A DNA stretch of 63,525 nt, the filler included, from Bilabrum cf. latius (taxonomy: Eukaryota), in NCBI GenBank assembly GCA_965178125.1. It is 3 parts of 3 records of this genome, joined end to end, with 100 filler letters (N's around TTAATTAATTAA, not from the genome) between each part and the next. Parts side by side here need not be neighbours in the genome. Positions count along the whole stretch, not along the records: positions 25,403 to 50,535 come from CBCXTV010000040.1; 2 more parts are not named here. The stretch is one strand, 5' to 3'. Positions 1 to 63,525 of the stretch are shown here, piece by piece. The notes under the pieces were generated by a model, which saw nothing but the letters and a program-made list of their open reading frames with translations, searched no databases and was not told the origin of the DNA. The position numbers were made by a program, and so were the translations under genes. How positions within the stretch are numbered: the stretch's first letter is position 1; each line of letters begins with the position of its first letter.

Positions 1-605
1 ACCCTAACCCTAACCCTAACCCTAACCCTAACCCTAACCCTAACCCTAACCCTAACCCTAACCCTAACCCTAACCCTAACCCTAACCCTAACCCTAACCC
101 TAACCCTAACCCTAACCCTAACCCTAACCCTAACCCTAACCCTAACCCTAACCCTAACCCTAACCCTAACCCTAACCCTAACCCTAACCCTAACCCTAAC
201 CCTAACCCTAACCCTAACCCTAACCCTAACCCTAACCCTAACCCTAACCCTAACCCTAACCCTAACCCTAACCCTAACCCTAACCCTAACCCTAACCCTA
301 ACCCTAACCCTAACCCTAACCCTAACCCTAACCCTAACCCTAACCCTAACCCTAACCCTAACCCTAACCCTAACCCTAACCCTAACCCTAACCCTAACCC
401 TAACCCTAACCCTAACCCTAACCCTAACCCTAACCCTAACCCTAACCCTAACCCTAACCCTAACCCTAACCCTAACCCTAACCCTAACCCTAACCCTAAC
501 CCTAACCCTAACCCTAACCCTAACCCTAACCCTAACCCTAACCCTAACCCTAACCCTAACCCTAACCCTAACCCTAACCCTAACCCTAACCCTAACCCTA
601 ACCCT
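1..605 (+). repeat. Terminal telomeric repeat (CCCTAA)n, i.e. TTAGGG on the minus strand
   Basis: About 100 CCCTAA units at the very start of the contig, in left-chromosome-end orientation. Confidence 0.97.
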
Positions 606-3426
606 GGCAGCTGTCGGTGCGGAACCCTCCTCCGATGACGAGTGAAAAGCAGCCAGGCGGATGGCAATTGAGGTCAGTGGCAGCTGGGCCAGCTTGTGAG
701 AGGAGCTTGCCAAAGTGCCAGCCAGTGACCCGTTAGGACGGAATAGTAGGAGCCAAGAGGCATTCTGTTTAGTCTTGGCTGTCAGCCGATGAATACCTTA
801 AGTCAAAGCAATCCATCAATCGAATACAACGGTCATGTACACAATACCCATTCTACAATTGACGAATCCACAATGCATTCTACAGAGACAAGCAATTCTT
901 CATCCGGCCATATCGGCGCCGCGCGACAAAAACGGATCCTAATAAAATTTTGCCCCATGTTGTGCCCCAGGACCGACCCAATGCAGTTTGAATCATCTTC
1001 ATATCTACTCTGGTTGCCGAGATCTCAATTCCGTATTTTGGTCCACGAAACTCTTCATCCGGCCATATCGGCGCCGCGCGACAAAAACGGATCCTAATAA
1101 AATTTTGCCCCATGTTGTGCCCCAGGACCGACCCAATGCAGTTTGAATCATCTTCATATCTACTCTGGTTGCCGAGATCTCAATTCCGTATTTTGGTCCA
1201 CGAAACTCTTCATCCGGCCATATCGGCGCCGCGCGACAAAAACGGATCCTAATAAAATTTTGCCCCATGTTGTGCCCCAGGACCGACCCAATGCAGTTTG
1301 AATCATCTTCATATCTACTCTGGTTGCCGAGATCTCAATTCCGTATTTTGGTCCACGAAACTCTTCATCCGGCCATATCGGCGCCGCGCGACAAAAACGG
1401 ATCCTAATAAAATTTTGCCCCATGTTGTGCCCCAGGACCGACCCAATGCAGTTTGAATCATCTTCATATCTACTCTGGTTGCCGAGATCTCAATTCCGTA
1501 TTTTGGTCCACGAAACTCTTCATCCGGCCATATCGGCGCCGCGCGACAAAAACGGATCCTAATAAAATTTTGCCCCATGTTGTGCCCCAGGACCGACCCA
1601 ATGCAGTTTGAATCATCTTCATATCTACTCTGGTTGCCGAGATCTCAATTCCGTATTTTGGTCCACGAAACTCTTCATCCGGCCATATCGGCGCCGCGCG
1701 ACAAAAACGGATCCTAATAAAATTTTGCCCCATGTTGTGCCCCAGGACCGACCCAATGCAGTTTGAATCATCTTCATATCTACTCTGGTTGCCGAGATCT
1801 CAATTCCGTATTTTGGTCCACGAAACTCTTCATCCGGCCATATCGGCGCCGCGCGACAAAAACGGATCCTAATAAAATTTTGCCCCATGTTGTGCCCCAG
1901 GACCGACCCAATGCAGTTTGAATCATCTTCATATCTACTCTGGTTGCCGAGATCTCAATTCCGTATTTTGGTCCACGAAACTCTTCATCCGGCCATATCG
2001 GCGCCGCGCGACAAAAACGGATCCTAATAAAATTTTGCCCCATGTTGTGCCCCAGGACCGACCCAATGCAGTTTGAATCATCTTCATATCTACTCTGGTT
2101 GCCGAGATCTCAATTCCGTATTTTGGTCCACGAAACTCTTCATCCGGCCATATCGGCGCCGCGCGACAAAAACGGATCCTAATAAAATTTTGCCCCATGT
2201 TGTGCCCCAGGACCGACCCAATGCAGTTTGAATCATCTTCATATCTACTCTGGTTGCCGAGATCTCAATTCCGTATTTTGGTCCACGAAACTCTTCATCC
2301 GGCCATATCGGCGCCGCGCGACAAAAACGGATCCTAATAAAATTTTGCCCCATGTTGTGCCCCAGGACCGACCCAATGCAGTTTGAATCATCTTCATATC
2401 TACTCTGGTTGCCGAGATCTCAATTCCGTATTTTGGTCCACGAAACTCTTCATCCGGCCATATCGGCGCCGCGCGACAAAAACGGATCCTAATAAAATTT
2501 TGCCCCATGTTGTGCCCCAGGACCGACCCAATGCAGTTTGAATCATCTTCATATCTACTCTGGTTGCCGAGATCTCAATTCCGTATTTTGGTCCACGAAA
2601 CTCTTCATCCGGCCATATCGGCGCCGCGCGACAAAAACGGATCCTAATAAAATTTTGCCCCATGTTGTGCCCCAGGACCGACCCAATGCAGTTTGAATCA
2701 TCTTCATATCTACTCTGGTTGCCGAGATCTCAATTCCGTATTTTGGTCCACGAAACTCTTCATCCGGCCATATCGGCGCCGCGCGACAAAAACGGATCCT
2801 AATAAAATTTTGCCCCATGTTGTGCCCCAGGACCGACCCAATGCAGTTTGAATCATCTTCATATCTACTCTGGTTGCCGAGATCTCAATTCCGTATTTTG
2901 GTCCACGAAACTCTTCATCCGGCCATATCGGCGCCGCGCGACAAAAACGGATCCTAATAAAATTTTGCCCCATGTTGTGCCCCAGGACCGACCCAATGCA
3001 GTTTGAATCATCTTCATATCTACTCTGGTTGCCGAGATCTCAATTCCGTATTTTGGTCCACGAAACTCTTCATCCGGCCATATCGGCGCCGCGCGACAAA
3101 AACGGATCCTAATAAAATTTTGCCCCATGTTGTGCCCCAGGACCGACCCAATGCAGTTTGAATCATCTTCATATCTACTCTGGTTGCCGAGATCTCAATT
3201 CCGTATTTTGGTCCACGAAACTCTTCATCCGGCCATATCGGCGCCGCGCGACAAAAACGGATCCTAATAAAATTTTGCCCCATGTTGTGCCCCAGGACCG
3301 ACCCAATGCAGTTTGAATCATCTTCATATCTACTCTGGTTGCCGAGATCTCAATTCCGTATTTTGATGCAAAAAATGAAGATGAAAATATTTTTTCCTCG
3401 ACCCTGTCCCTGACTTTATATTAGAT
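606..3426 (+). mobile_element. Telomere-attached element, copy A (telomere-side truncated, about 2.8 kb)
   Basis: Matches the 3' part of copies B and D: ORF tail, unique spacer, 16 x 155 bp, and the fixed end GACCCTGTCCCTGACTTTATATTAGAT followed by CCCTAA. Confidence 0.8.
897..3365. repeat. 155-bp tandem array, 16 units (last slightly short)
   Basis: The CCCCATG landmark recurs every 155 bp from 958 to 3283; units look identical. Confidence 0.97.
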
Positions 3427-3644
3427 ACCCTAACCCTAACCCTAACCCTAACCCTAACCCTAACCCTAACCCTAACCCTAACCCTAACCCTAACCCTAAC
3501 CCTAACCCTAACCCTAACCCTAACCCTAACCCTAACCCTAACCCTAACCCTAACCCTAACCCTAACCCTAACCCTAACCCTAACCCTAACCCTAACCCTA
3601 ACCCTAACCCTAACCCTAACCCTAACCCTAACCCTAACCCTAAC
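3427..3644 (+). repeat. Interstitial telomeric tract (about 36 units)
   Basis: (CCCTAA)n between copies A and B. Confidence 0.95.
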
Positions 3645-3647
3645 TTA

Positions 3648-6600
3648 GTGGAGGAGCTGGCCGCGCCATTGACCAGGAGAAGAGGGGAGCAAGTGGCGCA
3701 AGGAGTGGAGCAGCAGCATCACTGCCTCGACAGGACTCTGAGGAAGATGAAGAGGAGATCGGTGGTCGGTACCACGCAGACGCAGCCGGAGAGGAGGACG
3801 AGGATGAAGCTCCGATAGGGCTCGTGCAGCAGGACGAGGAGGATGGGGACGAGCTGGATGAGGAAGAAGAGAACGAGGCCCAGAACCAGCAAGACGACTC
3901 TGAGAACGACGGTGGAGTGGAGGACAACGGCTTCACCGACTAGCAGCGGCACCTGGTGGACCGCATTCTCACTGCCTGCGATGACACCGCGCTGGGCGTC
4001 AGCCGGACTGTCGACGACATGGTCGAGGACGTGCAGGAAACAATTGCAGAGAGGGACCACGGATTGGGCATGCTCGCAGACCTGATGACGGCCCTCGAGA
4101 AGACGGCGGAAGGAGATCTCAATGCGGCAGACGTGGACGCTGTGGAGGCGCTCCTGGCAGCTGTCGGTGCGGAACCCTCCTCCGATGACGAGTGAAAAGC
4201 AGCCAGGCGGATGGCAATTGAGGTCAGTGGCAGCTGGGCCAGCTTGTGAGAGGAGCTTGCCAAAGTGCCAGCCAGTGACCCGTTAGGACGGAATAGTAGG
4301 AGCCAAGAGGCATTCTGTTTAGTCTTGGCTGTCAGCCGATGAATACCTTAAGTCAAAGCAATCCATCAATCGAATACAACGGTCATGTACACAATACCCA
4401 TTCTACAATTGACGAATCCACAATGCATTCTACAGAGACAAGCAATTCTTCATCCGGCCATATCGGCGCCGCGCGACAAAAACGGATCCTAATAAAATTT
4501 TGCCCCATGTTGTGCCCCAGGACCGACCCAATGCAGTTTGAATCATCTTCATATCTACTCTGGTTGCCGAGATCTCAATTCCGTATTTTGGTCCACGAAA
4601 CTCTTCATCCGGCCATATCGGCGCCGCGCGACAAAAACGGATCCTAATAAAATTTTGCCCCATGTTGTGCCCCAGGACCGACCCAATGCAGTTTGAATCA
4701 TCTTCATATCTACTCTGGTTGCCGAGATCTCAATTCCGTATTTTGGTCCACGAAACTCTTCATCCGGCCATATCGGCGCCGCGCGACAAAAACGGATCCT
4801 AATAAAATTTTGCCCCATGTTGTGCCCCAGGACCGACCCAATGCAGTTTGAATCATCTTCATATCTACTCTGGTTGCCGAGATCTCAATTCCGTATTTTG
4901 GTCCACGAAACTCTTCATCCGGCCATATCGGCGCCGCGCGACAAAAACGGATCCTAATAAAATTTTGCCCCATGTTGTGCCCCAGGACCGACCCAATGCA
5001 GTTTGAATCATCTTCATATCTACTCTGGTTGCCGAGATCTCAATTCCGTATTTTGGTCCACGAAACTCTTCATCCGGCCATATCGGCGCCGCGCGACAAA
5101 AACGGATCCTAATAAAATTTTGCCCCATGTTGTGCCCCAGGACCGACCCAATGCAGTTTGAATCATCTTCATATCTACTCTGGTTGCCGAGATCTCAATT
5201 CCGTATTTTGGTCCACGAAACTCTTCATCCGGCCATATCGGCGCCGCGCGACAAAAACGGATCCTAATAAAATTTTGCCCCATGTTGTGCCCCAGGACCG
5301 ACCCAATGCAGTTTGAATCATCTTCATATCTACTCTGGTTGCCGAGATCTCAATTCCGTATTTTGGTCCACGAAACTCTTCATCCGGCCATATCGGCGCC
5401 GCGCGACAAAAACGGATCCTAATAAAATTTTGCCCCATGTTGTGCCCCAGGACCGACCCAATGCAGTTTGAATCATCTTCATATCTACTCTGGTTGCCGA
5501 GATCTCAATTCCGTATTTTGGTCCACGAAACTCTTCATCCGGCCATATCGGCGCCGCGCGACAAAAACGGATCCTAATAAAATTTTGCCCCATGTTGTGC
5601 CCCAGGACCGACCCAATGCAGTTTGAATCATCTTCATATCTACTCTGGTTGCCGAGATCTCAATTCCGTATTTTGGTCCACGAAACTCTTCATCCGGCCA
5701 TATCGGCGCCGCGCGACAAAAACGGATCCTAATAAAATTTTGCCCCATGTTGTGCCCCAGGACCGACCCAATGCAGTTTGAATCATCTTCATATCTACTC
5801 TGGTTGCCGAGATCTCAATTCCGTATTTTGGTCCACGAAACTCTTCATCCGGCCATATCGGCGCCGCGCGACAAAAACGGATCCTAATAAAATTTTGCCC
5901 CATGTTGTGCCCCAGGACCGACCCAATGCAGTTTGAATCATCTTCATATCTACTCTGGTTGCCGAGATCTCAATTCCGTATTTTGGTCCACGAAACTCTT
6001 CATCCGGCCATATCGGCGCCGCGCGACAAAAACGGATCCTAATAAAATTTTGCCCCATGTTGTGCCCCAGGACCGACCCAATGCAGTTTGAATCATCTTC
6101 ATATCTACTCTGGTTGCCGAGATCTCAATTCCGTATTTTGGTCCACGAAACTCTTCATCCGGCCATATCGGCGCCGCGCGACAAAAACGGATCCTAATAA
6201 AATTTTGCCCCATGTTGTGCCCCAGGACCGACCCAATGCAGTTTGAATCATCTTCATATCTACTCTGGTTGCCGAGATCTCAATTCCGTATTTTGGTCCA
6301 CGAAACTCTTCATCCGGCCATATCGGCGCCGCGCGACAAAAACGGATCCTAATAAAATTTTGCCCCATGTTGTGCCCCAGGACCGACCCAATGCAGTTTG
6401 AATCATCTTCATATCTACTCTGGTTGCCGAGATCTCAATTCCGTATTTTGGTCCACGAAACTCTTCATCCGGCCATATCGGCGCCGCGCGACAAAAACGG
6501 ATCCTAATAAAATTTTGCCCCATGTTGTGCCCCAGGACCGACCCAATGCAGTTTGAATCATCTTCATATCTACTCTGGTTGCCGAGATCTCAATTCCGTA

Positions 6601-6976
6601 TTTTGGTCCACGAAACTCTTCATCCGGCCATATCGGCGCCGCGCGACAAAAACGGATCCTAATAAAATTTTGCCCCATGTTGTGCCCCAGGACCGACCCA
6701 ATGCAGTTTGAATCATCTTCATATCTACTCTGGTTGCCGAGATCTCAATTCCGTATTTTGGTCCACGAAACTCTTCATCCGGCCATATCGGCGCCGCGCG
6801 ACAAAAACGGATCCTAATAAAATTTTGCCCCATGTTGTGCCCCAGGACCGACCCAATGCAGTTTGAATCATCTTCATATCTACTCTGGTTGCCGAGATCT
6901 CAATTCCGTATTTTGATGCAAAAAATGAAGATGAAAATATTTTTTCCTCGACCCTGTCCCTGACTTTATATTAGAT
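3648..6976 (+). mobile_element. Telomere-attached element, copy B (about 3.3 kb)
   Basis: Matches 9942-13270 (offset 6294); contains the ORF fragment 3650-4195 and has the same fixed end. Confidence 0.8.
4447..6915. repeat. 155-bp tandem array, 16 units
   Basis: Same unit and count as 897-3365. Confidence 0.97.
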
Positions 6977-7001
6977 ACCCTAACCCTAACCCTAACCCTA
7001 A
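6977..7001 (+). repeat. Short interstitial telomeric tract (4 units)
   Basis: ACCCTAACCCTAACCCTAACCCTAA between copies B and C. Confidence 0.9.
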
Positions 7002-9482
7002 AATTTTGCCCCATGTTGTGCCCCAGGACCGACCCAATGCAGTTTGAATCATCTTCATATCTACTCTGGTTGCCGAGATCTCAATTCCGTATTTTGGTCC
7101 ACGAAACTCTTCATCCGGCCATATCGGCGCCGCGCGACAAAAACGGATCCTAATAAAATTTTGCCCCATGTTGTGCCCCAGGACCGACCCAATGCAGTTT
7201 GAATCATCTTCATATCTACTCTGGTTGCCGAGATCTCAATTCCGTATTTTGGTCCACGAAACTCTTCATCCGGCCATATCGGCGCCGCGCGACAAAAACG
7301 GATCCTAATAAAATTTTGCCCCATGTTGTGCCCCAGGACCGACCCAATGCAGTTTGAATCATCTTCATATCTACTCTGGTTGCCGAGATCTCAATTCCGT
7401 ATTTTGGTCCACGAAACTCTTCATCCGGCCATATCGGCGCCGCGCGACAAAAACGGATCCTAATAAAATTTTGCCCCATGTTGTGCCCCAGGACCGACCC
7501 AATGCAGTTTGAATCATCTTCATATCTACTCTGGTTGCCGAGATCTCAATTCCGTATTTTGGTCCACGAAACTCTTCATCCGGCCATATCGGCGCCGCGC
7601 GACAAAAACGGATCCTAATAAAATTTTGCCCCATGTTGTGCCCCAGGACCGACCCAATGCAGTTTGAATCATCTTCATATCTACTCTGGTTGCCGAGATC
7701 TCAATTCCGTATTTTGGTCCACGAAACTCTTCATCCGGCCATATCGGCGCCGCGCGACAAAAACGGATCCTAATAAAATTTTGCCCCATGTTGTGCCCCA
7801 GGACCGACCCAATGCAGTTTGAATCATCTTCATATCTACTCTGGTTGCCGAGATCTCAATTCCGTATTTTGGTCCACGAAACTCTTCATCCGGCCATATC
7901 GGCGCCGCGCGACAAAAACGGATCCTAATAAAATTTTGCCCCATGTTGTGCCCCAGGACCGACCCAATGCAGTTTGAATCATCTTCATATCTACTCTGGT
8001 TGCCGAGATCTCAATTCCGTATTTTGGTCCACGAAACTCTTCATCCGGCCATATCGGCGCCGCGCGACAAAAACGGATCCTAATAAAATTTTGCCCCATG
8101 TTGTGCCCCAGGACCGACCCAATGCAGTTTGAATCATCTTCATATCTACTCTGGTTGCCGAGATCTCAATTCCGTATTTTGGTCCACGAAACTCTTCATC
8201 CGGCCATATCGGCGCCGCGCGACAAAAACGGATCCTAATAAAATTTTGCCCCATGTTGTGCCCCAGGACCGACCCAATGCAGTTTGAATCATCTTCATAT
8301 CTACTCTGGTTGCCGAGATCTCAATTCCGTATTTTGGTCCACGAAACTCTTCATCCGGCCATATCGGCGCCGCGCGACAAAAACGGATCCTAATAAAATT
8401 TTGCCCCATGTTGTGCCCCAGGACCGACCCAATGCAGTTTGAATCATCTTCATATCTACTCTGGTTGCCGAGATCTCAATTCCGTATTTTGGTCCACGAA
8501 ACTCTTCATCCGGCCATATCGGCGCCGCGCGACAAAAACGGATCCTAATAAAATTTTGCCCCATGTTGTGCCCCAGGACCGACCCAATGCAGTTTGAATC
8601 ATCTTCATATCTACTCTGGTTGCCGAGATCTCAATTCCGTATTTTGGTCCACGAAACTCTTCATCCGGCCATATCGGCGCCGCGCGACAAAAACGGATCC
8701 TAATAAAATTTTGCCCCATGTTGTGCCCCAGGACCGACCCAATGCAGTTTGAATCATCTTCATATCTACTCTGGTTGCCGAGATCTCAATTCCGTATTTT
8801 GGTCCACGAAACTCTTCATCCGGCCATATCGGCGCCGCGCGACAAAAACGGATCCTAATAAAATTTTGCCCCATGTTGTGCCCCAGGACCGACCCAATGC
8901 AGTTTGAATCATCTTCATATCTACTCTGGTTGCCGAGATCTCAATTCCGTATTTTGGTCCACGAAACTCTTCATCCGGCCATATCGGCGCCGCGCGACAA
9001 AAACGGATCCTAATAAAATTTTGCCCCATGTTGTGCCCCAGGACCGACCCAATGCAGTTTGAATCATCTTCATATCTACTCTGGTTGCCGAGATCTCAAT
9101 TCCGTATTTTGGTCCACGAAACTCTTCATCCGGCCATATCGGCGCCGCGCGACAAAAACGGATCCTAATAAAATTTTGCCCCATGTTGTGCCCCAGGACC
9201 GACCCAATGCAGTTTGAATCATCTTCATATCTACTCTGGTTGCCGAGATCTCAATTCCGTATTTTGGTCCACGAAACTCTTCATCCGGCCATATCGGCGC
9301 CGCGCGACAAAAACGGATCCTAATAAAATTTTGCCCCATGTTGTGCCCCAGGACCGACCCAATGCAGTTTGAATCATCTTCATATCTACTCTGGTTGCCG
9401 AGATCTCAATTCCGTATTTTGATGCAAAAAATGAAGATGAAAATATTTTTTCCTCGACCCTGTCCCTGACTTTATATTAGAT
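6999..9482 (+). mobile_element. Telomere-attached element, copy C (truncated inside the first 155-bp unit; array 6999-9421)
   Basis: Starts at TAAAATTTTGCCCC, contains 16 CCCCATG landmarks, and has the same fixed end. Confidence 0.8.
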
Positions 9483-9696
9483 ACCCTAACCCTAACCCTA
9501 ACCCTAACCCTAACCCTAACCCTAACCCTAACCCTAACCCTAACCCTAACCCTAACCCTAACCCTAACCCTAACCCTAACCCTAACCCTAACCCTAACCC
9601 TAACCCTAACCCTAACCCTAACCCTAACCCTAACCCTAACCCTAACCCTAACCCTAACCCTAACCCTAACCCTAACCTAACCCTAACCCTAACCCT
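9483..9696 (+). repeat. Interstitial telomeric tract (about 35 units, one CCTAA variant)
   Basis: (CCCTAA)n between copies C and D. Confidence 0.95.
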
Positions 9697-9697
9697 G

Positions 9698-10489
9698 ACC
9701 GATCGAGCATACGCCGATCTTCTCAGGGCCAAGCGGGCGGCGGAGGCTAAGAGAAAGGACAAGGCCAAGGCCAAGGCCAAGGCCTTGGCAAAGGCTGCGG
9801 GCAAGTCGAAGGGCAAGTCGAAGGGCAAGGCGATGGGCACGGCTGCCGAACCGGCAGAACCAGAGGGCAGGGAGTCGGATGAAACCGTACCTCGGTCTAA
9901 GAGGCAGCCCAAGCGATCGGCCGTCCTCGGACGAGGCTACGGTGGAGGAGCTGGCCGCGCCATTGACCAGGAGAAGAGGGGAGCAAGTGGCGCAAGGAGT
10001 GGAGCAGCAGCATCACTGCCTCGACAGGACTCTGAGGAAGATGAAGAGGAGATCGGTGGTCGGTACCACGCAGACGCAGCCGGAGAGGAGGACGAGGATG
10101 AAGCTCCGATAGGGCTCGTGCAGCAGGACGAGGAGGATGGGGACGAGCTGGATGAGGAAGAAGAGAACGAGGCCCAGAACCAGCAAGACGACTCTGAGAA
10201 CGACGGTGGAGTGGAGGACAACGGCTTCACCGACTAGCAGCGGCACCTGGTGGACCGCATTCTCACTGCCTGCGATGACACCGCGCTGGGCGTCAGCCGG
10301 ACTGTCGACGACATGGTCGAGGACGTGCAGGAAACAATTGCAGAGAGGGACCACGGATTGGGCATGCTCGCAGACCTGATGACGGCCCTCGAGAAGACGG
10401 CGGAAGGAGATCTCAATGCGGCAGACGTGGACGCTGTGGAGGCGCTCCTGGCAGCTGTCGGTGCGGAACCCTCCTCCGATGACGAGTGA
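9698..10489 (+). CDS. C-terminal fragment of the element's unknown protein (Lys/Ala-rich, then acidic, then helical), interrupted by one in-frame TAG at 10235-10237
   Basis: The frame is open from the telomere junction (TDRAYADLLRAK...). Track ORFs 9785-10237 and 10250-10489 are in the same frame, and the codons are GC3-rich. No family recognised. Confidence 0.55.
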
Positions 10490-10740
10490 AAAGCAGCCAG
10501 GCGGATGGCAATTGAGGTCAGTGGCAGCTGGGCCAGCTTGTGAGAGGAGCTTGCCAAAGTGCCAGCCAGTGACCCGTTAGGACGGAATAGTAGGAGCCAA
10601 GAGGCATTCTGTTTAGTCTTGGCTGTCAGCCGATGAATACCTTAAGTCAAAGCAATCCATCAATCGAATACAACGGTCATGTACACAATACCCATTCTAC
10701 AATTGACGAATCCACAATGCATTCTACAGAGACAAGCAAT

Positions 10741-13209
10741 TCTTCATCCGGCCATATCGGCGCCGCGCGACAAAAACGGATCCTAATAAAATTTTGCCCC
10801 ATGTTGTGCCCCAGGACCGACCCAATGCAGTTTGAATCATCTTCATATCTACTCTGGTTGCCGAGATCTCAATTCCGTATTTTGGTCCACGAAACTCTTC
10901 ATCCGGCCATATCGGCGCCGCGCGACAAAAACGGATCCTAATAAAATTTTGCCCCATGTTGTGCCCCAGGACCGACCCAATGCAGTTTGAATCATCTTCA
11001 TATCTACTCTGGTTGCCGAGATCTCAATTCCGTATTTTGGTCCACGAAACTCTTCATCCGGCCATATCGGCGCCGCGCGACAAAAACGGATCCTAATAAA
11101 ATTTTGCCCCATGTTGTGCCCCAGGACCGACCCAATGCAGTTTGAATCATCTTCATATCTACTCTGGTTGCCGAGATCTCAATTCCGTATTTTGGTCCAC
11201 GAAACTCTTCATCCGGCCATATCGGCGCCGCGCGACAAAAACGGATCCTAATAAAATTTTGCCCCATGTTGTGCCCCAGGACCGACCCAATGCAGTTTGA
11301 ATCATCTTCATATCTACTCTGGTTGCCGAGATCTCAATTCCGTATTTTGGTCCACGAAACTCTTCATCCGGCCATATCGGCGCCGCGCGACAAAAACGGA
11401 TCCTAATAAAATTTTGCCCCATGTTGTGCCCCAGGACCGACCCAATGCAGTTTGAATCATCTTCATATCTACTCTGGTTGCCGAGATCTCAATTCCGTAT
11501 TTTGGTCCACGAAACTCTTCATCCGGCCATATCGGCGCCGCGCGACAAAAACGGATCCTAATAAAATTTTGCCCCATGTTGTGCCCCAGGACCGACCCAA
11601 TGCAGTTTGAATCATCTTCATATCTACTCTGGTTGCCGAGATCTCAATTCCGTATTTTGGTCCACGAAACTCTTCATCCGGCCATATCGGCGCCGCGCGA
11701 CAAAAACGGATCCTAATAAAATTTTGCCCCATGTTGTGCCCCAGGACCGACCCAATGCAGTTTGAATCATCTTCATATCTACTCTGGTTGCCGAGATCTC
11801 AATTCCGTATTTTGGTCCACGAAACTCTTCATCCGGCCATATCGGCGCCGCGCGACAAAAACGGATCCTAATAAAATTTTGCCCCATGTTGTGCCCCAGG
11901 ACCGACCCAATGCAGTTTGAATCATCTTCATATCTACTCTGGTTGCCGAGATCTCAATTCCGTATTTTGGTCCACGAAACTCTTCATCCGGCCATATCGG
12001 CGCCGCGCGACAAAAACGGATCCTAATAAAATTTTGCCCCATGTTGTGCCCCAGGACCGACCCAATGCAGTTTGAATCATCTTCATATCTACTCTGGTTG
12101 CCGAGATCTCAATTCCGTATTTTGGTCCACGAAACTCTTCATCCGGCCATATCGGCGCCGCGCGACAAAAACGGATCCTAATAAAATTTTGCCCCATGTT
12201 GTGCCCCAGGACCGACCCAATGCAGTTTGAATCATCTTCATATCTACTCTGGTTGCCGAGATCTCAATTCCGTATTTTGGTCCACGAAACTCTTCATCCG
12301 GCCATATCGGCGCCGCGCGACAAAAACGGATCCTAATAAAATTTTGCCCCATGTTGTGCCCCAGGACCGACCCAATGCAGTTTGAATCATCTTCATATCT
12401 ACTCTGGTTGCCGAGATCTCAATTCCGTATTTTGGTCCACGAAACTCTTCATCCGGCCATATCGGCGCCGCGCGACAAAAACGGATCCTAATAAAATTTT
12501 GCCCCATGTTGTGCCCCAGGACCGACCCAATGCAGTTTGAATCATCTTCATATCTACTCTGGTTGCCGAGATCTCAATTCCGTATTTTGGTCCACGAAAC
12601 TCTTCATCCGGCCATATCGGCGCCGCGCGACAAAAACGGATCCTAATAAAATTTTGCCCCATGTTGTGCCCCAGGACCGACCCAATGCAGTTTGAATCAT
12701 CTTCATATCTACTCTGGTTGCCGAGATCTCAATTCCGTATTTTGGTCCACGAAACTCTTCATCCGGCCATATCGGCGCCGCGCGACAAAAACGGATCCTA
12801 ATAAAATTTTGCCCCATGTTGTGCCCCAGGACCGACCCAATGCAGTTTGAATCATCTTCATATCTACTCTGGTTGCCGAGATCTCAATTCCGTATTTTGG
12901 TCCACGAAACTCTTCATCCGGCCATATCGGCGCCGCGCGACAAAAACGGATCCTAATAAAATTTTGCCCCATGTTGTGCCCCAGGACCGACCCAATGCAG
13001 TTTGAATCATCTTCATATCTACTCTGGTTGCCGAGATCTCAATTCCGTATTTTGGTCCACGAAACTCTTCATCCGGCCATATCGGCGCCGCGCGACAAAA
13101 ACGGATCCTAATAAAATTTTGCCCCATGTTGTGCCCCAGGACCGACCCAATGCAGTTTGAATCATCTTCATATCTACTCTGGTTGCCGAGATCTCAATTC
13201 CGTATTTTG
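10741..13209. repeat. 155-bp tandem array, 16 units
   Basis: Same unit and count as the other arrays. Confidence 0.97.
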
Positions 13210-13270
13210 ATGCAAAAAATGAAGATGAAAATATTTTTTCCTCGACCCTGTCCCTGACTTTATATTAGAT

Positions 13271-13295
13271 ACCCTAACCCTAACCCTAACCCTAA
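13271..13295 (+). repeat. Short interstitial telomeric tract (4 units)
   Basis: Identical to 6977-7001 including both junctions. Confidence 0.9.
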
Positions 13296-14796
13296 AATTT
13301 TGCCCCATGTTGTGCCCCAGGACCGACCCAATGCAGTTTGAATCATCTTCATATCTACTCTGGTTGCCGAGATCTCAATTCCGTATTTTGGTCCACGAAA
13401 CTCTTCATCCGGCCATATCGGCGCCGCGCGACAAAAACGGATCCTAATAAAATTTTGCCCCATGTTGTGCCCCAGGACCGACCCAATGCAGTTTGAATCA
13501 TCTTCATATCTACTCTGGTTGCCGAGATCTCAATTCCGTATTTTGGTCCACGAAACTCTTCATCCGGCCATATCGGCGCCGCGCGACAAAAACGGATCCT
13601 AATAAAATTTTGCCCCATGTTGTGCCCCAGGACCGACCCAATGCAGTTTGAATCATCTTCATATCTACTCTGGTTGCCGAGATCTCAATTCCGTATTTTG
13701 GTCCACGAAACTCTTCATCCGGCCATATCGGCGCCGCGCGACAAAAACGGATCCTAATAAAATTTTGCCCCATGTTGTGCCCCAGGACCGACCCAATGCA
13801 GTTTGAATCATCTTCATATCTACTCTGGTTGCCGAGATCTCAATTCCGTATTTTGGTCCACGAAACTCTTCATCCGGCCATATCGGCGCCGCGCGACAAA
13901 AACGGATCCTAATAAAATTTTGCCCCATGTTGTGCCCCAGGACCGACCCAATGCAGTTTGAATCATCTTCATATCTACTCTGGTTGCCGAGATCTCAATT
14001 CCGTATTTTGGTCCACGAAACTCTTCATCCGGCCATATCGGCGCCGCGCGACAAAAACGGATCCTAATAAAATTTTGCCCCATGTTGTGCCCCAGGACCG
14101 ACCCAATGCAGTTTGAATCATCTTCATATCTACTCTGGTTGCCGAGATCTCAATTCCGTATTTTGGTCCACGAAACTCTTCATCCGGCCATATCGGCGCC
14201 GCGCGACAAAAACGGATCCTAATAAAATTTTGCCCCATGTTGTGCCCCAGGACCGACCCAATGCAGTTTGAATCATCTTCATATCTACTCTGGTTGCCGA
14301 GATCTCAATTCCGTATTTTGGTCCACGAAACTCTTCATCCGGCCATATCGGCGCCGCGCGACAAAAACGGATCCTAATAAAATTTTGCCCCATGTTGTGC
14401 CCCAGGACCGACCCAATGCAGTTTGAATCATCTTCATATCTACTCTGGTTGCCGAGATCTCAATTCCGTATTTTGGTCCACGAAACTCTTCATCCGGCCA
14501 TATCGGCGCCGCGCGACAAAAACGGATCCTAATAAAATTTTGCCCCATGTTGTGCCCCAGGACCGACCCAATGCAGTTTGAATCATCTTCATATCTACTC
14601 TGGTTGCCGAGATCTCAATTCCGTATTTTGGTCCACGAAACTCTTCATCCGGCCATATCGGCGCCGCGCGACAAAAACGGATCCTAATAAAATTTTGCCC
14701 CATGTTGTGCCCCAGGACCGACCCAATGCAGTTTGAATCATCTTCATATCTACTCTGGTTGCCGAGATCTCAATTCCGTATTTTGGTCCACGAAAC
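13293..14796 (+). mobile_element. Telomere-attached element, copy E (about 10 x 155-bp units, cut off by the bacterial junction)
   Basis: Same start as copy C; the repeat match ends at CACGAAAC (14796). Confidence 0.75.
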
Positions 14797-16293
14797 ATCA
14801 TTGGAGTAGACATGCAAGACTACCTCAATGATCGTAAAGAGCTTAATAGTGTTGTGCGAGTATTGGAACAAACTTCAGGCTTCTTAAATGCACAAAACCG
14901 AAAGGAATCTGAAGCTTTAACCGATATCTGGATAACCCCTAAAATTCCCTGGGCAGGCATTACCACTTTCGGTCGATTTCGGGAGATTGTCGATGCCGGA
15001 GAAGCTGAAGCCCGCAAGCATTTCGATGATTTAAAAAGACTAGCGCAAAAAGATAAGCAAGCGGAAAAACCTATCGCTAAGGCTACTCCTAAACAGGAAA
15101 TTCTGGTGCAAAGCATCCAGGTAAATGGGCTGCGCAGTTTAACCAGCAATTTCGTAAAAGGGAAACTTCGCGTAAGAGAAGGAAGACCTTGCTCGGTAAA
15201 AAAACTAGAACGCGGTTTAGATCAACTTTATGGCACTAAGTATTTTGATAACATTGATTATACACTTTCTCCGGCCGCCGATTCCGGCTACGTCCTAAAC
15301 ATCAATCTACGCGAGAAGGATTACTATCAGCAGCTAAATGCAGGCATCAACTATAGCGATGATTTTAATGCTGCATTATTAGTAAACTACACTAATAGAA
15401 ACCTCCTCTTTAAAAACTCACGACTAAGTGTGGACCTCGCATTGGGAGATATGCCGCGCGGGGAGATCAGCTATTTCGTAGATCGAGGATATATCCCAAC
15501 CCTTGGTCTCAAGCTTCGGAGCTATCGCTTTCGATACAACAACTTCGAAAATCGCATGGCTACCAATGAAAACATCTATCAGGACTACAGTCTTGATCTA
15601 TTCCTGCAGTCCACCTGGCGGGATGCTTATGCTATTGGTGGCGGTGTGCAGCTTGAAGACATTGGTATTAATCAAAATTTTGACCTGGGTGTCCCTACAG
15701 AATTCCAGAAAGGATTTATCAACTATTATGGCTTTATCGATTTCGACTCCTTCGACGATGCCGAGTTCCCACGAAAGGGGATTCAGTTAAGCGCGCGCTA
15801 TCGTATTATCTCCGAAAGGGAAGGCTTGGAAACATTTCTGGAACCCAGCTCGGTGCTAGACATCTTATATAAGCAGGCTATTAGTTTTGGTCCAAAATGG
15901 GGCATGACTTTCCAGATGTTTGGTGCCTCCACCATTGGTCCGGGGCTAGATGATCCCTACCGCATCTACCTGGGAAGCATGGGGCAATCCTATATCAATT
16001 ATATCCAACCTTTTATTGGCTATCAACTCATGGAACTAAGCGGGAATAATGCCTTAACCCTTAGAGCCGATTTCCGTTATGAAGCCTTTAAGAATCACTA
16101 CTTCAAGTTTAAAATGAACTATGGGAGGCTAGAGGCTCGCTTTGAAGATCTGATCAATTCGGACATCCTCTTGGATGGATACAGCATCGGATATAGCTAC
16201 CAGTCTATCATTGGTCCACTAGAGTTAAACTTAATGGCCAGCACTAATCACCCCGACATTTTCGCTTATGTGCGCTTAGGATTTTGGTTCTGA
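14797..16293 (+). CDS. 5'-truncated patatin-like phospholipase with POTRA and outer-membrane beta-barrel (PlpD-like architecture), bacterial
   Basis: Begins IIGVDMQD (patatin C-terminal motif), has a POTRA-like IQVNGL...LYGTKYFDNIDY segment, and ends in a barrel with terminal GFWF. The catalytic N-terminus is missing. Confidence 0.8.
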   Translation: MIGVDMQDYLNDRKELNSVVRVLEQTSGFLNAQNRKESEALTDIWITPKIPWAGITTFGRFREIVDAGEAEARKHFDDLKRLAQKDKQAEKPIAKATPKQEILVQSIQVNGLRSLTSNFVKGKLRVREGRPCSVKKLERGLDQLYGTKYFDNIDYTLSPAADSGYVLNINLREKDYYQQLNAGINYSDDFNAALLVNYTNRNLLFKNSRLSVDLALGDMPRGEISYFVDRGYIPTLGLKLRSYRFRYNNFENRMATNENIYQDYSLDLFLQSTWRDAYAIGGGVQLEDIGINQNFDLGVPTEFQKGFINYYGFIDFDSFDDAEFPRKGIQLSARYRIISEREGLETFLEPSSVLDILYKQAISFGPKWGMTFQMFGASTIGPGLDDPYRIYLGSMGQSYINYIQPFIGYQLMELSGNNALTLRADFRYEAFKNHYFKFKMNYGRLEARFEDLINSDILLDGYSIGYSYQSIIGPLELNLMASTNHPDIFAYVRLGFWF

Positions 16294-16299
16294 TTTTTT

Positions 16300-16356
16300 A
16301 ATTGACCAACTGTTCAGTTAAAGGTTTTTTATTTACCTTTGACCAGTCGTTCAATT
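16300..16356 (+). promoter_or_regulatory. Two imperfect palindromes (probable TetR operators) overlapping a Bacteroidota -7 promoter element
   Basis: TTGACCAACTGTTCAG (16302) and TTGACCAGTCGTTCAA (16339); TACCTTTG at 16334-16341 fits TAnnTTTG; directly upstream of the tetR gene. Confidence 0.6.
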
Positions 16357-16360
16357 AAAA

Positions 16361-16936
16361 ATGAGTCCACGATCTAACGAACAGAATGAAGCCCAACGCG
16401 CTCAAACTCGCGCCCTGATTCTTCAAACTGCATTAAAGGCTTTTGCTGAAAAGGGTTATTCCGCGGCAAGCATCAGCTATATCGCAAAGGAAGCGGGTAT
16501 ATCCAAAGGCCTTACCTATCACTATTTTGAGAATAAGGAGGCCTTACTATTTGGCATTTTCGAAATGCTGGCCGGCATGGCAGATGGAATTGAAGCACAA
16601 TGGGAGGGAAAGAATGCCAAAGAAAAGCTGCTCACCACAATTGAAATGACCTTTCAGTTTTTTGATCAGCAACCCGATACGGTGCGCTTTATGACTGCCT
16701 TGGCTTTACAGCCGGAAGTTACCGCCAGTATCAAGGAAATACTCATGAAACAGAAAGCGATGAATATTGAGGTTTATGAAGCCTTATTCGCCGAGCTCGG
16801 CTTTTCGCAACCCAAATTAGAAGCCTTTGCCTTCGGGGCTCTACTGGATGGAGTTGCGCTGGGAAGCCTGGCCCTTGAGCAGGAGTATCCTCTGGAAGAA
16901 ATGAAAACAATGATCTTAACTAAATATGACCTATGA
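16361..16936 (+). CDS. TetR/AcrR family transcriptional regulator
   Basis: N-terminal HTH: ILQTALKAFAEKGY...IAKEAGISKGLTYHYFENKEALL. Confidence 0.93.
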   Translation: MSPRSNEQNEAQRAQTRALILQTALKAFAEKGYSAASISYIAKEAGISKGLTYHYFENKEALLFGIFEMLAGMADGIEAQWEGKNAKEKLLTTIEMTFQFFDQQPDTVRFMTALALQPEVTASIKEILMKQKAMNIEVYEALFAELGFSQPKLEAFAFGALLDGVALGSLALEQEYPLEEMKTMILTKYDL

Positions 16937-17673
16937 AAACAACTGTGCTAAGTTTATTGCTTCTATTCACTAGCTCTGTGCTTGCTCAAGACCCTTTGGA
17001 GATCGTTCAAAAAACGGAAGACAAACTCCGGGGAGAGCAATCTTTTGCGGAAATGAGCATGACCATAGTCAGACCCAGTTGGAGTCGCACTATTAAGATG
17101 AAAAGTTGGAGCAGAGGAACCGACTTTTCTTTGATCCTTATTACTGCTCCTGCCAGAGATAAGGGAACGGTTTTCCTAAAAAAGCGCAAGGAGATCTATA
17201 ATTGGATTCCCAGCATCGAGCGCCAAATCAAATTACCGCCAAGCATGATGAACCAAAGCTGGATGGGATCTGATTTTACCAACGACGATCTGGTTACTGA
17301 ATCCTCTTTGGTAAACGACTACAACCACAAGCTTCTTGGGGAACTTGAAATTGCCGGAAGAAAAGCCTGGCAAATAGAATTGGTACCAAAAGAGAATGCC
17401 GCCGTGGTATGGGGTCGCGTAGTGCTGCACATTGATCAGGCGGAATACCTACACCTTCGTACGGAGTTCTTCGACGAAGAAGGAGATTTAGTGAGCATTA
17501 TGGAGGCCAAGAAGATTGGTACTCTTGGAGGAAAGACCCTCCCCACGAAGGTGGAAATGCAACCGGTGGGCGAAGAAGGCAAGAAGACTATTCTTGAATA
17601 CCAGGCTCTTGACTTCAATGTGAATATTCCTCGGGAACATTTCACGACACAATACATGAAACGAGTACGTTAA
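16933..17673 (+). CDS. Outer membrane lipoprotein-sorting (LolA-like) protein
   Basis: Signal peptide, PARDKGTVFLK and SWMGSDFTNDDL motifs, and operon context with ABC permeases. Confidence 0.85.
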   Translation: MKTTVLSLLLLFTSSVLAQDPLEIVQKTEDKLRGEQSFAEMSMTIVRPSWSRTIKMKSWSRGTDFSLILITAPARDKGTVFLKKRKEIYNWIPSIERQIKLPPSMMNQSWMGSDFTNDDLVTESSLVNDYNHKLLGELEIAGRKAWQIELVPKENAAVVWGRVVLHIDQAEYLHLRTEFFDEEGDLVSIMEAKKIGTLGGKTLPTKVEMQPVGEEGKKTILEYQALDFNVNIPREHFTTQYMKRVR

Positions 17674-17674
17674 G

Positions 17675-18894
17675 ATGATACTCAAAATTGCCTGGAGAAA
17701 CATATGGCGCAACAAACGAAGGAGCCTTATTACCCTGGCTTCGGTGGCCTTTGCCCTATTCTTCGCTATTGTCATGCGAAGTATGCAAATAGGCACCTAT
17801 GACTTGGCCTACTCCTCTGTTATTAACGCAACCACTGGTTACATGCAGTGGCAAGGAGAGGGTTATTGGGAAAAACAGAGCTTAGAGCGAAGCCTGGCCC
17901 CGCAGAAGGAGGTACGATCAGCCTTGCTGGAGCATCCGGATGTTGAAGCTCTTCTTCCGCGTTTAGAAAGCTTCGCCTTAATTGCCTCTGACTATAGTGA
18001 TACAAAACCTGGCTTCTTAAAAGGGGTAAACAGCGCATTGGAAAGCGAGCATTTTAACCTCGATGAAAAGCTTCTGGAGGGCAGGCTTCCTGGGAATGGT
18101 GAACGTGGCGTGATGCTGGCCTCGAAACTTGCAGAAAACCTTAAAGTTGGGGTTGGAGATACCCTGGTGATAATTGGACAGGGATTTCAAGGGATGAGCG
18201 CCAATGGAAAGTACCCTATTATTGGTATCGCCGACTTAAAAAACCCAGTAGCAAACAAAAGCACTGTTTATCTGGATTTACAAGAGCTTCAATTCTTAAC
18301 CGGGGCTTTTGAGCGGGTAACATCAGAAGTCATTATTCCGCAAATCCTGATAAATTGATTCAATTAAAGGAGAGTTTAGAACCTTTAACCGACACTGCCA
18401 CCAGCGATCTTATGACCTGGCAGGAAATGATGCCCGAATTAATCGAGGCCATGGAGGCAGATAGCGCTGGTGGTATGGCCATTCTGATAATTCTCTATTT
18501 GGTGATTGGTTTCGGTGTTTTCGGTACCATTTTGATGCTAACCGCCGAAAGGAAGCCGGAGTATGGCATCTTGCTCTCTATTGGTATGAGCCGCGGTCGA
18601 ATGGCCTTCACCTCTTTTTTGGAGATGGGCTTCCTTGGTTTTCTTGGCATTATTGCCGGTAGTTTGATGGCTCTACCACTTACCCTCTATTATCACTACA
18701 ACCCCATTGAATTAGCCGGGGACATGGACGCCATGATGGAAGATTATGGCATGGAACCGCTTCTACCCTTCAGTGTAGACCCCAATATTTGGTTTAGCCA
18801 TGGAATGACCATGCTAGTAATCACCCTCCTGCTAAGTCTTTATGCCGTGATCACCATTTACCGATTAAACCCTGTAAAAGCTATGCGCCGATGA
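17675..18894 (+). CDS. FtsX/LolE-like ABC transporter permease 1 (frameshift near 18340)
   Basis: AWRNIWRNKRRSLIT N-terminus and ERKPEYGILLSIGM...LNPVKAMRR C-terminus lie in two overlapping ORFs; one added base restores the frame. Confidence 0.88.
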
Positions 18895-20110
18895 AAACCT
18901 TAGTGAAAATAGCTTGGCGCAATATCTGGCGCCATCGCCTTCGGAGTCTGGTGGTCATTATATCGATCATCCTGGGAATTTGGGCAGGCATCTTTGTAAG
19001 TGCTTTAAGCTTTGGGCTTAATGATCAGCGCAAGGAAAGTATGATCCTTAATCAGATTTCCCACATTCAACTACACCATCCGGAATGGAGTGAGGAACAA
19101 GGCATCGAATTCCTGCTGAAAGAGGAAAGTGCCTTGCAGAATTGGGTCGAAGATCGTCCTAATCTGAAACATACCTTCCGCCTTAAAGCGATGGGATGGC
19201 TGCGACAGCTCATTATGCCGGTGGAGTGCAAATCATTGGAATCAACGCTGATCAAGAAGCTGAATTGACAGGATTAGGAAGTAGAGTTGATAGTGGAAGC
19301 TACCTCAATGACGAAGGGCGAAATCCCATTCTAATTGGTGCTGCCTTGGCAGAAAAGCTTGAAGTGAAACCAGGCTCTAAGGTCATTCTCAGCTTTAGTG
19401 ATCAAAATCAGGATTTGATTTCTGCATCTTTCAAAGTCCGGGGCATTTATCATGATGTGTCATCCCAATTGGAAAAACTACAGGTTTATATCCGCGCTAA
19501 TGACCTACAGAATCTTTTAGGCCTGGAGGCTTCACAATACCATGAGATGGCCTTGCTGCTAGAAGATGATCAGGAAACTGAAAGCCTGCGAGAGGAATTG
19601 CAGGCAAACTTCCCGGATTTAAAAGTAGAATCCTGGAAACAGCTTGCACCTGAATTGGCTTATGCCGATGAGATTATGACCCAGGCGCTGTATTTCATAA
19701 TTGGCATTATCATGCTCGCACTCTCCTTCGGAATTATCAACACTATGTTGATGGCCGTGCTTGAGCGCCGCAAGGAGCTCGGTGTTTTAATGAGTGTAGG
19801 TATGAGCAAGAGAAGGGTTTTCTCTATGGTAATTCTCGAGACCTTCTTTCTGGCCCTGCTTAGTGGGCCATTGGGCATCCTTGCGGGCTATTTCAGTGTT
19901 AGTGGTACTGCTCAAACCGGGCTAAATCTCTCTATGTACAGTGATGGTTTAGCCAGCTACGGTATAGGCACGATCATCTATCCGGTCCTACCGGATAGCT
20001 TCTACTTCGGTACTGGAATCATTGTATTTGTGATGACTATTCTGGCCGCAATCTATCCGGCGCGACATGCGCTTAAATTGAATCCTATCGAAACCATGCG
20101 AACGCTTTAA
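18891..20110 (+). CDS. FtsX/LolE-like ABC transporter permease 2 (frameshift near 19195)
   Basis: AWRNIWRHRLRS and INTMLMAVLERRKELGVLMSVGM motifs; one G missing in ATGGGATGG. Confidence 0.88.
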
Positions 20111-20119
20111 AATAATATC

Positions 20120-20803
20120 ATGTCTGTAATCGAAACCCAAAACCTAAGTCGTATCTATCAGGATGGCGACAGCATAATAAGAGCGGTAGACCAGGTCAGT
20201 CTGTCTGTAGAGGCAGGAGAGTTTATCGCGATAATCGGTCCTTCAGGCTCCGGTAAAACCACCTTATTAAACCTTATTGGTGGTTTAGATAGCCCCAGCG
20301 AAGGAACGGTCAGCGTGGATGGAAAAGCCATTCATCAACTTAAGGATAATGAGCTGATAAACTTTCGTTTGGCCCACATCGGGTTTGTCTTCCAGGCTTA
20401 CAATCTAATTCCGGTATTGACGGCCCAGGAAAATGTGGAATTCATTATGCTTCTCCAGGGCAAATCTTCTGAGGAACGTGAAAGCAGAGCACGTGAATTA
20501 CTTAATGCTGTCGGGCTATCTGATCAAATGCATAAGAGGCCTACCGAGCTTAGCGGTGGTCAACAACAGCGGGTAGCTGTAGCCCGAGCTTTGGCCTCAA
20601 AACCAAGTTTCGTTCTGGCCGATGAACCCACTGCAAACCTGGACTCTAAGAGCACCGAAGACCTCTTGGATATCATGCATCGATTAAACAAAGAAGAAGG
20701 CATTACCTTCTTGTTTTCTACTCATGATCAAAGGGTGATCGATCGCGCGGAGAGATTGATATATGTAGAAGACGGTAAAATAAAAAGCGATAAAAAACAG
20801 TGA
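20120..20803 (+). CDS. ABC transporter ATP-binding protein (LolD/MacB-like)
   Basis: Walker A GPSGSGKT, signature LSGGQQQRV, Walker B VLADEPTANLD. Confidence 0.95.
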   Translation: MSVIETQNLSRIYQDGDSIIRAVDQVSLSVEAGEFIAIIGPSGSGKTTLLNLIGGLDSPSEGTVSVDGKAIHQLKDNELINFRLAHIGFVFQAYNLIPVLTAQENVEFIMLLQGKSSEERESRARELLNAVGLSDQMHKRPTELSGGQQQRVAVARALASKPSFVLADEPTANLDSKSTEDLLDIMHRLNKEEGITFLFSTHDQRVIDRAERLIYVEDGKIKSDKKQ

Positions 20804-21978
20804 AACGCTGCATCGCAATTTTATTAATCAGCACTCTAGGCCTCCAGGCTCAGGATGAATCGCCTTGGCAATTAACCGGTTATTTAAAACACCTGGCCTC
20901 TAATTCGCGCGTAAATCAAGACTACTTCCCTGAAGATGCTCGGGAGAGCATGGACTTCAACAGTTTTGACCAGCAATTGCACAATCGCTTTGACCTGAAG
21001 TACTTCAAGGGCTCATGGACGGGAGCAATAGGTATGAGAAACAGACTCTTTCAGGGGGCTAGCCCTGGTCTTGGAGCCGCCTTTACAAATGCTCTGGATG
21101 ATGATCCCGGACTAGTGGATTTGAGCCTGGTTTACTGGCAAAATGACGAGGTAATACTGCATACGATTTTGGACCGCCTCTGGCTCCAATATGAAAGAGA
21201 AAGGTGGAACATCAGACTGGGTCGGCAAAGAATAAACTGGGGGATGACCAGCATATTTAATCCCAATGACCTGCTCAATCAATACAATTTTCTTGACTTT
21301 GATTATGAAGAACGTCCCGGTGCTGATGCCCTAAGAGTTCAATTTTTTCCCGACCACTTTAGTCAATTAGAGATGGCGCTATCTATGACTAATGATCAGT
21401 TGCAAACTGCCGCCATACTTTACCGAAACAATGCTTATCGATATGATTTTCAAATAGTAACCGCATATTATGATGAGCAATTCACAACAGGGGGAGCTTG
21501 GGCAGGATCTATCGGCGGTTTAGGCTTTAAAGGAGAAGCGAACTATTACTTTGAAAATGAGAATCAACCTGCGGTATTGGTAGCTGCCACTGATCTTGAT
21601 TATGTTTTTAGAAACGGCATTTACCTGAGCCTGGGATATCTGTTTAATCAAACTGCTCCAGAAGATTTAGGAGTTACCGCCTTTAGCGACTTAAGTGCAG
21701 GCCAAGTTTTAAGTCCTAGAAACCCCTATATATATCGCAATACGGGGGTGCTCAGTTTAAACTATCCCTTTAATCCGTTGATTTCCGGAACGCTAACTGG
21801 CATGTATAGTACCAGCGCGAATAGTACCATCATTTTCCCTAGCATTAGCTATTCATTAAGTACCAATTGGGATCTTTTACTTGCAGGGCAATTCTTTTTA
21901 AGTGATAATGAGCTTGATGAGAACAAATTCGGCCTTTTCGCAAATGCGATATTTACACGATTAAAATGGTCCTTCTAA
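20800..21978 (+). CDS. Predicted outer-membrane beta-barrel protein
   Basis: Signal peptide, RLGRQRINWG and DFDYEERPGADA motifs, C-terminal LKWSF. Confidence 0.75.
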   Translation: MKRCIAILLISTLGLQAQDESPWQLTGYLKHLASNSRVNQDYFPEDARESMDFNSFDQQLHNRFDLKYFKGSWTGAIGMRNRLFQGASPGLGAAFTNALDDDPGLVDLSLVYWQNDEVILHTILDRLWLQYERERWNIRLGRQRINWGMTSIFNPNDLLNQYNFLDFDYEERPGADALRVQFFPDHFSQLEMALSMTNDQLQTAAILYRNNAYRYDFQIVTAYYDEQFTTGGAWAGSIGGLGFKGEANYYFENENQPAVLVAATDLDYVFRNGIYLSLGYLFNQTAPEDLGVTAFSDLSAGQVLSPRNPYIYRNTGVLSLNYPFNPLISGTLTGMYSTSANSTIIFPSISYSLSTNWDLLLAGQFFLSDNELDENKFGLFANAIFTRLKWSF

Positions 21979-21989
21979 AACCTTACACC

Positions 21990-22610
21990 ATGCAACGTTA
22001 TTCCTTCCTTCTACTATTTCTTGTTCTAATTGCTTGTCAAAACCAAAGCCCTTATAAGATTAGCAGTGTTGAGCAAACCTGGATTAAAGAGGAAGGTTGC
22101 GAGATCGAACATCGCTATCCACAAATTCGGGGTGTGCAGGACAGCATGAAGTCTCAGGCTTTAAATGAGTATTTAAAAGGAGCGATGCTATTGCAGCGTG
22201 AGGTAGCCGCCTGTCTGGAATCGGATGAGAGCAGAATTATTGATGCGGACTTTCAAACTTTCAGCAATACCGATAGCCTAATCAGCCTTGAGTTAATCTT
22301 AAATAAGGACCTGGGTGATCTGAAAATCAAAAGCTATTACCCTATCTGCATGTACATGCCGGAAGGTTACAACCCGACCCTGGAAATGGTGATGGATAGT
22401 GGGATATTTGATAAAATCCTACCAAAACTGGAGGCGTGGCAGGCCGAAAACCCCGACAAAGCTTTTAATAAATTGGCTTATAGACCCGGTGCAAATTACT
22501 TTATTCCCTTTGGTTTATCCAAAGACAGCTTGATCCTATATCCGGGGGCGGAAGGAGAAATGGTTGCCTTTAACCGATTAGCCTTGAGCCGGGATGAAAT
22601 TGGTTACTGA
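21990..22610 (+). CDS. Hypothetical lipoprotein
   Basis: MQRYSFLLLFLVLIAC lipoprotein signal. Confidence 0.75.
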   Translation: MQRYSFLLLFLVLIACQNQSPYKISSVEQTWIKEEGCEIEHRYPQIRGVQDSMKSQALNEYLKGAMLLQREVAACLESDESRIIDADFQTFSNTDSLISLELILNKDLGDLKIKSYYPICMYMPEGYNPTLEMVMDSGIFDKILPKLEAWQAENPDKAFNKLAYRPGANYFIPFGLSKDSLILYPGAEGEMVAFNRLALSRDEIGY

Positions 22611-23431
22611 TCGATACTGGCCAGGAAGATTTTTCGGTTGAGAAAATAGAGCGTTTGCTATTTTAGGCTTATAATGGTTGTATAATTAATGATCATGAAA
22701 AACTGTTTGCAAACATTTGAATGACACAGATCAAGAAGAGAGAAGGTGGAGTAATTGTAGAATTACTCTCTGAATTAGCTAATAGCAATAAGCGGGTTCA
22801 CAGAATCTCATCTATGCTTTTAGACCATTTAATAATGACTTTATTAATCGTTCCTCCACTTATTGCCATTATGATCTTAAAAGGAAATGGTGTATTAGAA
22901 ATAGAGGATGGGACTTTTCAAATATTTCTCTCTGGTTTAATGTTTTTATATCTCAACAAAGATTTTTTCAAAGCTAAAAGTGCTGCAAAAAGAATCATGG
23001 ATATCACATTATAAACAGGAAAACACATGAACGAGGTTCTGAATTCCAATGTTTCATCCGGAACTTGACAATTGCTATTGCTTGGCCTTTAGAAGTGGTA
23101 ATTAGCTTCATGAATCCTGAAAGGAGAATTGGGGATTTTCTTGCGAATACAGCCATTGTTAAATCAGAAAAACAAAAACTCAATTCAATGTGGGCTGATT
23201 TTAAAAGTCAAAGGTTGAAAAAAGGCTATGTCGGAATTGTAATAATCGGTATTGTCTACTTTTATGGACTAAGTTTTTACTTGTAAAAAGGAATTAAAAA
23301 AACGATTAGTCAACATAACCTAAACCCAACTAAAGTCTGGCCTTAACAGCAATTAAGAAATGGTCGCCCCTTACAGATTAGCTTTGAGCCTAGATGAAAC
23401 TGGTTACTGATCGATACTGGCCAGGAAGATT
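22557..23431. repeat. About 75-bp direct repeat pair (22557-22631 and 23357-23431) flanking the RDD gene
   Basis: TGGTTACTGATCGATACTGGCCAGGAAGATT is exact at 22601 and 23401, with diverged similarity upstream of it. Confidence 0.85.
22721..23286 (+). CDS. RDD family membrane protein (frameshift near 23000)
   Basis: RISSMLLD, SAAKRIMG(Y), CFIRN and RRIGDFLANT motifs when one G is restored. Confidence 0.8.
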
Positions 23432-25058
23432 GGTCGCTTGGCTGTAGGTAACTGATAAACCACGTACTTCTCATTCACAAATGCCACGGGAAGTTTTTCT
23501 ACACTCCTATCCGCATAATGAACCACATAGCCCTCACTGTGCTTGCTGGATTCATCTTTCCAAATGTTGAGGAAATCAGAAGATTGCAGTGCGGCATAAT
23601 CCTCTACCAGATTATGAGGATCGGTACAGTTCAATTTGCTCATGTGATCCAACCAATACTCGGCATATTGCTCACTGAAAAAGGCTTTGGTACCATCATA
23701 CCAGTCTCCATAAGAACTTCGTAAACTATTCACTCTAAAGCCCGGTTGAGCCGGTGGTACAATAGCGGGCGCGTCCTCAGAAGTATTTTGACGGAACCAA
23801 TCTTGTATTTCATACCATTCCTGATCCTGACTTCCTTGATCAATATCCAAACCTCCGCGCATAAAGAAGGCCAAAGCGCCAATCAGTAAATATGCTGCCG
23901 ATAAGCCAATAGGAGTTGTTCTCCTAAAACCATAAAAACGGATAAGATACCAGGCGGCGCCAATTAGCATTAAAGCGGAGATTGTTTTCGACCACTCCCC
24001 GTAGGCATACTGAGCCAGAATTGGAATGATAAGCAGGTAAAAAATCGGTTTAGGATTGGTGATCAATACTCCGGCCCAAAGCGCAAGGGTCAAAGTGCTG
24101 ATGAATAAGAAAGCGCGGTAAAACTGAAATTGAATAATAAGCTTCACCGGAATAAACTCGGTAAAAATGGTTCCAATAGCAATCATTAGGATGATGGCAA
24201 TCCAAAACCTTGTAGAAAACGCTTCGCACGTAACTCAAAATTAGCCTTGCTAATGATCACGAAATAGGCAAGGAGCATTAAAGCACTCTTGAAGAACATC
24301 ACTGGAGGAAAGGCACTGGGAAAGGTGTGCTGGCCATTACGCAGGCGCATGACCTCCATCCAGGTTTCTGAAAAGCTCAAGCTTGATTCTCCGCTGGCAT
24401 TAGTGAACTTTAGGATTAGCACCGGACTCATCATCAATAAAAGGAGTGAGCCTAACCACAAATGCTCTCGTTTGATGCCATCTGCCAAGAGGATTGCAAT
24501 GGCACCAGCCCCTAAAATGTAAATCGTGGACAGCGGATGAATATTAAAAGAAAGGCCCAATAACATTACCGCATACCAGAGGCGTCCGCGGTATAAATGA
24601 AGGATGCTCAATAAAAGAATCGGATAGGCAATGGTCCGCTCCATCAACAAAGTGTCCCAGATGCTTACGAAGCCAATCACGGGAAATGAGAAGCTCAAAA
24701 GCACTACCGCTAGAATTCCTGCCTCACGGGAATTAAAAATTTCTCTTGCCAAGCGATAGAAGGCAAACACTGTGAGTAAAAATGATGCAACATAAAGGGA
24801 AAAGAACAGCACGGGAATGCTGTTTCCAAAATAGGGTAAAGCCAACTTTAAGCCATAGAGGAAAAAGGTCGGTGAATTGCTGTATTGATCTACTAATAAA
24901 TCGTTTGGATAATGCTCCGGATCTAAGAGCTCATAAAGCCAGGGCAAGGAAATAAACTGATTCCACATGCCATAGTGGTATTGGTTAATACCAATAACCG
25001 AGGCGAGGGCAACCGCCAGCAAGAACAATGGAACTCGATATTTCTGAATGATAAACAT
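23404..25058 (-). CDS. Polytopic membrane protein, possibly glycosyltransferase-C-like (frameshift near 24205)
   Basis: Two abutting hydrophobic ORFs join if one T is added to a homopolymer; DPEHYPNDLL, NIHPLS and RLRNGQHTFP motifs. Confidence 0.65.
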
Positions 25059-25302
25059 AACCCTCTAAATCTTTCTGAAACAAAATTGATTGTTGAGGGT
25101 CGAATGGGCCTAAATCTTTCGACTAGGGGCTTTTTTCATACGATTATCGGTCTGACTTATAGGATTGTACTATGCTCTTCAAAGCTTTTTTTTGCAATGT
25201 TCGGTACGGTGGCATCTGCTGCTGGATAGCCCACCGGGAGCAATAAGAAGGGCTTTTGGTGAGTCGGTCGACCGAGAATTTCGGCCAGAAAATTCATTGG
25301 GC

Positions 25303-25402
25303 NNNNNNNNNNNNNNNNNNNNNNNNNNNNNNNNNNNNNNNNNNNNTTAATTAATTAANNNNNNNNNNNNNNNNNNNNNNNNNNNNNNNNNNNNNNNNNN
25401 NN
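25303..25402. other. Artificial contig linker
   Basis: 44 N + TTAATTAATTAA (stops in all six frames) + 44 N. Confidence 0.97.
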
Positions 25403-28400
25403 TGGCGGAGAGTCGGGGCGCTCTTCGTCCTGCGTCAGAATCTTCCACAAGTTGGTGATATCATTCTGCTCCAAGTTGTGCGGGATCCTCCATTCCGTGG
25501 CTATGAGGAAATGCTGCCGCGCCTTCTCTTTGATCGCGGCCACCTCTGGCGACTCGATTGGGTTGTGCATCATGCACCGGTTCGGGCCCCAAGGTAGGCC
25601 CAACTGGTCCAACGCCGTTCCGATGCAGAAGGTGTACACGAACCTGCACAGGGACAAGTAGTCCTCCTTGAGCCACAAGTAGGCCGCTGCGATCTCGTAG
25701 GCGTCGCCGATCTGCTCGTCGGTGGAAAACCAGCCGTCGAAGTCCGCAATGGCCTGAGAGATCTCATCGAACTCGTCTCGGTTCTCGCGTATGGAAATCA
25801 CGTCGGGCATGTACCCGTGCTCGTACGCGTAGGTGTGGTTCTTGATCACAATGTAGCGAGCCCTGGTCTTGAGGATGCCTGCACGAAGGAGCAATTCCGT
25901 GGCTGCCCAGTCGACAATGAGCGAGCCCAAGTGGCTGACGTTCTTGAGCTCGTTCTTGTAGCCCTCGTGGCCGAACTTGTTCTTGAGGGCGCAGCCGACT
26001 CCGATGGCCAATATCATATCGTCATTGATCAAGCATCTGGGGCTGTGCTCCCCTGCAAACTCCCGCAGGTGGATGAGCGTCCTGCCCACCTCGAAGTCGA
26101 TGTCGACTTGGCGCCTGCCGTCCTTGAAGTGCGTGTGCGAATGCAGGAAGCCCCTCAAGGCCTGCTCGCACTCCTCGTCGCAGATCGGCTGCTCACAGGC
26201 GAACGGGTCCGGCTTGAACCAGTGGAGGACAGTCAGTAACGACTTTTCGATGGAGATTGATCCCTCCACTATGCTGGCGGTGACCCAGCCGCCATCGTTC
26301 GTGCCATACGAATCAATGTGGTCGGCGAACGGATACGTCCGCGAGTTCTGCAACGGATTGTAGCCGCCAAGGTAGAAGGTCGTCGTGGGTGACCTGTGCC
26401 TGGCGCGGACCGCCGGGAACATTGAGGCTGCAACGGCGGTTTCGGAAGTCCAGAAGGCATGGCATGGCGAGCTGGGCTTCAGCCAATCGGCATCCACACC
26501 AGGCTCGCCCATCTGCTCATCGTCGTCATCGCCCTTCTGGCTCTCCTCCGGCTGCTTCATGAGGTACGCCTCGTTGTTCACCTCTTCGGCGGTCTTCAAC
26601 GTCAGTGCGAAGCGTTGGCTTCTTTCCTCAAGCACCTCTTCCCGCGTCTTGACATCGAACAAGCCCTAGCCACCATTGAACTGCGGGTTGAGGTTGTGAA
26701 TGAGCTGGTCGAGCGTGGGAAGCGGCCACATGCCTCGCTGGATGTGCTCCGCCCCGGGGATCATGCGGAAGTGCAACCTGCCATTGCTGATCATCTCCAA
26801 AACGAGTCGTGCTCGAGCCCGCCACTTCTGTCCCTTGTCGCCGGAGGCGGACTCGCGCGCCATCTTGCGGTTCCTCTTGTCGCGCTGAAAGCCGGCCCTG
26901 CTGTCGAACTTGCCCTGTCGTGCCTGCGGGTCACCGCTGCTGGACCCGGAGACGACCTGGATGGCCTCCTGCTGTTGCGTGAGGCTCAGCTCAGGCGACG
27001 AGAGGCGCATGTTGGCTGGCGCGGCGCAAGTCGTAGAGATGGTGTTCCCGTCGGCATCGATCAGCTCGGAGTCACCGGCCTCCTGACCGGTCAATGGGCC
27101 GGCCCCGTCATTGACCCAACCGACCTCGAACATGTCGCGTGTGCCGCCGGCACCCTTCGGATAGTGATGGTTCATCTCGATGGTGTAGGGCACAAGGAAG
27201 CTGTAGTCCAAATGGCGGCCACCTCCAAAGCTACCTCCAAGGTCCTGGTAGTGGCGGTTGACAAACCTCGTGCCCTCCGGCGTGGCATTGCCTTTGGCGA
27301 CGATCTGCTTGTACCGTCGTGAGAGGACACTGTGCTCTGCGCCGTGTCCGAGCCGAGCTCTGGCGATCTGCTTGAGGTCCTGCCGCTTCTCCGGGCCGTT
27401 GAGGAACTCATTCTCCAGCGTGCGCTTTCGGCTAAAGTCATTGAGCGGCGGGATATCACCCTCATAGTCTTCGCAATCCATCACATAGCCCGGCCTGCAT
27501 CGAACTGTCACCTTGGCGCACTTGGCCCACAAGTCCTTGAATATGCGCACATGGTCGTTGCCGTCGTGGAGGACGCGCGTAGTCGCGTCGCCACCGTCGT
27601 CGAAATCGATGACGTTGGTCTCAAAGTCATTGTGCAGCTCCACCGGGTCCATCTCATACTCGATGAAGGCGTCCCGTAGGGCGAACTTGTCGGCGTACTC
27701 CGGAGGCGTGGCCAAGAGATAGACATGGGTGATGTGCAAGTCCTCGGGCCGAAAGCCGTACGTGGGCGACTCGCTGAAGCCACGCCACAGATAGCTGTTC
27801 GGCTTGGCGACCACCCGAAAGACGGCGGTCATGGGGTGCGTGCCATCGGTGGCAAGCACCGTGCCCTGAGGAAAGTCTTGGGTCTCGCACACCTTCGGAT
27901 GTTTGCACGCCTTCTGGAAGTCCTTAGTCACTCGCACCAACGAAACTCCTGCTGCGGGACGCACCACCATGGCTCCATTGATCGACTCGATCGGGGGCCT
28001 CCGTCGCCCCTCCGGGCTGCAATTGCCGAGGTACCAAGCACCGGCGAGGCACGACCCTGTGCCGTAGCTCGGCAGGAGGCCTTTCCGGAGGATGAGCGGC
28101 ACACATGAGGCCCATGTGCCATGGTAGAAGCACTCCGGCTCGTGGCCGTAGTCGTCCGGCATGGGAGCGCCGTTAGGAATGCTCATCATGTCGCCCGGCG
28201 GCATGATCGTCGCGGCGACCGAGAGCGTCTTCTGGTACATGACCTTGTTGCTGGGCCACACGAACGGAGAGTCCGGGTACGACCCGGCATGCCTGCACTC
28301 CAAGAAGAAGTCATTGATCGAAGAGCGAGGCACGAACATCCCTGGGAGGCCCACATCGGCTTGCCGTTGGACCGTCTCGTACTTCCGGGCGTACTCAAGC

Positions 28401-28993
28401 ACGTCCGGAGACGCGACGCTCGTGTTGATGCTCGGGGGAGTGCGCAGCTCTTCCTGTCTGAGGAGCCTCGCCCGAAAGTCAATGTGCTCCATGACCTTAA
28501 GGGCGCTCGGGAGCTGCGCCTCGGGAAGCAGCTGCTCGTACTCCGGCATGGTGAACCACGGATGGCCCTGGCCCATGTCCCGCTCGCGCAAGAGCGGCTT
28601 GCCGGAGTACCAGTCGTTCGGCGAGGTCCGCGGGTTCCACCACTGCTGTGAGTGCTGGCTCTCGTGGTCGGACCGGAACTCCTCGTTCTACCGAACGTAC
28701 TGGCTCCATGTAGCGTCGTCCCACCAGGAGCGCTCGGGCGCCTGGTGTTGGGGCCAGCCCCCTTGCTGGCTCCCGCTGCTGGTGTGAGTCTGCTGCTGCG
28801 CCTCCCTGCCCGATGTCCAGTGGCTGCTGGATGACGACCACCGCTGTGTCGAGGAGGAGGCGTTGGGAATCGAATTCGGTTGACCGGTGGGGTTCAGCCG
28901 ATCGGCATCCCCACCACCGGTCCAAGAGCTGCCGCTTTGCTGCCCGCTGCTCCCGTCCGCCCATCCGGAATGCCAGCCGCTGCCGGCCGACAT
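25403..28993 (-). CDS. Element 1 cargo ORF with an ADP-ribosyltransferase-like (HGT motif) domain; two in-frame TAGs (28688, 26666)
   Basis: Same frame from MSAGSGW through track ORFs 26666-28591 and 25355-26662; FYHGTWASCVPLILRKGLLPS near 28130-28065. Confidence 0.55.
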
Positions 28994-31354
28994 CGCGAAA
29001 AAGTATGATGCGACGGGTGATCTACTGACGCAGGCGGCACGTGGCAGAACCTGGGAGCAGTCTCCTGGGACCAGAGTCCTAGAAACGGCTAATGGCGGTA
29101 TGATGCACACATGGTGAATGCCATCCACTGCTGGGCGAAAACACGGGCACGACTGATGTCTGGACGACGGGAAGTGATCAGATTGGCCTGTCGACTTCAG
29201 CCGATCGGCATCCGCACGACAGGCCACCCACAAGCTGCTCTGATTGGTCGTGCCATCGCCCAAGCGGTCCGCGGGCCGTTTCGCAGCCCACACCTCTGAC
29301 GCAGACTGAACCAACATTCTGCCGGACATTAGGGCATGCAACAGATCGCGAGACACGGCCCCCTTTGTGAGGCCGTCTGCAGTCATGTCACGCGTGTCGA
29401 GCCAGACCATAGATGACAAGACGCGATGGTCTAGGAGCTCGCGCAAGTACTGCACATGCACGAATAGCGATTTGTCTGCGGGAATCTTCACGGTGCTGGC
29501 TGTGACGGCTGCAAACACCGACTTGGCATCAATGTACAGCGACATAGGGACAAATCCAGCATTCTCGCGTCGCGCGCGCGCACTCTCTGCTGTCATGGGC
29601 CCGGTCTCAACTTCACACAACATTTGGGAGACCAGAATACCTTGGTCAACCGCGTCGCCTGCCGAAAGAAGCTCAGCGGCGAACGTGCTGCGCGTGACGT
29701 GTCTTTGCGACCGGCAAGCCCACTCAATGACATGTGCTGGAGCTGTTCTGGTGAAGGAACCAAGTTGGCTGGTGGGGTTCAGCCGATCGGCATCCCCACC
29801 ACCAGCCTGTCCGGCAACTCGAGTCTTTGCCTCGCCACCCGTCTCGCACCTGAGAAACAAAGCACCCCGGAGGCTGTAGCCATCCTCCGGCTCCTTCTTG
29901 AATGCTGCGTCCGACACCACACGCAGGTGTGGGACACTCGTCCTGTCGAATGGTGCGAAGTGGAGCTGCTTGGGGGTTCGCTGAACCCAGCGCAGCACAC
30001 GATTGAGCTTGCGAGCATGCTCCACACGTGGCTTGGCAACATTTCGCTGGAGGGCGCAGACAAACACAAGAATGTCCACACGGGTGTGCGCCAAGTATGC
30101 CAACGCGCCCAACAAGGATCGGTATAGAGCGTGCAGCTCCATTCCGGCCTCGTCATCATCGGCTCCGGACGAGACCTGTGGATGCGCGATTGGCTTCAAT
30201 GTATTCGCAAAGTGGATCTGATCCAAGGTGACCGCTAGGGTCTTGGGGCATTGAACATGGCGCACGCCGCAATTGGTGAACTCGTACTTGTTCACCTTGA
30301 GCTCGCCGAAGACCTTCTGAATCTCGGTCATGACTGTTTGGATGACCGCAGGGTCCCCGGCGAACTTCAGATCGTCAACGTGCTTGGTCATTATCAACTT
30401 CAAGTCTCCATGTTTGTCGTGGTAGTAGCACAACTCTTGGTCGATCGTGCTCGGCTGCAGGCCGCACTTGTCTCGCGTGACCATTTGCAATTTGAGCGAG
30501 AAGGCTCGGGGCGCGTCAACCAGCCCCGTGCCAGGCTTGTCACAGTGCAGCACCTCTGTGCGGGGGTCAAAGGTCTCGAAGCCTGGAATCTGTCGAAGTT
30601 GGGACATGTTATATGCCGGGAGGTAGAAGTTGACCTCCCGTGCGGGTTCCCCTGTGAGCTTGGCAAGCTCTTCATAGGTGACGCCCTGGAGAAAGGCCTT
30701 GGAGATGTCGGCGGCACAGAGGACCCAGCCACGGAGAACGGCCTCAGACACGATGAGCTTCTGCGAGCCCCTGGTCGATGTCCCGGCGTAACGGTCGATG
30801 TCCCATTTGTCGGCATCTTTAAAGCCACGCGCAGTGAGCCGAGCTCGTATCGTTCTCTTCGCAGTGGCTGGCGAGTTCTGGAAGCCAACCTTCGTAGCGT
30901 CAACGGTCTGCTCCTCGTACTTGAACTTGTACACCCGACGCGTGTCAATGACGTTCCTGGCCTCCGTCTTCTGCTTGCGGCTGAAGCACTCCAACTTCGC
31001 CCAGGTCTGGAGCTCCTTGAGCATGGCTCCCTCGATTTCTTGCCAGTGTTCATTGACCTGCTGGGGTGAGAGAACATCGTCGTCCCGCTGTACCACGGCG
31101 CGCCGGGTGCTGTTGGTCTCAACCTTCAGCACCAACTGTTCATCGGGCCTGATGGCCTGACCACCGGTCCACATGAGGTTCGCCGTGGGGTACGGAACGA
31201 TAAGCTCCACGCTGTCCTCGAGCGTCTCGAATGCATGAAGCATTGAGGTCGTGTGTCCAAGGACATTGAGCTCGAGAAAAAGTTCTAGTGGGAGTCGGTC
31301 GTCTGGCTGAAAGAAACTGTGGGGATCTGTCGGCTTCAGCCGATCGGCATCCAC
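28688..31354 (-). CDS. Copia-type reverse transcriptase + RNase H
   Basis: RT: RARLTARGFKD, ADISKAFLQG, GLVDAPRAF, KHVDDLKFAG. RNase H: VVSDAAF, STFAAELLS, LYIDAKS, DMTADGLTK. Confidence 0.93.
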   Translation of the reverse strand: MDADRLKPTDPHSFFQPDDRLPLELFLELNVLGHTTSMLHAFETLEDSVELIVPYPTANLMWTGGQAIRPDEQLVLKVETNSTRRAVVQRDDDVLSPQQVNEHWQEIEGAMLKELQTWAKLECFSRKQKTEARNVIDTRRVYKFKYEEQTVDATKVGFQNSPATAKRTIRARLTARGFKDADKWDIDRYAGTSTRGSQKLIVSEAVLRGWVLCAADISKAFLQGVTYEELAKLTGEPAREVNFYLPAYNMSQLRQIPGFETFDPRTEVLHCDKPGTGLVDAPRAFSLKLQMVTRDKCGLQPSTIDQELCYYHDKHGDLKLIMTKHVDDLKFAGDPAVIQTVMTEIQKVFGELKVNKYEFTNCGVRHVQCPKTLAVTLDQIHFANTLKPIAHPQVSSGADDDEAGMELHALYRSLLGALAYLAHTRVDILVFVCALQRNVAKPRVEHARKLNRVLRWVQRTPKQLHFAPFDRTSVPHLRVVSDAAFKKEPEDGYSLRGALFLRCETGGEAKTRVAGQAGGGDADRLNPTSQLGSFTRTAPAHVIEWACRSQRHVTRSTFAAELLSAGDAVDQGILVSQMLCEVETGPMTAESARARRENAGFVPMSLYIDAKSVFAAVTASTVKIPADKSLFVHVQYLRELLDHRVLSSMVWLDTRDMTADGLTKGAVSRDLLHALMSGRMLVQSASEVWAAKRPADRLGDGTTNQSSLWVACRADADRLKSTGQSDHFPSSRHQSCPCFRPAVDGIHHVCIIPPLAVSRTLVPGDCSQVLPRAACVSRSPVASYFFAMSAGSGWHSGWADGSSGQQSGSSWTGGGDADRLNPTGQPNSIPNASSSTQRWSSSSSHWTSGREAQQQTHTSSGSQQGGWPQHQAPERSWWDDATWSQYVR

Positions 31355-34300
31355 ACGACAGTCCCCACATCCTGCGTCTTGGGTTCTCCCACCGAACCTG
31401 CAAGGAGCACCGTCTCGAGGACCTGCTGCATCCCAGGGTCCTCGTGGATGAAGAACTCCGAAAGAAGAGACTGCCTGGTCCCGTCGCTGTCGCAGAGGTC
31501 ACTGTTGCGCTCCTCGGGAATCGTCGACAGTCGGGGTGCGCTGTCAGTGGCCATCGACGACGCACCTGACGGGACGACACTGTTGTGTTGGGCCTGCTGC
31601 TCGACAAGGTCCACAGACTCCGCGTTGCAATAGAACTGGATCACACAGTACTTCGCCCAACACGGGCCAACTGCGGCCTGTACGGAGAATCGTGGGATAT
31701 GTCCGGCGTAATCCGCGATTTGTTCATGGAAGACATACGGTCCACCACCGCGTGGCCACATCATGCTGACGCACAGCTCATGCCCATGCGTTCCTCCGAT
31801 GTGGCGCGCTCCAACGCCGGCCTTCACCGCAACGACATTGTCGAGCTGGAACCGGGCAGCACACAGGAACTCAGCCCTGAACACCGGTAAGACTGGGCTA
31901 GCGGTCCTGCGCCAGCCGTTTGGCGTCTTCTCAGGGCCCACGCTGATGGTGGTCCCCTCATTGAGCTGATTCACCATCCGCACCACGGTCGACCACACAT
32001 TCCGGTGCACGGGGCTGTTGTAGGTCGCGTAGGAGAGGTCCAGCGTGAAGTAGGAGAGATGGCGCCTGACATGGCGTATCGCCACCTCATACAGTCCTCG
32101 CAACCAACGAAGCGTGATCATGCCCCGGGACAGATTGGTGAGGTCGACCACGGTGGCTGGGCCGTACCATCCAGAGACGTCCTTAGTCGATGGTTCCCGG
32201 TAGAAGTCAACCTCGTCGCCCAACTGCAACTGGAGCTGCTCCCCCGCCATTGTAGTACGAGTGCCAAGTGCTCGGTTGATCCTTGCCTGAGCCGACCCCT
32301 CGACAACGGCCTGAACGGCCAGCTCTCGTAGGCGGCGTGTGCTCAAAAGGTCGGAGGTCTTGGTCGCACCACCTGGGTAGTCGATCTGGTCGGCACTGGG
32401 CAAGATATGCGGCACTCGGCCATAGACGGCATTGTACGGGGTTGAGCCATTGACGGTGAGGAGTGCATTGCCTGCGAAGACTGCCTCTGCGAGCACCCGC
32501 TCGAACGGGACGTTCAAGCCGTCGACGTTACACTGCGTCACGAGTCGGTGCACGCAGTCTCGGAAGATGGCGCCCCGGCGCTCAATGTACCTCGCATGCG
32601 TATCCTTGGGGCGCACCACCAGGCGTACACCATGGTGGTTCAAGAAGAGCTTCGCATCGTCGCTGCCTGAGATGCCTCCCTCGCCGTCCATGATGAGCTC
32701 CTTCGGAGGGCCATGTGTCTGGAACCAGAGACGAGTAATGCCATTGATCAATGTGGCAGACTCCTTGTTCGGGATCACCTCGGCCGCATGCCACCTCGTG
32801 CAGCGGTCGAGCATGTGAAGGATGGTGTGCCCAGAGATGAAGATCAGGTCGCACTCGACCTGTTCATTGAACCTATCAGGAATGGCTGCGTTGCTCGCAC
32901 TCATTGGCCCTGGCCTGCTCCACTCACGACACACCGTGCACGAGTGCACGATGCTGGGCACCAGGTCAAGCGCCTTCTGTGGAACTCCTGCTCGGTGAAG
33001 CATGCGCGTGAGCGTCTGCGCCGATGCGTGCCACCATCTGACGTGCAACTTGCGCAAGACGCGACGAATAACTGCTTCATTGTCCGTGCGGAGGGCCCGG
33101 ACCGAATTGCCAATGTCGAAGTGCGTCCAATCCGGCTGCGGCGCCTCGCCGACGGCGGCGTCAGCGTAGCGCGGCCTTTGGGCGCGTCGAGGCCCATCCT
33201 GGCCTCGTCCATCGACTGCATCATCTGGCACTTCCACCACATCCGGAGGCAGTGGCGGCGCCGGCCTGTACTCCGCTGGCCCAGAGCTGCGAGTGACAGA
33301 GTCGGGCAAAGCGGCTTCAGCCGATCGGCATCCACGCGCTTCGCCCTGCTGCGCACGATCTGCTGCTACAACTCGCTCTTCGTCTGCCGTTCCCATGGGG
33401 CGACCGTCTGGGTCGACTGGAGCGAGCCTCGCTGTCGGCTCACTCGTGTCCGGAGGTACTGGGTCATGCGGACGGTCGCCTCGGGCAGCACGAGTGACTG
33501 GCACATAACCAGTGGCAAATCGGCATTCCCCAAAACGGAACGTGTGTGCGGGATCGCCTCGCTGGCACCTGTCTTGGCATGCCTGACACCCTGGATAGAA
33601 CGGAACAACATGGGGCCAGGCGCACTGGCCCACCTTGCGATTGTGCGCTGGGTCGTCCATGGCGATGTTACGTTGGCATGCCGGACAAAGGCAGGCCTCG
33701 TTGCCAGGAGGCACACGTCGATCTCGGACTGGCTTCTGTCGATGGCCCGGCGGTCGTGGCGCCAGCTGAGGTCCTGAATGCGAGGCTGCTCCCGAACCAG
33801 AGCTGGAAGAGGATGGTCCGACCGGGTACACGACAGTGCCTGCATTGATCTGCTGTTCGAAGCCGACCTCGACTGGGTAGCGCCCGACAAGCAACGCGGG
33901 GTCGCTGCCCAACGATGCGAGGTCTTCGCCACAATCGTCGAAATGGTCCTCGATGATCTTTGTCCGCTTCTTGGCAACGTGGGGGTTGCCCGCCTCTTTC
34001 TGCAGCTTACGTCGCTCCTTCTCCCTCTGCTTCGCCTCGGTTGGGAACGCCAGAACGCCTCGATCGCATCGCTGCTGTGATCGGATGCTGCTGCTGCCTG
34101 CTCCTGGGTCGTAGGATGTCGTTGTCTCTTGTCCGCCCTGAGGCGGTCTTGAAGTGCTGGGGGTACTGCTGGGTCCGCCCGCAGGCGGGCCTGAACTGCT
34201 GAGTCTGGTGTGTCCTGGGACGCCCTGATCGTACCTGGCCACACCGACATGGACGCCCAAGAGCATCAGCAGGACCACCACAAGTAGCACAAAGATGCGA

Positions 34301-37300
34301 CGGAAGAGTCCACATGTCGTTCCCTTCGTCGGGATGGAGTCGCTGTCTGCGTCGTCTGGAAGGTGGCAGGTGCTAGCAACGTACACCTGCCGGTTGTCAT
34401 CGCTGTCGGGGACGAAGGTGCGAATGCCTCGGCGCACGAAGCGGAAGATGTCTGTGCCATGCATCTTGTTCCAAATGTCGAGCCAAGTGTGTCGCTGGCT
34501 CAGTCGTTTGCCGTCGGGCACGGAGAACACGGTAACACTCGTGCCAGAGTTGATGGCGGGCATGACAAGACTCTTGAGCGTGTGCTCGAACCCTGGGTTC
34601 ATCTGTGGTGGCACCTCAATGAGCAACTGCTTCCCCTGCCACGGGAGATAGTCCTTATTGCGGGCGCGCATCGCGTCGGACAAGCGATGCAGGGCGCATC
34701 CGCTCAGCCCGTGGTCCTTGCAGATGCTCAGCTTCTGGCGACTGCCGATCACATGCGCGGTGCCTGCCACAAAGAACGCATTGAACCCGGAAGTATTGAA
34801 CACACTGCACGGATATGCTGAGCACGGTTTGTCAGAGATGACCCCACCAGCTTCAGCCGATCGGCATCCACATGGTGGGGCCTGCACTCCACCTGGCGGA
34901 CCGGCAAAGTCTGCATCCATGGTCTCGAGATGGACCGGAAGAATCGGGGGCGCCATCGGTGCGGGGGTCCTCGGCATTCTCGGCGTGATGGTGCGAAGCG
35001 ACATCATCTCGTTCCCCTGCTGCTCGGTCAAGGTCGGTTGCTCACTGCTTTCCTGCGTCAGCAGGCTGACCTTCCTGGCCGCGAGGCTCTTCTCGTCGAA
35101 GTTGCTGCAGGGAAGCAGCAGGTGTCCGCTGGGCGATGTCTCAAGCTTGAAGCTCTCGGTGCCGGAAGGTAGCGCCTTCGTCAAGTCATAGTCCCCTTCG
35201 CCACAGAGGTACAGGCGCATGTCCTGGAGGTCGAGAATCGCGCGAGCGTTACGCATGGTGGCCAGGCCCAGAAGACCTGGCAGCTCCGAGTTTGGCACAA
35301 TCGGGGTGATGAACTCGCCCAAGATGGCGTCGGCTCGTGTGTCGGACTTGAGCACAATGGGTAGACGTGCGTCCTTGTTGCACCACTGTGACCCGTGGCC
35401 GACGCCCGAGACACGAAGGGGCTTCGGCCTGGTATACTCTGATGGGCGGTACCCATGGTCAATCGCCTGAAGTCCAAGTTTCCGAGCCCATTGATCGCCG
35501 CAGAGATTGCCCACGGAGCCGGGGTCAATGAGAAGGGCGCTGCTGCCGTCCAACGGCCTTGTGTTCATGTGGTAGTAGTCGCCAGCTCCATTGACCCGAA
35601 GCGGTGCATCCTGGTACTGCATGTTCTCGTACGTCGTGTAATGGGAGGCCCCCTCCGCCTCTGTCGTCACCTCGGTGGTCTTCTTCGGATCGTTCGGCGT
35701 CGCCATCCTGTCGTCTTCCTCGGCACTCGCATCGAGCTCCGGGTCCAACTGCAGCCACTGGAGCTCTGGTCTTGACTTGGCATAGCGCTGGAAGGCCTGC
35801 TTGACCTTCGGGGCCCACATGTTGATCGGAGTGCTGAGGAGGCCATCGACTCGGTGAGAGCTGGGTTCCTTGATGCCCGGCGGATGAACGGCCCACAGCA
35901 CCGGGGTCGTCGCAATGGTGTTGTTGGCGTTGCCGTTGACGTCGATGTAGGTTTTGGCGTAGACGGCATCGGCGCACCTCGGACAGATCAACTGGTAGAA
36001 CAGAGACTCGCACGTCTCAGATTCCTGGAGGTGTTGGTCGTAGTCCGCTTGGCCCTGGTCTATCATGAACCGGAAGACACCGTACTGCTGCTGCTCGTAC
36101 TCGCCGTAGCACTTCGCGTGCAGGCGGCATCCACACGAGAGGATCACGGTGTTGGAGTCGGCAGACTCGACACGGCCGTCGTCGTACAGCACCTCGCACC
36201 ACAGCTTCCGGCAAATGGCGCAGGAATTGTGGCCGCAGTCGCGAGGCTGTTCCTCCTTACTGGGGGGTGGCTCCGCCACGCTTCCTGCGGCAACGCTATC
36301 GCATGGAGGTGCTGCCGGGGCTGTCGTCGCGGATGCGTCGTCCCTGCGGGGTGTTGTCCGCCTGGCCTGCGAAGGGTCCTCGACTGGCGTGTCAGGGGCG
36401 GCGCGCTTCTCCACAGACGACTCGCGTGCTTGCGATGCCGAACGCCCAGATGCGCTGGGGCTGCGAGAGGTGCACTCTCGGCGTCGCGGCATCCTCTTAC
36501 AGATCGATTTCTGAACAGGTGTCCTCCGACTCGAACGGCGCGAAGCCGGCGTCCGCGTAGTCTTTGGGTCCTTCGCGGGCATAGGCGCCGGCGCCGGAGG
36601 CATTGGCTGCGCCAGTTCGGCTGCCGCCCGGAACGGGGCGGCCACATCAACGGGCGCATCGTACATCGGAGCATCCTGGCTCTCCAACATGGGTGCCAAA
36701 CTTGGATACGTGACCTGCGTCTCGTCGAGCACGACCGCGCTCCCGATGCCCGAAGTCAGCGCCGACGGCGGCGCGGCTGAGGGCGGAAGGAGCTGCGGTC
36801 TCCAATCGCTGAGGCCTGCGGCGCCTTGGGCGCTCACAACGGGTGTAGAGGGCGCCAATGATCGGCTCTGCGTGGTGCTACTCCCGAGAGCGCTCTGCGC
36901 CACATTGATCACATTGTACGCCACACTCGCCAAGGCGCCCCATGCCTGACCACCGACCGTGTGAATTGCAGATTGGCCGGTGGGGTTCAGCCGATCGGCA
37001 TCCCCACCACCAGCCTGTCCGACATCCGCATCGCTCGCCGGCATCGTCTGGCCAGCGAATGTGCCATACATTGAACGGATCGGCACCGGCTGCGTCCGCT
37101 GAGTACTTTCGCTGCTGGCCGAGGTCCTGTCTGGCGTGAACGACACCGGAGCGCCGGCGGTGTTGGGGCTGCCCACGTAGCTGACGGTCGGCGGCTGAGC
37201 GCTGCCCATTGGTCTTGGATTCGGCGGGCTCGGGGCCGGCGCAGGCTGCGTCGGCCGGAGACTGGCGTTGATCAGGTCCTGGTACGGATTCTGCGGGCTC

Positions 37301-38994
37301 GAGACCGGCGCAAGCTGCGTCGGCCGGAGACTGGCGTTGATCAAGTCTTGGTATGCTGAGCCCACTGCGGCACCCGTGGCTTGCATGGAGGCCTGCGCGA
37401 GGGTGTGCTCATAGAGCTCCTTGCCAATCTTTTCCCGCCAGCATTGTCCCATTTGGGCAACGAAATCGCGAGGCTGTCGCGGCCCCTCACGTCGGTCTTC
37501 TCCTCGCTGTTGCTGCTGGAGGTCCCGGTTCGATCGAATCACCTCGGCGAGATGATAGCTGCCAAGACGAACATTCAAATGGTCGGCGTCCGGGTAGAAC
37601 TGGGGAGCGAAGTGTTCCTTCTTCTGCTTCGTGTGCTTGAAGAGCTCCACCACTGTGTTGCTCACCTGGCCGGCGGCTCGATCGGTACCTGCGACCAGGT
37701 TCCTTCTGCCGTCGTCGTGCTGGCAGTAGCCCTGATGCCTCTGGACGCCGTCCAACCGATGCTTCTCGTAGATGGTCGGCCAGCGGGGCAACTCCTGATT
37801 CATGGTCTGCGACTGGTACTTCTTGTCCCAGGTGTAGGTGTCCTTCTCCTCAAACCTGCTGGTGTTACTGTCGCCTTCAGCGTACGACGCCTGCTGACTG
37901 CTCGCACTCGCGGGGAGGTAACCTGCCCTCACCAGGTCCGGAACCGAGCTGCTGGAGCTCGGGTGACTGGTGTGCGAGGCGGATGCGTCGTCGCTGTACT
38001 GGGAGTTCGTCATGAAAACCTGGCGAAAGTCACCTGACCCAGGGAATTGTTCAACCTGGGAGTGGAAGAGAACGGTGGAATGTCCATCGACCACTTGAGC
38101 ACGCGCAAGCTCTTCGTCGTTCCAGAGAGTGCCGGACGAGTCGACCGGCATCGTCATGTGTGCATTGACCATGAAGCCCTGGAACATCGGGTTCCGCTCG
38201 GCGGGCCCTTGTGAGGAGGAGGATGCGGCACCTGGTCCCATCTGCCATTGTGACCACGAAGTCCCACCAAAGTGGACAAGTTGATCGTTTCCGGATTCCC
38301 CTCCTTTCCCGCCGCCCTTCTGAGGGCAGCGGGCGGCGAAGTGCTCCTCAGATCCGCAGATGCGACACGTCATCACCTTTCCATCTGATCCGACGGGGTT
38401 TCGCATTCGCCCAAAGCCACCTGCAGAGGAGAACTTGCCCTTTCCTTTTCCTTTTCCTTTTCCTTTTCCTTTTCCTTTTCCTTTGTTGAACAGGAAGGCA
38501 CCAAAGTCGTGCATGTCCTGGGGATCGCTGGCGTCGGCCAAGTACTGATGATGGCGCCGAGTGAAGGGCTTTCCTTGGTATGATCGTCTCTTCTGAAAGT
38601 GCCCGGCCTGATCACGACGAAACTTAAAGAAGCGGAATGCCCTGCGGAACCGTCTTGTTGGCCGCCGCGTCGTTCGGCGCCAATCTCGCTTGGCCTTTCG
38701 GTACTGGAAGTAGATCTGCTCGTCGTGAGTCGCGGCCTGGCTGGGGTCGATGTCGTCCTCGCCGTAGTCCGAGGACGTGGCCGACGAGGACTCGGCCTCT
38801 GACTCATACAACTCGCCGTGAGTCATCAGGACGACCATGGTGTCCTCGCCCTCGGGCGAGGTCGGAGCTCCTTTCGAATCGGCGACCGGAGAGACTGTTG
38901 CATATGAAGGCTGAGCGGCACAAGCTGACAGAGCGGCTTCAGCCGATCGGCATCCACACGCTCCGTCTTGCACATTGACCGGATTCCATGCCAT
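31336..38994 (-). CDS. Polyprotein: CCHC zinc knuckle, RING-like Cys cluster, aspartic protease, integrase
   Basis: CRICGSEEHFAARC; LLIDPGSVGNL...LPGLLG; HVRWWH...CTVC; DDE motifs ECDLIF, MDGEGG, IERRG. Confidence 0.9.
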   Translation of the reverse strand: MAWNPVNVQDGACGCRSAEAALSACAAQPSYATVSPVADSKGAPTSPEGEDTMVVLMTHGELYESEAESSSATSSDYGEDDIDPSQAATHDEQIYFQYRKAKRDWRRTTRRPTRRFRRAFRFFKFRRDQAGHFQKRRSYQGKPFTRRHHQYLADASDPQDMHDFGAFLFNKGKGKGKGKGKGKGKGKFSSAGGFGRMRNPVGSDGKVMTCRICGSEEHFAARCPQKGGGKGGESGNDQLVHFGGTSWSQWQMGPGAASSSSQGPAERNPMFQGFMVNAHMTMPVDSSGTLWNDEELARAQVVDGHSTVLFHSQVEQFPGSGDFRQVFMTNSQYSDDASASHTSHPSSSSSVPDLVRAGYLPASASSQQASYAEGDSNTSRFEEKDTYTWDKKYQSQTMNQELPRWPTIYEKHRLDGVQRHQGYCQHDDGRRNLVAGTDRAAGQVSNTVVELFKHTKQKKEHFAPQFYPDADHLNVRLGSYHLAEVIRSNRDLQQQQRGEDRREGPRQPRDFVAQMGQCWREKIGKELYEHTLAQASMQATGAAVGSAYQDLINASLRPTQLAPVSSPQNPYQDLINASLRPTQPAPAPSPPNPRPMGSAQPPTVSYVGSPNTAGAPVSFTPDRTSASSESTQRTQPVPIRSMYGTFAGQTMPASDADVGQAGGGDADRLNPTGQSAIHTVGGQAWGALASVAYNVINVAQSALGSSTTQSRSLAPSTPVVSAQGAAGLSDWRPQLLPPSAAPPSALTSGIGSAVVLDETQVTYPSLAPMLESQDAPMYDAPVDVAAPFRAAAELAQPMPPAPAPMPAKDPKTTRTPASRRSSRRTPVQKSICKRMPRRRECTSRSPSASGRSASQARESSVEKRAAPDTPVEDPSQARRTTPRRDDASATTAPAAPPCDSVAAGSVAEPPPSKEEQPRDCGHNSCAICRKLWCEVLYDDGRVESADSNTVILSCGCRLHAKCYGEYEQQQYGVFRFMIDQGQADYDQHLQESETCESLFYQLICPRCADAVYAKTYIDVNGNANNTIATTPVLWAVHPPGIKEPSSHRVDGLLSTPINMWAPKVKQAFQRYAKSRPELQWLQLDPELDASAEEDDRMATPNDPKKTTEVTTEAEGASHYTTYENMQYQDAPLRVNGAGDYYHMNTRPLDGSSALLIDPGSVGNLCGDQWARKLGLQAIDHGYRPSEYTRPKPLRVSGVGHGSQWCNKDARLPIVLKSDTRADAILGEFITPIVPNSELPGLLGLATMRNARAILDLQDMRLYLCGEGDYDLTKALPSGTESFKLETSPSGHLLLPCSNFDEKSLAARKVSLLTQESSEQPTLTEQQGNEMMSLRTITPRMPRTPAPMAPPILPVHLETMDADFAGPPGGVQAPPCGCRSAEAGGVISDKPCSAYPCSVFNTSGFNAFFVAGTAHVIGSRQKLSICKDHGLSGCALHRLSDAMRARNKDYLPWQGKQLLIEVPPQMNPGFEHTLKSLVMPAINSGTSVTVFSVPDGKRLSQRHTWLDIWNKMHGTDIFRFVRRGIRTFVPDSDDNRQVYVASTCHLPDDADSDSIPTKGTTCGLFRRIFVLLVVVLLMLLGVHVGVARYDQGVPGHTRLSSSGPPAGGPSSTPSTSRPPQGGQETTTSYDPGAGSSSIRSQQRCDRGVLAFPTEAKQREKERRKLQKEAGNPHVAKKRTKIIEDHFDDCGEDLASLGSDPALLVGRYPVEVGFEQQINAGTVVYPVGPSSSSSGSGAASHSGPQLAPRPPGHRQKPVRDRRVPPGNEACLCPACQRNIAMDDPAHNRKVGQCAWPHVVPFYPGCQACQDRCQRGDPAHTFRFGECRFATGYVPVTRAARGDRPHDPVPPDTSEPTARLAPVDPDGRPMGTADEERVVAADRAQQGEARGCRSAEAALPDSVTRSSGPAEYRPAPPLPPDVVEVPDDAVDGRGQDGPRRAQRPRYADAAVGEAPQPDWTHFDIGNSVRALRTDNEAVIRRVLRKLHVRWWHASAQTLTRMLHRAGVPQKALDLVPSIVHSCTVCREWSRPGPMSASNAAIPDRFNEQVECDLIFISGHTILHMLDRCTRWHAAEVIPNKESATLINGITRLWFQTHGPPKELIMDGEGGISGSDDAKLFLNHHGVRLVVRPKDTHARYIERRGAIFRDCVHRLVTQCNVDGLNVPFERVLAEAVFAGNALLTVNGSTPYNAVYGRVPHILPSADQIDYPGGATKTSDLLSTRRLRELAVQAVVEGSAQARINRALGTRTTMAGEQLQLQLGDEVDFYREPSTKDVSGWYGPATVVDLTNLSRGMITLRWLRGLYEVAIRHVRRHLSYFTLDLSYATYNSPVHRNVWSTVVRMVNQLNEGTTISVGPEKTPNGWRRTASPVLPVFRAEFLCAARFQLDNVVAVKAGVGARHIGGTHGHELCVSMMWPRGGGPYVFHEQIADYAGHIPRFSVQAAVGPCWAKYCVIQFYCNAESVDLVEQQAQHNSVVPSGASSMATDSAPRLSTIPEERNSDLCDSDGTRQSLLSEFFIHEDPGMQQVLETVLLAGSVGEPKTQDVGTVVWMPIG

Positions 38995-39048
38995 TGGGGT
39001 CGGCCCCTGGTAGAAGCTGGGCGCACATGCACTGGCTCCCTTGCCCTG

Positions 39049-39972
39049 TTAGCTGTCCTCGAGCATGTGGGGCTGCTCCTCCTGAAAATGGCGAGGCGCG
39101 TCGTGGCGCGCCGGTCGAGCTCTGCTCCGTCCGTCGGGGAAGGTCTCAGTGATGCCGACGAGGGGGTTTGACGCGTTCTGATCTTGCAGGAGGGCGTAGG
39201 ACTTGATGTCGTTGACCAGATTCGCATAGCCGACCTGCGTCGTGGGCAAGACGTTATTCGGAAGGCGTCTCGTGATCTCCCACAGGGCATGCTGCGGGAG
39301 CCCACTCAGTCGGACCATCTGGTGGCAGTGGTGACGCCACGGAAAGAACTCCTTCCCTTCGTCGAGCTGTCGAGTACGGAGATATTCGTAGCGATCGTGC
39401 ATTTGTTCGAACGTCTCCGTCGAGTACCGCTCGAACCGGTAGAGCTCGTCATCAATGGCGGCCTGGTCATCGGCCGCCCTGGGCGCATACTTCTCCACGA
39501 GGTCAGTGATGATCATCGACACGGGGTCCTGAACGTGGCCAGTTGCGTCATTCGTACGGCCCCGGATCAAGTCGGTCACCTTCCATCGCTGTCGTAGGAG
39601 GGCGGCACTACCCTGCAGACCGTTGGCGACGATGTTGCCTATCTCGTGGTGCTGGAACCGAGTGACACTGAGCCAACGCTGCAGGTCCTCGATGTACTCC
39701 CGCAAGGTGTAGTTGCGATCGGCAGGGTTCCAAGTGGGCGGCGCCGTCAAGTTGCCCATCGTAATCGAACGCGCTGACCTGTACGGGATCGCATAGGCGA
39801 CGATGGTGAGGATGGCTGCGAGAATCATCGCATGCATCATCCCCAACAGGTAGTGCACACGGCTGTGGGTGGCGTCGGGAGGCTGCATGCGCTGCTGCAC
39901 CGTCAAGGTGATTTCCGACGTCCGGTAAGTCGTGCGGCTCGCCTCCGTCACGTCCGTCACGTGTTGCTTCAT
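39049..39972 (-). CDS. Gag-like capsid region, in frame with the polyprotein across one TAA
   Basis: APPTWNP...LREYIEDLQRWL and LYRFERYSTETFEQMHDRYE; immediately downstream of the PBS. Confidence 0.7.
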   Translation of the reverse strand: MKQHVTDVTEASRTTYRTSEITLTVQQRMQPPDATHSRVHYLLGMMHAMILAAILTIVAYAIPYRSARSITMGNLTAPPTWNPADRNYTLREYIEDLQRWLSVTRFQHHEIGNIVANGLQGSAALLRQRWKVTDLIRGRTNDATGHVQDPVSMIITDLVEKYAPRAADDQAAIDDELYRFERYSTETFEQMHDRYEYLRTRQLDEGKEFFPWRHHCHQMVRLSGLPQHALWEITRRLPNNVLPTTQVGYANLVNDIKSYALLQDQNASNPLVGITETFPDGRSRARPARHDAPRHFQEEQPHMLEDS

Positions 39973-40082
39973 TGAACCGTAATCGTCAAGGCTGCCGTCG
40001 AGTGGTGAGTTCGGCGACACAGGCGTCTCCCGCGCAGGGGACGTAGGGGTGGATCGGGAGGAGAGAGTCCTGCAACCACGCT

Positions 40083-40094
40083 GCTCCGCTACCA
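40083..40094 (-). promoter_or_regulatory. Primer-binding site of element 1 (initiator tRNA-Met type)
   Basis: TGGTAGCGGAGC upstream of gag; the identical 12-mer follows the 5' LTR of element 3. Confidence 0.75.
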
Positions 40095-41669
40095 GGTCGA
40101 GAGACAGCCGCCTGGCCCGCGGAATCATGCGCTCTTGAGCCCAAGATGTACAGCAAGATGACCTTGAAGCTCGCGTAGCGACGAACCATGGCTGCTGAGC
40201 AAGGAGATGATTTTCCGCTGATGAGCGCAAGGGACCGCAAGTCAGGGGATTGTCTCGGGGTATGCTATACAAAAGGAAAGAACTTGTATGGCTTGCTGCA
40301 GCAATAGCCTGAGCCGTAGCTGCCAACACAACCATAAAGGTGCACTGCGAGTGCACCCCCTCGTCGGGACCCTCCTTTGCCCGTGCCCTTGGCCTCGGGT
40401 CCCTTCCCAGAGCCCCTGCTCTGGCTCCTGGCCCCACGGCCTGCAGGCGGTGCCTGAGCCTGAGGGGCAGCCTTCTGCGTATCGCGCCTCTGTGGAATGA
40501 CCATGCGCGCGTAGAAGTACTCGACACGGCGATTGGGACGGGGCTCGTGAACGGACGGGTGAATGCCGAACATGTCCTCGTGGAAGTGGGCGGCATTCCC
40601 CATGTAGATCGGTCCGTTGATGACCGCACGATGGCGCCGGTACATGCCGTGGGCGTACCGGCACATCCAATCGTGGGCTTCCCGTCCCAGCATTCCACCG
40701 GGCCACTCTCTCGGATTGGCCATCGGGTGGACCCTCGCCCCCATGGGCTCGTAGTCGATGTCAAGAGGGGTCCACGGAACGTCCAGACCCTCCGGGACCA
40801 ACTCGCCGCCCATTCCCGAGACGGGTTCCGTTGCCGCGGCACTTGCCACCGAAGGAGTTATGCTGGGAGGGGGGACAGGCGAGGCGGCGGGCAACGCTGC
40901 GGACGAACCGCTGCTTCGTCCGACCGCCTGTGCCGCTTCCTCCCCCTGCTTCGCTCCCTTCGGGGTCTTCTTCCTCTTCTTACTCGTCGCTCCGGAAGAT
41001 GCCGCGGCCGAGGAAGGGGTACTGGGCTTCGGAACGGCGGGAGCCGCTATGCCGCAGCTGATGGCGTACTTGGCTTCGGAACGGACGCAGTCGACGGCGG
41101 CGGTGCCGTCCCGGACCCTAATGCCGACGATGCGGGGACCGCCGAAGACGCTGGCTCTGCCCCTGGCGTCATCGTAGGCTTTGGCCGCTCAACCTCATAC
41201 GCGCTCTTAAAGAACTTCCTCGACTTCCTTTTCTCCCCGGCCTCCGACGACTGAGCTTCTGCCACCTCCTGCTCAGCCTTCTCCCTCGCCTCGTGCAAGA
41301 ATGCCGCCGCTTTCGCCTGAGCGTCCTTCCTCGTATTGGCGAGGATCTCATCGCGCGTCGCCCCGATCCTCACGGCGGCTGACGGCGTGAACTCGCCAAA
41401 GCGGGCGGCCAATTCTCCCACGCGCGACCTCTTCTCCTCCCTCGTCAACGCTCCCGTAGGCTTGACGACCCGCGACCCCTGTGGCTGGGGCGGCTCGGGT
41501 CCCAGGCGAAGACGCCGAGACCTCGTATCCGGAGCCGCGACCGAGGATGGCCCTGACTCGAAGGCCAGCGCGACACGTCGCACGGAGCCCCCCCGTTCCT
41601 GAGCTTGGACCGTAACACGGGGCAACGCTGCGGACGAACCGCTGCTTCGTCCCGCACCCGGCGCCTTGC

Positions 41670-44600
41670 TCAAGGGAAGGGGGCGTCTCCTCGCTTGGTT
41701 CCTTCTTTGCCTGCTCCGCCGCCACAGGTCGCTTGAGGAGTCTCTTCTTCTTCTTCTTCTTCTTCTTCTTCTTCTTCTTCCTTCTTCTTCTTCTTCTTCT
41801 TCTTCTTCTTCTTCGTCGGTGCGGACTCCCCCTCTTCCTTCGCGGTGGGGACGGCTTTGGCCTCAGCAGCGGCAACCACGGACTCGGTGGCTTCCGCCGT
41901 GGCGATAGGGGCTTCCGAAGTGGACAACGCTGCGGACGGACCGCTGCTTCGCCCTCCCTTCTTCCCCTTGATCTCCTTGGCGATACCCGTCCGAATTTCC
42001 GTGGCGACGCCCGTCCTTACCACCGGCTCCTCTTTGATCGCGACCGACGCCGGCGCTTCCTTCTTCTTCCCCGTCACCCGCTGCTTGGTTCCGGAAGGCT
42101 TCGCCGAGGACAACGCTGCGGACGAACCGCTGCTTCGCCCTGGTTTAAGCTCCTTCACCTCGCTAGCGGACATGGAACGGGGAGCGCCCGCAGGACCAGC
42201 CGGGGCGGCCTGCATCTCGACGTCGGCGTCCAACTTGGGCACCACCTTGAGCGAGAACGCTCCCATCTCCTCGTGCCCAGACCGTCGGACCCTCGCGAAC
42301 ATCCTGGAGAGCCTCTGTACCCCGGAATTTGTCGACACCAATGCCCTTGAGGCCTCCTTGGACGACATCGCCCGCGCAGCCGCAGCCCTTGCCAATCCGG
42401 CCCTCTGTCTTGCTGTGCGGCTGGCGTCGATGGGGTCGTCCTGGGCGTCGGGGTTGACGAAGATGACGTCATGATCCCCCCACACCCGCATGGTGTCCAC
42501 CAGCGACTCAATAGCCCGATCGCGATCGATCGTCGCGAAGCACGTGGCGATCCGGTCATCAATGCCCGCTTCCGGTCCGGAAAGGGTCTCGACGATCCAA
42601 TCCCACAATCCGCCCGGATCATTAGCGACCACCTCCTCAAACTCACTGATGTGTCTGATGATCGCGTCCTGGGGCATGAAACGACACGCCATCGTGAGGG
42701 CCCGAGTCTCGGCACGAATCCGAACGTCCGTCGGGTTGGTGCTGTCCGTTTGGGCCTCGCCCAAGTAGGCCGCGGCCCAGTATGTGAAGAAGCTTTGCGC
42801 CTTCTCACGCACCGTGACCTCTCCTGGTGTCGGGGACATCAGGCCCGGGGGAACCACCCACGCCTCCGTGCAAGTGGGGGCCGTAGAAAGTACCGTCCCC
42901 TTCTTCTGTGCCTCATTCCTGCGGTACTCCTCACCCTCCTTGGTCTGGCTGGTCCACGCCATAATGCGGTTCCTCTGCTTAGTGACCAACCTCGAGGCCG
43001 TGTTCTCATCGGAGGTCGCCTTCCTCTTCTTGCCGAGCTCATCCGTCGGGTCGCGATAGTACTCGCGCCTCAGCGTTCGCAACGCTTCCTGTGCCTGGAC
43101 GAGCTCGGTCGGCTGCGCGACGGCGGCCTCGACCGGCTGGCGGCGGGGGCGATACCCGAAGAGCGTTCCGCACTCGGGCTCCCCCTCATTGCGCACCGCC
43201 GCACACTTGGTGCTCCCGGCGATGACTCGCGCGTCGCAGATCGGGCACTTGAAGGACTTGTCCACACATCCTTCCACCGGATTGACAGCCGTCTCCATAA
43301 CGAGGGGCTGTTTCATCCACTCGGCGACGATGCGGAAGGCCGGGTCGCGAGTCCCCTTCTCCTTCCGAGTGCCGGCCCCAGGGGTTTGGCTTCGGGGCAA
43401 CGCTGCGGACGAACCGCTGCTTCGTCCCTCCGCCGTGCCCCCCGGGACCTGCGCGGGAGCCTGACCTCCGGACAACGCTGCGGACGAACCGCTGCTTCGC
43501 CCTTCGGCCTTGCTCCTCTCCTCGTCCGCCTGTGCCCTGATCTCGTCCCGCTTCCTGAGGGCTGCCGGGGCGTTGCCCCGAATCGCCACCTGCGTCGGCA
43601 CGTCAGCCATCCAGGACCGATGCCAGAGGTGCGTATACACTCTCGACACCGGGTTGAGGGTCACCACCGACTCGACGCAGCAAGACGGAATGGCATCCAA
43701 ACACAGGACCGAACCGCTCGTACTGACGAAGACGCTGTCGCGACGTACGACGTCATACAAGCGATCCAGGTCGACCCGGAGGAAAACTCCCGAAGTCGAC
43801 GCCCCTGCCCTATAGGCCGTGGAAGCCTCAAGGTTCCAGGGGGCCAAGAACGCCAGATGGACTGGCCTGTTCGCCGGCTGGATCCCTGTCATTAGGATGC
43901 TCTCCAAGTTCTTCGCCTCCGTGTGGTGCCACAGCCCCTGATTGAGCTTCTTCATCACGCGCGTGTCGGGCGAACGCAGGGCCAACCTCTCCATTCGGAT
44001 GAACTCGAGGGTATGGCCCTGAGCGACACGGACGAACTCCCACGTACACCTGACCGTGTGGTCCGCCGCCGTGCGTTTTCGCATTCCGACCTGGAACCGG
44101 GACTTCCCTGCTCCCAGCACGATGAACTGCAGCTCCATCATCGTGAGTTCTCGCTGGATGAGCCTTCTCGACACCATATTGTTGAGACGGTTGCGGAGGT
44201 GGTCCATCCGCACCCATCCCCCCGAGTCCATCGGGAGGGCCACCGCCTTGAGGTTGTACCCCCCCCCCCCCGTCCTCGGGACGGTGACGCCCACCTCGTG
44301 GCGCAACCACCGATTGATGGTGCGAGAAAACTCGTCCACAATCTTCGCGCCCATGTTGACCCGAAACCTCTCTGCCCTCTTGAAGAAGTCGGGAAACTGC
44401 TCCGATCCCGTTTGGAGCATGAAGAGGCTCCAGGCGAGCATGTTCGCATCGCGCGAAGCGACGTAGAATTCGTCTCGCATCCGGATGTTGAGGAGGTCCC
44501 GCTGGAACGACGTGCCCGCAAGGTCCCGTGGGTCGACGGTATCCGGCGGATTCAACAGCGAGTCGTTTTGAATCGCCGGGTCCGTCCGGAACAACTGACC

Positions 44601-47417
44601 CACAGAGATCCTCACTTCGCTCGGCGTCAGCATGGGATTGGGCACCTCCCAGTCGACAAGCTCGTCGTTGCCGGTCAATGCGATCCGTTCGGCCTGCTTG
44701 TCGATCTTCTCGATCTCCGGAACGCTGAGACCCGTTTCATCGGCGAGGCGGGCTCGCCTCTCCTTGACGGCGGCGGCTTGCTTCTTGAGCTCTGCCTCGT
44801 ACGTGACCCTTGCCTTGGCCATAGATGCCTGGTATGCCGCCTTCGCGTCCCTCTTCCTCCTCTTGATGCCAAGCTGGGCCGCCGCAGCGGGGGGCTCGCC
44901 TCCTTCCTGCGGGGCCCCTTCTTGGGCATCGCGCTCCTGCTCCTCCGCGGTGGTCGAACTCACCTCCTGGACAGAGCCGTAGTCGATGTCACTCAACTCT
45001 CCGGTCAATCCCAGATCGTCTTGTGCACCTGACTCTGCCTTTCGAGCAGCGAGCGCCTCTTCGCTGAGGACGGCCCGTCGCGCAACCACCGGGTCGCGGT
45101 CCCGATAATCCGGGTCATCTTCCTCATCCGTGTCCGGACCGGCGTCGCCTGCCGGAACGACCACGGGGGCCCCGGCGGGAGCGCGAGTGGCGTGCTTCGG
45201 GCTCGCCTCAAGCTCCTCCCGAACCGGCATCAGTCCGGAAGGGAGCTCCTCGCACATGTCCTCGTCGTCATCGCCGATGGGTGGCTCCGGCTTGGGGAGT
45301 ACGACGGCACTGGGAGCGGACAACGCTGCGGACGAACCGCTGCTTCGCCCGACCCCCTCGCCGCCGTGCTCCTCCGAGATCTCCGTCGGTTCGGCGCCGG
45401 GCAACGCTGCGGACGAACCGCTGCCTCGTCCGGACGCCTCCCCTCTGGTGACCTCGACCTCCGTCGGATCGGTGCCGGGCAACGCTGCGGACGAACCGCT
45501 GCTTCGTCCGAGCACCTCCCCTTCGGTAGGCCCGACCGCCGGAGAGTAACTCCGAGGTCTGCCCGGCTCCGGCTGGGGCTCGGGCATGGTCGACGGCGCC
45601 TCCTGCAACGCCATGGACGCCATCGCCTCCTCGGCCACCTCCAACTCGAGTTTGCCCTCGATTTCCTTCCGGACGATCTCACGCAACCTGCGATCGTCCT
45701 CCGCGTGACGACGAGCCCGCTCCTCCCTTTCCTCATCTGCCGGCAGTGGTGGAGGGGCGTCCATGGGCTCTTCCTCGGCCACAGGCAGGCGGGCCTCATC
45801 CTCCTCGTATTGGTCGGCGCCCAACCGTGCGGTAGCAACGATGTCTTTGCCCCGCATTTCCTCGAGTCGTGCGATGGGTCGGTCCACCGTGTCGTCGGGG
45901 TCAATCTCCTCGCCCATGGCAACCCTGACCGAATCGTTGATCGTCTCCTGGGTGGTTGCCATGAAGCTGAGATCGCACTTCTCATGTGGACCTACCTCCT
46001 CCGCCTCTTGGGCCTGCCGAATCGAGGCTCGCACTGCCTCCTTCGCCTCCTGCTCGAATCGATTGGGGGATGCCTCTGCCTCATGCCCCGCCCTCAATTC
46101 GAGATAGGCATCGCCCATGTCCTTGTTGATGAAGTCGTGCATCGAGCTACCTTCCAGAGAGATGTTCTGGTTGGTCTCCTTCCGATGCTGCTCCGCCAAC
46201 TCGTGGAACAAACGCTCCATTTCAAGGGCTGTGCCTCCTTGCCTCCGGAGATGCGGGTCTGACGCGTCGGCAATGGTCCGGGAGACCCCGAACAAGATGG
46301 CGGCGAGGTCGACGCTGTCCTCCGACGAACCGCCCTGGGAGCACGCTGCGGACGAACCGCTGCTCGCCCCTGCGCCTCCGAACTCCAGGGAGCGCTCCCG
46401 CACCCACTTCCTGTTGTGCGGGGCGGCCGAGACCCGGACCATGGTACATGCCGGGGAACATCGGAGGCCTCCTAGGACCTGGCTCCGAGACCGCTGGCCC
46501 CTGGGGCCTGCCGCGAGACTGCGCGGCAGGGCGCTCGGGAGAAACCGCTGGTCCCAAGGACCTGCCGCGAGACTGCGCGGCAAGACGCTCGGGAGAGGGA
46601 GCCAGGGGGCGGCGGGCCACGTAGGGAACGCTTTCGGCAGAGACGGGGGAAGAAGGGGCGGATACAGATCGCACCCCTGCGGCAGCCACGGGCGCGGGCA
46701 ACGCTGCGGACGAACCGCTGCTTCGTCCGACACCCGGGCCGCCTTCCTCCCCGCCATCCGCCTTCGCCTCCCCAATGGGCTCGCCGCCTCCGCGATCGTC
46801 TCCTCCATCGCGGCCGTACCCTGACCCTCGGCAATCGGGGAACCGCCCTCGAAGTAGGGGTCGACGGTGACTCCGGGCAACGCTGCGGACGGACCGCTGC
46901 TTCGTCCGGCTTCAACCGCCATTTCCCCAAGGTGCTCGGGCGACGCCGCTCCCTCCGAAGTGGACGGGGACACTGATCCCTCACCACGCGGAATCGCCCC
47001 CCGATATGTGCCGATGATCTTCTCCGGGGCCCCGACCTTCTTCAACACGTCTTCCAGATCGGTTTCGGACTCGAACCGGTCGTCTGCGAAAACGTCGAAG
47101 ATCTCACCTTCATCCTCCTCGCGCACCTGGATGGGAGCTCCCTGGGCAGGGCGTGGGCGCACGGTGGGCGAACCACCACTGTCACCCGGCGGCTTCGGAG
47201 AGGTGACGGGTCCCGCTGCGGACGAACCGCTGCAAACGGACTCGCTCCCCTCCTCGGCCTTCTCGCCCTCCTCCTCGTCCCTCTCGCCGCCGTCGGCAAG
47301 GGGCTGAGGGCCGACAGAGTCCGGACCATACCACTCCTCCCACTCCGCGCAAATGGCAGCGGTCCAGTGGGGAGGAAAACCCGTGGTAAATCCGGTCGTA
47401 CATGCTCTGCTCGGCAA
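41670..47417 (-). CDS. Large cargo protein with a Tpt1/KptA (RNA 2'-phosphotransferase) domain at about 44335-43660 and a following Cys-rich zinc ribbon; continues through frameshifts to about 40265
   Basis: FSRTINRWLRH...MDSGGWVRM...KSRF...VRVAQGHT...LWHHT...LESILMTGIQP..RPVHL...FVSTSGSVLCLDAIP follows the Tpt1 motif order. Confidence 0.8.
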   Translation of the reverse strand: MPSRACTTGFTTGFPPHWTAAICAEWEEWYGPDSVGPQPLADGGERDEEEGEKAEEGSESVCSGSSAAGPVTSPKPPGDSGGSPTVRPRPAQGAPIQVREEDEGEIFDVFADDRFESETDLEDVLKKVGAPEKIIGTYRGAIPRGEGSVSPSTSEGAASPEHLGEMAVEAGRSSGPSAALPGVTVDPYFEGGSPIAEGQGTAAMEETIAEAASPLGRRRRMAGRKAARVSDEAAVRPQRCPRPWLPQGCDLYPPLLPPSLPKAFPTWPAAPWLPLPSVLPRSLAAGPWDQRFLPSALPRSLAAGPRGQRSRSQVLGGLRCSPACTMVRVSAAPHNRKWVRERSLEFGGAGASSGSSAACSQGGSSEDSVDLAAILFGVSRTIADASDPHLRRQGGTALEMERLFHELAEQHRKETNQNISLEGSSMHDFINKDMGDAYLELRAGHEAEASPNRFEQEAKEAVRASIRQAQEAEEVGPHEKCDLSFMATTQETINDSVRVAMGEEIDPDDTVDRPIARLEEMRGKDIVATARLGADQYEEDEARLPVAEEEPMDAPPPLPADEEREERARRHAEDDRRLREIVRKEIEGKLELEVAEEAMASMALQEAPSTMPEPQPEPGRPRSYSPAVGPTEGEVLGRSSGSSAALPGTDPTEVEVTRGEASGRGSGSSAALPGAEPTEISEEHGGEGVGRSSGSSAALSAPSAVVLPKPEPPIGDDDEDMCEELPSGLMPVREELEASPKHATRAPAGAPVVVPAGDAGPDTDEEDDPDYRDRDPVVARRAVLSEEALAARKAESGAQDDLGLTGELSDIDYGSVQEVSSTTAEEQERDAQEGAPQEGGEPPAAAAQLGIKRRKRDAKAAYQASMAKARVTYEAELKKQAAAVKERRARLADETGLSVPEIEKIDKQAERIALTGNDELVDWEVPNPMLTPSEVRISVGQLFRTDPAIQNDSLLNPPDTVDPRDLAGTSFQRDLLNIRMRDEFYVASRDANMLAWSLFMLQTGSEQFPDFFKRAERFRVNMGAKIVDEFSRTINRWLRHEVGVTVPRTGGGGYNLKAVALPMDSGGWVRMDHLRNRLNNMVSRRLIQRELTMMELQFIVLGAGKSRFQVGMRKRTAADHTVRCTWEFVRVAQGHTLEFIRMERLALRSPDTRVMKKLNQGLWHHTEAKNLESILMTGIQPANRPVHLAFLAPWNLEASTAYRAGASTSGVFLRVDLDRLYDVVRRDSVFVSTSGSVLCLDAIPSCCVESVVTLNPVSRVYTHLWHRSWMADVPTQVAIRGNAPAALRKRDEIRAQADEERSKAEGRSSGSSAALSGGQAPAQVPGGTAEGRSSGSSAALPRSQTPGAGTRKEKGTRDPAFRIVAEWMKQPLVMETAVNPVEGCVDKSFKCPICDARVIAGSTKCAAVRNEGEPECGTLFGYRPRRQPVEAAVAQPTELVQAQEALRTLRREYYRDPTDELGKKRKATSDENTASRLVTKQRNRIMAWTSQTKEGEEYRRNEAQKKGTVLSTAPTCTEAWVVPPGLMSPTPGEVTVREKAQSFFTYWAAAYLGEAQTDSTNPTDVRIRAETRALTMACRFMPQDAIIRHISEFEEVVANDPGGLWDWIVETLSGPEAGIDDRIATCFATIDRDRAIESLVDTMRVWGDHDVIFVNPDAQDDPIDASRTARQRAGLARAAAARAMSSKEASRALVSTNSGVQRLSRMFARVRRSGHEEMGAFSLKVVPKLDADVEMQAAPAGPAGAPRSMSASEVKELKPGRSSGSSAALSSAKPSGTKQRVTGKKKEAPASVAIKEEPVVRTGVATEIRTGIAKEIKGKKGGRSSGPSAALSTSEAPIATAEATESVVAAAEAKAVPTAKEEGESAPTKKKKKKKKKKKEEEEEEEEEEEEETPQATCGGGAGKEGTKRGDAPFP
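41744..41815. repeat. (TTC)n microsatellite encoding poly-K/poly-E, with a 1-base phase shift
   Basis: Seen directly. Confidence 0.9.
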
Positions 47418-48815
47418 GCTCCCATTTCATCCGATGAAGAGTCTCTTTGAGATCGTCGAGCAGGGCCGCCCTGTTGCGTGCCCGCTCTACTCGCTTGGCG
47501 ATCTCCTCATCGCGCCGCACGAGGTCCTTGTGCATGTCCCGCGCCTTGAGATGGGCCTGGCGGGCCTCTTCGCTGACCACGCACCCGTCGGGATCGATGT
47601 CGATGAACCTCTTGAGCTCCTCCACGAAAGTGAACCGGGCGGTGGCTGCAAGCTCTTGCGCCCTGAACCTATTCGTGAATGGGGAGTCCCACCGCGTCTC
47701 CGACGGACGGATCCCTCCATAGGACGGATCGGTGTCCACGAACTTCCGCACGTCGATGTATGTGTGGTGGTAGACAGACGCATCAGCCAAAGCTTCAGGG
47801 GCGCGCCGCTCCGCGTCATACGAATATGCGGGTGCTGTGGGCACGCTTCCCTTGAGCCGGTTGAGCCGTCTCACCTGGGCCTCCTTCGGTGCCAGGGACG
47901 CCAACATCATCAACAGCGACGTTTCGTGGACAAGCGTGTCTTTGGACTCGTCGGTGCGGCACGAGTGCCAGTTGTCGGTCCTTCCCTCAGGGAAAATGTA
48001 CCGGTGCTCGCTGAGCCCCCGGCACAAGGACCATCCACTGGTTGTGACCGTGCCGATCGAGTCCATCGCGACGCGTGCTTGCGACATTGAGACATCGAAG
48101 CTCGAATTGCGGCCCTCTCCGTACAGCCTGCCATGGTGGCACACTGCCACCAGATGGCTGTCGAACATCCGCAAATAGCCCCTCATCTTCGCCGCGTCTT
48201 CGGCCAGGAAAGTAGAGTCCTCCCAGTACACGCTGTTGCCGGACCAGATGACCAGCGCAGCGTGACCGGGACCCATATGCCACTGCGATCCTTTGGCGCG
48301 AAGCTCGGGGTCGGTGACTTCGTAAAGGGGCCACTTGTCCACCGCGATCTCGAGCTGCTCGATGATCCCCGCCATCACCGCTCCTTCCGTGGTGTAGTCG
48401 ATCATCTTCGTCTCAACGTCGCAATTGAGGTGCCACGAGCGGTTTCCCAAGTGCCACTTGAACGTCTTTCCCACCGTGAGCCACTCGCTCTTGTTGCGGA
48501 GGCTCGCCCCTTTCCTGGCGTTCCCTTGTCGGGGTGAAACTGCATCTGGAAGTAGATCCAGCACCGCTTCGCCTTGGCGTATGGCGTGCTCAGGGGAACG
48601 TACATTTCGCGGTGGAGATCCCCAACGCTCTGCACGAGCGCCAATGCGTAGGCGTACTTCCACTCCACGTATTTCCTCCAACGCTCCCGAAAGGGGAAGC
48701 GAGGAAGCAACCCGTCCTTGTCCCGTAAATCCTTCAACGGGATTGGGACCTCATAGCCATAGTAGCGCCGCCAGGTGTGTGGCACGAGCGTGGACAAGAT
48801 ATCCTGCCCCGCCAT
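47182..48815 (-). CDS. Element 2 upstream cargo ORF (frameshifted), unknown function; weak SGNH-like motifs
   Basis: MAGQDILSTLVP start shifts into track ORF 47182-48681; LVIWSGNSVY and DNWH resemble SGNH blocks III and V. Confidence 0.4.
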
Positions 48816-49063
48816 CTGTGCCACCCCAATCTGCGGGCTTCTGCGGCTCCTCTCCTCCTTCTCCTCAGACCGGCTCCGCGGAGGTGTCCGGGAGCACGGC
48901 CTTAGGACGCCGAAGCGTCGGGGGTTGACCCTGGGGTCGAGCGGGGTCGCCCGAAGGCGAAGGGCTGGGGCGCACGGGTGCGCGAGCGCAAAGGGCAGCC
49001 GGTCGGCGCGTCCCTTCGAGTTCTGAATAAGAACGGCATCGCACACGCGCTCATCCCCATCCT

Positions 49064-49795
49064 TCACCAGACCTTCCGACACGACCTTGACCACCCCTTA
49101 TGAATCGCTCTCGCAAAGGAATCAGGATAAATCTCCGATGCTTTGGTAATAGACCCCTCGCATCGGACATGATGGAAACCCCCACCATGGGAACATGACA
49201 AGTGGGACCCGTCATCCCTAAGGGGTTTTCCTATCCCGTCCAAGAGCGAACGGACGGTAGAATCGACACGCCATAATTGCTCCCCGCGGCGCGGGCCGAC
49301 GTGGGCCACAAGACCCACTTCGCATCCATGGACAACCATGGAGCGCATGTTGAGCGACCGCAACGTGTCGCGAATGGCAACCTGGTTCGTCCCGTCCGGA
49401 CAGCGTCCCTCCTCAGTCCAGTGCCAGTAGGAGCAGGCCAACGGCCACTCCCATGCCAGGTCGGCCTTCCCAGACCGAACCCAGGGCAGCACCACCGAAC
49501 AGAAGGACTCCCAAAGACGCCTGAGATCATCCCAATGTTCCTTAATCTTATCCTGCGTATCGGGGTTTCCCTTTCTCCAAGTTTGCCTTTGCCACGGAGA
49601 CCCGCCCGTGCACGGACAAGACACCCATATCAACACAGGGTGTGCGAGAAGCGCCGAAGTATGCGGCTCACCTTGCACCTGCCTTTCATGCACCGGAAAT
49701 CATCCACCAACGTGATGCGAAAGACGCGACACGAGGGATGGGCCACAGCCCCAATGGTGGAGGTCGCAGAGCAACAGATCTCGATAATAACGCGC
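49064..49795 (-). CDS. C5 cytosine-methyltransferase-like domain fused after RNase H (frameshift near 49660)
   Basis: VIIEICCSATS (motif I-like), IWVSCPCT (IV, PC), AWEWP (VI), VHGCEVGL (VIII region), SEIYPDSFARAI (X-like). Confidence 0.6.
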
Positions 49796-49989
49796 GAAAC
49801 ACCCCCCGAACCCCCCGGACCCCCAAAATCCCCCCGTCCGTGCGGGGGCGGGGCCTCGGGGCCCGACAACCCACAGAACGCTGCGGACGAACCGCTGCTT
49901 CCCACGGGCGCCGGAACGGCGGCTTCCTCGGCCTCAGCTCGCAGGGCCGCCTTCGTCGGGGGCGGGTTCGCCCAGAAGTGGATATTCCC

Positions 49990-50535
49990 CGCGACCGTGA
50001 AGGAGGAGACGTCATAAACACCAATAAGAGTGCAGACGGCCCTCCATTTGTCCCCGTTATCAAAGGCCTTGGTGTAGATGTCGGCGGCTTGACGATCGGA
50101 CTGGACATACATCAACGAAATGTCCGACCGGGAGAAGGTCTCGTGCAACGAGGCCACCGCCACGGCGTGGGTGCGCAACAGGTGTCGCATCGTGGGATTG
50201 CGTCCCGAGCGGCACACCCGGATCATTGCCTCGTTATCCTCGTGAAAGCAGAGGGGGAAATGCCCCGGACACAAGACATCCCATAGGTCCAGCATGGGCA
50301 ACCCCTCCCGCCTCAAGGCGAGATCCGCCGCGACAATTTCCGCCTCTGGCGTGGAATGGCTAACGCAATCCTGCCTCTTGCTCTGCCCGTTCAACGGAAA
50401 GTACGTATGGGGGCCCGAAATGGCAATGTGCATGCCCGAGGTCGACTTCTTCGAAGGATCGCCGGCAAAATCCGCATCGGCGTAAAGGTCGAAGGTAACC
50501 TCAGACATGCCGTCCCCGACGTACCCCATCTGTCG
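49990..50535 (-). CDS. Copia-type RNase H (C-terminus of pol, 5' part off the contig)
   Basis: LYADADFAGD, KSTSG, SHSTPEAEIVA, FHEDNEAMI, QAADIYTKAF. Confidence 0.92.
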
Positions 50536-50635
50536 NNNNNNNNNNNNNNNNNNNNNNNNNNNNNNNNNNNNNNNNNNNNTTAATTAATTAANNNNNNNNN
50601 NNNNNNNNNNNNNNNNNNNNNNNNNNNNNNNNNNN
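50536..50635. other. Artificial contig linker
   Basis: 44 N + TTAATTAATTAA + 44 N. Confidence 0.97.
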
Positions 50636-51972
50636 GCAGGAGCCGGGAACCCGCTCACGTGTGAGGACGGGCGCGGAGCGCCGTGGGGACGGCCGGAACG
50701 CAAAGGTCCCCGGCCGGGAAGGGGCCCGAGGGCCCGACCGCCTGGGGAGGGCGGTCTCACAGCACAAGGGGCGCCGGGGCCCGGAGTTGGGCCCCGACGC
50801 CGGCCCTCCCGGAAAGGGGACGGTCGGACGGGTCGGGTCCGGCGTCGCGCGCACGAGACGGGCGCGAGCTATTTCCCCTCACTGGCTCCACGTCTCGAGC
50901 TCACAAAGTGACTGCGGACACGCGTACACGACGGACGACCGCAAGAACGATAAACGAAGCAAATCACAGCGATCTGGCAAGCGTCACTACCTGGCATCGC
51001 TTTTCCGCTCTCCCCTCGAGATCCCAAAAACAACAAGCCCTGGGGATGTGGCACGCTTGAGGCGCCGAAGCATGTCGTCGAGGACCGGCGTTTCATGGGA
51101 ATTCAATGCAGCCGGACACGGCGCACCTCGACAGCCAGAGGTTCACATATGGCATGTGTCTTCCACCGACATCTGAGATTCCAGTTTCAACACTGAAGAG
51201 GGGATTTTTAGCGCCAAGGCCCCCGGGTCGCATACCAAATTCCCCACGACTGTCGAGCCGCCAACGGGCTGATGGACGGGCGCGCGGGCGGGCGGGCGGA
51301 CGCTCGCGGGCGCACGCCTCCCAGCCGGGGCCGGGGCGTCCCGAGAGGGCCCACACACGGATGCGGGAGGGTCGGAAGGTGGTCGACCCCACACGTGTTG
51401 GCAAGGTGGAGCCTACGGGCTTGAAACCAAATCCTCAGCAACAGGGCTGAGGCGGGCGGAGCTTGCGAACCTGAAACCCGTCGGGAAGGCGGTGCGCCCA
51501 CTGGCCCTTCCGCACCCGCTGTTCGGCGAGCCCCCACGATGTGCCGCCCCCGGGTTGAGCCACGCCGGGGGAAGAGAGAAGTGGCGCAGCCGCGCCTGCT
51601 CGGAGGTCCGGGGGGCCGCCAAAGACGGGCCGGTGCGCTGGCCCGGAGTGTAGCGGCGCCAAGCACTCCCGACCTTGGTGAATTTTGCACGCTCATACCG
51701 GGCGAGCTGCGGCGGCCCGAGCACGTGGGGGGGGCCACGCGCGGCACCATGTTGCTGTACAAGTGATGGGCGCCCAGGCCGGGTAAAAGGGTATGATGCA
51801 CCCCGGCTTCGTTAAGCAAGCGGTCGTGCGACGGGCCAGGAGGGATTGATGGCAAGACCAATGCATAAGCAGCGTTCCAAGCAGTCTCACGCCCGAACCC
51901 CGGCCATTTGGCAAATCGGGGCTCGATTCGGCAGAACGCGCGACAGGGTTAGTACGATTGGGGGTGTTGAAC

Positions 51973-52071
51973 CGGCCCGGGCACGGCCCGAAGCCCAGTC
52001 CAGGCCCGGGCCCGGGCCCCGGTCCGCGGGCCCGGGACCGGACCCGGGCCTGGGCCCCAGGCCGGGCCGGG
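51973..52071. repeat. Degenerate (CCCGGG)n tract, left flank of element 3
   Basis: Seen directly; a matching tract lies at 62864-62920. Confidence 0.7.
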
Positions 52072-52072
52072 C

Positions 52073-52300
52073 GTTGCGTCAGCCCCTCATGTATCATCGC
52101 ATTCGCACTGACATTCCTTACCAGGCCGTCTCCGCAGTGTCTCCGACATCACCAGCAATATCGCTGGATTTTCTTGTACCGACGAGTGGCGATCCACCTT
52201 TGGTGCAACTCCGAACCATCCCCTTGTCTGTCGCAACATTGGCAATGGACGACCTCATCTTGAGCCCGATCGACTTCACATCCGCTACCACCAACTTCCA
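52073..52300 (+). repeat. 5' LTR (only its 3' part is recognisable)
   Basis: Blocks CATCGCATT.GCACT, GCCGTCTCC...GTCTCCGAC.TCACCAGCAAT...GTACCGACGA and ACCACCAACTTC are shared with 62655-62863. Confidence 0.75.
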
Positions 52301-52302
52301 AG

Positions 52303-52314
52303 TGGTAGCGGAGC
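52303..52314 (+). promoter_or_regulatory. Primer-binding site of element 3 (initiator tRNA-Met type)
   Basis: LTR end ...TTCCA, 2-nt spacer AG, then TGGTAGCGGAGC. Confidence 0.8.
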
Positions 52315-52462
52315 ACGATTTGAGGACCGACGGACGCCAGAATTGCATACCACGACGAGGGAGTTTCGCGTGAGCAAACAAGGATTCATCCTTGCAGTTT
52401 GACACCGAATCTCGTGTGAGTGAACAGGTGTTCTCACCTGTTGCCAAACGTAATGCTCACCT

Positions 52463-55400
52463 TTGAGGACTTTGAGAGTGACGTCAATTACAGCAACGGC
52501 GGCTAGGCATACGCAATGGAGCAACGAACCCTGGCTCTGTTCTCGGAATCCACGGCATCACAACGAAAACCCCTCCGTCCTTCGACGAACGTACCTCCTG
52601 GTTCTCCTACGCTGCTCGGGTCGACGACGGGTCGACCTCACAGTGGTGAACGCCGAGAAACACGGACCAGCACTCAATCACAGGCTCCTCGGACGAGAAG
52701 CAATCCACGAACCGCTCTTCGACAGAGACCTTCTCAAGGATCCGGATACCGGTGTACAGTACTTCAACGACACACTTCGACCGCACTTCGTGAAAGGCAA
52801 CCAATCAGTGTTCCTGTGGCGGTCATTCTAGTTGCTGCTTTGCAACAGAAGTACTTATGACCTCGTGAAGTGGATCGGCAAGTTGGCAGTCCTACATAAG
52901 CGTGTCCAAGACGCCTGGACAGACCTTCTGCCGGCCATCGACGACAACAATCCCGAGTACCGAGCACAAGCAGTTCGCGCCAACGCCGTGCGATCACGGG
53001 ACGGACGCAACACCCTGGACCCTCTTGACCCTGAGGTCTTCGCCGAGTTCACGGAGCGCAAACAACGTCTCCAACGCGAAAACTTTCCGCTGAACGACCA
53101 CCTCTTCACGTTGACATTCGTCGCCCTTTCCGACTTGACGGAAGAACAGCGCGAGCGGCTACAATCCACCAAATCTCTCCGAAAACAGCGCATCCAAGAC
53201 TACACCTTTGACACAATCCGGGGCGTATTCGTGGAACTCTTCTGCGCACCGCGCAGCAGCCGTGACAGTCCAAGCCTACGATCCGGCGGCACCGGCCGTT
53301 CCTTCTGGATTCTCTGCATTCTCGAGGATGGACACATGGACTGCTACCAGGGGTTCTGGTGTCAAGACGACATGACCAGCGACGAAAGCTTCTCGCCAGA
53401 GGACACGTTCTGGGTCTTCGACGAGACCGCCGAGCTGACGGCCATGACGCACATGCTTTCATGACCGATCAAACCAACACAACAGCTTCTATGCAAAATT
53501 GGCGGACAAGTTTGACGCAATCCTGCGTATATGGCTCTGGATCTTGGGTGCACACGAGCCATGGGATCCAGAAAACCATGCGAAGCCTTCGCGAAGGAGG
53601 CTTCCTGGCACGGCATGCATGTGCAATACCCACCAGGCCAGACGAATTTTGCCTTTGCCAACGGGAAGACAACGAAGGTGACGACGACCTGCACTATCTG
53701 GTTCCCGACGAAGCCGCCGTCTCCCACACAAGTCGACGTTATCGACGAAGGCGCTGTTATATTTCCTTCTTCCTCAGATGATGATCCGTGTGGAACCAGG
53801 TTTTGCGTACGTCATCGGTCTTCCTTGCTGACTCAGGACTTGCGACTTGAGGTCTCTACGACAGAACATTCGGCGCTCGACTTGGCCTCCCTTCGCCACT
53901 GCCCGACCGGTCCAACGATGACCGTGACGCCGGGCGTGACGTTCGCGACGCACGGCACAGTTTGTGAGCGAAGGCCTGACACACAAGCCCCGAATGAGGA
54001 GACCGCGAAATCGAGCGCCGTGCCAGTCGGAGCACACGAGCGAGACCCCAACTATCCGGCGTGTCAAGGAAAACGCAGTAAACACGCGCGCGGACGCATT
54101 CGCAGGGAGATGGACGCCAACTTGTACGCCGATCCCCCCACGCTAGAGACGCTGCCGAGGTTCCGTGTGAGCGGACGAGAACTGACGCTCCGCCCGAGGA
54201 TCCGCGCCAAGAACCAGGCGCGCAAAAGGAAGTGGTGCGCGAGCGGTCGCCTCGACTCGAGCACCCGTCGGACGTTGGACGGATCTCAGGATCCAACACA
54301 GGACCGACGGAGCGACGCGACGCCCTCCTGGATCCCACTCCTCCGGTCCCGGAACCGCCTCCGGGGAACGATATCGACTAGGAACAAGGCGCGGTCCCGG
54401 CTGATTGCACGCCTGGACGACGACACGAAGCTTTGAGGTCTCCACCTCAAGCATTTCCCTGTGTCCACGTTGCAGTTTCTCAGACGAACTCCGCATCTCA
54501 ACCTTCCGCAGAAGATCTATGACCGCTTCGACCGTGTGATTCGCACTTGCGAATACTACAGCCGGCACCAGCCGGCGCCACACTGAGGCCTGGTGTCCGA
54601 CTTGCACGCAGAGAACTTCGGAGATCTTATCTTCTTGGACCATGACCAGGTGAAGATCAACGCGCAGAAACTCTTCCTCATCGTCCTTGCCGGAGTCACT
54701 GATTTCCTGGCGGCCTATCCTCAGACGACGCCAAGTCCGGAGGACATGGTCAGGAACATTCACGACTGGAGGGACACCTACTCGTGCAATCCCAAGCGCG
54801 TTGTTGCCGACGTGGCTTGCCACACACCAAAGACCGTTCGAGATTTCGTTCGGCATCGCAACGCTCGGCCAATGCTGACTGGACCGGCCACGCTGTGGCC
54901 CAACGGGGTCGAGTCTGGCGTATGTCTTTTCAAACGATTCTCCCGGGCACTCGCCGACGTCATGAAACGACCCAACCTAAGCCATGTGACTCCCCGACAA
55001 CTCATTCGCAAGGCCGCCGCGGCTCGCAACACGTCCATCGCCAAGAGCGGCAAGACACCGCTCGAGCTTGCCCTCTGTCGCCGGCCGCGCGATCTCCTCG
55101 ACGCGTCCACCGCGGCCCCGCAACGACCGACCGCGCAAGGCCGGGCAAGACAGACGAGGGGATCCAGAAGGTCGCCATAAAGATCCACCTTGAGGTCACG
55201 CAGCCGGAGGACCGCCGAAGAAACCTCGCCGCGTCCCTCTGGTTTATTGACGGAACATGCTTCCCAGGAGACCGTGTGTAGTACTGGCAGTCCAATCCGT
55301 CGGACATCCGGCATCGGCCAGTGGATTAAGGCGATGGCTTTCTCCGTCAGTGGGCCGATCTGCACCATCGACGCCGGCGCTTTGCTTCTCAAGGTCAATC

Positions 55401-58400
55401 AGTCGAAGTTGAAGAAGGAGCCGGACACTCCCGACAAGGATCGTCCGATCTCCAGCTCGCCCGAGTGATTCTCACGTGAGCGAGCGGCAGACGTCATTGA
55501 TGCACCACCCGGGGACAATCTTTGGCAGTGCTCTCACGGCGAGCCGCAACTGCCTTCAACTCTTCACCACTTCCGCACGTCTGAGCGCCGTTCTCCAAGT
55601 TAGGACTCAAGGTCGGACCGCCGACCGACACCCAATGTCAGACATCAAGCGACGCCGACGCGCTCATTACCAAGAGTTGACAGCTTGTTGAGCAGTGCGC
55701 CCCGTCCATTGTCTTCACGAGTCTCATTGACGCCGGGGCGAGCAATAGATCTCGCGTGAGCGCGCGGGTCAACGACTTCATGTTCGAAGTCGCCGCCTAT
55801 CAGATATCACGCGGACAGAGCTTTGTCTTGGGACTTTCAGAGCACGATGACTACAAGTACGAGGCTCCCTTCTCACACCGAGGCCAGCTCCCAAAGGTTC
55901 AGAGGAAGTGACGCAAGTTGCTTCATGACCGGGCGCCACGGAACGATACAGCCAGACAAGAACACGCCGACGCTGCGCCTCGCAAACAAGCTTGGCAACT
56001 CCATGGGGACAATTTTCCGACGACGCCCCGACTCCAATTCCCCTGACTCTCCACAGCCGGACTCCGCGGATGTCCAGTCTTGGGCATCCAGCGGCGTCAT
56101 GTCCGACCTGTTTGCCCATGACGCGGGCACGACGTCAGAGCCGGAGCAATGCTTCTTCCTGTCCGATGTGCTGGGCATCATGGCGCCCACCGCGGCCGAG
56201 GAGAAGGGGCTCTGCTACGACCTTAAGTCCCGCGTGAACGGACGGTCGGCTCGTGCGATGCGCACGGTTTCGGCGTTAGCCGGCCCAGAGCCAATAAAGA
56301 CGACGCTGAGTCCGAATATCCGCCAGGCCACGGCGGCGCTGGACAGCCTGCCCCTCGGGCGCCAGGTTTTTTTCTGGCGGACAACACCACCGCCATGGCG
56401 TCTTTCGCGGTTCCACACCTGTCTTCCCTTCGCTGGCGCTATCTTCCGGGCCAACTCTTCTACCACAGCAGAGTACTCCGAGGAAACAGTGGAATCACCA
56501 TGTCGGTGCGAGGAGTGGAAACAGAGGACAACGTTTGGGTCCTCATGTGGCAGACCGGCCAACATGACCCTGGAGTCCTCGGATGGCGATGGCTCCATGG
56601 ACGACAGGACGGTTACGCACGCAGACACGCCGATCCGTCCATCCCACAAGATCCTGACGGTGGACCGCCGCGGCCTCAAGGCGCCGGCCCGGCACATCAT
56701 AGGATCTCGTCAGCTCCCGATCCCGAACAGGACCGCGGGGGAGCTCAGCAATCCAAGAGTCACCAACGCCGTCGGCACCGGCGGCGCCTCCGGCACCTCC
56801 GTCACCTCGCGCCCATGTAGCGATCGCGATCGCAAGGGCGTGTGCCGTTGCCGCCTGCGAGACCGGCGACGCCGCTTTCGAGACCGGCGACCCTGTCCTT
56901 CCTACGCTAGGGTACGAGGACGAACATCCACACCGAGAGGCAGTTCTCCAAGACTCCGACAGAGACAGTGACGACGGCACACCTGCTCCAACAAGCACGA
57001 CAGGAGGGCAAGCAATGGGCAACCAAGCAACGGTCCCGCATCCAAGCCAGGACTCAACGGACAACCCTGCTACAAACCACTATCCGGAAGACTTCAACGT
57101 GTCCGACTCCCCCGCCTGCTTGGCAATGAGTTCGTCCGCGCACAGGATTGCATCGAATGCAAGATCATTCTCTTGCGTTCGTGGCGAGCTGAACCACCCC
57201 ACGACATCGATAGCATGCGCACACCGCCTATGGTACTGACCACGTGCTTCGAAGGCCCCACCTTCCTCTCACGTGAGTCTAGCATGAGCAAGCTGCAGTT
57301 GCGGCAAGACTTAGCCCTTGCGACAAGCGCGGCCGAGCAACGCGACCTTCAACAGTGCCCGAAGGCTGCGTCAATGGCAACTAAGAACCCGCTGAAGAAC
57401 AACGCGAGGAAGGAGGTCTCTTCCGCAAACCTCCGAAAGTACAAGGAACAGTTCGACCAGGCCCAGAAGCATGAGTACAAGTCGGACAATGACGTCGTCA
57501 GCCTCATCGACGATCGACGTCCGCAAGACCAAGCGTCGCAACTTTGTGACCGGACGTTGGGCGTTGACGATAAAGACCAATCAGAATGGAGCGTTCCGCA
57601 AGCGCAAGGCATGCTGGGGTCGTACGAGGTTTTCAGGAAGACAGACAGACGACCAACAGACAGACTCACCAACCGCCGCGCGACCAAGTTCCCGTCTTAC
57701 CTGCCAATTCGCTGCGCAGAGGTACGCGCGTCTTTCACATAGACCTCAAGACCGCCTTCCTTCAAGGCGAGGCGTACGTTGAAAGCCTGGCGTGGCTTGT
57801 CAAGCGCCTCTCGAGGGAGGACACCCTCGGAAAATCGCAGCTCGGCATAAGAAGCCAACATACGGGGCGATTCGCGCTCCGGTCGCTGGTGATATGGCTG
57901 ACGGGAAGTCCAGGTTGTATGGCATGACCCAAATGCGTCCGGATCCTGACCGTTATGTTCTCTATGATCATGCGACGAAGTCTCGCCTGAGCGACCACGA
58001 CAGTACTGCTAACACGTCTCGCGTGAGCAAGCCTGCGCAGAACTCGAAACTCAGCCGTATTCCCAGTACGCCGGACGCGGTCGAATACTTTCTCGACCCG
58101 ATCACCGGAAACCCGGCGCACGGGGAAATGCGTCGCAAGTGTGATCTCCCTGCACGTGGACGATCTGTTTGCGACAGCTGACCAGCTGCTTCAATACCAG
58201 TTCATCGCGCTGACTTCCAGGTCGGAGCAGAGATGCAGGACAATGCCTACTTTCTTGGCGAAAGAAGAATCCCCTGGTCTTCTACCGGAACAGCGCGCAA
58301 AGTGAAACGCTCCATACGAGTTGACCAAACCCTGGCTATTGAGGAACTCACAGAGATCTCCCTGGACCGAGGCATGAAGGGCGACGCTCCGCGCGCACCG

Positions 58401-59180
58401 AGCACGCGCGCCGCCTACCGCAGCGCGCTCGGACAACTCAACTGGTTACAGGCCCGCGCACAGTTCCACATCTGCTACCGTTTCTCGCCCTGCGCCTCGG
58501 CCTCTGCCGCGGCGACAATCGCCGACGTTCGCGCAGAGAGCAAGGCGGTCCGCGCCGTCCGTGCGACCCCTGTCACATTGAACTTGTTTGGCCCGTTCAC
58601 GGGACTCTCCGACTTGTCGGCTCTCCCGGCGCAGCATATCGGAACAACGCAGACAAGACATCGCAACGGGCACATGTGACGCTCCTCTGTGTCCCGCGTG
58701 AGCGGGCGGAAAAGAACACTTTTGGCTCTCTCATCACTTCGAAAGCCACAATGTCGACAGAACAGCCCGCTCCACCGCTGTCTCCGAACTGCATGAGTTC
58801 ATGAAACCCGATGGACGAGGCCAAGTCCTTCGCGGCCTGTGGATGGACATCCCTGGAGAAGTCGCCGACATTCACATGCACACCAACGCAAACAACCTAG
58901 CGGGGACCGCACCCACCACACACCTGCCAACACAGACGGACCCGATCCATATGATACAGATGCTTCCCAAGGAAGCGTGCTCGGGAAGCCTCCACGACTT
59001 AGCGTACATTCGAACCGCGCGCTCTTTTTCCGGCTGCTTAACGAAGCGCTCAGCCAAGCCACTCGAACTCATTCGCGCGCCCGCACTTGAGTCGGGAGTG
59101 CAACGTGAAGTGCATCTACATCCGAATTCTCGCACACTCACCAAGCATCGCGCCTTCTTGGCAGAGTGGCAGAGCATGTA
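52463..59180 (+). pseudogene. Fragmented gag-pol of element 3
   Basis: gag LRPHFVKGNQSVFLWR; PR MALDLGCTRAMGS (53531); IN LHLKHF, FGDLIFLDH, WPNGVESGV; RT HIDLKTAFLQGE (about 57740) and LHVDDLF (about 58150); many stops and frameshifts. Confidence 0.85.
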
Positions 59181-59699
59181 CACGAATATCGACCGAGGCT
59201 TCACCTCGGCGTCGGCAAGAGGTGAATGCGATTTCATAGGTGAATTCATGAGGTTGAAGAGGCTACGAAGACAGCGTCTGCATTTCGGTTTCGTGCCTCT
59301 CTCGTTTTTGCATTGTGTACATTGCATGCCTGCGTGCTTGTGCTTATTGCGCTCGCTTCATACATTTTTATGGGCTGTCGCTTTCCTGCAGTAGCCTCCG
59401 ACTCTGGCAGTGGCCCCATGCGCCAACGCTTTGCGTCGCAACGCCGCAGCCGAAGCTAGTATCGCGTGAGCGAGCTTCTGCTGCCCGACTCGTCGCCCGT
59501 TCACAAGACACCGCCTCAGAACACCTCGACATATACCGCCTGTCACAACAAGACATGAGGTCTCTTTGGGCGGCGTTCTTCCACAAGTCTCGCATGAGCG
59601 AGCCGGAAGTCGCCGACGAAGGTGAGGTGCCCAATCTAAATTGGGCAGCGAATGGGCGCGCGAGGTGCGAGCGTCGAAATGGCTCGCCCGCTCCGTGAA

Positions 59700-60300
59700 G
59701 CGCCTCGGCCTGACGATGACCGCTACCAAAATAAGCGTTCCTCATCAAGACCTGGTTCCCAACGCCCGGAATCTTGTACGCCGTCGTCAACCAGAATGCC
59801 AAAAGACGGTGTGAGCTCTCATGGGCTCATCAGTCTCGCATAAGTGAGCGTTCCGCATTTGCGCGGTGACAGGTCACAACGTCCGCGGCGTCGATCCCGC
59901 CGTGTCATCTCGCCAAACCTTTGCAGGCGAGGATAGCATCCCAGCGCGATGTGACCCGCCAGTGCTCGCTCCAATCGCGAGCGTCCCAACAATGCGCGTC
60001 CACGGCGCACGACTCGACAACGTACAAGGCATCCGGCGACAAAACTTTCTCCCCGGCGGCCCCCAGAAGTAACGAAATGCCGTGCATGTGGTAGCGCCGC
60101 TACCGGACGATGGCCAACGCGCTCTGTCGGGCCTCAGGGCCAATTCGGCGGTCTACATAGTCTTCGACCTCCACAACTGCTTGTTGGACGGTCGCCGCGC
60201 GTTCCTTTCGGAGAACGACGCGGTCTACATCTACGAAACGATCCCCATCTCATACGCGAGGTCCATCTTCAAGGTGTACGCGCGCAAAGAGATCTTCGGC
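59700..60300 (+). pseudogene. Degenerate Tpt1/KptA-like cargo domain of element 3
   Basis: In one frame: RICAVTGHN...VHGARLDNVQGIRRQNFLPGG..*RNAVHV...SGLRANSAVYIVFD...FLSENDAVYIYETIP. Confidence 0.7.
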
Positions 60301-62411
60301 CCGGAGCCCCGTGACGACGTGCGGACGATCTTGGACGATCATGTCCATGTGTTGGATACATGTTCAGCAATGCGCCAGAGCAAGTGGCGAGTGAAAATTA
60401 CACAAGACGCGCTCGCAAGATCGTGGTCACTAGAAGGCGACCGCCGCTAGAGGGGGTACATCGAAATACTACGCGACGCGGCACGCGTGATGCAGCCACT
60501 GCTCCGGGGCCCCCGGCGACACTGCCGACAACTGCCATGCAGCCGGCGCAAGTCTCGCATGAGCGAGCAAGTGACACCAAGCAAGAGGTGACCAAGGAAG
60601 AGGCCGATGAATGCGGCCGCCGCCGCAGAAGTGGTCAGTACTGGGGCCAATGCAAGGACCCGAAGAAGGATGATGCGAAGGAGGTCCGGTCCGAGCGCGC
60701 CAGTCTCGCGTGAGCGAGCATCAGAAGAGGAAGTGTCGATGCAAGACACATCGACGGCAGGAGTCTCGCACGAGCGACCGCGTGCCTCAAGCTCGGCCTC
60801 ATCAACATCGCACTGCACTCGGCGCTTTTCGAAAGGCTGGCATCTACGTACAGAACAGACGACGGCATTGAGGAAGAATACGATACACCAAACCTTGACA
60901 TGGAGACCTGCGTCCACGATCAAGAACTGAATTCCAACGCCCAAGACAGAAGCGCCCAACTGGGGCGTCTGCGGCACCGACGCGGACAGAGGACCCACGC
61001 GTGGATCCAAGCGCTCTGGCTCGTCTCGACGCTGCCAACTTTGGCAACTTGCAAGACCACTGTATGGCCAAGTGCTTCGAATTCTCGACCGGCTTATTTC
61101 CGTCCGGCTACGTGAAGAGGCTCGCCGACAGCCTTGACCAACATCACAGCGACTCCCGGCAACTCAGCGCCTTTTTCGTGACCTTCGGCGCGATCGTCAG
61201 GCCGTTGAACGAGATACCAAAATCGCAATGAGGTGTTTTGTCAGTGCTGGGGTTAAAAGTATGCTCAGAGTGTTCTGTCATGCGAGGCAGACACAACTGC
61301 CCAAATGGAACAGGAGACGTACGAGCGGTTCGGACTGGTCGGCAAGGGCAGCGAACACGGCGCGGATCTTGCCGTCTGTGCGCGCGGCCCGCGCACCGGC
61401 CCGAACGCTGTCCAAGTCCAGCTCATGTACGAGTTCCTGAACGACGGGACCCACGCGGCCACATACGACGTCTTCTTTGGCAACGTAGACAGTTCGCCCG
61501 ATTAGGGCGCCCCATCGTCGGCATCGGCGTCGCAGTCTCGCGTGAGCAAGCGCGCCTCTCAGTCTCGTGCGAGCGAGCACGAATGTGGCGTCAAGCGCGC
61601 CGGGACGGAACAGGTTCGCGCTACGGTGTCTCATATAGACCACAAAACCGCTTTCGAGAAGATCGGCAATGCGGAACGTTGCTTCACCTCGTTCCCCACA
61701 ATCGTGCTTGGAGTACAAAATGGACATCTACGCCTGAGATCCGGTACTACGGCAAACAACATGCAACGGATATGCCCTTTTCGATCGTGCAATGCTTGGC
61801 GCGCAGGCTGCTACACGATGTCAACAAGGACTTGCCCTTCGCTCGCCGTCTCTCCCAACAATCACAATGGCAACTTGACGAAGGATGATCCCGATTGTTG
61901 TGTCATGGCGAACTGAGGCTGGGGCAAAAGTACTCTCTCCAAGCTCGTCCGCGATTAACTGCAAGACGAGACCGCCGAACGGACATCTGAAGACACGCCA
62001 TGGCCGAGCAAATACTCCATAACGCCCTGCAACGCCTTGAGGCGCCTGGGAACTCCGACCTGACGACTGTTCCATTCGACGTCCGGCAGAGCCTCCACGT
62101 CGGACGCAAAACCTTGTGGCTCCCGGACACCGACTGCAGCTGGCACCTCCTGATCCTCGTCACATTGCGGGGGAACAGCAACAAGAAGTGGCGCCATAGC
62201 GGTCGGAAACGGGACAGAGCAAGACGATTGGCCGGAAAAGGGATTTCGCAACCGGCCATCGCAATCTCAACGGCCGTCGTGGCAAAATCAGTCTCGCATG
62301 CGCGAGCGGGGGTCAAGCGATGTGCGGTCAAAGCCGTACTTTCCTACAGATGCAGCTTCTTCTTTCCCCACTTCTCGCAAATGGGAGCAACAACAGCAAT
62401 CGTACTGCTCC

Positions 62412-62423
62412 AAGTCGGGGGAC
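62412..62423 (+). promoter_or_regulatory. Putative polypurine tract
   Basis: AAGTCGGGGGAC immediately before TAAAGTT, the near-inverse of the LTR end AACTTCA. Confidence 0.55.
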
Positions 62424-62863
62424 TAAAGTTGGGACTATGACCAGAACGGGGATTCGATCATCGGTGTGATGGAGAAGTCGAAGGGGATGGGGAACATCGC
62501 CAGTGAGATCTCAGTGACACAACTTCGCGTGAAGGAAGAAACGAGCGGTCACCGCATCTCACTGGGATTGAGATCGCCTGTACGATACAAATACACGCCC
62601 TGGTTTTTTCCGACGGCGAAGATAGCGTCTGTCTTTGTGTGCAGCGCAGGGCCCGTCGCGTCAAGCCCACATAATCCATCGCATTAGCACTCGCGTTCCC
62701 TACCCGAAGCTATTTCGCTTCCAAGTACATGCGCTTGCGATTCGCAGCCCAAACGAGCCGTCTCCACACCGTCTCCGACGTCACCAGCAATCTCGTTGAA
62801 GTACCTCGTACCGACGATCCAGAGCCCCATCCATCGACTCTACTTGCGCGACCACCAACTTCA
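62424..62863 (+). repeat. 3' LTR of element 3 (about 440 bp)
   Basis: Termini TAAAGTT...AACTTCA (one mismatch from a 7-bp TG..CA inverted repeat); homology with 52073-52300. Confidence 0.7.
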
Positions 62864-62920
62864 CCGGGCCCGGGCCCGGGCCCTGGCCCGGGCTCCGGCC
62901 CGGGACCGGGCCCGGGCCGG
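62864..62920. repeat. (CCCGGG)n-like tract, right flank of element 3
   Basis: Seen directly. Confidence 0.8.
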
Positions 62921-63525
62921 TTCCCTACCCCCAATCCTACTAGCCCCTGTCCTCCGTTCTGCCGATCGAGGGACACCCCCGGTCACTTGAGTCCTTATTG
63001 GTGTGGCGTTCCGTCGCAAGCCGAGCAAGCACTTTGGCGCAACGCGTCCATCCGTCGAGTCGGCCTCCACTCGACATTCCCAGCTTTCTGGCCCGCCACG
63101 TTATTGGGCAGAGCCCCTCTCTGGTCATCCGCCCCAAGCCCGCCCCGGCCATTGAATATAAATAGCGGGTCGCGCCGCTTTTCCATTTCACACAGGTTTT
63201 TGAATGGACACCCCGGTGTTTTCCAGGTGCCACCGTATCCCCCCCTCCATCTACCAATTTCCGGGTCGGCGTCCCTGCTTGGCGGCCGCGGGAACACTTT
63301 TGGTGCTGGAGGGCCGCAAGGGCTTCGGCCCGACCGAGACAAGTCCTCTTGGGCGGCTGGTATGCCGGGCCCAAGCGCCTGCACCGTCACGAGCGGCGCG
63401 ACGATGCTTGTTTTGCCGCATACCGGATCTGCCAACCACCGCTCTGTGCAACCAACATCTGTGTGTCCAGACTTGATCAATGCGGACCTTTGGGCGTGTG
63501 GGTGCTTGGGTCGCTACTGAATGCG

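Follow-up and report, generated by a model that had tools for sequence, protein, structure and literature searches.

Polarised telomeric arrays of an undescribed two-gene element family in the protist Bilabrum cf. latius

An element array at a telomere-bearing contig end

Contig C82 of the Bilabrum cf. latius assembly (25.3 kb) occupies positions 1-25302 of the window, the whole 63,525-nt stretch of DNA that was analysed, and begins with telomeric repeats followed by co-oriented copies of one element. This raises the question of whether such arrays are built by copying primed at the chromosome end, one round per copy, as an earlier note on this DNA proposed, or by recombination and healing. 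Re-reading of the window confirms five copies interleaved with telomere tracts of 100, 36, 4, ~35, and 4 repeats; all features given here lie on the + strand.

The terminal tract (1..605; ~100 CCCTAA repeats, 5' start ACCCTAA) overlaps copy 1 (603..3426) by 3 nt (CCT). Copy 1 retains the last 42 nt of ORF-A, a 252-nt spacer, a 155-bp tandem array of 15.9 identical units (897..3365), and the 61-bp fixed end (3366..3426). An internal tract of 36 repeats with a short imperfect healing scar (3427..3647) precedes copy 2 (3648..6976), truncated within ORF-A, and a 4-repeat tract (6977..7001) leads to copy 3 (6999..9482), which consists only of array and fixed end. A further tract of ~35 repeats with one CCTAA variant (9483..9696) adjoins copy 4 (9697..13270), the longest in the window, which matches the part from position 9916 onward of the 13.6-kb copy that C28 carries at its right end. 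A second 4-repeat tract (13271..13295) is followed by copy 5 (13293..14796), a duplicate of copy 3. The 155-bp arrays of copies 2-5 lie at 4447-6915, 6999-9421, 10741-13209, and 13293-14796, and the remaining fixed ends at 6916-6976, 9422-9482, and 13210-13270. As the earlier note had read, the starts differ (603-606, 3648, 6999, 9697, and 13293), the four complete copies end in ...CTTTATATTAGAT-ACCCTAA (hyphen at the junction) at 3426, 6976, 9482, and 13270 with no poly(A) at the junction, and its tail of 16 x 155 bp corresponds to 15.9, 15.9, 15.6, 15.9, and 9.7 units in copies 1-5. When alignments start at the fixed end, each of copies 1-3 agrees with copy 4 without a mismatch; copy 5 likewise shows 0 mismatches to copy 3 across 1504 nt.

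From 14795-14797 onward, C82 matches Croceimicrobium: of the 10.5 kb from there to the contig end, 4496 nt were compared and are 99.96% identical; the match for the first 4.5 kb is OZ257133.1, titled Croceimicrobium sp. MAG. This stretch (14797..25302), outside the element, has genes listed as TetR, LolA-like, ABC-type, and patatin-like, the last halved by the join so that its C-terminal POTRA/Omp85 half is present. Judged by this match, C82 is an artefactual fusion of a protist element array with Croceimicrobium DNA from 14797, so copy 5 is cut short at 14796 and the contig has no centromere side; the label "chromosome end" for 1..14796 is not confirmed, and "centromere side" does not apply to what lies beyond. 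Bacterial pieces occur at four further contig ends, making such chimeras at telomere ends a repeated artefact in this assembly. The order of the five copies is corroborated by a second locus for copies 1-2 only: the 6376 nt of window 602-6977 recur unchanged at C35:2455-8830, including copy 1 and the tract 3427..3647 at equal length. Both matches in the assembly to the 4-repeat junction shared by copies 3 and 5 lie in C82, and there are no others.

A telomere-restricted family with two orphan genes

A 34-nt fixed-end junction pattern has 230 exact matches in the assembly and its reversed control none. Among the 100 junctions listed, 99 are at contig ends in a single polarity; the other, C14:701367, is interstitial and no counter-example, because a 200-N scaffold gap adjoins it. 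Body matches also share a single polarity (40/40), and one fixed end is found in 85 segments from 24 sampled end regions. Telomere association, fixed end, and the polarity of end-attaching retroelements, all claimed from the window, thus hold genome-wide, and copies found elsewhere with the fixed end are telomere-associated and keep it.

The last 45 columns are 97.9% identical between subfamilies, compared to 73.7-81.3% in the four preceding windows (14 representatives aligned, some from one and the same subfamily). The junction register, T-ACCCTAA, is the commonest natural terminal register: five of eight telomere-ended contigs start with ACCCTAA, and the C14 end that is fused with bacterial DNA does likewise. 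Tracts beside the fixed end range between 4 and 355 repeats, their lengths showing no peak at a short value such as an RNA might carry, and the terminus has no stable fold (-5 to -7 kcal/mol).

The longest copies seen (11-14 kb) contain two divergent ORFs. ORF-A is 522 aa at full length, with Lys-rich, acidic, and helical parts; its C-terminal 263 codons lie at 9698-10489, with an in-frame TAG at 10235 read as Gln. ORF-B (2328 aa) points toward the telomere, so the claim that the ORF points toward the centromere stands for ORF-A and fails for the larger gene. ORF-B is antisense to the presumed element RNA. Both are open only under TAG=Gln, a code used by the host, in which TAA appears to stay a stop; this combination is rare. 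Actin sequence did not place the host, which may be a bacterivorous stramenopile: the best named matches reach at most 84%. With dN/dS of 0.19 for ORF-B and 0.54 for ORF-A (0.39 in its N-terminal part), both are under purifying selection.

ORF-B has no match in Pfam, PHROGs, or PDB sequences at E<=10, no near-length homologue among 7999 candidates, and, in 1.84 billion representatives, six matches, each a fragment with 97-99% identity; the four of these looked up are unnamed singletons. ORF-A has one low-complexity, sub-threshold Pfam match, no homologue among 2190 candidates, no usable Atlas match for residues 1-175, and no match in metagenome and viral contigs. AlphaFold models (pLDDT 40 and 43) gave nothing in Foldseek at E<=0.001, a result uninformative on fold because of the low model confidence. 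Short identical ORF-A pieces, not taken as expression, occur at low depth in runs X6 and X8, which may be RNA, and none of the joints listed has GT..AG ends. Literature searches found no description of the family, a weak negative; the suggestion that it is undescribed is supported.

The subfamilies look mosaic, with 96-99% identity over the ORF-B region versus 80-85% over the ORF-A region. Subfamily C25 has a 22-bp array inverted at both sides, resembling a remnant terminal inverted repeat; its far end differs from that of C36/C25R, and a second conserved end was not seen in them. At least two further, unrelated kinds of element share the polarity, and two additional short families carry GAT-ACCCTAA (34 matches). 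The ORF of one other family, D, has no Pfam or PHROGs match, and its best match to ORF-B, at E=0.019, is not significant. We name the main family A: putatively selfish, telomere-restricted elements of at least 11-14 kb with two divergent genes and about nine subfamilies seen.

Truncation, duplication, and the origin of the arrays

The 71 capped copies reduce to 36 distinct truncation points, retaining 45-14395 nt (median 2.4 kb). In 52 of them the truncation scar is common to another copy, and these belong to duplicated blocks, so most copies are not separate insertions and the proposal that each represents its own priming round fails. Seven scars are present on two different ends, and C36 repeats a block of 12.2 kb, and C17 one of 7.8 kb, with near-identical tract lengths. 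Imperfect repeats at about 20 of 35 truncation junctions, and microhomology that is not enriched there (p=0.11, n=35), are compatible with de novo capping; both measures are crude, because SNPs misplaced several junctions. The imperfect repeats and an intact TERT gene, on contig C4, support the telomerase-type healing invoked by the earlier note.

Its statement that no reverse transcriptase (RT) is visible holds after upstream extension to the 11-14 kb copies. Pfam, PHROGs, PDB sequences, and a home-made RT profile detect none in the element, and no array frame gives a signal; the profiles included no PLE-specific one, the RVT_1 search missed TERT, and a TERT left out of the home-made profile was recovered by it only at E=0.042. 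RT-like motifs noted by eye in ORF-B (LLSMDLG, ERDDEF) are unsupported by the profile search. Rfam (E<=1) detects no ribozyme in four 10-kb loci, two with fixed ends, and a scan of 9 segments on both strands for the hammerhead core motif gives 0 with stem II of at least 3 bp. With no RT detected in the 11-14 kb copies and no hammerhead found, RNA-templated copying is something we infer. No helicase (Pfam) and no recombinase, polymerase, or ligase domain was found in the element. None of the 84 RVT_1 matches in the genome lies inside the sampled arrays; the approximately 33 read are L1-, CRE-, or DIRS-like, with several CRE-like families, and the RT loci compared among these match the element terminus at chance level only. 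A TERT-core query finds only itself.

We lean, with slightly less than even confidence, toward end-primed copying similar to that of MoTeR2 or Terminons by an RT not recognised here, combined with telomerase healing and amplification by recombination. The RNA intermediate, enzyme, and order of events would be as follows. New copies would be initiated at natural chromosome ends, where a transcript ending in ...UAGAU-ACCCUAA could pair with the G-strand end, and a very diverged RT, one encoded elsewhere in the genome, or telomerase would start copying at the conserved 45-nt terminus. Synthesis would mostly halt after a few kb, and capping by telomerase would leave imperfect first repeats. In a second tier, established as a pattern in the sequence, truncated copies and multi-copy blocks, including scars and tracts, are duplicated as DNA within and between ends, by way of D-loop/BIR or unequal exchange. 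The window array would be mostly of this second kind, with [copy 5, 4-repeat tract, copy 4] giving rise on recopying to a more deeply truncated [copy 3, 4-repeat tract, copy 2] and copy 1 added afterwards. Against end-primed copying we count that no RT or hammerhead was found in the element, that the RT loci compared do not share its terminus beyond chance, the absence of a stable terminal fold, a still hypothetical transcript, the antisense ORF-B, and the 4-355-repeat tracts; in our analysis, all structural features can also come from recombination, breakage, and healing.

Recombination alone, with no RNA step, has a considerable chance of being the right account, short of that of end-primed copying. 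Family A would then be a two-gene subtelomeric cassette like Y' or Sultan: on invading an internal tract, a telomere would copy the distal DNA, so that the start is automatically the fixed end; truncations would come from breakage or erosion plus telomerase; and protein binding or homogenisation via short conversion tracts would explain the 45-nt end. The missing RT and ribozyme, the 52 of 71 copies duplicated at the DNA level, telomere tracts copied through (window copies 2-5), and the mosaic subfamilies all suit this account, as do the divergent ORFs, expected of a DNA cassette; sister-chromatid exchange (SCE)/BIR plus healing is invoked for Sultan arrays in PMC8287924. However, it requires a non-telomeric break every few kb (36 points, median 2.4 kb), and predicts neither a sharp conserved 45-nt end beside subfamily-specific sequence nor several unrelated families in one register. 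In yeast, BIR rarely terminates at non-telomeric seeds, according to PMC7736798, whereas family A ends every few kb, which we count in favour of end-primed copying.

In a less probable reading, several unrelated, gene-bearing elements without an RT would exploit the telomere machinery itself: the termini of their RNAs would imitate the telomerase template in the natural terminal register (GAU-ACCCUAA), and the copying would be done by telomerase or by a polymerase fold not yet recognised in the 2100-2300-aa orphans. If true, they would be a class of mobile element without a known transposition enzyme. Endonuclease-driven insertion into telomere tracts, as in MoTeR2 or SART, with a host CRE-like RT acting in trans, we consider improbable. 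A restriction-like endonuclease would nick the repeat at a fixed register, making the distal repeats the target half rather than healing, which is compatible with the register and the conserved 3' end in a genome holding several CRE-like RT families, MoTeR1 itself being CRE-like and telomere-targeting; however, the CRE-like copies read are dispersed, with other end sequences and no terminus in common with family A, and the distal junctions, often with imperfect repeats, look more like de novo addition. Even less probable is end-joining of a linear dsDNA form, in which the conserved end would be ligated to a blunt natural telomere, perhaps with the 2328-aa protein as the enzyme, and the free end later eroded and healed. 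The natural terminal register of the junction, the divergent genes, and the inverted C25 arrays would fit, but the differing far ends, the absence of a second conserved end and of recombinase, polymerase, or ligase domains, and the extra assumption demanded by one-end polarity do not. That the entire structure is an assembly or library artefact, as the chimeric C82, the four other ends with bacterial pieces, and the C82-only copy 3/5 junction could suggest, is scarcely credible: it would have to account for 230 junctions, for intact and selected ORFs in about nine diverged subfamilies, for the identity of copies 1-2 on C35, and for the coverage of 30/30 element bins in run X2 (possibly the source sample) and 24/30 in run X3 from another study.

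Relation to known telomeric elements

Flies, rotifers, fungi, and some protists have elements specialised for telomeres, and we know of no such system without a recognisable RT in the element or a partner. Drosophila HeT-A and TART are end-attached, polarised, and 5'-truncated, with a poly(A) junction, in the absence of telomerase, and HeT-A has no RT of its own. Family A resembles them in attachment, polarity, and truncation, and resembles HeT-A in that no RT of its own was found, but has no poly(A) junction, an intact TERT, and no Pfam match, to a zinc-knuckle or otherwise; a gag-like ORF-A is conceivable from composition alone. Yeast Y' elements are subtelomeric, carry a helicase ORF, and are mostly full-length units, in contrast to family A, where Pfam detects no helicase and truncated copies come in 36 lengths between 45 nt and 14.4 kb. 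Like Y' and Sultan/Subtile (the latter in PMC8287924), family A is subtelomere-restricted in one orientation, with recombination-amplified, telomerase-healed blocks. However, nearly all of its copies are truncated, at differing points, and true telomere tracts lie between them, while the Chlamydomonas Sultan is, in PMC8287924, an 850-bp repeat without interspersed sequence.

Close parallels in layout are the telomeric CRE-like retrotransposons MoTeR1/MoTeR2 (Magnaporthe) and FoTeR (Fusarium). In 10.1101/845669 and PMC12857005, these form head-to-tail arrays split by TTAGGG tracts with the 5' end terminus-ward, are mostly truncated, have internal tandem repeats and a short common 3' terminus, and undergo D-loop/BIR block amplification and de novo healing; family A shares the polarised arrays, interstitial tracts, conserved 3' terminus, and block duplication. 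Its 45-nt end resembles the 77-bp 3' end common to MoTeR1 and the non-autonomous MoTeR2, and 10.1101/845669 ascribes MoTeR array features to recombination, breakage, and healing. Family A differs from MoTeR/FoTeR in that no RT-REL ORF was found in it, nor an autonomous partner among the ~33 of 84 RVT_1 matches read, and in that its tracts are long (4-355 repeats); MoTeR2 measures ~1.7 kb, and its 786-bp core is unrelated and has no evident function, versus 11-14 kb and two selected orphan ORFs in family A. The endonuclease-less Athena/Coprina PLEs and Terminons, in PMC6431247 and 10.1101/2021.04.23.441226, are likewise large, multi-ORF, 5'-truncated, and telomere-capped, with long subterminal chains; as in these, the 3' end of family A is flush with reverse-complement telomeric repeats and its 5' truncations are repeat-capped. 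It differs in having no detected PLE-type RT, hammerhead, or Pfam accessory domain, and in that its largest ORF is antisense.

The arrangement resembles that of known telomere retrotransposons, in an undescribed two-gene family without a recognisable RT. At least three unrelated kinds of element occupy many chromosome ends of a telomerase-positive protist, with large selected orphan proteins and no RT found. Should there be an RNA step, its enzyme is either unusual or telomerase itself. If there is none, these ends are a natural case of recombination and healing yielding a retrotransposon-like pattern, and a caution against taking such a pattern as proof of retrotransposition.

The window array and its chimeric contig

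The five same-direction copies of family A, the telomere-attached element of the window, are interleaved with CCCTAA tracts of 100, 36, 4, ~35 and 4 repeats, much as the earlier note described, and four of the five end at the fixed junction ...CTTTATATTAGAT|ACCCTAA. Anchored at the right end, copies 1–3 each match copy 4 exactly, and copy 3 recurs as copy 5. The centromere side that the note assigned to this array was not borne out: from 14795–14797 on, the sequence is 99.96% identical (4496 nt compared) to OZ257133.1, a record titled Croceimicrobium sp. MAG, in which the patatin-like N-terminal half of the cut gene extends upstream. Contig C82 (window 1–25302; one of 111 contigs in the 48.6-Mb assembly) is thus a chimera of telomere array and bacterial DNA, and the contig has no centromere side. 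Beyond C82, after the N spacer, the window is separate sequence; positions 25402–63525 are GC-rich, distinct from C82, and carry long retrotransposon-like ORFs (integrase-/RT-like by eye; 31336–38994 and 28688–31354, both minus strand).

Bacterial DNA adjoins telomere arrays at five places (window 14797–25302, C14:1–3441, C35:1–1669, C15:1–3802 and the right end of C20). Two of these, C82 and C14, match the same Croceimicrobium genome (in C14, a left-end piece 100% identical, 841/842 nt), while the AT-rich pieces at C35, C15 and C20 were judged by bacterial-looking ORFs, not by a genome match. Such joins are a recurring chimera artefact of the assembly. C35 carries copies 1–2 and their tract without a difference over 6376 nt. 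Within the assembly, only C82 has the join between copies 3 and 5, so that part of the array is without independent support.

Family A and other telomere-attached families

Telomere association and a fixed end, which the note proposed for the element, extend beyond the window. All 40 scored body matches (of 70 candidates; identity 83–100%) lie within ~50 kb of contig ends, on the plus strand at left ends and the minus strand at right ends. The fixed-end pattern has 98 forward and 132 reverse matches (control, 0); among the 100 listed of these 230, 99 are terminal with one polarity, lengths of C5, C10, C13, C16 and C26 having been inferred from size order, and the remaining one adjoins a 200-N gap. 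At C14:699412–701400, in mid-chromosome, a left-end telomere array is linked to host genes across a 200-N scaffold gap; this end was probably mis-scaffolded. Sequencing run X2, perhaps the source sample, covers 30/30 bins of the element, with depth greatest near the ORF-A end; run X3, from another study, covers 24/30 thinly.

Extension to longer copies, which the note had advised, yielded 11.4–14.4 kb copies with two ORFs, the longest seen (C25, 14.4 kb; C28 right, 13.6 kb; C36 right, 11.4 kb), but no reverse transcriptase (RT) by RVT_1 or RT profile. One C8 copy reaches 31.8 kb owing to expanded tail repeats. From telomere to centromere, the layout is a variable far end, ORF-B (2328 aa, directed toward the telomere), a spacer, ORF-A (509–526 aa, toward the centromere), subfamily-specific repeats, the 155-bp array and the fixed end. 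C36 and C25 right have a far end of 839-bp units, each closed by three telomere repeats, and in C25 left it is a 22-bp array in inverted orientation; no true far terminus was found among the five copies that reach the far end of ORF-B. In most subfamilies the spacer holds a degenerate A/B-box and T-run, which we take to be tRNA-like. This unit lies ~250 nt upstream of ORF-A (e.g., locus L044), has no ARAGORN call, and in some subfamilies has its 5' part swapped for an 11/22-bp repeat array.

Two short families, B and C, share the end GAT|ACCCTAA (34 matches, including C30 right, C14:19251–20942 and C37:1027–1694); their tandem tails (331 and 339 bp) finish in CCCCCAGAT|ACCCTAA and CCCCCTGAT|ACCCTAA, and no long or coding copy was seen. 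The 10-kb family D (C35:9335–18600, locus L052; C14; C20; relatives on C15, C8, C2, C22 and C41) is telomere-attached, has its own fixed end, GATGGTACTGTAA|CCCTAA, in two subfamilies, and encodes an orphan ORF of 2140–2170 aa directed toward the centromere. The subfamilies share ~70% identity across the ORF, against 95% for the last 1.47 kb. A 53-bp repeat opens family D copies (C15:4955, C8 right, C2 right) and also the innermost subtelomeric segments of C14, C8, C36 and C15, where the sequence that follows is 90% like the family D 3' region; these segments are possibly old, deleted copies.

Duplication and possible end-primed synthesis

The 24 end regions sampled contain 85 segments with the fixed end, of which 71 are distally capped, at 36 truncation points. 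Nineteen points are singletons, 17 are common to 52 copies, and seven are each present on two different ends. In C36, a four-element 12.2-kb block occurs three times (tracts 46/92/31/142, 43/92/31/144 and 43/93/31/143). The shared truncation points and C36 blocks are DNA-level duplication, also known for MoTeR arrays (10.1101/845669), and with 52 of 71 capped copies sharing truncation points, the note's idea that each copy records its own copying round does not hold. In the window, the block of 155-only copy, four-repeat tract and longer copy occurs twice, truncated distally at different points; copying therefore passed through the tract, with the array itself as template. Recombination alone, as the explanation of family A arrays, is possible and ranks close behind the reading that we tentatively place first: end-primed copying by an RT yet to be named, with telomerase healing and recombinational amplification.

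For end-primed copying, the fixed end proposed by the note is confirmed, its last 45 nt being 97.9% conserved beside a subfamily-specific repeat. Retained copies span 45–14395 nt (median 2.4 kb); by a crude count, repeats are imperfect (e.g., CCCTAC or CCCAAA) at ~20 of 35 distal junctions, and a crude test (n=35) gave no enrichment of microhomology there. The join register T|ACCCTAA is that of five of eight telomere-ended contigs and of the C14 chimera. Lengths, imperfect repeats, the 45-nt end, register and the other families point to a cis-acting end and to copying of low processivity, possibly with an RNA step.

An RVT_1 search of the genome gave 84 matches from 88 candidates, of which we translated ~33 and took them, from their motifs, to be L1-like, CRE-like or DIRS-like. 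None lay inside sampled telomere arrays, and the RVT_1 loci compared held no match to the family A end above chance level. The search missed an intact TERT on C4, and is thus blind to TERT/PLE-grade RTs. The gene for this TERT (C4:1605605–1610905, locus L122) spans 1767 codons in a single frame, which includes a long (Ala-Gly)n insertion and has its RT motifs set apart by large inserts. A home-made profile of 13 host RTs, whether TERT was included or not, returned nothing but one CRE-like copy from 3400 end-region frames; its reach was moderate (left-out TERT at E=0.042, left-out DIRS missed), and a diverged RT in the arrays may lie beyond it.

Y', HeT-A/TART and SART offer further comparison: family A is without the poly(A) of HeT-A/TART, and no helicase, a Y' feature, was found in it. 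Its architecture is like that of MoTeR2 and the Terminon array. Unlike in MoTeR/FoTeR (10.1101/845669 and PMC12857005), no RT-REL was found, and a search of family A for the hammerhead of PLEs and Terminons (PMC6431247 and 10.1101/2021.04.23.441226) found none. Sultan arrays have been attributed to SCE/BIR plus healing (PMC8287924), and yeast BIR seldom terminates at non-telomeric seeds (PMC7736798); PMC2246262 concerns telomerase RNA retrotranscription. No description of family A was found in the literature searched.

Orphan ORFs and the genetic code

ORF-A is intact in nine variants, 70–82% identical to the first, with a dN/dS of 0.54 overall (N-terminal, 0.39; C-terminal, 0.88); that of ORF-B is 0.19 (1800 columns, six copies). 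Both ORFs are real, and both are orphans, with no name from library, structure or homologue searches. They are open only if TAG is sense. In host retroelements, the invariant Gln position of RT motif B' is TAG in 25 matches and CAA/CAG in 16, these being copies of a few retroelement families; TAG is read through in the host's cadherin and TERT genes as well. Genome-wide examples of TAG as Gln include L042:4555–9999, L122:605–5905 and window position 10235. The host reads TAG as Gln and appears to keep TAA as stop, a combination also reported in Iotanema and in some ciliates (PMC11687900). This is a rare nuclear code, here in a protist host.

Follow-up and report, generated by a model that had tools for sequence, protein, structure and literature searches.

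A repeated in-frame palindromic cassette, private to one Ty1/copia-like retroelement, as a candidate cis-acting stem-loop

Why does one retroelement carry the same short palindrome many times within its reading frames, and is it the encoded peptide or the nucleotide sequence that is being kept? The question arises from a window of 63,525 nucleotides (the whole stretch of DNA analysed, consisting of three contigs joined by artificial linkers), in which a first-pass annotation had described, for the second of two adjacent elements, about 14 copies of a 25-nt hairpin motif with a GCGG/CCGC stem around TTCGT, had proposed that it never mixes with the motif of the first element, and had called it a private barcode.

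Motif copies and host element

A motif search of the window returned 13 matches to AACGCTGCGGACGAACCGCTGCTTC at up to three mismatches, all on the + strand and all where they had been annotated; a fourteenth copy, with five mismatches, all at its edges, occupies 47212-47236 and so starts at 47212, not at 47214. The claimed count of about 14 therefore stands, with 14 copies on a single strand within 40893-49901: nine exact (40893, 41624, 42112, 43399, 43474, 45322, 45481, 46700 and 49877), three with one mismatch (41926, 45403 and 46879), one with three (46342) and one with five. None of 100 shuffled sequences contained a match (chance expectation, 0 copies), and a covariance model built from the copies and run with filters off over 25403-63525 retrieved the 14 known copies and no others (true copies, 49.7-78 bits; antisense strand, at most 13.6 bits). 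Twenty alignment columns (GCAGCGGTNCGTCCGCAGCG) are identical in 14 of 14 copies, one T/C position excepted. The features of the locus are as follows.

49630-50529, minus strand: Ty1/copia RNase H, the C-terminal portion of pol, interrupted at the end of the contig
49873-49905, minus strand: cassette apex of copy 49877 (core 49877-49901), about 55 codons past the end of the RNase H domain
41670-47417, minus strand: ORF of 1915 aa; 11 of the 14 copies fall in its low-complexity linkers, which separate folded segments
47208-47240, minus strand: degenerate copy 47212, with five edge mismatches and the central 19 nt intact
46875-46907, minus strand: copy 46879, loop T>C, Ser to Pro
46696-46728, minus strand: copy 46700, with the out-of-frame reading EAAVRPQR
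46338-46370, minus strand: copy 46342, with three mismatches and without an extended lower stem (z -0.35)
45292-45535, minus strand: three in-frame tandem cassettes (cores 45322, 45403 and 45481; periods 81 and 78 nt), with compensatory changes between units
43701-44333, minus strand: Tpt1/KptA RNA 2'-phosphotransferase-like domain (PF01885, residues 1029-1239, E 7.7e-14)
43369-43528, minus strand: two tandem cassettes (cores 43399 and 43474; period 75 nt), immediately downstream of the Tpt1-like domain
42108-42140, minus strand: copy 42112, exact match
41922-41954, minus strand: copy 41926, loop T>C
41620-41652, minus strand: copy 41624, 22 nt past the stop codon of the long ORF (41670-41672)
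40889-40921, minus strand: copy 40893, the last, at the junction with element 1

The host of the motif is a Ty1/copia-like retrotransposon of very high copy number; what had been annotated as element 2 is the tail of this retrotransposon past RNase H, truncated by the contig end. This assignment draws on the relatives of ORF 49630-50529 (125 at E <= 0.001, many with PF07727 and two named Ty1/Copia ribonuclease HI or polyprotein) and on an RNase H of Ty1/copia type; the reverse transcriptase (RVT_2) part would lie beyond the contig end. The domain that follows RNase H sits in another frame (49064-49693), whereas in relative P0019 the frame is uninterrupted. Contig B, which lacks the 5' half of the element, showed no long direct repeat, and a 12-nt primer-binding-site motif gave chance-level matches only. 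A search of Rfam 15 (including ribozymes and retroviral elements) returned no match at E <= 1 over 25403-50535 on either strand. The source of the element is a GC-rich eukaryote co-assembled with a bacterium. Contigs of other runs show joints or skips between motif copies (for example, an in-frame skip of 156 nt that deletes cassette 43399); joints at a 25-33-nt repeat in k-mer contigs may be assembly effects.

Within the long ORF, 10 of the 11 copies are read as (R)SSGSSAA(L), and copy 49877 is read as GSSGSSAAF in ORF 49630-50529, in keeping with the annotated SSGSSAA reading with near-invariant codons. The exception, likewise annotated, is copy 46700, the sole copy that the ORF reads in another frame; GC3 at this copy supports the frame of the ORF (0.81 versus 0.64). 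Two copies (41624 and 40893) lie past the stop codon of the long ORF. Tandem cassettes recur at periods of 75, 78 and 81 nt, which match the hairpin length and are always multiples of 3. The frame bias is strong (10 of 11) and implies either some importance of the peptide as well or a spread of copies in units that keep the frame.

Cassette architecture and predicted folding

The 25-base motif is the tip of a conserved 33-nt imperfect palindrome, which on the coding strand reads GGRC-GAAGCAGCGGTTCGTCCGCAGCGTT-GYCC. This apex has 14 stacked positions, a UUCGU loop and fixed non-canonical positions (A.A, A.G, G.U, and A.C or G.U), and in 13 of the 14 copies it is enclosed by 15-21 further, copy-specific pairs, giving a predicted stem-loop of 72-84 nt. 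The GCGG/CCGC stem around TTCGT is present, as the tip of a much longer stem-loop, and the unit annotated as a 25-nt hairpin is one of 72-84 nt, with a conserved apex and a copy-specific lower stem. The lower stem differs from copy to copy and is formed from neighbouring codons; unlike the core, the flanks are unalignable for most copies.

Native flanks fold better than swapped ones (with flanks of 15-40 nt, the observed mean was reached in 0 of 5,000 derangements), and the motif core set at random positions of the same region gave -21.0 kcal/mol against an observed -32.2 kcal/mol (0 of 20,000). Folding energies range from -34 to -56 kcal/mol for 85 nt, the best hairpin being that of copy 45322 (-56.4 kcal/mol, z -6.3); relative to dinucleotide shuffles, z is -2.4 or lower in 10 of the 14 copies and unremarkable (-0.02 to -1.76) in the other four. 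In 12 of 14 copies folding is more favourable on the sense than on the antisense strand (mean -5.4 versus -1.9 kcal/mol for random 65-mers), an asymmetry that arises mostly from the conserved apex, and lower-stem G.U pairs number 26 on the sense and 15 on the antisense strand in element 2 (14 and 15 in element 1). Since the asymmetry is mostly apical and the lower-stem counts are as given, a hairpin formed at the DNA or cDNA level is also compatible with these figures.

Constraint on nucleotides and on pairing

Across the 14 copies, the third positions of six codons (AGC GGT TCG TCC GCA GCG) show 0 of 84 differences, even though local GC3 is about 0.8 and the codons GGT and GCA run counter to that bias. 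The 12 near-exact copies contain three point changes, each of them non-synonymous (Ser to Pro twice and Ser to Gly). In relative P0002 (88% identical), the cassettes corresponding to 43399 and 43474 keep 22 of 22 motif residues, with 9 of 28 adjoining linker residues changed, and P0019 (95% identical) retains GSSGSSAAF with three changes directly beside it. The first-pass annotation had held that freely varying synonymous positions would reduce the motif to a peptide repeat; the third positions are instead frozen, and these counts indicate that the nucleotide sequence itself is preserved, beyond the short encoded peptide.

Covariation in the stem, which the same annotation had proposed to look for across family members, appears here among paralogous copies inside one degenerate element copy and not among independent lineages: in an ungapped alignment of these copies both partners vary at 9 of 18 pairs, the paired share of cells is 82.1% (75.6 +/- 1.6 in shuffles) and the covariation score is 0.218 (0.121 in shuffles; 0 of 500). 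Slid registers on the alignment pair 38-62% of cells, and any single fixed outer register pairs in only about half of the copies. Tandem units 45481 and 45403 differ at one stem pair by T:A to C:G. A position flanking the core is A.C in seven copies, G.U in six and C/C in one, and never G-C or A-U; exchange between A.C and G.U is known as isosteric from RNA comparative analysis, but the linkage comprises two haplotypes only and may reflect one event instead of repeated covariation. An internal A.A mismatch is fixed in 14 of 14 copies.

Specificity to the element family

Element 1 carries a motif of its own, GGCTTCAGCCGATCGGCATCCACAC, in nine copies (26475-38959) with copy-specific stems of about 8-15 bp; it is read only in the two frames that are open there, not in the one containing TGA. 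As annotated, the two motifs do not interleave: they form adjacent, non-overlapping blocks within the window, and the switch held to mark the element boundary falls between 38959 and 40893, where a long element-1 ORF (39049-40842) lies just upstream of that element's CCHC/integrase ORF. The retroelement on contig C has a third, different motif, in 14 copies. The iterated motifs of both other retroelements are palindromic, but that of contig C shows no complementarity between cognate flanks (2416-3688 of 5,000 derangements reach the observed value), so extended stems are not universal. Dispersed repeated hexapeptides of their own occur in 10 of the 138 proteins compared, 121 of which are relatives of element 2 (for example, P0029 has VASGDA five times and VAPGDA twice), and the first linker after RNase H carries different private peptides in other families. 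With three private motifs for three retroelements in the window, the "private" part of the private barcode is borne out as family specificity, whereas "barcode" is an interpretation; together with the private repeated peptides of some related polyproteins, these motifs suggest that the phenomenon may be general in this GC-rich, repeat-rich eukaryote.

Possible function and alternative explanations

Our preferred reading, plausible though somewhat short of probable, is that of a family-specific, in-frame, cis-acting stem-loop cassette under nucleotide-level selection, perhaps a multivalent recognition or packaging signal on genomic RNA. The repetition, nucleotide invariance, frame bias, copy-specific complementary flanks, retroelement context and family specificity are observations; folding in vivo, RNA as the acting molecule and the function itself are what we infer. 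Selection would act on the nucleotide sequence and pairing of the cassette, with the Gly/Ser/Ala-rich peptide GRSSGSSAAL(P/S) tolerated as a flexible linker; the hairpins would act in cis on the genomic RNA of the element (less likely on single-stranded cDNA), as many copies of one site for a family-specific factor (for example, the element's own Gag or nucleocapsid), and one putative use would be to have a very long RNA selectively encapsidated or dimerised. Should the cassette indeed function in cis, it would show how so long a retroelement RNA can mark itself through a multi-copy, lineage-specific structure in its own coding sequence.

A broader conjecture, which we consider doubtful, is that each giant copia-like lineage carries a private RNA "zip code" hairpin, embedded in frame in polyprotein linkers in 9-14 copies along a genomic RNA of at least 20 kb, with an apex that co-evolves with a lineage-encoded RNA-binding protein, such that only RNA of the same lineage would be recognised (for packaging, dimerisation or protection). 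We know of no description of dispersed packaging signals in LTR retrotransposons, and the conjecture, if true, would provide the first dispersed, family-specific packaging signals in a retrotransposon and a natural case in which a protein code and an RNA-structure code overlap and evolve together.

Unlikely, although deserving of serious attention, is an origin as a selfish or mutational by-product, in which a palindromic cassette without function multiplies by tandem duplication and by template switching of reverse transcriptase or fold-back synthesis at the hairpin nucleus, and survives only at sites where it does no harm (linkers, and a benign frame), like the palindromic elements of Rickettsia. 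Hairpins are known pause and template-switch sites of reverse transcriptases, and such an origin would fit the equality of tandem period and cassette length, the placement in low-complexity linkers with 10 of 11 copies in the Gly/Ser/Ala frame, the confinement of the element 1 motif to its two open frames, and the joins and skips in contigs of other runs. Neutral insertions, however, would decay evenly, whereas here an invariant core stands between unalignable flanks; orthologous cassettes are unchanged at 88% and 95% identity next to changed linker residues; and neither the A.A mismatch in all copies nor the A.C/G.U alternation is expected from fold-back copying.

It is improbable that the peptide GRSSGSSAAL(P/S) is what functions, as a family-specific protease cleavage site or inter-module linker, with nucleotide identity kept through recent duplication or gene conversion. 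The virus-specific cleavage heptapeptides of potyvirus polyproteins are a precedent, and the shared frame (including that of copy 49877 in another ORF), the position of copies at domain boundaries, the peptides kept in P0002 and P0019 and the differing private peptides past RNase H in other families all agree with it; yet it leaves the copy-specific complementary flanks unexplained, and the frozen synonymous sites, the three peptide-altering changes, copy 46700 in another frame, the two copies past the stop codon and the translation of the element 1 motif in two frames all argue against it. A repeat kept at the protein level only would show synonymous variation with a kept peptide, and none is seen at the 84 third positions.

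We give little credence to a small-RNA precursor, in which the 72-84-nt imperfect hairpins would be diced by a Dicer-like enzyme for host silencing or control of element copy number: length, imperfect stems and energies are pre-miRNA-like and the family is very high in copy number, but conservation lies in the apex and loop rather than in a 21-nt arm, and one would not expect an element to preserve what triggers its silencing. No more convincing is a DNA-level site, the palindrome acting in double- or single-stranded DNA as a cruciform, a joint for recombination or module shuffling, or a protein-binding site; near-equal pairing of the lower stems on both strands and the joints between different motif copies would suit it, but all 14 copies share one orientation, the structure-and-sequence model scores the antisense at 13.6 bits at most, and the conserved G.U positions of the apex turn into A.C on the opposite strand.

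Hairpin-delimited introns, in which inverted repeats would join exon ends and the transcript would lose the cassette, have a parallel in the 8-20-nt inverted repeats at non-canonical intron ends in protist genes (PMC7789003) but are hardly conceivable here, given one stop-free frame with GC3 of about 0.8 through 10 of 11 ORF copies (46700 in another phase), hairpin spans that do not divide by 3, hairpin bases at which inspection of some copies by eye showed no 3-5-nt direct repeats, and a conserved centre, which Amoebophrya introners lack. Nor does the cassette fit an insertion of the MITE or introner type: conservation is confined to the centre, with outer arms that vary from copy to copy, flanking direct repeats were absent by eye, and all copies in the window lie in one element.

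In practice, the motifs serve very well as family markers in the annotation of these elements, and they reveal eukaryotic contigs hidden in a bacterial assembly; the phenomenon also opens a testable way into how competing transposon families recognise their own.

Comparison with known systems

For a cis-acting cassette of this kind, several known systems offer partial parallels. Rickettsia palindromic elements are in-frame palindromic insertions of 100-150 bp in bacterial protein-coding genes; like them, the cassette is a many-copy hairpin repeat, in frame and translated into a tolerated peptide segment, but their conservation runs from end to end and they occur in many unrelated genes, whereas the cassette stays within one retroelement family and only its 33-nt apex is conserved, which makes the likeness one of analogy and not of membership. 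Dispersed packaging signals of single-stranded RNA viruses (MS2, STNV and HBV pgRNA; the Stockley/Twarock model) share with it many stem-loops through coding sequence, a common apical motif, variable stems and virus-specific motifs; they conserve a few degenerate loop bases, compared with 20-33 invariant nucleotides in the candidate cassette. In lentiviruses and Ty1, the central polypurine tract is an internal exact copy of a cis-acting replication signal in a coding region, likewise short, element-specific, repeated exactly inside ORFs and with frozen synonymous sites, but purine-only, unstructured and present once or twice, as against a mixed-base palindrome in 14 copies. Family-specific polyprotein cleavage motifs, such as potyvirus NIa sites, are also short, private, placed at module boundaries and different between related families, but there the constraint falls on the peptide: synonymous sites are free and no hairpin is formed. 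Finally, the introner elements of Amoebophrya are likewise short hairpin-forming units in protist genes, with 8-20-nt inverted repeats, but those units are introns, bordered by 3-5-nt direct repeats and lacking a conserved centre (PMC7789003), whereas the cassette lies in a continuous ORF, is present in the predicted proteins of relatives and is conserved precisely at its centre.

Origin of the contigs

The artificial linkers N44-TTAATTAATTAA-N44 at 25303-25402 and 50536-50635, which place stop codons in all six frames, mark the window as three concatenated draft-assembly contigs rather than a single molecule. Contig A (1-25302; GC 40-52%) is 100% identical over 14800-25300 to G001, a prokaryote genome of 3.4 Mb in a single contig (99% complete); adjoining this DNA, a 155-bp tandem repeat (~74 copies) occupies ~890-14800, its blocks broken at about 3400-4450, 6900-7000, 9400-10740 and 13200-13300. 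G001 had no match to contig B (25403-50535; GC ~62%). Contigs B and C, both rich in GC and bearing retroelements, are DNA foreign to the contig A bacterium. We infer that element 2 comes from a repeat-rich eukaryote that was co-assembled with this bacterium; a dinoflagellate spliced-leader motif had zero matches within the window.

Element 2 and its Tpt1/KptA domain

The minus strand of contig B codes for two copia-like retroelement parts, elements 1 and 2, the second with the following features:

49630-50529, minus strand: start of element 2, an ORF encoding the RNase H tail of Ty1/copia pol, at the contig end
49064-49693, minus strand: Cys-rich domain of a family without assignment, directly after RNase H and common to the database proteins P0019 and P0020
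41670-47417, minus strand: 1,915-aa ORF, downstream after further ORFs, containing the Tpt1/KptA domain
43701-44333, minus strand: Tpt1/KptA RNA 2'-phosphotransferase domain (PF01885, E = 7.7e-14), inside the retroelement ORF 41670-47417

The pol ORF has 125 relatives (E <= 0.001), many with PF07727 and two named Ty1/Copia ribonuclease HI or polyprotein, and the Cys-rich domain is conserved right after RNase H in several copia families. Accessory domains among these relatives include dUTPase (PF00692), PABP (PF00658) and Tet_JBP (PF12851), a variety suggesting that this copia lineage has often captured genes downstream of pol. P0019 (95% identity) is a single frame across ~49690, where the window copy switches frame, so the latter is slightly degenerate. 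Thousands of short contig pieces from four public runs (three studies) fully cover 40700-50500, with 29,748 pieces from run X1 alone placed there at 85% to over 99% likeness, their differences mainly transitions; this dense coverage indicates that the element 2 family reaches a very high copy number in the organism it comes from. Within element 2, a long (AAG)n(GAG)n microsatellite (41740-41816, minus strand) encodes poly-Lys and poly-Glu just ahead of the stop of the 1,915-aa ORF, and a 54-nt unit is tandemly duplicated at 46487-46594 inside the ORF (87% identity).

We know of no retrotransposon reported to carry a Tpt1/KptA domain, and a literature search on the domain found none. Its LRH, SRF and VRVAQGH motifs, which we take to be those of the family, appear intact by eye, and two distant relatives, P0004 and P0010, also have the domain. 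Look-up in a protein-cluster atlas returned generic Tpt1 clusters only, the Tpt1-region protein as a query found no relative's locus among metagenome or viral contigs, and a word-indexed protein search with residues 880-1400 gave no near-length match.

A predicted stem-loop conserved in 14 copies

The first-pass annotation had listed 14 copies of a 25-nt hairpin motif in element 2, and all are present where it placed them: nine exact, three with one mismatch, one with three and one with five. All lie on the same strand (none expected by chance), and a search of contigs B and C with a covariance model, filters disabled, recovered only these 14. The conserved unit proved longer than 25 nt, reading GGRC-GAAGCAGCGGTTCGTCCGCAGCGTT-GYCC on the coding strand. 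These 33 nt are predicted to form a stem-loop closing on a UUCGU loop. Going outward from the loop, the stem has 4 bp, one A.A mismatch, another 2 bp and one A.G mismatch, then A-U, G.U, C-G, an A.C or G.U position, G-C and G-C.

Below this apex, complementary arms differ copy by copy, the evidence throughout being from paralogous copies within one degenerate element copy. With 30-nt flanks, 15-21 additional pairs enclose the apex in 13 of the 14 copies (span 72-84 nt). Exchanging 3' flanks among copies worsened the folds (cognate mean -32.9 versus -28.6 kcal/mol for 20-nt flanks), and none of 5,000 such derangements reached the cognate mean at flank lengths of 15-40 nt. Cores planted randomly within the same region folded to -21.0 kcal/mol versus -32.2 observed (0 of 20,000), a control in which the semi-conserved GGRC/GYCC was also missing. 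Against dinucleotide shuffles, 10 copies scored z <= -2.4 (best -6.3) and four folded weakly (z -0.02 to -1.76), both degenerate copies among them. In an ungapped 61-column alignment, 82.1% of cells were paired (75.6 +/- 1.6% in shuffles; 38-62% in slid registers), both sides changed in 9 of 18 pairs, and the covariation score was 0.218 versus 0.121 (reached in 0 of 500 shuffles). One lower-stem pair changes from T:A to C:G between tandem units 45481 and 45403. Two tandem arrays have spacings of 75, 81 and 78 nt, equal to the hairpin length and whole codons each time.

The exchange of A.C for G.U is a classical isosteric wobble substitution in RNA comparative analysis. At the core-adjacent position, A.C occurs in seven copies, G.U in six and C/C in a degenerate copy; G-C and A-U are never present, though each is one mutation away, and with just two haplotypes independent events are not countable. 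The sense strand gave the better fold in 12 of the 14 copies (mean -5.4 versus -1.9 +/- 4.7 kcal/mol for random 65-mers), and lower-stem G.U pairs numbered 26 sense versus 15 antisense (14 versus 15 in element 1). This sense-strand advantage, albeit with a small G.U contrast, favours RNA as the hairpin-bearing molecule over single-stranded cDNA or DNA, and sites acting at the DNA level are the less likely reading. Small-RNA precursors are also less likely. Rfam had no match in contig B (25403-50535).

Apparent constraint on nucleotides rather than peptide

GC3 of ~0.8 marks the ORF frame as coding along nearly all of the 5.7-kb ORF (41670-47417), in which 10 of 11 copies read RSSGSSAAL. The exception noted earlier, read as EAAVRPQR, is copy 46700, where GC3 again favours the ORF frame (0.81 versus 0.64). 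Copy 49877, in the pol ORF, reads GSSGSSAAF, and copies 41624 and 40893 lie past the stop codon. The frame bias is real; we read it as tolerance, the linker being harmless only in its Gly/Ser/Ala reading, or an in-frame unit having spread.

The motif could be only a peptide repeat if, as the first-pass annotation put it, synonymous positions varied freely across copies. Instead, the six invariant codons show 0 of 84 third-position differences across all copies, two of them (GGT and GCA) running counter to the local GC3 bias, and the three point substitutions in near-exact copies (loop T>C twice, Ser>Pro; A>G once, Ser>Gly) are all peptide-changing. Frozen third positions with peptide-changing substitutions are the opposite of what a pure peptide repeat predicts, making that explanation less likely.

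The flanks of most copies are not alignable. In P0002, a relative with 88% identity over 522 aligned positions, two cassettes past the Tpt1 domain are unchanged at all 22 motif positions, down to the order of Ser before Pro, and 9 of the 28 linker residues around them have changed; P0019 retains GSSGSSAAF with three changes immediately adjacent.

Given the Tpt1 domain and the pair of GCAGC words, we considered tRNA-splicing-type or IRE1-type excision at the cassettes and rejected it: the fold has 1x1 mismatches and lacks the bulge-helix-bulge and 7-nt loops, and loss of the 14 nt between GCAGC words would throw each copy out of frame, whereas a single frame spans 10 of the 11 copies in the ORF. 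Hairpin introns, too, are a less likely account. Frameshift stimulation was rejected because copies lie inside ORFs, away from ORF overlaps, except degenerate copy 47212. Motif-to-motif joints in k-mer contigs were set aside as evidence of recombination, as they may reflect short-repeat assembly effects.

Private motifs of other elements

Element 1 and the retroelement on contig C carry motifs of their own:

31336-38994, minus strand: element 1 ORF, zinc knuckle and integrase core
28688-31354, minus strand: element 1 ORF, RVT_2
26475-38959, minus strand: element 1 private motif GGCTTCAGCCGATCGGCATCCACAC, nine copies, differing from the element 2 motif
54593-55180: integrase-like ORF on contig C, by eye
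55468-62310, plus strand: contig C private motif AGTCTCGCRTGAGCGAGC, occurring 14 times, on the coding strand of a degenerate retroelement

The element 1 motif includes the palindrome GCCGATCGGC and is flanked by copy-specific stems of ~8-15 bp (derangement 0 of 5,000). Six of its copies are read as DADRL(N/K)P and two or three as CRSAEA; translation never falls in the third frame, which has a TGA. BLASTP comparisons of elements 1 and 2 found nothing significant, either for their accessory ORFs or for their RNase H parts. The element 1 ORF also holds a tandem duplication at 37217-37353 (two units of 68-69 nt, 91% identity). On contig C, motif AGTCTCGCRTGAGCGAGC has a CTCGC/GCGAG stem with a GTGA or ATGA loop, and its flanks were no more complementary than swapped controls.

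Dispersed hexapeptide repeats of their own occur in 10 of the 138 proteins examined (121 of which are element 2 relatives), for example VASGDA (five copies) and VAPGDA (two) in P0029 and SLGDSPIA (two) in P0020, with further examples in P0024 and P0128; from the possible codons, our guess is that palindromes encode them. P0020, P0029 and element 2 alike have a repeat copy in the first linker past RNase H.

The exact element 2 25-mer had no match among genome, viral and metagenome contig collections or in G001. Our literature searches, covering abstracts and parts of PMC7789003 and PMC5890265, turned up no account of such cassettes, which does not prove that no description exists.

A putative recognition site on genomic RNA

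Taken together, the results are consistent with a stem-loop cassette specific to the family, carried in frame in polyprotein linkers and kept by selection on nucleotides and pairing. Its main rival is a selfish cassette, tolerated and spread by duplication or template switching, which accounts for the tandem arrays and for the position of copies in linkers but leaves unexplained both the frozen core amid diverged flanks and the persistence in relatives. Our preferred reading is that the cassette acts in cis on the genomic RNA, where it would serve a lineage-specific factor as a recognition site present in multiple copies. This reading is suggested by the invariant apex with its fixed non-canonical positions, the covarying stems and the difference in motif between families co-existing in one genome. 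Such multi-copy sites would have an analogue in the dispersed packaging signals of single-stranded RNA viruses.

Follow-up and report, generated by a model that had tools for sequence, protein, structure and literature searches.

What purpose is served by some 17 short, similar stretches that lie on one strand of a single decayed copia-like retrotransposon (element 3) of Bilabrum cf. latius? A sequence-only reading of this locus proposed that each of the three elements in the window (the whole stretch of DNA analysed here, 63525 bases) has its own mini-hairpin motif, and that such motifs amount to a general, family-specific recognition code. Here the motif of element 3 is called M3, and those of its sister elements 1 and 2 are called M1 and M2.

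A sense-strand motif confined to element 3

Element 3 is plus-oriented, so M3 lies in its sense strand. Its features are the following:

52300..62650, plus: internal part; copia-like, decayed, with numerous frameshifts and stops
52125..52185, plus: core of the 5' LTR-like repeat, 82% to 62757-62817 over 61 nt
62757..62817, plus: core of the 3' LTR-like repeat, pairing with 52125..52185
52303..52314, plus: PBS-like TGGTAGCGGAGC, directly after the 5' terminal repeat
~54440-55400, plus: integrase-like trace
57577-58600, plus: RT-like trace
59.3-62.4 kb, plus: low-copy 3' part

The PBS-like site has a putative likeness to tRNA-iMet primer sites. A tblastn search with the RVT_2 ORF of element 1 matched element 3 at 57577-57819 (plus, E 0.003) and 58407-58598 (plus, E 0.54), and a weak integrase-like match lay upstream of these RT traces in the decayed element at 54440-54550 (plus, E 2.6). 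Pfam gave no RT match at E<=0.01 in 30/30 ORF pieces of element 3, and nothing else in these 30 pieces beyond two weak matches at chance level. A protein search with the gag piece of element 3 returned no longer proteins, so no intact relative was found.

M3 is the 16-base motif TCTCGCRTGAGCGAGC. When the window was searched on both strands with up to 3 mismatches, 17 matches were obtained, all on the plus strand and all within 52364-62307, with 0 elsewhere. Dinucleotide shuffles gave a mean of 1.39 and a maximum of 4 matches (0/100 shuffles reached 17), bearing out the earlier estimate of about 17 sense-strand copies. One of the 18 sites originally listed, at 57267, turned out to be an 11-nt half copy abutting its neighbour. 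The placement of M3 between the LTRs is only approximately right, because the terminal repeats are weak. The sites are:

52364..52379, plus: 3 mismatches; in the leader, 3' of the PBS-like site and 5' of the first gag ATG (52516)
52410..52425, plus: 3 mismatches; leader
55470..55485, plus: 1 mismatch
55750..55765, plus: 1 mismatch
57267..57277, plus: half copy TCTCACGTGAG, abutting the copy at 57278
57278..57293, plus: 2 mismatches
57981..57996, plus: 2 mismatches; in frame (SRLSD), in a ~45-aa insertion between RT motifs YVLYDH and HVDDL
58017..58032, plus: 1 mismatch; in the same ~45-aa RT insertion (SRVSK)
58692..58707, plus: compensatory pair (TCCCGC..GCGGGC)
59460..59475, plus: 1 mismatch; 10-bp outer stem in fold
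59588..59603, plus: exact
59834..59849, plus: 2 mismatches
60553..60568, plus: exact; ends/starts of Logan contigs at site
60704..60719, plus: exact; Logan contig joints at site
60764..60779, plus: 2 mismatches
61536..61551, plus: 1 mismatch
61563..61578, plus: 2 mismatches
62292..62307, plus: 1 mismatch

Three copies are thus exact (59588, 60553, 60704), and density is higher in 59460-62307 (9 copies in 2.85 kb) than in 52364-58707 (8 copies). The conserved block is 18 nt, AGTCTCGCRTGAGCGAGC, with a 5-bp stem and a 4-nt loop; the base 5' of M3 is G in 14/17 copies, and 12/17 are preceded by AG. In a 44-column alignment conservation was confined to columns 13-30, indicating that the copies are not remnants of some longer duplication. 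Transitions of the CpG-decay kind, such as GCGAGC to GCAAGC, seen 4 times, account for most departures. The M3 string was not found in 57 related loci at <=2 mismatches. Logan split alignments break exactly at M3 (52380, 58032, 60568, 60719, ~60551, 60700-60703 and 61533), so copies of the element with deletions or duplications between hairpins exist.

The fold of M3

The hairpin claimed for M3 held up in part. The loop is of the GNRA type in 10/17 copies (9 GTGA, 1 GCGA), with ATGA in 3 and other sequences in 4; the ATGA-type variants could be the product of CpG decay of CGCG. Covariation support for the 5-bp stem was weak: 88.2% of cells were paired compared with 85.6% in shuffles, 14/500 shuffles reached this value, and only 2 cells were compensatory. 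Outer stems around M3 were not supported: constrained folds tested against flank shuffles found none beyond chance (mean z 0.01). Sense and antisense folds of M3 did not differ in stability (9 against 8), and Rfam 15 gave 0 covariance-model matches at E<=1 on either strand of 26000-63525. The hairpin of M3 itself is weakly supported.

Elements 1 and 2 carry hairpins of their own

Elements 1 and 2 are intact and lie on the contig neighbouring that of element 3, the two contigs being joined in the window by artificial linkers. Both have minus orientation; read along the plus strand, their motifs are therefore antisense. The two sets are:

26478..38955, minus: M1 hairpins of element 1, sense core GGATGCCGATCGGCTGAA, 9 copies; plus-strand starts 26478, 28893, 29196, 29778, 31335, 33316, 34852, 36986, 38938
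40893..49902, minus: M2 hairpins of element 2, sense core CGAAGCAGCGGTTCGTCCGCAGCGTT, 14 copies; plus-strand starts 40893, 41624, 41926, 42112, 43399, 43474, 45322, 45403, 45481, 46342, 46700, 46879, 47212, 49877

The ratio of sense to antisense copies is 17:0 for M3, 9:0 for M1 and 14:0 for M2. The three elements of the window do, as proposed, each have a distinct, strand-specific and partly palindromic motif in the sense orientation. Copies fold alike within each set (9/9 for M1, 14/14 for M2); the outer stems vary and covary, and the apical module is constant. Each M1 hairpin has an outer stem that varies between copies, followed by a GGAU/UGAA internal loop and a GCC-GAUC-GGC tip; 96.0% of cells were paired versus 72.7% in shuffles, and covariation was 0.645 versus 0.192, reached by 0/500 shuffles. 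Eight of the 11 outer pairs of M1 change on both sides. For M2, 84.5% of cells were paired versus 76.3% in shuffles (0/500). A K-turn or box C/D reading of GAUG...CUGA in M1 was rejected, since the fold has a symmetric 4x4 internal loop and a 1-nt bulge, not a 3-nt bulge.

Private hairpins recur in some relatives

We surveyed 39 related metagenome loci of at least 4 kb. Private sense-only hairpin motifs were present in 13/39, so the trait recurs outside the window, whereas no detectable motif was present in the other 26/39. The hairpins are therefore dispensable for this kind of element, and the trait is not general. CpG-richness also fails as a property of the class, one family using the loop AAUCAU. 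On a quick RT tree each motif type corresponded to one clade, and the trait was patchy.

One locus, L012, has 40 A-AUCA-U hairpins on the plus strand and 0 on the other, with 6 sister loci alike; the loop is constant and the stems vary freely across the 40 copies. L002, L013 and L024 each combine a variable outer stem with a constant apical module, and L002 shares with element 1 the internal loop GGAU/UGA(A/U), with differing tips. Loci that are ~76% identical retain orthologous hairpins, and compensatory changes were seen in these at positions 1177 and 2661. The protein homologues P0003, P0005 and P0007 have their own repeated linker peptides at matching sites, and relative to the motif-less homologues P0012, P0050 and P0059 the hairpins are insertions at the same linker sites.

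Such insertions might be selfish or mutational by-products, tiny palindromes that spread within an element and are tolerated in linkers. The insertion sites themselves, the patchy tree and the pile-up in unconstrained parts (9/17 M3 copies in the 2.85 kb of low-copy 3' sequence) would fit this, as would the strain-specific hairpin-forming insertions in genes of a related lineage described in PMC7789003. We nevertheless consider it improbable: the compensatory changes between orthologous hairpins and the constant loop with freely varying stems in L012 argue against it, all copies have a single orientation, and copying of an insert would not readily yield outer stems that vary.

Hairpins within open reading frames

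M1 and M2 copies lie within open frames of 2570, 1918 and 936 aa and are translated, the 2570-aa and 1918-aa frames crossing 4 and 11 copies, respectively, without interruption. In L012, 40/40 hairpins lie in ORFs of at least 200 aa, in codon phases of 26/8/6. These frames bear on whether the hairpins could be excised from the RNA as very short non-canonical introns, which would suit one site well: the M1 copy at 31335 holds the stop that ends the 2570-aa frame, and its 50-nt hairpin (2 mod 3) has codon boundaries such that removal would fuse this frame to the RT frame. There is also a precedent, in that Amoebophrya has introners, non-canonical introns with hairpin-forming inverted repeats of 8-20 nt (PMC7789003); these strain-specific insertions in a related lineage form hairpins within genes, as the present motifs do. 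Introners are lost by splicing and have no need to be translatable, whereas the present hairpins are stop-free in long open frames, and P0002, an 89%-identical relative, crosses the element 1 junction hairpin in a single frame. Most of the predicted hairpin lengths (41, 43, 44 and 50 nt) are not divisible by three. Terminal inverted repeats were not seen around M3, and the outer stems of M1 and M2 are variable. With no interruption of coding frames in elements 1 and 2, L012 or P0002, splicing is very unlikely.

Selection for a peptide resembling SRVSE, for example as a polyprotein protease cleavage or phosphorylation site, appears more remote still. Two M3 copies do lie in the RT frame (SRLSD and SRVSK), and most M2 copies share one phase, which gives GRSSGSSAAL. 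M1, by contrast, is translated in three phases (GCRSAE, DADRL and MPIG*), which points to selection on nucleotides and not on peptide, and the L012 loops likewise occupy all three. Nucleotides are conserved at synonymous positions too, and the two leader copies of M3 are untranslated.

Other candidates were rejected. Tpt1 cargo is clear only in element 2; the 673-aa cargo of element 1 is unrelated, the Tpt1 trace in element 3 is weak, and Tpt1 was not found in the cargo of L012 and L009. This, together with the continuous frames, disposes of tRNA- or Ire1-type cleavage followed by ligation via a Tpt1 cargo. A spliced-leader relic and a U1-site decoy do not fit the motifs of other families.

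Which strand is active

Stability favoured the sense fold over the antisense in M1 (9/9), M2 (12/14), L002 (10/10) and L024 (14/14), but in L012 the antisense windows folded better (27/33), so thermodynamics does not settle the active strand. Orientation alone cannot separate RNA from minus-strand cDNA either. A minus-strand cDNA hairpin could be the active form, or the hairpins could act in reverse transcription through pausing, template switching and recombination, or extra plus-strand priming on very long elements; the preference in L012 and the Logan breaks at M3 would fit such a role. Joints at repeated motifs are, on the other hand, expected for any repeat and need no function. Given also the stability of the sense fold in the other four sets and the G.U pairs present in M1 sense stems, a cDNA role seems improbable to us, and RNA is probably the active form.

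A proposed model of family-specific recognition

The key features of the proposed model are as follows. Small hairpin modules form a class, and M3 would be the form of it peculiar to a single old, decayed copia-like LTR retrotransposon. A dinoflagellate-type copia lineage carries about 9 to 40 such modules per element on the sense strand over the whole internal region, in the leader, gag-pol and 3' cargo. Within reading frames the modules occupy insertion-tolerant linkers and are translated, the conserved feature being nucleotide sequence and fold and not peptide. In genomic RNA they would form repeated putative binding sites for a protein of the same element, Gag/nucleocapsid being the obvious candidate, such that the proteins of a family, and not those of other families in the genome, would recognise and probably package its RNA.

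Applied to element 3, the model makes the dispersed M3 copies family-specific hairpins through which an element-encoded protein would recognise or package the RNA, a reading that we favour tentatively and at somewhat less than even confidence. By analogy M3 would function as the motifs of the sister elements do, the partner would be encoded by the element, and packaging would be the likely outcome. Retroelement packaging signals usually lie between the PBS and the gag ATG, where two M3 copies are located.

The same evidence for a cis-acting sense-strand RNA element would equally suit hairpins that bind host factors for export, stability, translation control or shielding from RNA silencing. If the metagenome families belong to different hosts, some of the variety among their motifs could be due to the hosts, and the internal loop common to element 1 and L002, with its differing tips, looks like a partly common platform. 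Three unrelated motifs in one assembly argue against a single shared host factor, which should drive convergence on one motif, and 26/39 relatives have none. We regard host binding as unlikely, though less so than the alternatives above.

A more specific form of the recognition model, possible but doubtful on present sequence evidence, is that each family places 10 to 40 of its own hairpins, in frame, in the linkers that its polyprotein and cargo genes encode, and that its own Gag reads them; RNA would then enter particles only if cognate, and captured cargo would go with it. The proposed 'recognition code' is likewise putative.

Comparison with known systems

In retroviruses and Ty1, leader stem-loops are bound by Gag/NC, and these signals comprise one to few structures in the 5' region only. 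The present motifs resemble such Psi and dimerisation hairpins in their sense-strand, element-specific loops, and in the two M3 copies in the leader after the PBS-like site, but there are 9 to 40 of them over 10-14 kb, the majority inside ORFs. Rickettsia palindromic elements are in-frame palindromic repeats of bacterial genes that are longer, mobile at the DNA level and spread over many genes. They too are small palindromic repeats translated within coding sequence, whereas the present repeats are confined to one retroelement family and one orientation.

Another parallel is with the dispersed packaging signals of viruses. In ssRNA viruses many dispersed stem-loops with a common coat-protein recognition motif are established (PMC6281560). 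As in MS2, picornaviruses and the HBV pregenome, M3, M1, M2 and L012 (40:0) have many stem-loops that share a short motif, in the sense strand only and including coding sequence, with varying stems. They differ in belonging to an LTR retrotransposon and in having a much more uniform motif (up to 18-33 constant nt) that is private to each family; binding by Gag and an effect on assembly are putative. Literature searches on the M3 string, Tpt1 with retrotransposons, dinoflagellate copia hairpins, dispersed packaging signals in retrotransposons and dinoflagellate Ty1-copia found no description of such motifs; PMC5776459 makes no mention of hairpin, stem-loop or motif.

Implications

The hairpins bear on how an LTR retrotransposon chooses its own RNA among competing families, and on whether multi-site packaging signals work beyond small RNA viruses. 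If each family does mark its RNA in this way, a retroelement would for the first time supply a natural example of packaging-signal-mediated assembly with family-private signals, along with ready-made orthogonal pairs of RNA tag and protein. Intact elements with open gag genes are at hand for expression, so that cognate and non-cognate binding can be compared directly. Such signals could be read off the sequence, by constant loops, free stems, compensatory changes and use of three codon phases, and the hairpins offer annotators of very repeat-rich protist genomes a simple family marker. The linker peptides of these polyproteins may be flagged as by-products of selection on RNA, and the finding shows that thousands of ORF codons can accommodate strong RNA structure.

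Distribution and sequence of M3

The repeated motif of element 3 (M3, TCTCGCRTGAGCGAGC) was counted by a window-wide pattern search allowing at most 3 mismatches, with 100 dinucleotide shuffles as the background. The search gave 17 matches, all on the + strand and all inside 52364–62307, while the shuffles had a mean of 1.39 and a maximum of 4, with 0 of 100 reaching 17. The positions listed by the sequence-only reading held for 17 sites; the exception, 57267, is an 11-nt half copy directly before 57278. The conserved block is 18 nt long, preceded by G in 14 of 17 copies and by AG in 12 of 17. No consensus extends beyond columns 13–30 of the copy alignment, indicating that the copies are not pieces of a longer duplicated unit. 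Variants are mostly CpG transitions (e.g. GCGAGC to GCAAGC, four times), and 10 of 17 copies have a GNRA loop.

Two copies lie in the leader, between a PBS-like site (TGGTAGCGGAGC, at 52303, after the left terminal repeat) and the first gag ATG. Two more are in frame in RT, within an insertion of ~45 aa in an RT loop, and nine fall in the final 2.85 kb of the element. Close hairpin pairs, spaced 27–81 nt apart, are frequent in the window and in related metagenome loci (L-numbers):

52364/52410, 57981/58017, 60704/60764 and 61536/61563, + strand: M3 close pairs
43399/43474 and 45322/45403/45481: close groups of M2 copies, element 2
L012, 4165/4192 and 7604/7631: hairpin close pairs

The carrier of M3 and its surroundings

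The three contigs are joined by artificial linkers (44 N, TTAATTAATTAA, 44 N) at 25303–25402 and 50536–50635, so the adjacency of elements 1 and 2 to element 3 is biologically meaningless. Element 3, on the third contig, is decayed, with many frameshifts and stops, and Pfam found no domain in its 30 ORF pieces. The RT frame of the intact element 1 matches it at 57577–57819 (+, E 0.003) and 58407–58598 (+, E 0.54), and a weak integrase-like match lies upstream of these, at 54440. These + strand matches suggest that element 3 is copia-like and + oriented, placing M3 in its sense strand. Its terminal repeats are weak (82% over 61 nt), and its Tpt1/KptA trace, at 60073–60447, is likewise weak. Inverted copies (79%) flank the element at 51922–52026 and 62865–62970 and include a palindromic (CCCGGG)n microsatellite; the flanks look as if the insertion had hit the centre of a long palindrome.

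In contigs of four public runs, from one organism, the gag and RT parts of element 3 are highly repeated and 59.3–61.8 kb is low-copy. In these runs, contigs end and alignments split exactly at M3 copies; the two-piece alignments of Logan contigs break exactly at copies, as follows:

52380/62624
55426/61533
60568/60700
60719/60551–60577

One Logan contig links the leader hairpin to the 3′ end of the element, omitting 10243 nt. The two-piece contigs are hints of deletion derivatives and of unequal recombination between hairpins.

On the first contig, a telomere-type (ACCCTA)n run occupies 1–605, and arrays of a 155-bp satellite (897–14796) embed interstitial telomere-type blocks at 3427–3644 and 9483–9700. 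The satellite is directly adjoined, without a linker, by 10.5 kb (14795–25302) that match a complete prokaryote genome of 3.4 Mb in colinear order at 100% identity (G001:C1:2929696–2940207). Given this linker-free junction, the prokaryotic segment either reflects a chimeric contig or contamination, or was transferred very recently to a site beside a telomere.

Frames and cargo of elements 1 and 2

Private motifs had also been claimed for the other two elements, and a k-mer count bore this out, with 9 copies of M1 (26478–38938) and 14 copies of M2 (40893–49877), one strand each. The accompanying claim that all three elements are + oriented did not survive, as the long open frames of the second contig run on the minus strand:

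39052–40857, minus strand: element 1, 602 aa; gag-like, first in order
31339–39048, minus strand: element 1, 2570 aa; zinc knuckle, a RING-like pattern, and protease-like and integrase-like parts
936 aa, minus strand: element 1, RVT_2 (E 2.8e-7)
673 and 421 aa, minus strand: element 1, after the RVT_2 frame
41673–47426, minus strand: element 2 cargo frame, 1918 aa, downstream of a pol remnant

The 1918-aa frame, in the tail of element 2 that lies upstream of the element 1 frames, encodes an RNA 2′-phosphotransferase Tpt1/KptA domain (aa 1032–1242, Pfam E 7.7e-14) and also has a long K/E run. A RING finger within a long gag-pol type frame was seen at L012:7076–11701 and L009:7145–11104 (Pfam zf-RING_2, E 8e-8 and 4e-10); the Cys/His pattern in 31339–39048 (minus strand) resembles it as judged by eye.

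Most element 1 frames are parted by single in-frame stops, while the 2570-aa and 936-aa frames are offset by a frameshift. A TGA within a hairpin core (31335–31368, minus strand) ends the former, and the RT frame resumes in another phase. Since the homologous protein P0002, 89% identical to element 1, has one continuous frame through this integrase/RT junction hairpin, the element 1 copy seems to have been frameshifted in the hairpin's left arm.

Single in-frame stops between long frames (gag/pol, pol/cargo) recur across this copia lineage, at 39049–39051 and 28688–28690 in the window and in L005–L012, L015, L017, L022, L024, L030, L032, L033, L047 and L053, which suggests stop-codon readthrough. 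TGA is the separating stop in almost every metagenome locus, against TAA or TAG in the window, and a conserved palindrome, cggcaattgccg, lies ~20 nt 3′ of the TGA in several loci.

Hairpin folds and covariation

All 9 copies of M1 have an identical predicted fold: an outer stem of 9–13 bp that differs in sequence between copies, a 1-nt bulge, a 4 × 4 internal loop (GGAU/UGAA) and the tip GCC-GAUC-GGC. All 14 copies of M2 share one fold, different from that of M1. Pairing in M1 was 96.0%, against 72.7% in shuffles, and both sides change in 8 of 11 outer pairs; in M2 it was 84.5% against 76.3%. In each case 0 of 500 shuffles reached the score, and covariation in M1 and M2 is confirmed.

M3 is the weakest case for a hairpin among the motifs. 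Of the cells in its 5-bp stem, 88.2% are paired; shuffles gave 85.6%, with 14 of 500 reaching the observed value, and two compensatory cells were found (e.g. TCCCGC..GCGGGC at 58692). With the core stem enforced, M3 had no extra stability over shuffled flanks (mean z 0.01), and its sense and antisense folds did not differ in stability. The reading of M3 as a hairpin module is thus mostly an argument by analogy from the sister elements; any outer stems may have been eroded by CpG decay in an old element.

Relatives outside the window

At E ≤ 1e-5 the element 1 RT frame retrieves 96 homologues, of which those with a named source come from Polarella glacialis and Amphidinium carterae (40–42% identity). 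In several homologues, the linkers that hold element 1's modules are occupied by private repeated peptides: GGQPTEA in P0003 (at least 10 times), G(R/G)QLAEA in P0005 and GRELPET in P0007. No repeated peptide was found in those linkers of P0012, P0050 and P0059, and the modules are therefore insertions. A scan of metagenome contigs gave 56 loci, and the motif census covered the 39 of at least 4 kb. A clear sense-only private motif was present in 13 of 39, and none was detectable in 26 of 39 by exact 10-mers, 8-mers or loop census. The motif types were:

L002, L003: variant of the M1 architecture, different tip
L013: GAAGGGGGUUUCCCCGAAG
L024, L026: GGCUCUCGGAGUC
Seven loci: hairpins whose sole constant part is the loop A-AUCA-U
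L016: related five-base loop AAUCA

The sense strand of L012 carries 40 A-AUCA-U hairpins, its antisense strand 0. Between loci ~76% identical, orthologous hairpins are kept, with compensatory changes. A quick RT tree gave one clade per motif type with motif-less clades between, a clustering inflated by near-copies.

Proposed function of the hairpins

M1 and M2 are translated, in sense orientation, within open frames, and the repeats might be explained as peptide repeats. Most M2 copies encode GRSSGSSAAL; M1 yields a different peptide in each of three phases (GCRSAE, DADRL or MPIG-stop). In L012, all 40 hairpins fall in frames of at least 200 aa, with the loop distributed over the three codon phases (26/8/6). 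Tolerated selfish insertions would be another, less likely explanation. The single orientation, the constant loop or tip with freely covarying stems, the use of all codon phases, the placement in linkers and leader, and the persistence at orthologous sites point to selection on a nucleic-acid element that acts in cis. Mini-introns are a further, unlikely alternative. In a related lineage, the closest insertions on record are the hairpin introners of Amoebophrya (PMC7789003), defined by interrupting the frame, whereas the hairpins here do not (introner families being compared by description).

The sense fold is the stabler one in M1, M2, L002 and L024, though not in M3 or L013, making genomic RNA the likelier active form. 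Less likely, minus-strand cDNA would be the active form, or the hairpins would act during reverse transcription or recombination; in L012 the antisense fold is the stabler one. The hairpins might also be sites for host factors, but three unrelated motifs within one assembly favour element-encoded partners, for which Gag would be the natural candidate. Our preferred though tentative reading, possible rather than probable, is that they are putative family-specific recognition or packaging hairpins read by an element-encoded protein.

Rfam gave no match to the hairpins, and a literature search, supplements aside, turned up no account of retrotransposon hairpins of this kind. The nearest established concept is the packaging-signal-mediated assembly of RNA viruses (PMC6281560). 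The finding would describe putative cis-acting recognition hairpins of retroelements that occur in many copies, are private to each family and run through coding sequence.

Follow-up and report, generated by a model that had tools for sequence, protein, structure and literature searches.

The window analysed here is a stretch of 63,525 nt that contains 176 N's in four runs. These runs resolve into two separators, at 25303-25402 and 50536-50635, and the stretch is therefore composed of three contigs:

1-25302: contig 1
25403-50535: contig 2
50636-63525: contig 3, which holds the Tpt1-like finding on its plus strand

The G+C content in contig 3 is approximately 0.57-0.62. Rfam at gathering thresholds returned 0 families and ARAGORN 0 tRNAs over all 63.5 kb, so neither a ribozyme nor a tRNA provides a clue to mechanism. 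The following features were assigned in contig 3; "2b" denotes an element in contig 2, and the aligner and its codon-shuffle controls are described below.

51960-52063, no strand: 5' flank, a (GGGCCC)n-like low-complexity tract, from the sequence
52064-52300, plus: 5' LTR, approximately 237 nt, exact start uncertain, from three collinear similarity blocks
52303-52314, plus: primer binding site (PBS)-like TGGTAGCGGAGC, 2 nt (AG) past the end of the 5' LTR
52363-62305, plus: span of the copies of the motif GTCTCGCRTGAGCGA
52450-54436, plus: gag/protease-like region, by eye, with ORFs 52454-52831, 52832-53464 and 53516-54436
54440-55194, plus: integrase core region, by frameshift-aware alignment to the integrase region of 2b
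57628-58726, plus: copia-type reverse transcriptase (RT) with several frameshifts, by frameshift-aware alignment to the 2b protein P0020
58602-59079, plus: RNase H-like region, marginal support (score 62 versus shuffles 43 ± 7.2, maximum 70)
59626-60450, plus: Tpt1/KptA-like pseudogene in a single frame, in the phase of the RNase H ORF; significant core 59845-60339
59812-59814, plus: in-frame stop TGA
59845-59847, plus: in-frame stop TGA, within a hairpin-motif copy of the element
60070-60072, plus: in-frame stop TAA, directly 5' of a conserved RNxVH motif
60451-62648, plus: remaining 3' internal region, with six hairpin-motif copies (60552, 60703, 60763, 61535, 61562 and 62291)
62649-62863, plus: 3' LTR, approximately 215 nt, by similarity to the 5' LTR
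62864-62925, no strand: 3' flank, a (GGGCCC)n-like tract, from the sequence

The two LTRs were paired by BLAST through three collinear blocks (52061-52298 versus 62646-62862; E 6.5e-6, 1.7e-11 and 0.002). In their alignment 125 of 165 aligned bases are identical (76%), with a K2P of 0.30, 121 gap columns and two large indels, and both copies terminate in ...ACCACCAACTTC(C)A. The tracts outside the LTRs are also alike (52000-52057 versus 62864-62925, 80.6% identity, E 3e-10). Because both flanks consist of the same low-complexity tract, a 5-bp target-site duplication is unreadable; the arrangement reads as an element inserted into a (GGGCCC)n-like tract. The PBS-like 12-mer TGGTAGCGGAGC presumably resembles the end of initiator-Met tRNA. 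One further exact copy of this 12-mer is present in the 63.5 kb, at 40083-40094 on the minus strand, which is the coding strand of contig 2, and it lies approximately 110 nt upstream of the Met at the start of the gag-like part of 2b. The identical 12-mer at an equivalent place indicates that the contig-3 element and 2b share their PBS. No convincing polypurine tract (PPT) adjoins the 3' LTR (62649); purine-rich runs are located 100-180 nt upstream of it (62469-62497 and 62529-62548).

Between the LTRs, remnants of a set of retrotransposon genes were recognised with a frameshift-tolerant protein-to-DNA aligner, which was written for this analysis and used with codon-shuffle controls. The integrase alignment scored 93 against 52.2 ± 7.0 for the shuffles (maximum 72, n=100; z ~5.8), and the RT alignment scored 134 against 56.2 ± 7.9 (maximum 84, n=100; z ~9.8), with 57 on the reverse strand. 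Pfam RVT_2 reached E 0.13 on 57574-57927 of contig 3. The RNase H motifs can be followed in order by eye in ORF 58702-59394. The integrase lies upstream of the RT, which is the Ty1/copia order. For the gag/protease-like region Pfam returned nothing, and the frameshift-aware comparison with the 2b gag was not significant. When the gag, integrase, RT and 3' regions were read through in three frames, Pfam matched 0 families, and the contig-3 RT, integrase and RNase H all escaped a jackhmmer profile made from 120 copia polyproteins. Pairwise tblastx and tblastn between contig 2 and contig 3 produced noise or nothing, BLASTP among the three RNase H regions produced nothing, and a word-indexed protein search retrieved no relatives of the contig-3 RNase H ORF of greater length. 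The three read-through frames of the remaining 3' region (60451-62648) likewise had no Pfam match, and this region is not significantly similar to the tail of the contig-2 ORF described below, of the related proteins P0004 and P0014, or of the post-RNase H ORFs of 2b.

The motif GTCTCGCRTGAGCGA, which is able to form a small hairpin (CTCGC-RTGA-GCGAG), has 17 matches in the 63.5 kb at two mismatches or fewer, against 0.36 expected. Sixteen of them are in contig 3, all on the plus strand between the LTRs, and the other is in contig 2. Copies are found before, within and after the Tpt1-like stretch; in the Tpt1 frame, the copies at 59587 and 59833 translate to VSHERA and VSHK*, respectively. Judged by its distribution, this marker ties the Tpt1 segment to the element.

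The Tpt1-like frame (59626-60450) shares its strand and its phase (phase 1) with the RNase H ORF 58702-59394. It begins approximately 0.55 kb past the RNase H-like region and stops 2.2 kb short of the 3' LTR. Translation of 59455-60450 shows that the frame contains three internal stops without a frameshift and terminates at the TAG at 60448-60450. The longest open piece of the frame, 60073-60447, matches Pfam PF01885 at profile positions 125-173 (E 9.1e-4, 19.8 bits) and alone falls under the curated cutoff of 26 bits; it is the top PF01885 match among the 102 plus-strand ORFs of at least 40 aa in contig 3, and marginal after that many tests. The read-through of 59626-60450, with the three in-frame stops written as X, exceeds the cutoff (E 3.2e-8, 34.3 bits), with residues 74-200 (59845-60225) aligned to profile positions 71-173 of 177. 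As a control, the five remaining frames of the stretch were searched and gave 0 Pfam families at E≤10. A family profile built from 18 relatives, with the contig-3 copy left out, matched 59998-60288 with 32.8 bits (E 3.9e-9). In a PDB sequence search, yeast Tpt1 (7yw4_A) was the sole significant match (E 5e-6, 59959-60339). When divergent Tpt1-like proteins were used in tblastn, their best contig-3 matches coincided at the Tpt1-like stretch (P0007, E 2.9e-5; P0015, 2e-4; P0011, 3e-3). The contig-3 copy did not score significantly with an earlier family profile in which the contig-2 copy predominated, and the frameshift-aware scores of the single sequences P0004, P0011 and P0098 against the stretch were weak, with one shuffle outscoring the real alignment in the case of P0004. 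Since the Pfam, family-profile, PDB and tblastn matches agree, homology to Tpt1/KptA is secure at the sequence level for the C-terminal NAD+ lobe. For the N-terminal RNA-binding lobe, the read-through of 59470-59850 gave 0 Pfam families at E≤10; an order (~59670-59811) can be followed by eye, with 'SKWLARSVKR...LGLTM' opposite 'SKxLxxxLRH...lpMD' in the alignment, without statistical support.

The initial annotation had described decayed but ordered Tpt1 motifs on a separate contig, clearly inside the LTRs and between the RNase H and a PPT/3' LTR. The motif order is borne out for the C-terminal lobe, for which the profile match above the PF01885 cutoff was obtained on the contig-3 read-through itself (34.3 versus 26 bits); that of the N-terminal lobe stays an order by eye, with no significant match. 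The copy does lie on a separate contig, across the N separator from contig 2, and its place after the RNase H, in the same frame and ahead of the 3' LTR, was recovered, while the PPT was not convincing. The segment is located between the LTRs, but "clearly" overstates what a 76%-identical repeat of approximately 225 bp can tell.

Tpt1 enzymes have an Arg-His-Arg-Arg catalytic tetrad, as given in the available part of PMC6333775. Through the alignment with yeast Tpt1, the tetrad positions were mapped to 'LRH' (Arg-His), 'KxRF' (Arg) and 'RNxVHL' (Arg). In the contig-3 copy, Lys-Arg replaces the Arg-His dyad in the alignment, the place of KxRF reads 'K-stop-A-F', where the alignment is unreliable, and the last tetrad Arg (RNAVHV) alone is kept. 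The replaced dyad and the three in-frame stops mark this copy as a pseudogene. With an unrecognisable N-terminal lobe and an LTR K2P of approximately 0.30 in addition, the contig-3 Tpt1-like copy is non-functional. The value of this dead copy is positional, in that it shows the domain between LTRs.

A second, intact copy was identified in contig 2, together with a copia-type RNase H on the same strand:

43650-44345, minus: intact Tpt1-like domain (PF01885 E 7.7e-14, 52.6 bits)
49633-50535, minus: Ty1/copia RNase H at the edge of contig 2, upstream of the Tpt1 copy

This domain corresponds to residues 1032-1242 of a 1918-aa ORF (47426->41673, minus strand). It matches PF01885 over its full length and retains all four Arg-His-Arg-Arg positions. 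An AlphaFold2 model of the domain was obtained with a pLDDT of 81.4 and a pTM of 0.69; the top 21 PDB fold matches of the model are all Tpt1/KptA, and the comparison with Tpt1/KptA crystal structures gave a best E of 6.3e-10 and TM scores by target of 0.75-0.78. According to the model, the contig-2 relative has the two-lobe Tpt1 fold. The two copies in the window are strongly diverged, as the initial annotation had pointed out: tblastn between them found no similarity, and they are 18% identical in the alignment.

The RNase H at the contig edge (ORF 50535->49633) has 124 homologs at E≤1e-3, many of them with RVT_2, and one is named 'Ty1/Copia family ribonuclease HI'. The contig-2 Tpt1-like domain lies approximately 5.6 kb 3' of this RNase H, with ORFs without identity between them; searches of the ESM Atlas with two such ORFs of contig 2 were uninformative. 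A second hairpin motif occurs 14 times in contig 2, always on the minus strand, at 40895-49901, from the tail of the RNase H ORF (49879-49901) through the Tpt1 ORF. Contig 2 is then filled from 40 kb down to 25 kb by the gag, integrase and RT of element 2b, for which Pfam gave integrase rve at E 0.0014 and, in the RT-RNase H protein P0020, RVT_2 at E 2.8e-7. The contig-2 Tpt1 copy had initially been assigned to this main element. This assignment does not hold, as the copy belongs to the tail of the upstream element with the RNase H at the contig edge, here termed 2a, and not to 2b. Element 2b appears to have inserted against or into 2a. A single-sequence AlphaFold2 model of the post-RNase H region of 2b was unusable (pLDDT 31.8). 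No long proteins sharing the contig-2 Tpt1 region were retrieved by a word-indexed search, and neither the Tpt1 domain nor the RNase H of contig 2 had relatives in scans of genome contigs (a collection without eukaryotic genomes).

An exhaustive HMMER search of 1.84 billion representatives with the contig-2 domain retrieved 17 proteins at E≤1e-3. These relatives are 121-877 aa long and all carry PF01885 and no other Pfam family, with RT or integrase in 0 of the 17. Three of the relatives, P0002, P0004 and P0014, combine the Tpt1 domain with a zinc ribbon and a long tail. Conversely, 120 copia polyproteins listed as matches of the 2a RNase H were searched with the family profile; a Tpt1-like C-terminus was found in one, P0098 (E 3e-6), and the domain is absent from the other 119. 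P0098 is 1621 aa long; RVT_2 covers residues 687-823, motifs of integrase and RNase H can be made out by eye, and the last 292 residues match PF01885 with 25.5 bits (E 1.5e-5), slightly below the cutoff of 26. Other extra domains in related copia polyproteins, according to precomputed Pfam labels, are a dUTPase (P0043), a Tet/JBP domain (P0101) and a PABP (P0114). The element-borne family is divergent, scoring approximately 50 bits on PF01885 versus 185 bits for the canonical P0018.

To place these domains, a maximum-likelihood tree of 20 Tpt1-like sequences was used; host Tpt1 was not among them. In this tree the P0098 domain falls within a clade of apparently standalone relatives with a support of 92/91. 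The contig-3 copy is unplaced, with an end branch of 3.24 and no supported grouping. Its top alignment identity is 25%, to the canonical P0018, and it shares with the element-borne family a signature, 'LPGG + 3-4 residues + RN.VH', which is not present in P0018. Being about equally near to cellular Tpt1 and to the element-borne family and unplaced in the tree, the contig-3 copy could have a separate origin from a host gene.

Such an origin raises the alternative that the Tpt1-like stretch is a fragment or processed pseudogene of a host Tpt1 gene that landed in an already dead copia element, or became trapped in it through rearrangement, and was never part of the coding capacity of the element. 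This is unlikely. The direct match to cellular yeast Tpt1, the closest identity being to a canonical protein, the tree without a tie to the element-borne clade, and an N-terminal lobe either lost or past recognition, as a truncated insertion would leave it, would all fit a host fragment. A host fragment would not be expected to share the strand and frame of the RNase H ORF, however, nor to have two copies of the element motif in phase within and just before it. The signature held in common with the element-borne family and not with P0018 also speaks against it, as does the same architecture in fused form in P0098. In addition, a 15-nt segment of the dinoflagellate spliced leader has no match in contig 3 at three mismatches or fewer.

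Somewhat less probable still is the explanation that the Tpt1-like module, consisting of the Tpt1 domain, zinc ribbon and long tail, belongs to an independent multicopy gene or mobile element tending to lie beside or nested in copia elements, with which it would be associated by position only. The 17 relatives with PF01885 alone and the 5.6 kb of ORFs without identity that separate the contig-2 domain from its RNase H are consistent with such a module. P0098, in contrast, is a single predicted protein in which a Tpt1-like domain is joined to integrase, RT and RNase H, and its Tpt1-like domain is nested within the standalone clade. The contig-2 hairpin motif marks both the tail of the RNase H ORF and the Tpt1 ORF on one strand, and the contig-3 segment sits between LTRs with no internal boundaries visible. 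Finally, the idea that the match arose by chance, from long frames left open accidentally in GC-rich DNA, is already refuted and carries next to no weight, since the sub-cutoff score of the longest open piece, marginal after correction for 102 ORFs, and the non-significant score with the early profile stand against three independent searches that agree in frame and order (Pfam, family profile and yeast Tpt1) and five other frames that give nothing.

The position of the domain on the strand and in the frame of the RNase H ORF, its location between the LTRs and the similar fusion in P0098 support the proposal of the initial annotation that the domain is part of the element. Very probably, 52064-62863 is an old, dead LTR retrotransposon of the Ty1/copia type, approximately 10.8 kb in length, that carried a Tpt1/KptA-like domain, now dead, as cargo. 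The order of the element would be LTR, PBS, gag/protease, integrase, RT, RNase H, Tpt1/KptA-like domain, approximately 2.2 kb of further sequence, and LTR. The ancestral domain was presumably made as the C-terminal part of the Pol polyprotein, or from an ORF read on from Pol, and would then have accompanied the RT, the genomic RNA and the tRNA primer wherever these occur. Living relatives, judged by the family to which they belong, would move ADP-ribose from NAD+ to a nucleic-acid phosphate. By analogy, the domain would strip 2'-phosphates, internal or terminal, from RNA, or else add ADP-ribose to 5'-phosphate ends. Where host RNases have cut the RNA template or primer of the element and left 2',3'-cyclic or 2'-phosphate ends, either activity would clean it or protect it.

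Beyond this one dead copy, we tentatively suggest that one or more Ty1/copia lineages in a dinoflagellate-like genome may carry a catalytically competent Tpt1/KptA domain in Pol or read on from it, a reading for which the odds are close to balanced but not quite in its favour. The strong divergence of the two copies suggests that the domain entered very early or was captured repeatedly. If true, these would be the first retrotransposons known with their own NAD+-dependent enzyme for processing RNA ends or 2'-phosphates, and they would point to a replication step, or a host attack on the element RNA, that involves 2'-phosphate or cyclic-phosphate ends. Accessory domains of retrotransposons record limits on replication. 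A Tpt1/KptA cargo would imply that 2'-phosphate, cyclic-phosphate or 5'-phosphate ends of RNA or DNA matter in the copia life cycle, and possible sources of such ends are host RNase attack, primer processing, and ligation junctions that obstruct reverse transcription. According to the available part of PMC6573784, it is still an open question what Tpt1 does physiologically apart from tRNA splicing in fungi and plants, and a selfish element paying for Tpt1 would offer a new, tractable setting in which to ask for the substrate of the enzyme.

Accessory domains in retrotransposons and KptA domains in viral polyproteins are already known; we could not find a report of Tpt1/KptA in a retrotransposon, and full-text literature searches, which covered main texts, found no such domain reported among the papers listed. 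Cellular Tpt1/KptA/TRPT1 (PF01885) shares with the contig-3 copy a homologous C-terminal NAD+ lobe, and with the model of the contig-2 relative the two-lobe fold. The cellular protein is encoded by a free-standing gene, whereas the contig-3 copy lies in a retrotransposon, is a pseudogene without the Arg-His dyad and belongs to a very divergent family.

KptA domains have been described in jumbo phages, sawfly nucleopolyhedroviruses, Bodo saltans virus and the polyproteins of a few positive-strand RNA viruses, with a proposed role in cleaning 2'-phosphate or cyclic-phosphate RNA ends (PMC9503650, available part). Viral KptA is likewise an ART-fold domain on a selfish replicon, sometimes in a replicase-type polyprotein (PMC9503650, same part). 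Its carriers are viruses, whereas the carrier here is a Ty1/copia LTR retrotransposon with the domain after the RNase H; the word 'retrotransposon' occurs 0 times in PMC9503650.

Among the closest described elements are SmTCL1-4 of Symbiodinium microadriaticum, Ty1-copia-like LTR elements of approximately 10 kb with the integrase upstream of the RT and an RNase H (PMC5776459, available part). The contig-3 element resembles them in size (~10 kb), integrase position, RNase H and LTRs, and the contig-2 RNase H matches a named S. microadriaticum protein with 47% identity. In the available part of PMC5776459, SmTCL1-4 are described with RT, integrase and RNase H domains and LTRs alone; the word 'phosphotransferase' is absent from the paper as a whole. 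Other retrotransposons carry accessory enzymes and domains. A chromodomain and a DnaQ-like exonuclease have been reported as accessory domains (PMC6338049), and DNA methyltransferases have been reported in dinoflagellate retrotransposons, the copia elements of Symbiodinium being without a DNMT domain (PMC5890265). Neither of these two papers contains the terms Tpt1, KptA or phosphotransferase. In the retrotransposons with accessory enzymes, as in the element described here, a host-type enzyme domain has been added to a standard gag-pol.

Three copia-type elements are described: element 2b, a copia element on contig 2 with its own gag, integrase and RT-RNase H, the upstream contig-2 element 2a, and the old, decayed copia-type element of contig 3. 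The following dispersed motifs were identified in them:

26464-38970, minus strand: nine dispersed hairpins of element 2b, with the common conserved loop GGATGCCGATCGGCTGAA
40895-49901, minus strand: motif GAAGCAGCGGTTCGTCCGCAGCG, 14 near-identical copies in element 2a, contig 2
52363-62305, plus strand: motif GTCTCGCRTGAGCGA, 16 copies between the LTRs of the contig 3 element

Thus 2a, 2b and the contig 3 element are each marked by a different dispersed hairpin motif. The loop GGATGCCGATCGGCTGAA of the 2b hairpins includes the palindrome GCCGATCGGC. The stems, 9-11 bp long, differ wholly in sequence from copy to copy while complementarity is kept, with compensatory changes at 8 of 14 pairs. 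Paired cells amount to 96%, compared with 72.8% after shuffling (a level matched by 0 of 500 shuffles) and 22-51% in slid controls. The nine hairpins all lie on the coding strand, in frame, and encode a DADRL(N/K)PT-like peptide. These hairpins may represent structured RNA signals, for example packaging or dimerisation sites.

The motif of element 2a has the stem GGACGAA/TTCGTCC. Its 14 copies are all located on the coding strand within open reading frames and are translated in at least two phases, as GRSSGSSAALP or DEAAVRPQRCP. The encoded peptide is also present in the database paralogs P0002 and P0021. The 16 copies of GTCTCGCRTGAGCGA observed in contig 3 compare with 0.36 expected for the whole window. 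This motif can fold into a hairpin whose 5-bp stem closes an RTGA loop, and a compensatory change (T-A to C-G) was identified in the copy at 58691. Every copy lies inside the LTR bounds in coding-strand orientation, and the translation is mostly VS[HR]ERA in the ORFs seen.

Two further coding features were found on contig 2:

49067-49699, minus strand: domain of approximately 200 aa (…EWPLACSYWHW…HGCEVGL…), directly after the copia RNase H
28055-28132, minus strand: peptide CFYHGTWASCVPLILRKGLLPS of element 2b, residues 186-207 of ORF 28687->26669

The EWPLACSYWHW/HGCEVGL domain was matched in 39 of the 120 related copia polyproteins listed. It has no Pfam family, and an Atlas search returned unnamed clusters only. 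Among relatives of the contig-2 RNase H, precomputed Pfam labels assign other extra domains to the copia polyproteins P0043 (dUTPase; PF00692), P0101 (Tet/JBP; PF12851) and P0114 (PABP; PF00658). The copia clade of this RNase H seems prone to acquiring accessory domains. The peptide CFYHGTWASCVPLILRKGLLPS, located ~1.2 kb after the 2b RNase H, aligns at E 0.01 with the 'WHGT…iLr.GLlPG' core in the profile of the Tpt1-like family. A Pfam search of this 2b stretch gave no match, and a single-sequence model of the region around the peptide was unusable. As a lead from sequence, 2b may also carry an ART-like domain, far more diverged, at the same position after RNase H.

Contig 1 has a G+C content of ~0.45-0.50, compared with ~0.6 for contigs 2 and 3, and contains telomere-type repeats:

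1-605, 3427-3644 and 9483-9700: (ACCCTA)n blocks

Within 1-14796, these blocks alternate with 155-bp satellite arrays and multi-kb duplications that are 100% identical. This region looks like subtelomeric sequence or an assembly of collapsed repeats.

The layout of contig 2 includes one apparent element boundary:

39970-40335, minus strand: apparent 5' end of element 2b, with AT-richer stretch, PBS and gag Met in order

This stretch looks like the 5' end of 2b, where ~240 nt of AT-richer sequence is followed by the PBS 12-mer (40094-40083) and then the gag Met (~39970). Because it immediately adjoins coding-looking sequence of 2a, the arrangement suggests that 2b either lies within the tail of 2a or borders on it. 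The 3' LTR of 2b falls outside the contig. The minus strand of 25403-47426 holds exceptionally long frames (2570, 1918, 936, 673 and 602 aa), several of them split by just one stop codon. One contig-2 ORF holds both gag (zf-CCHC, residue 227) and integrase (rve, residue 2060), with ~1800 aa between them, whereas the gag-integrase spacing of ordinary copia elements is far shorter.
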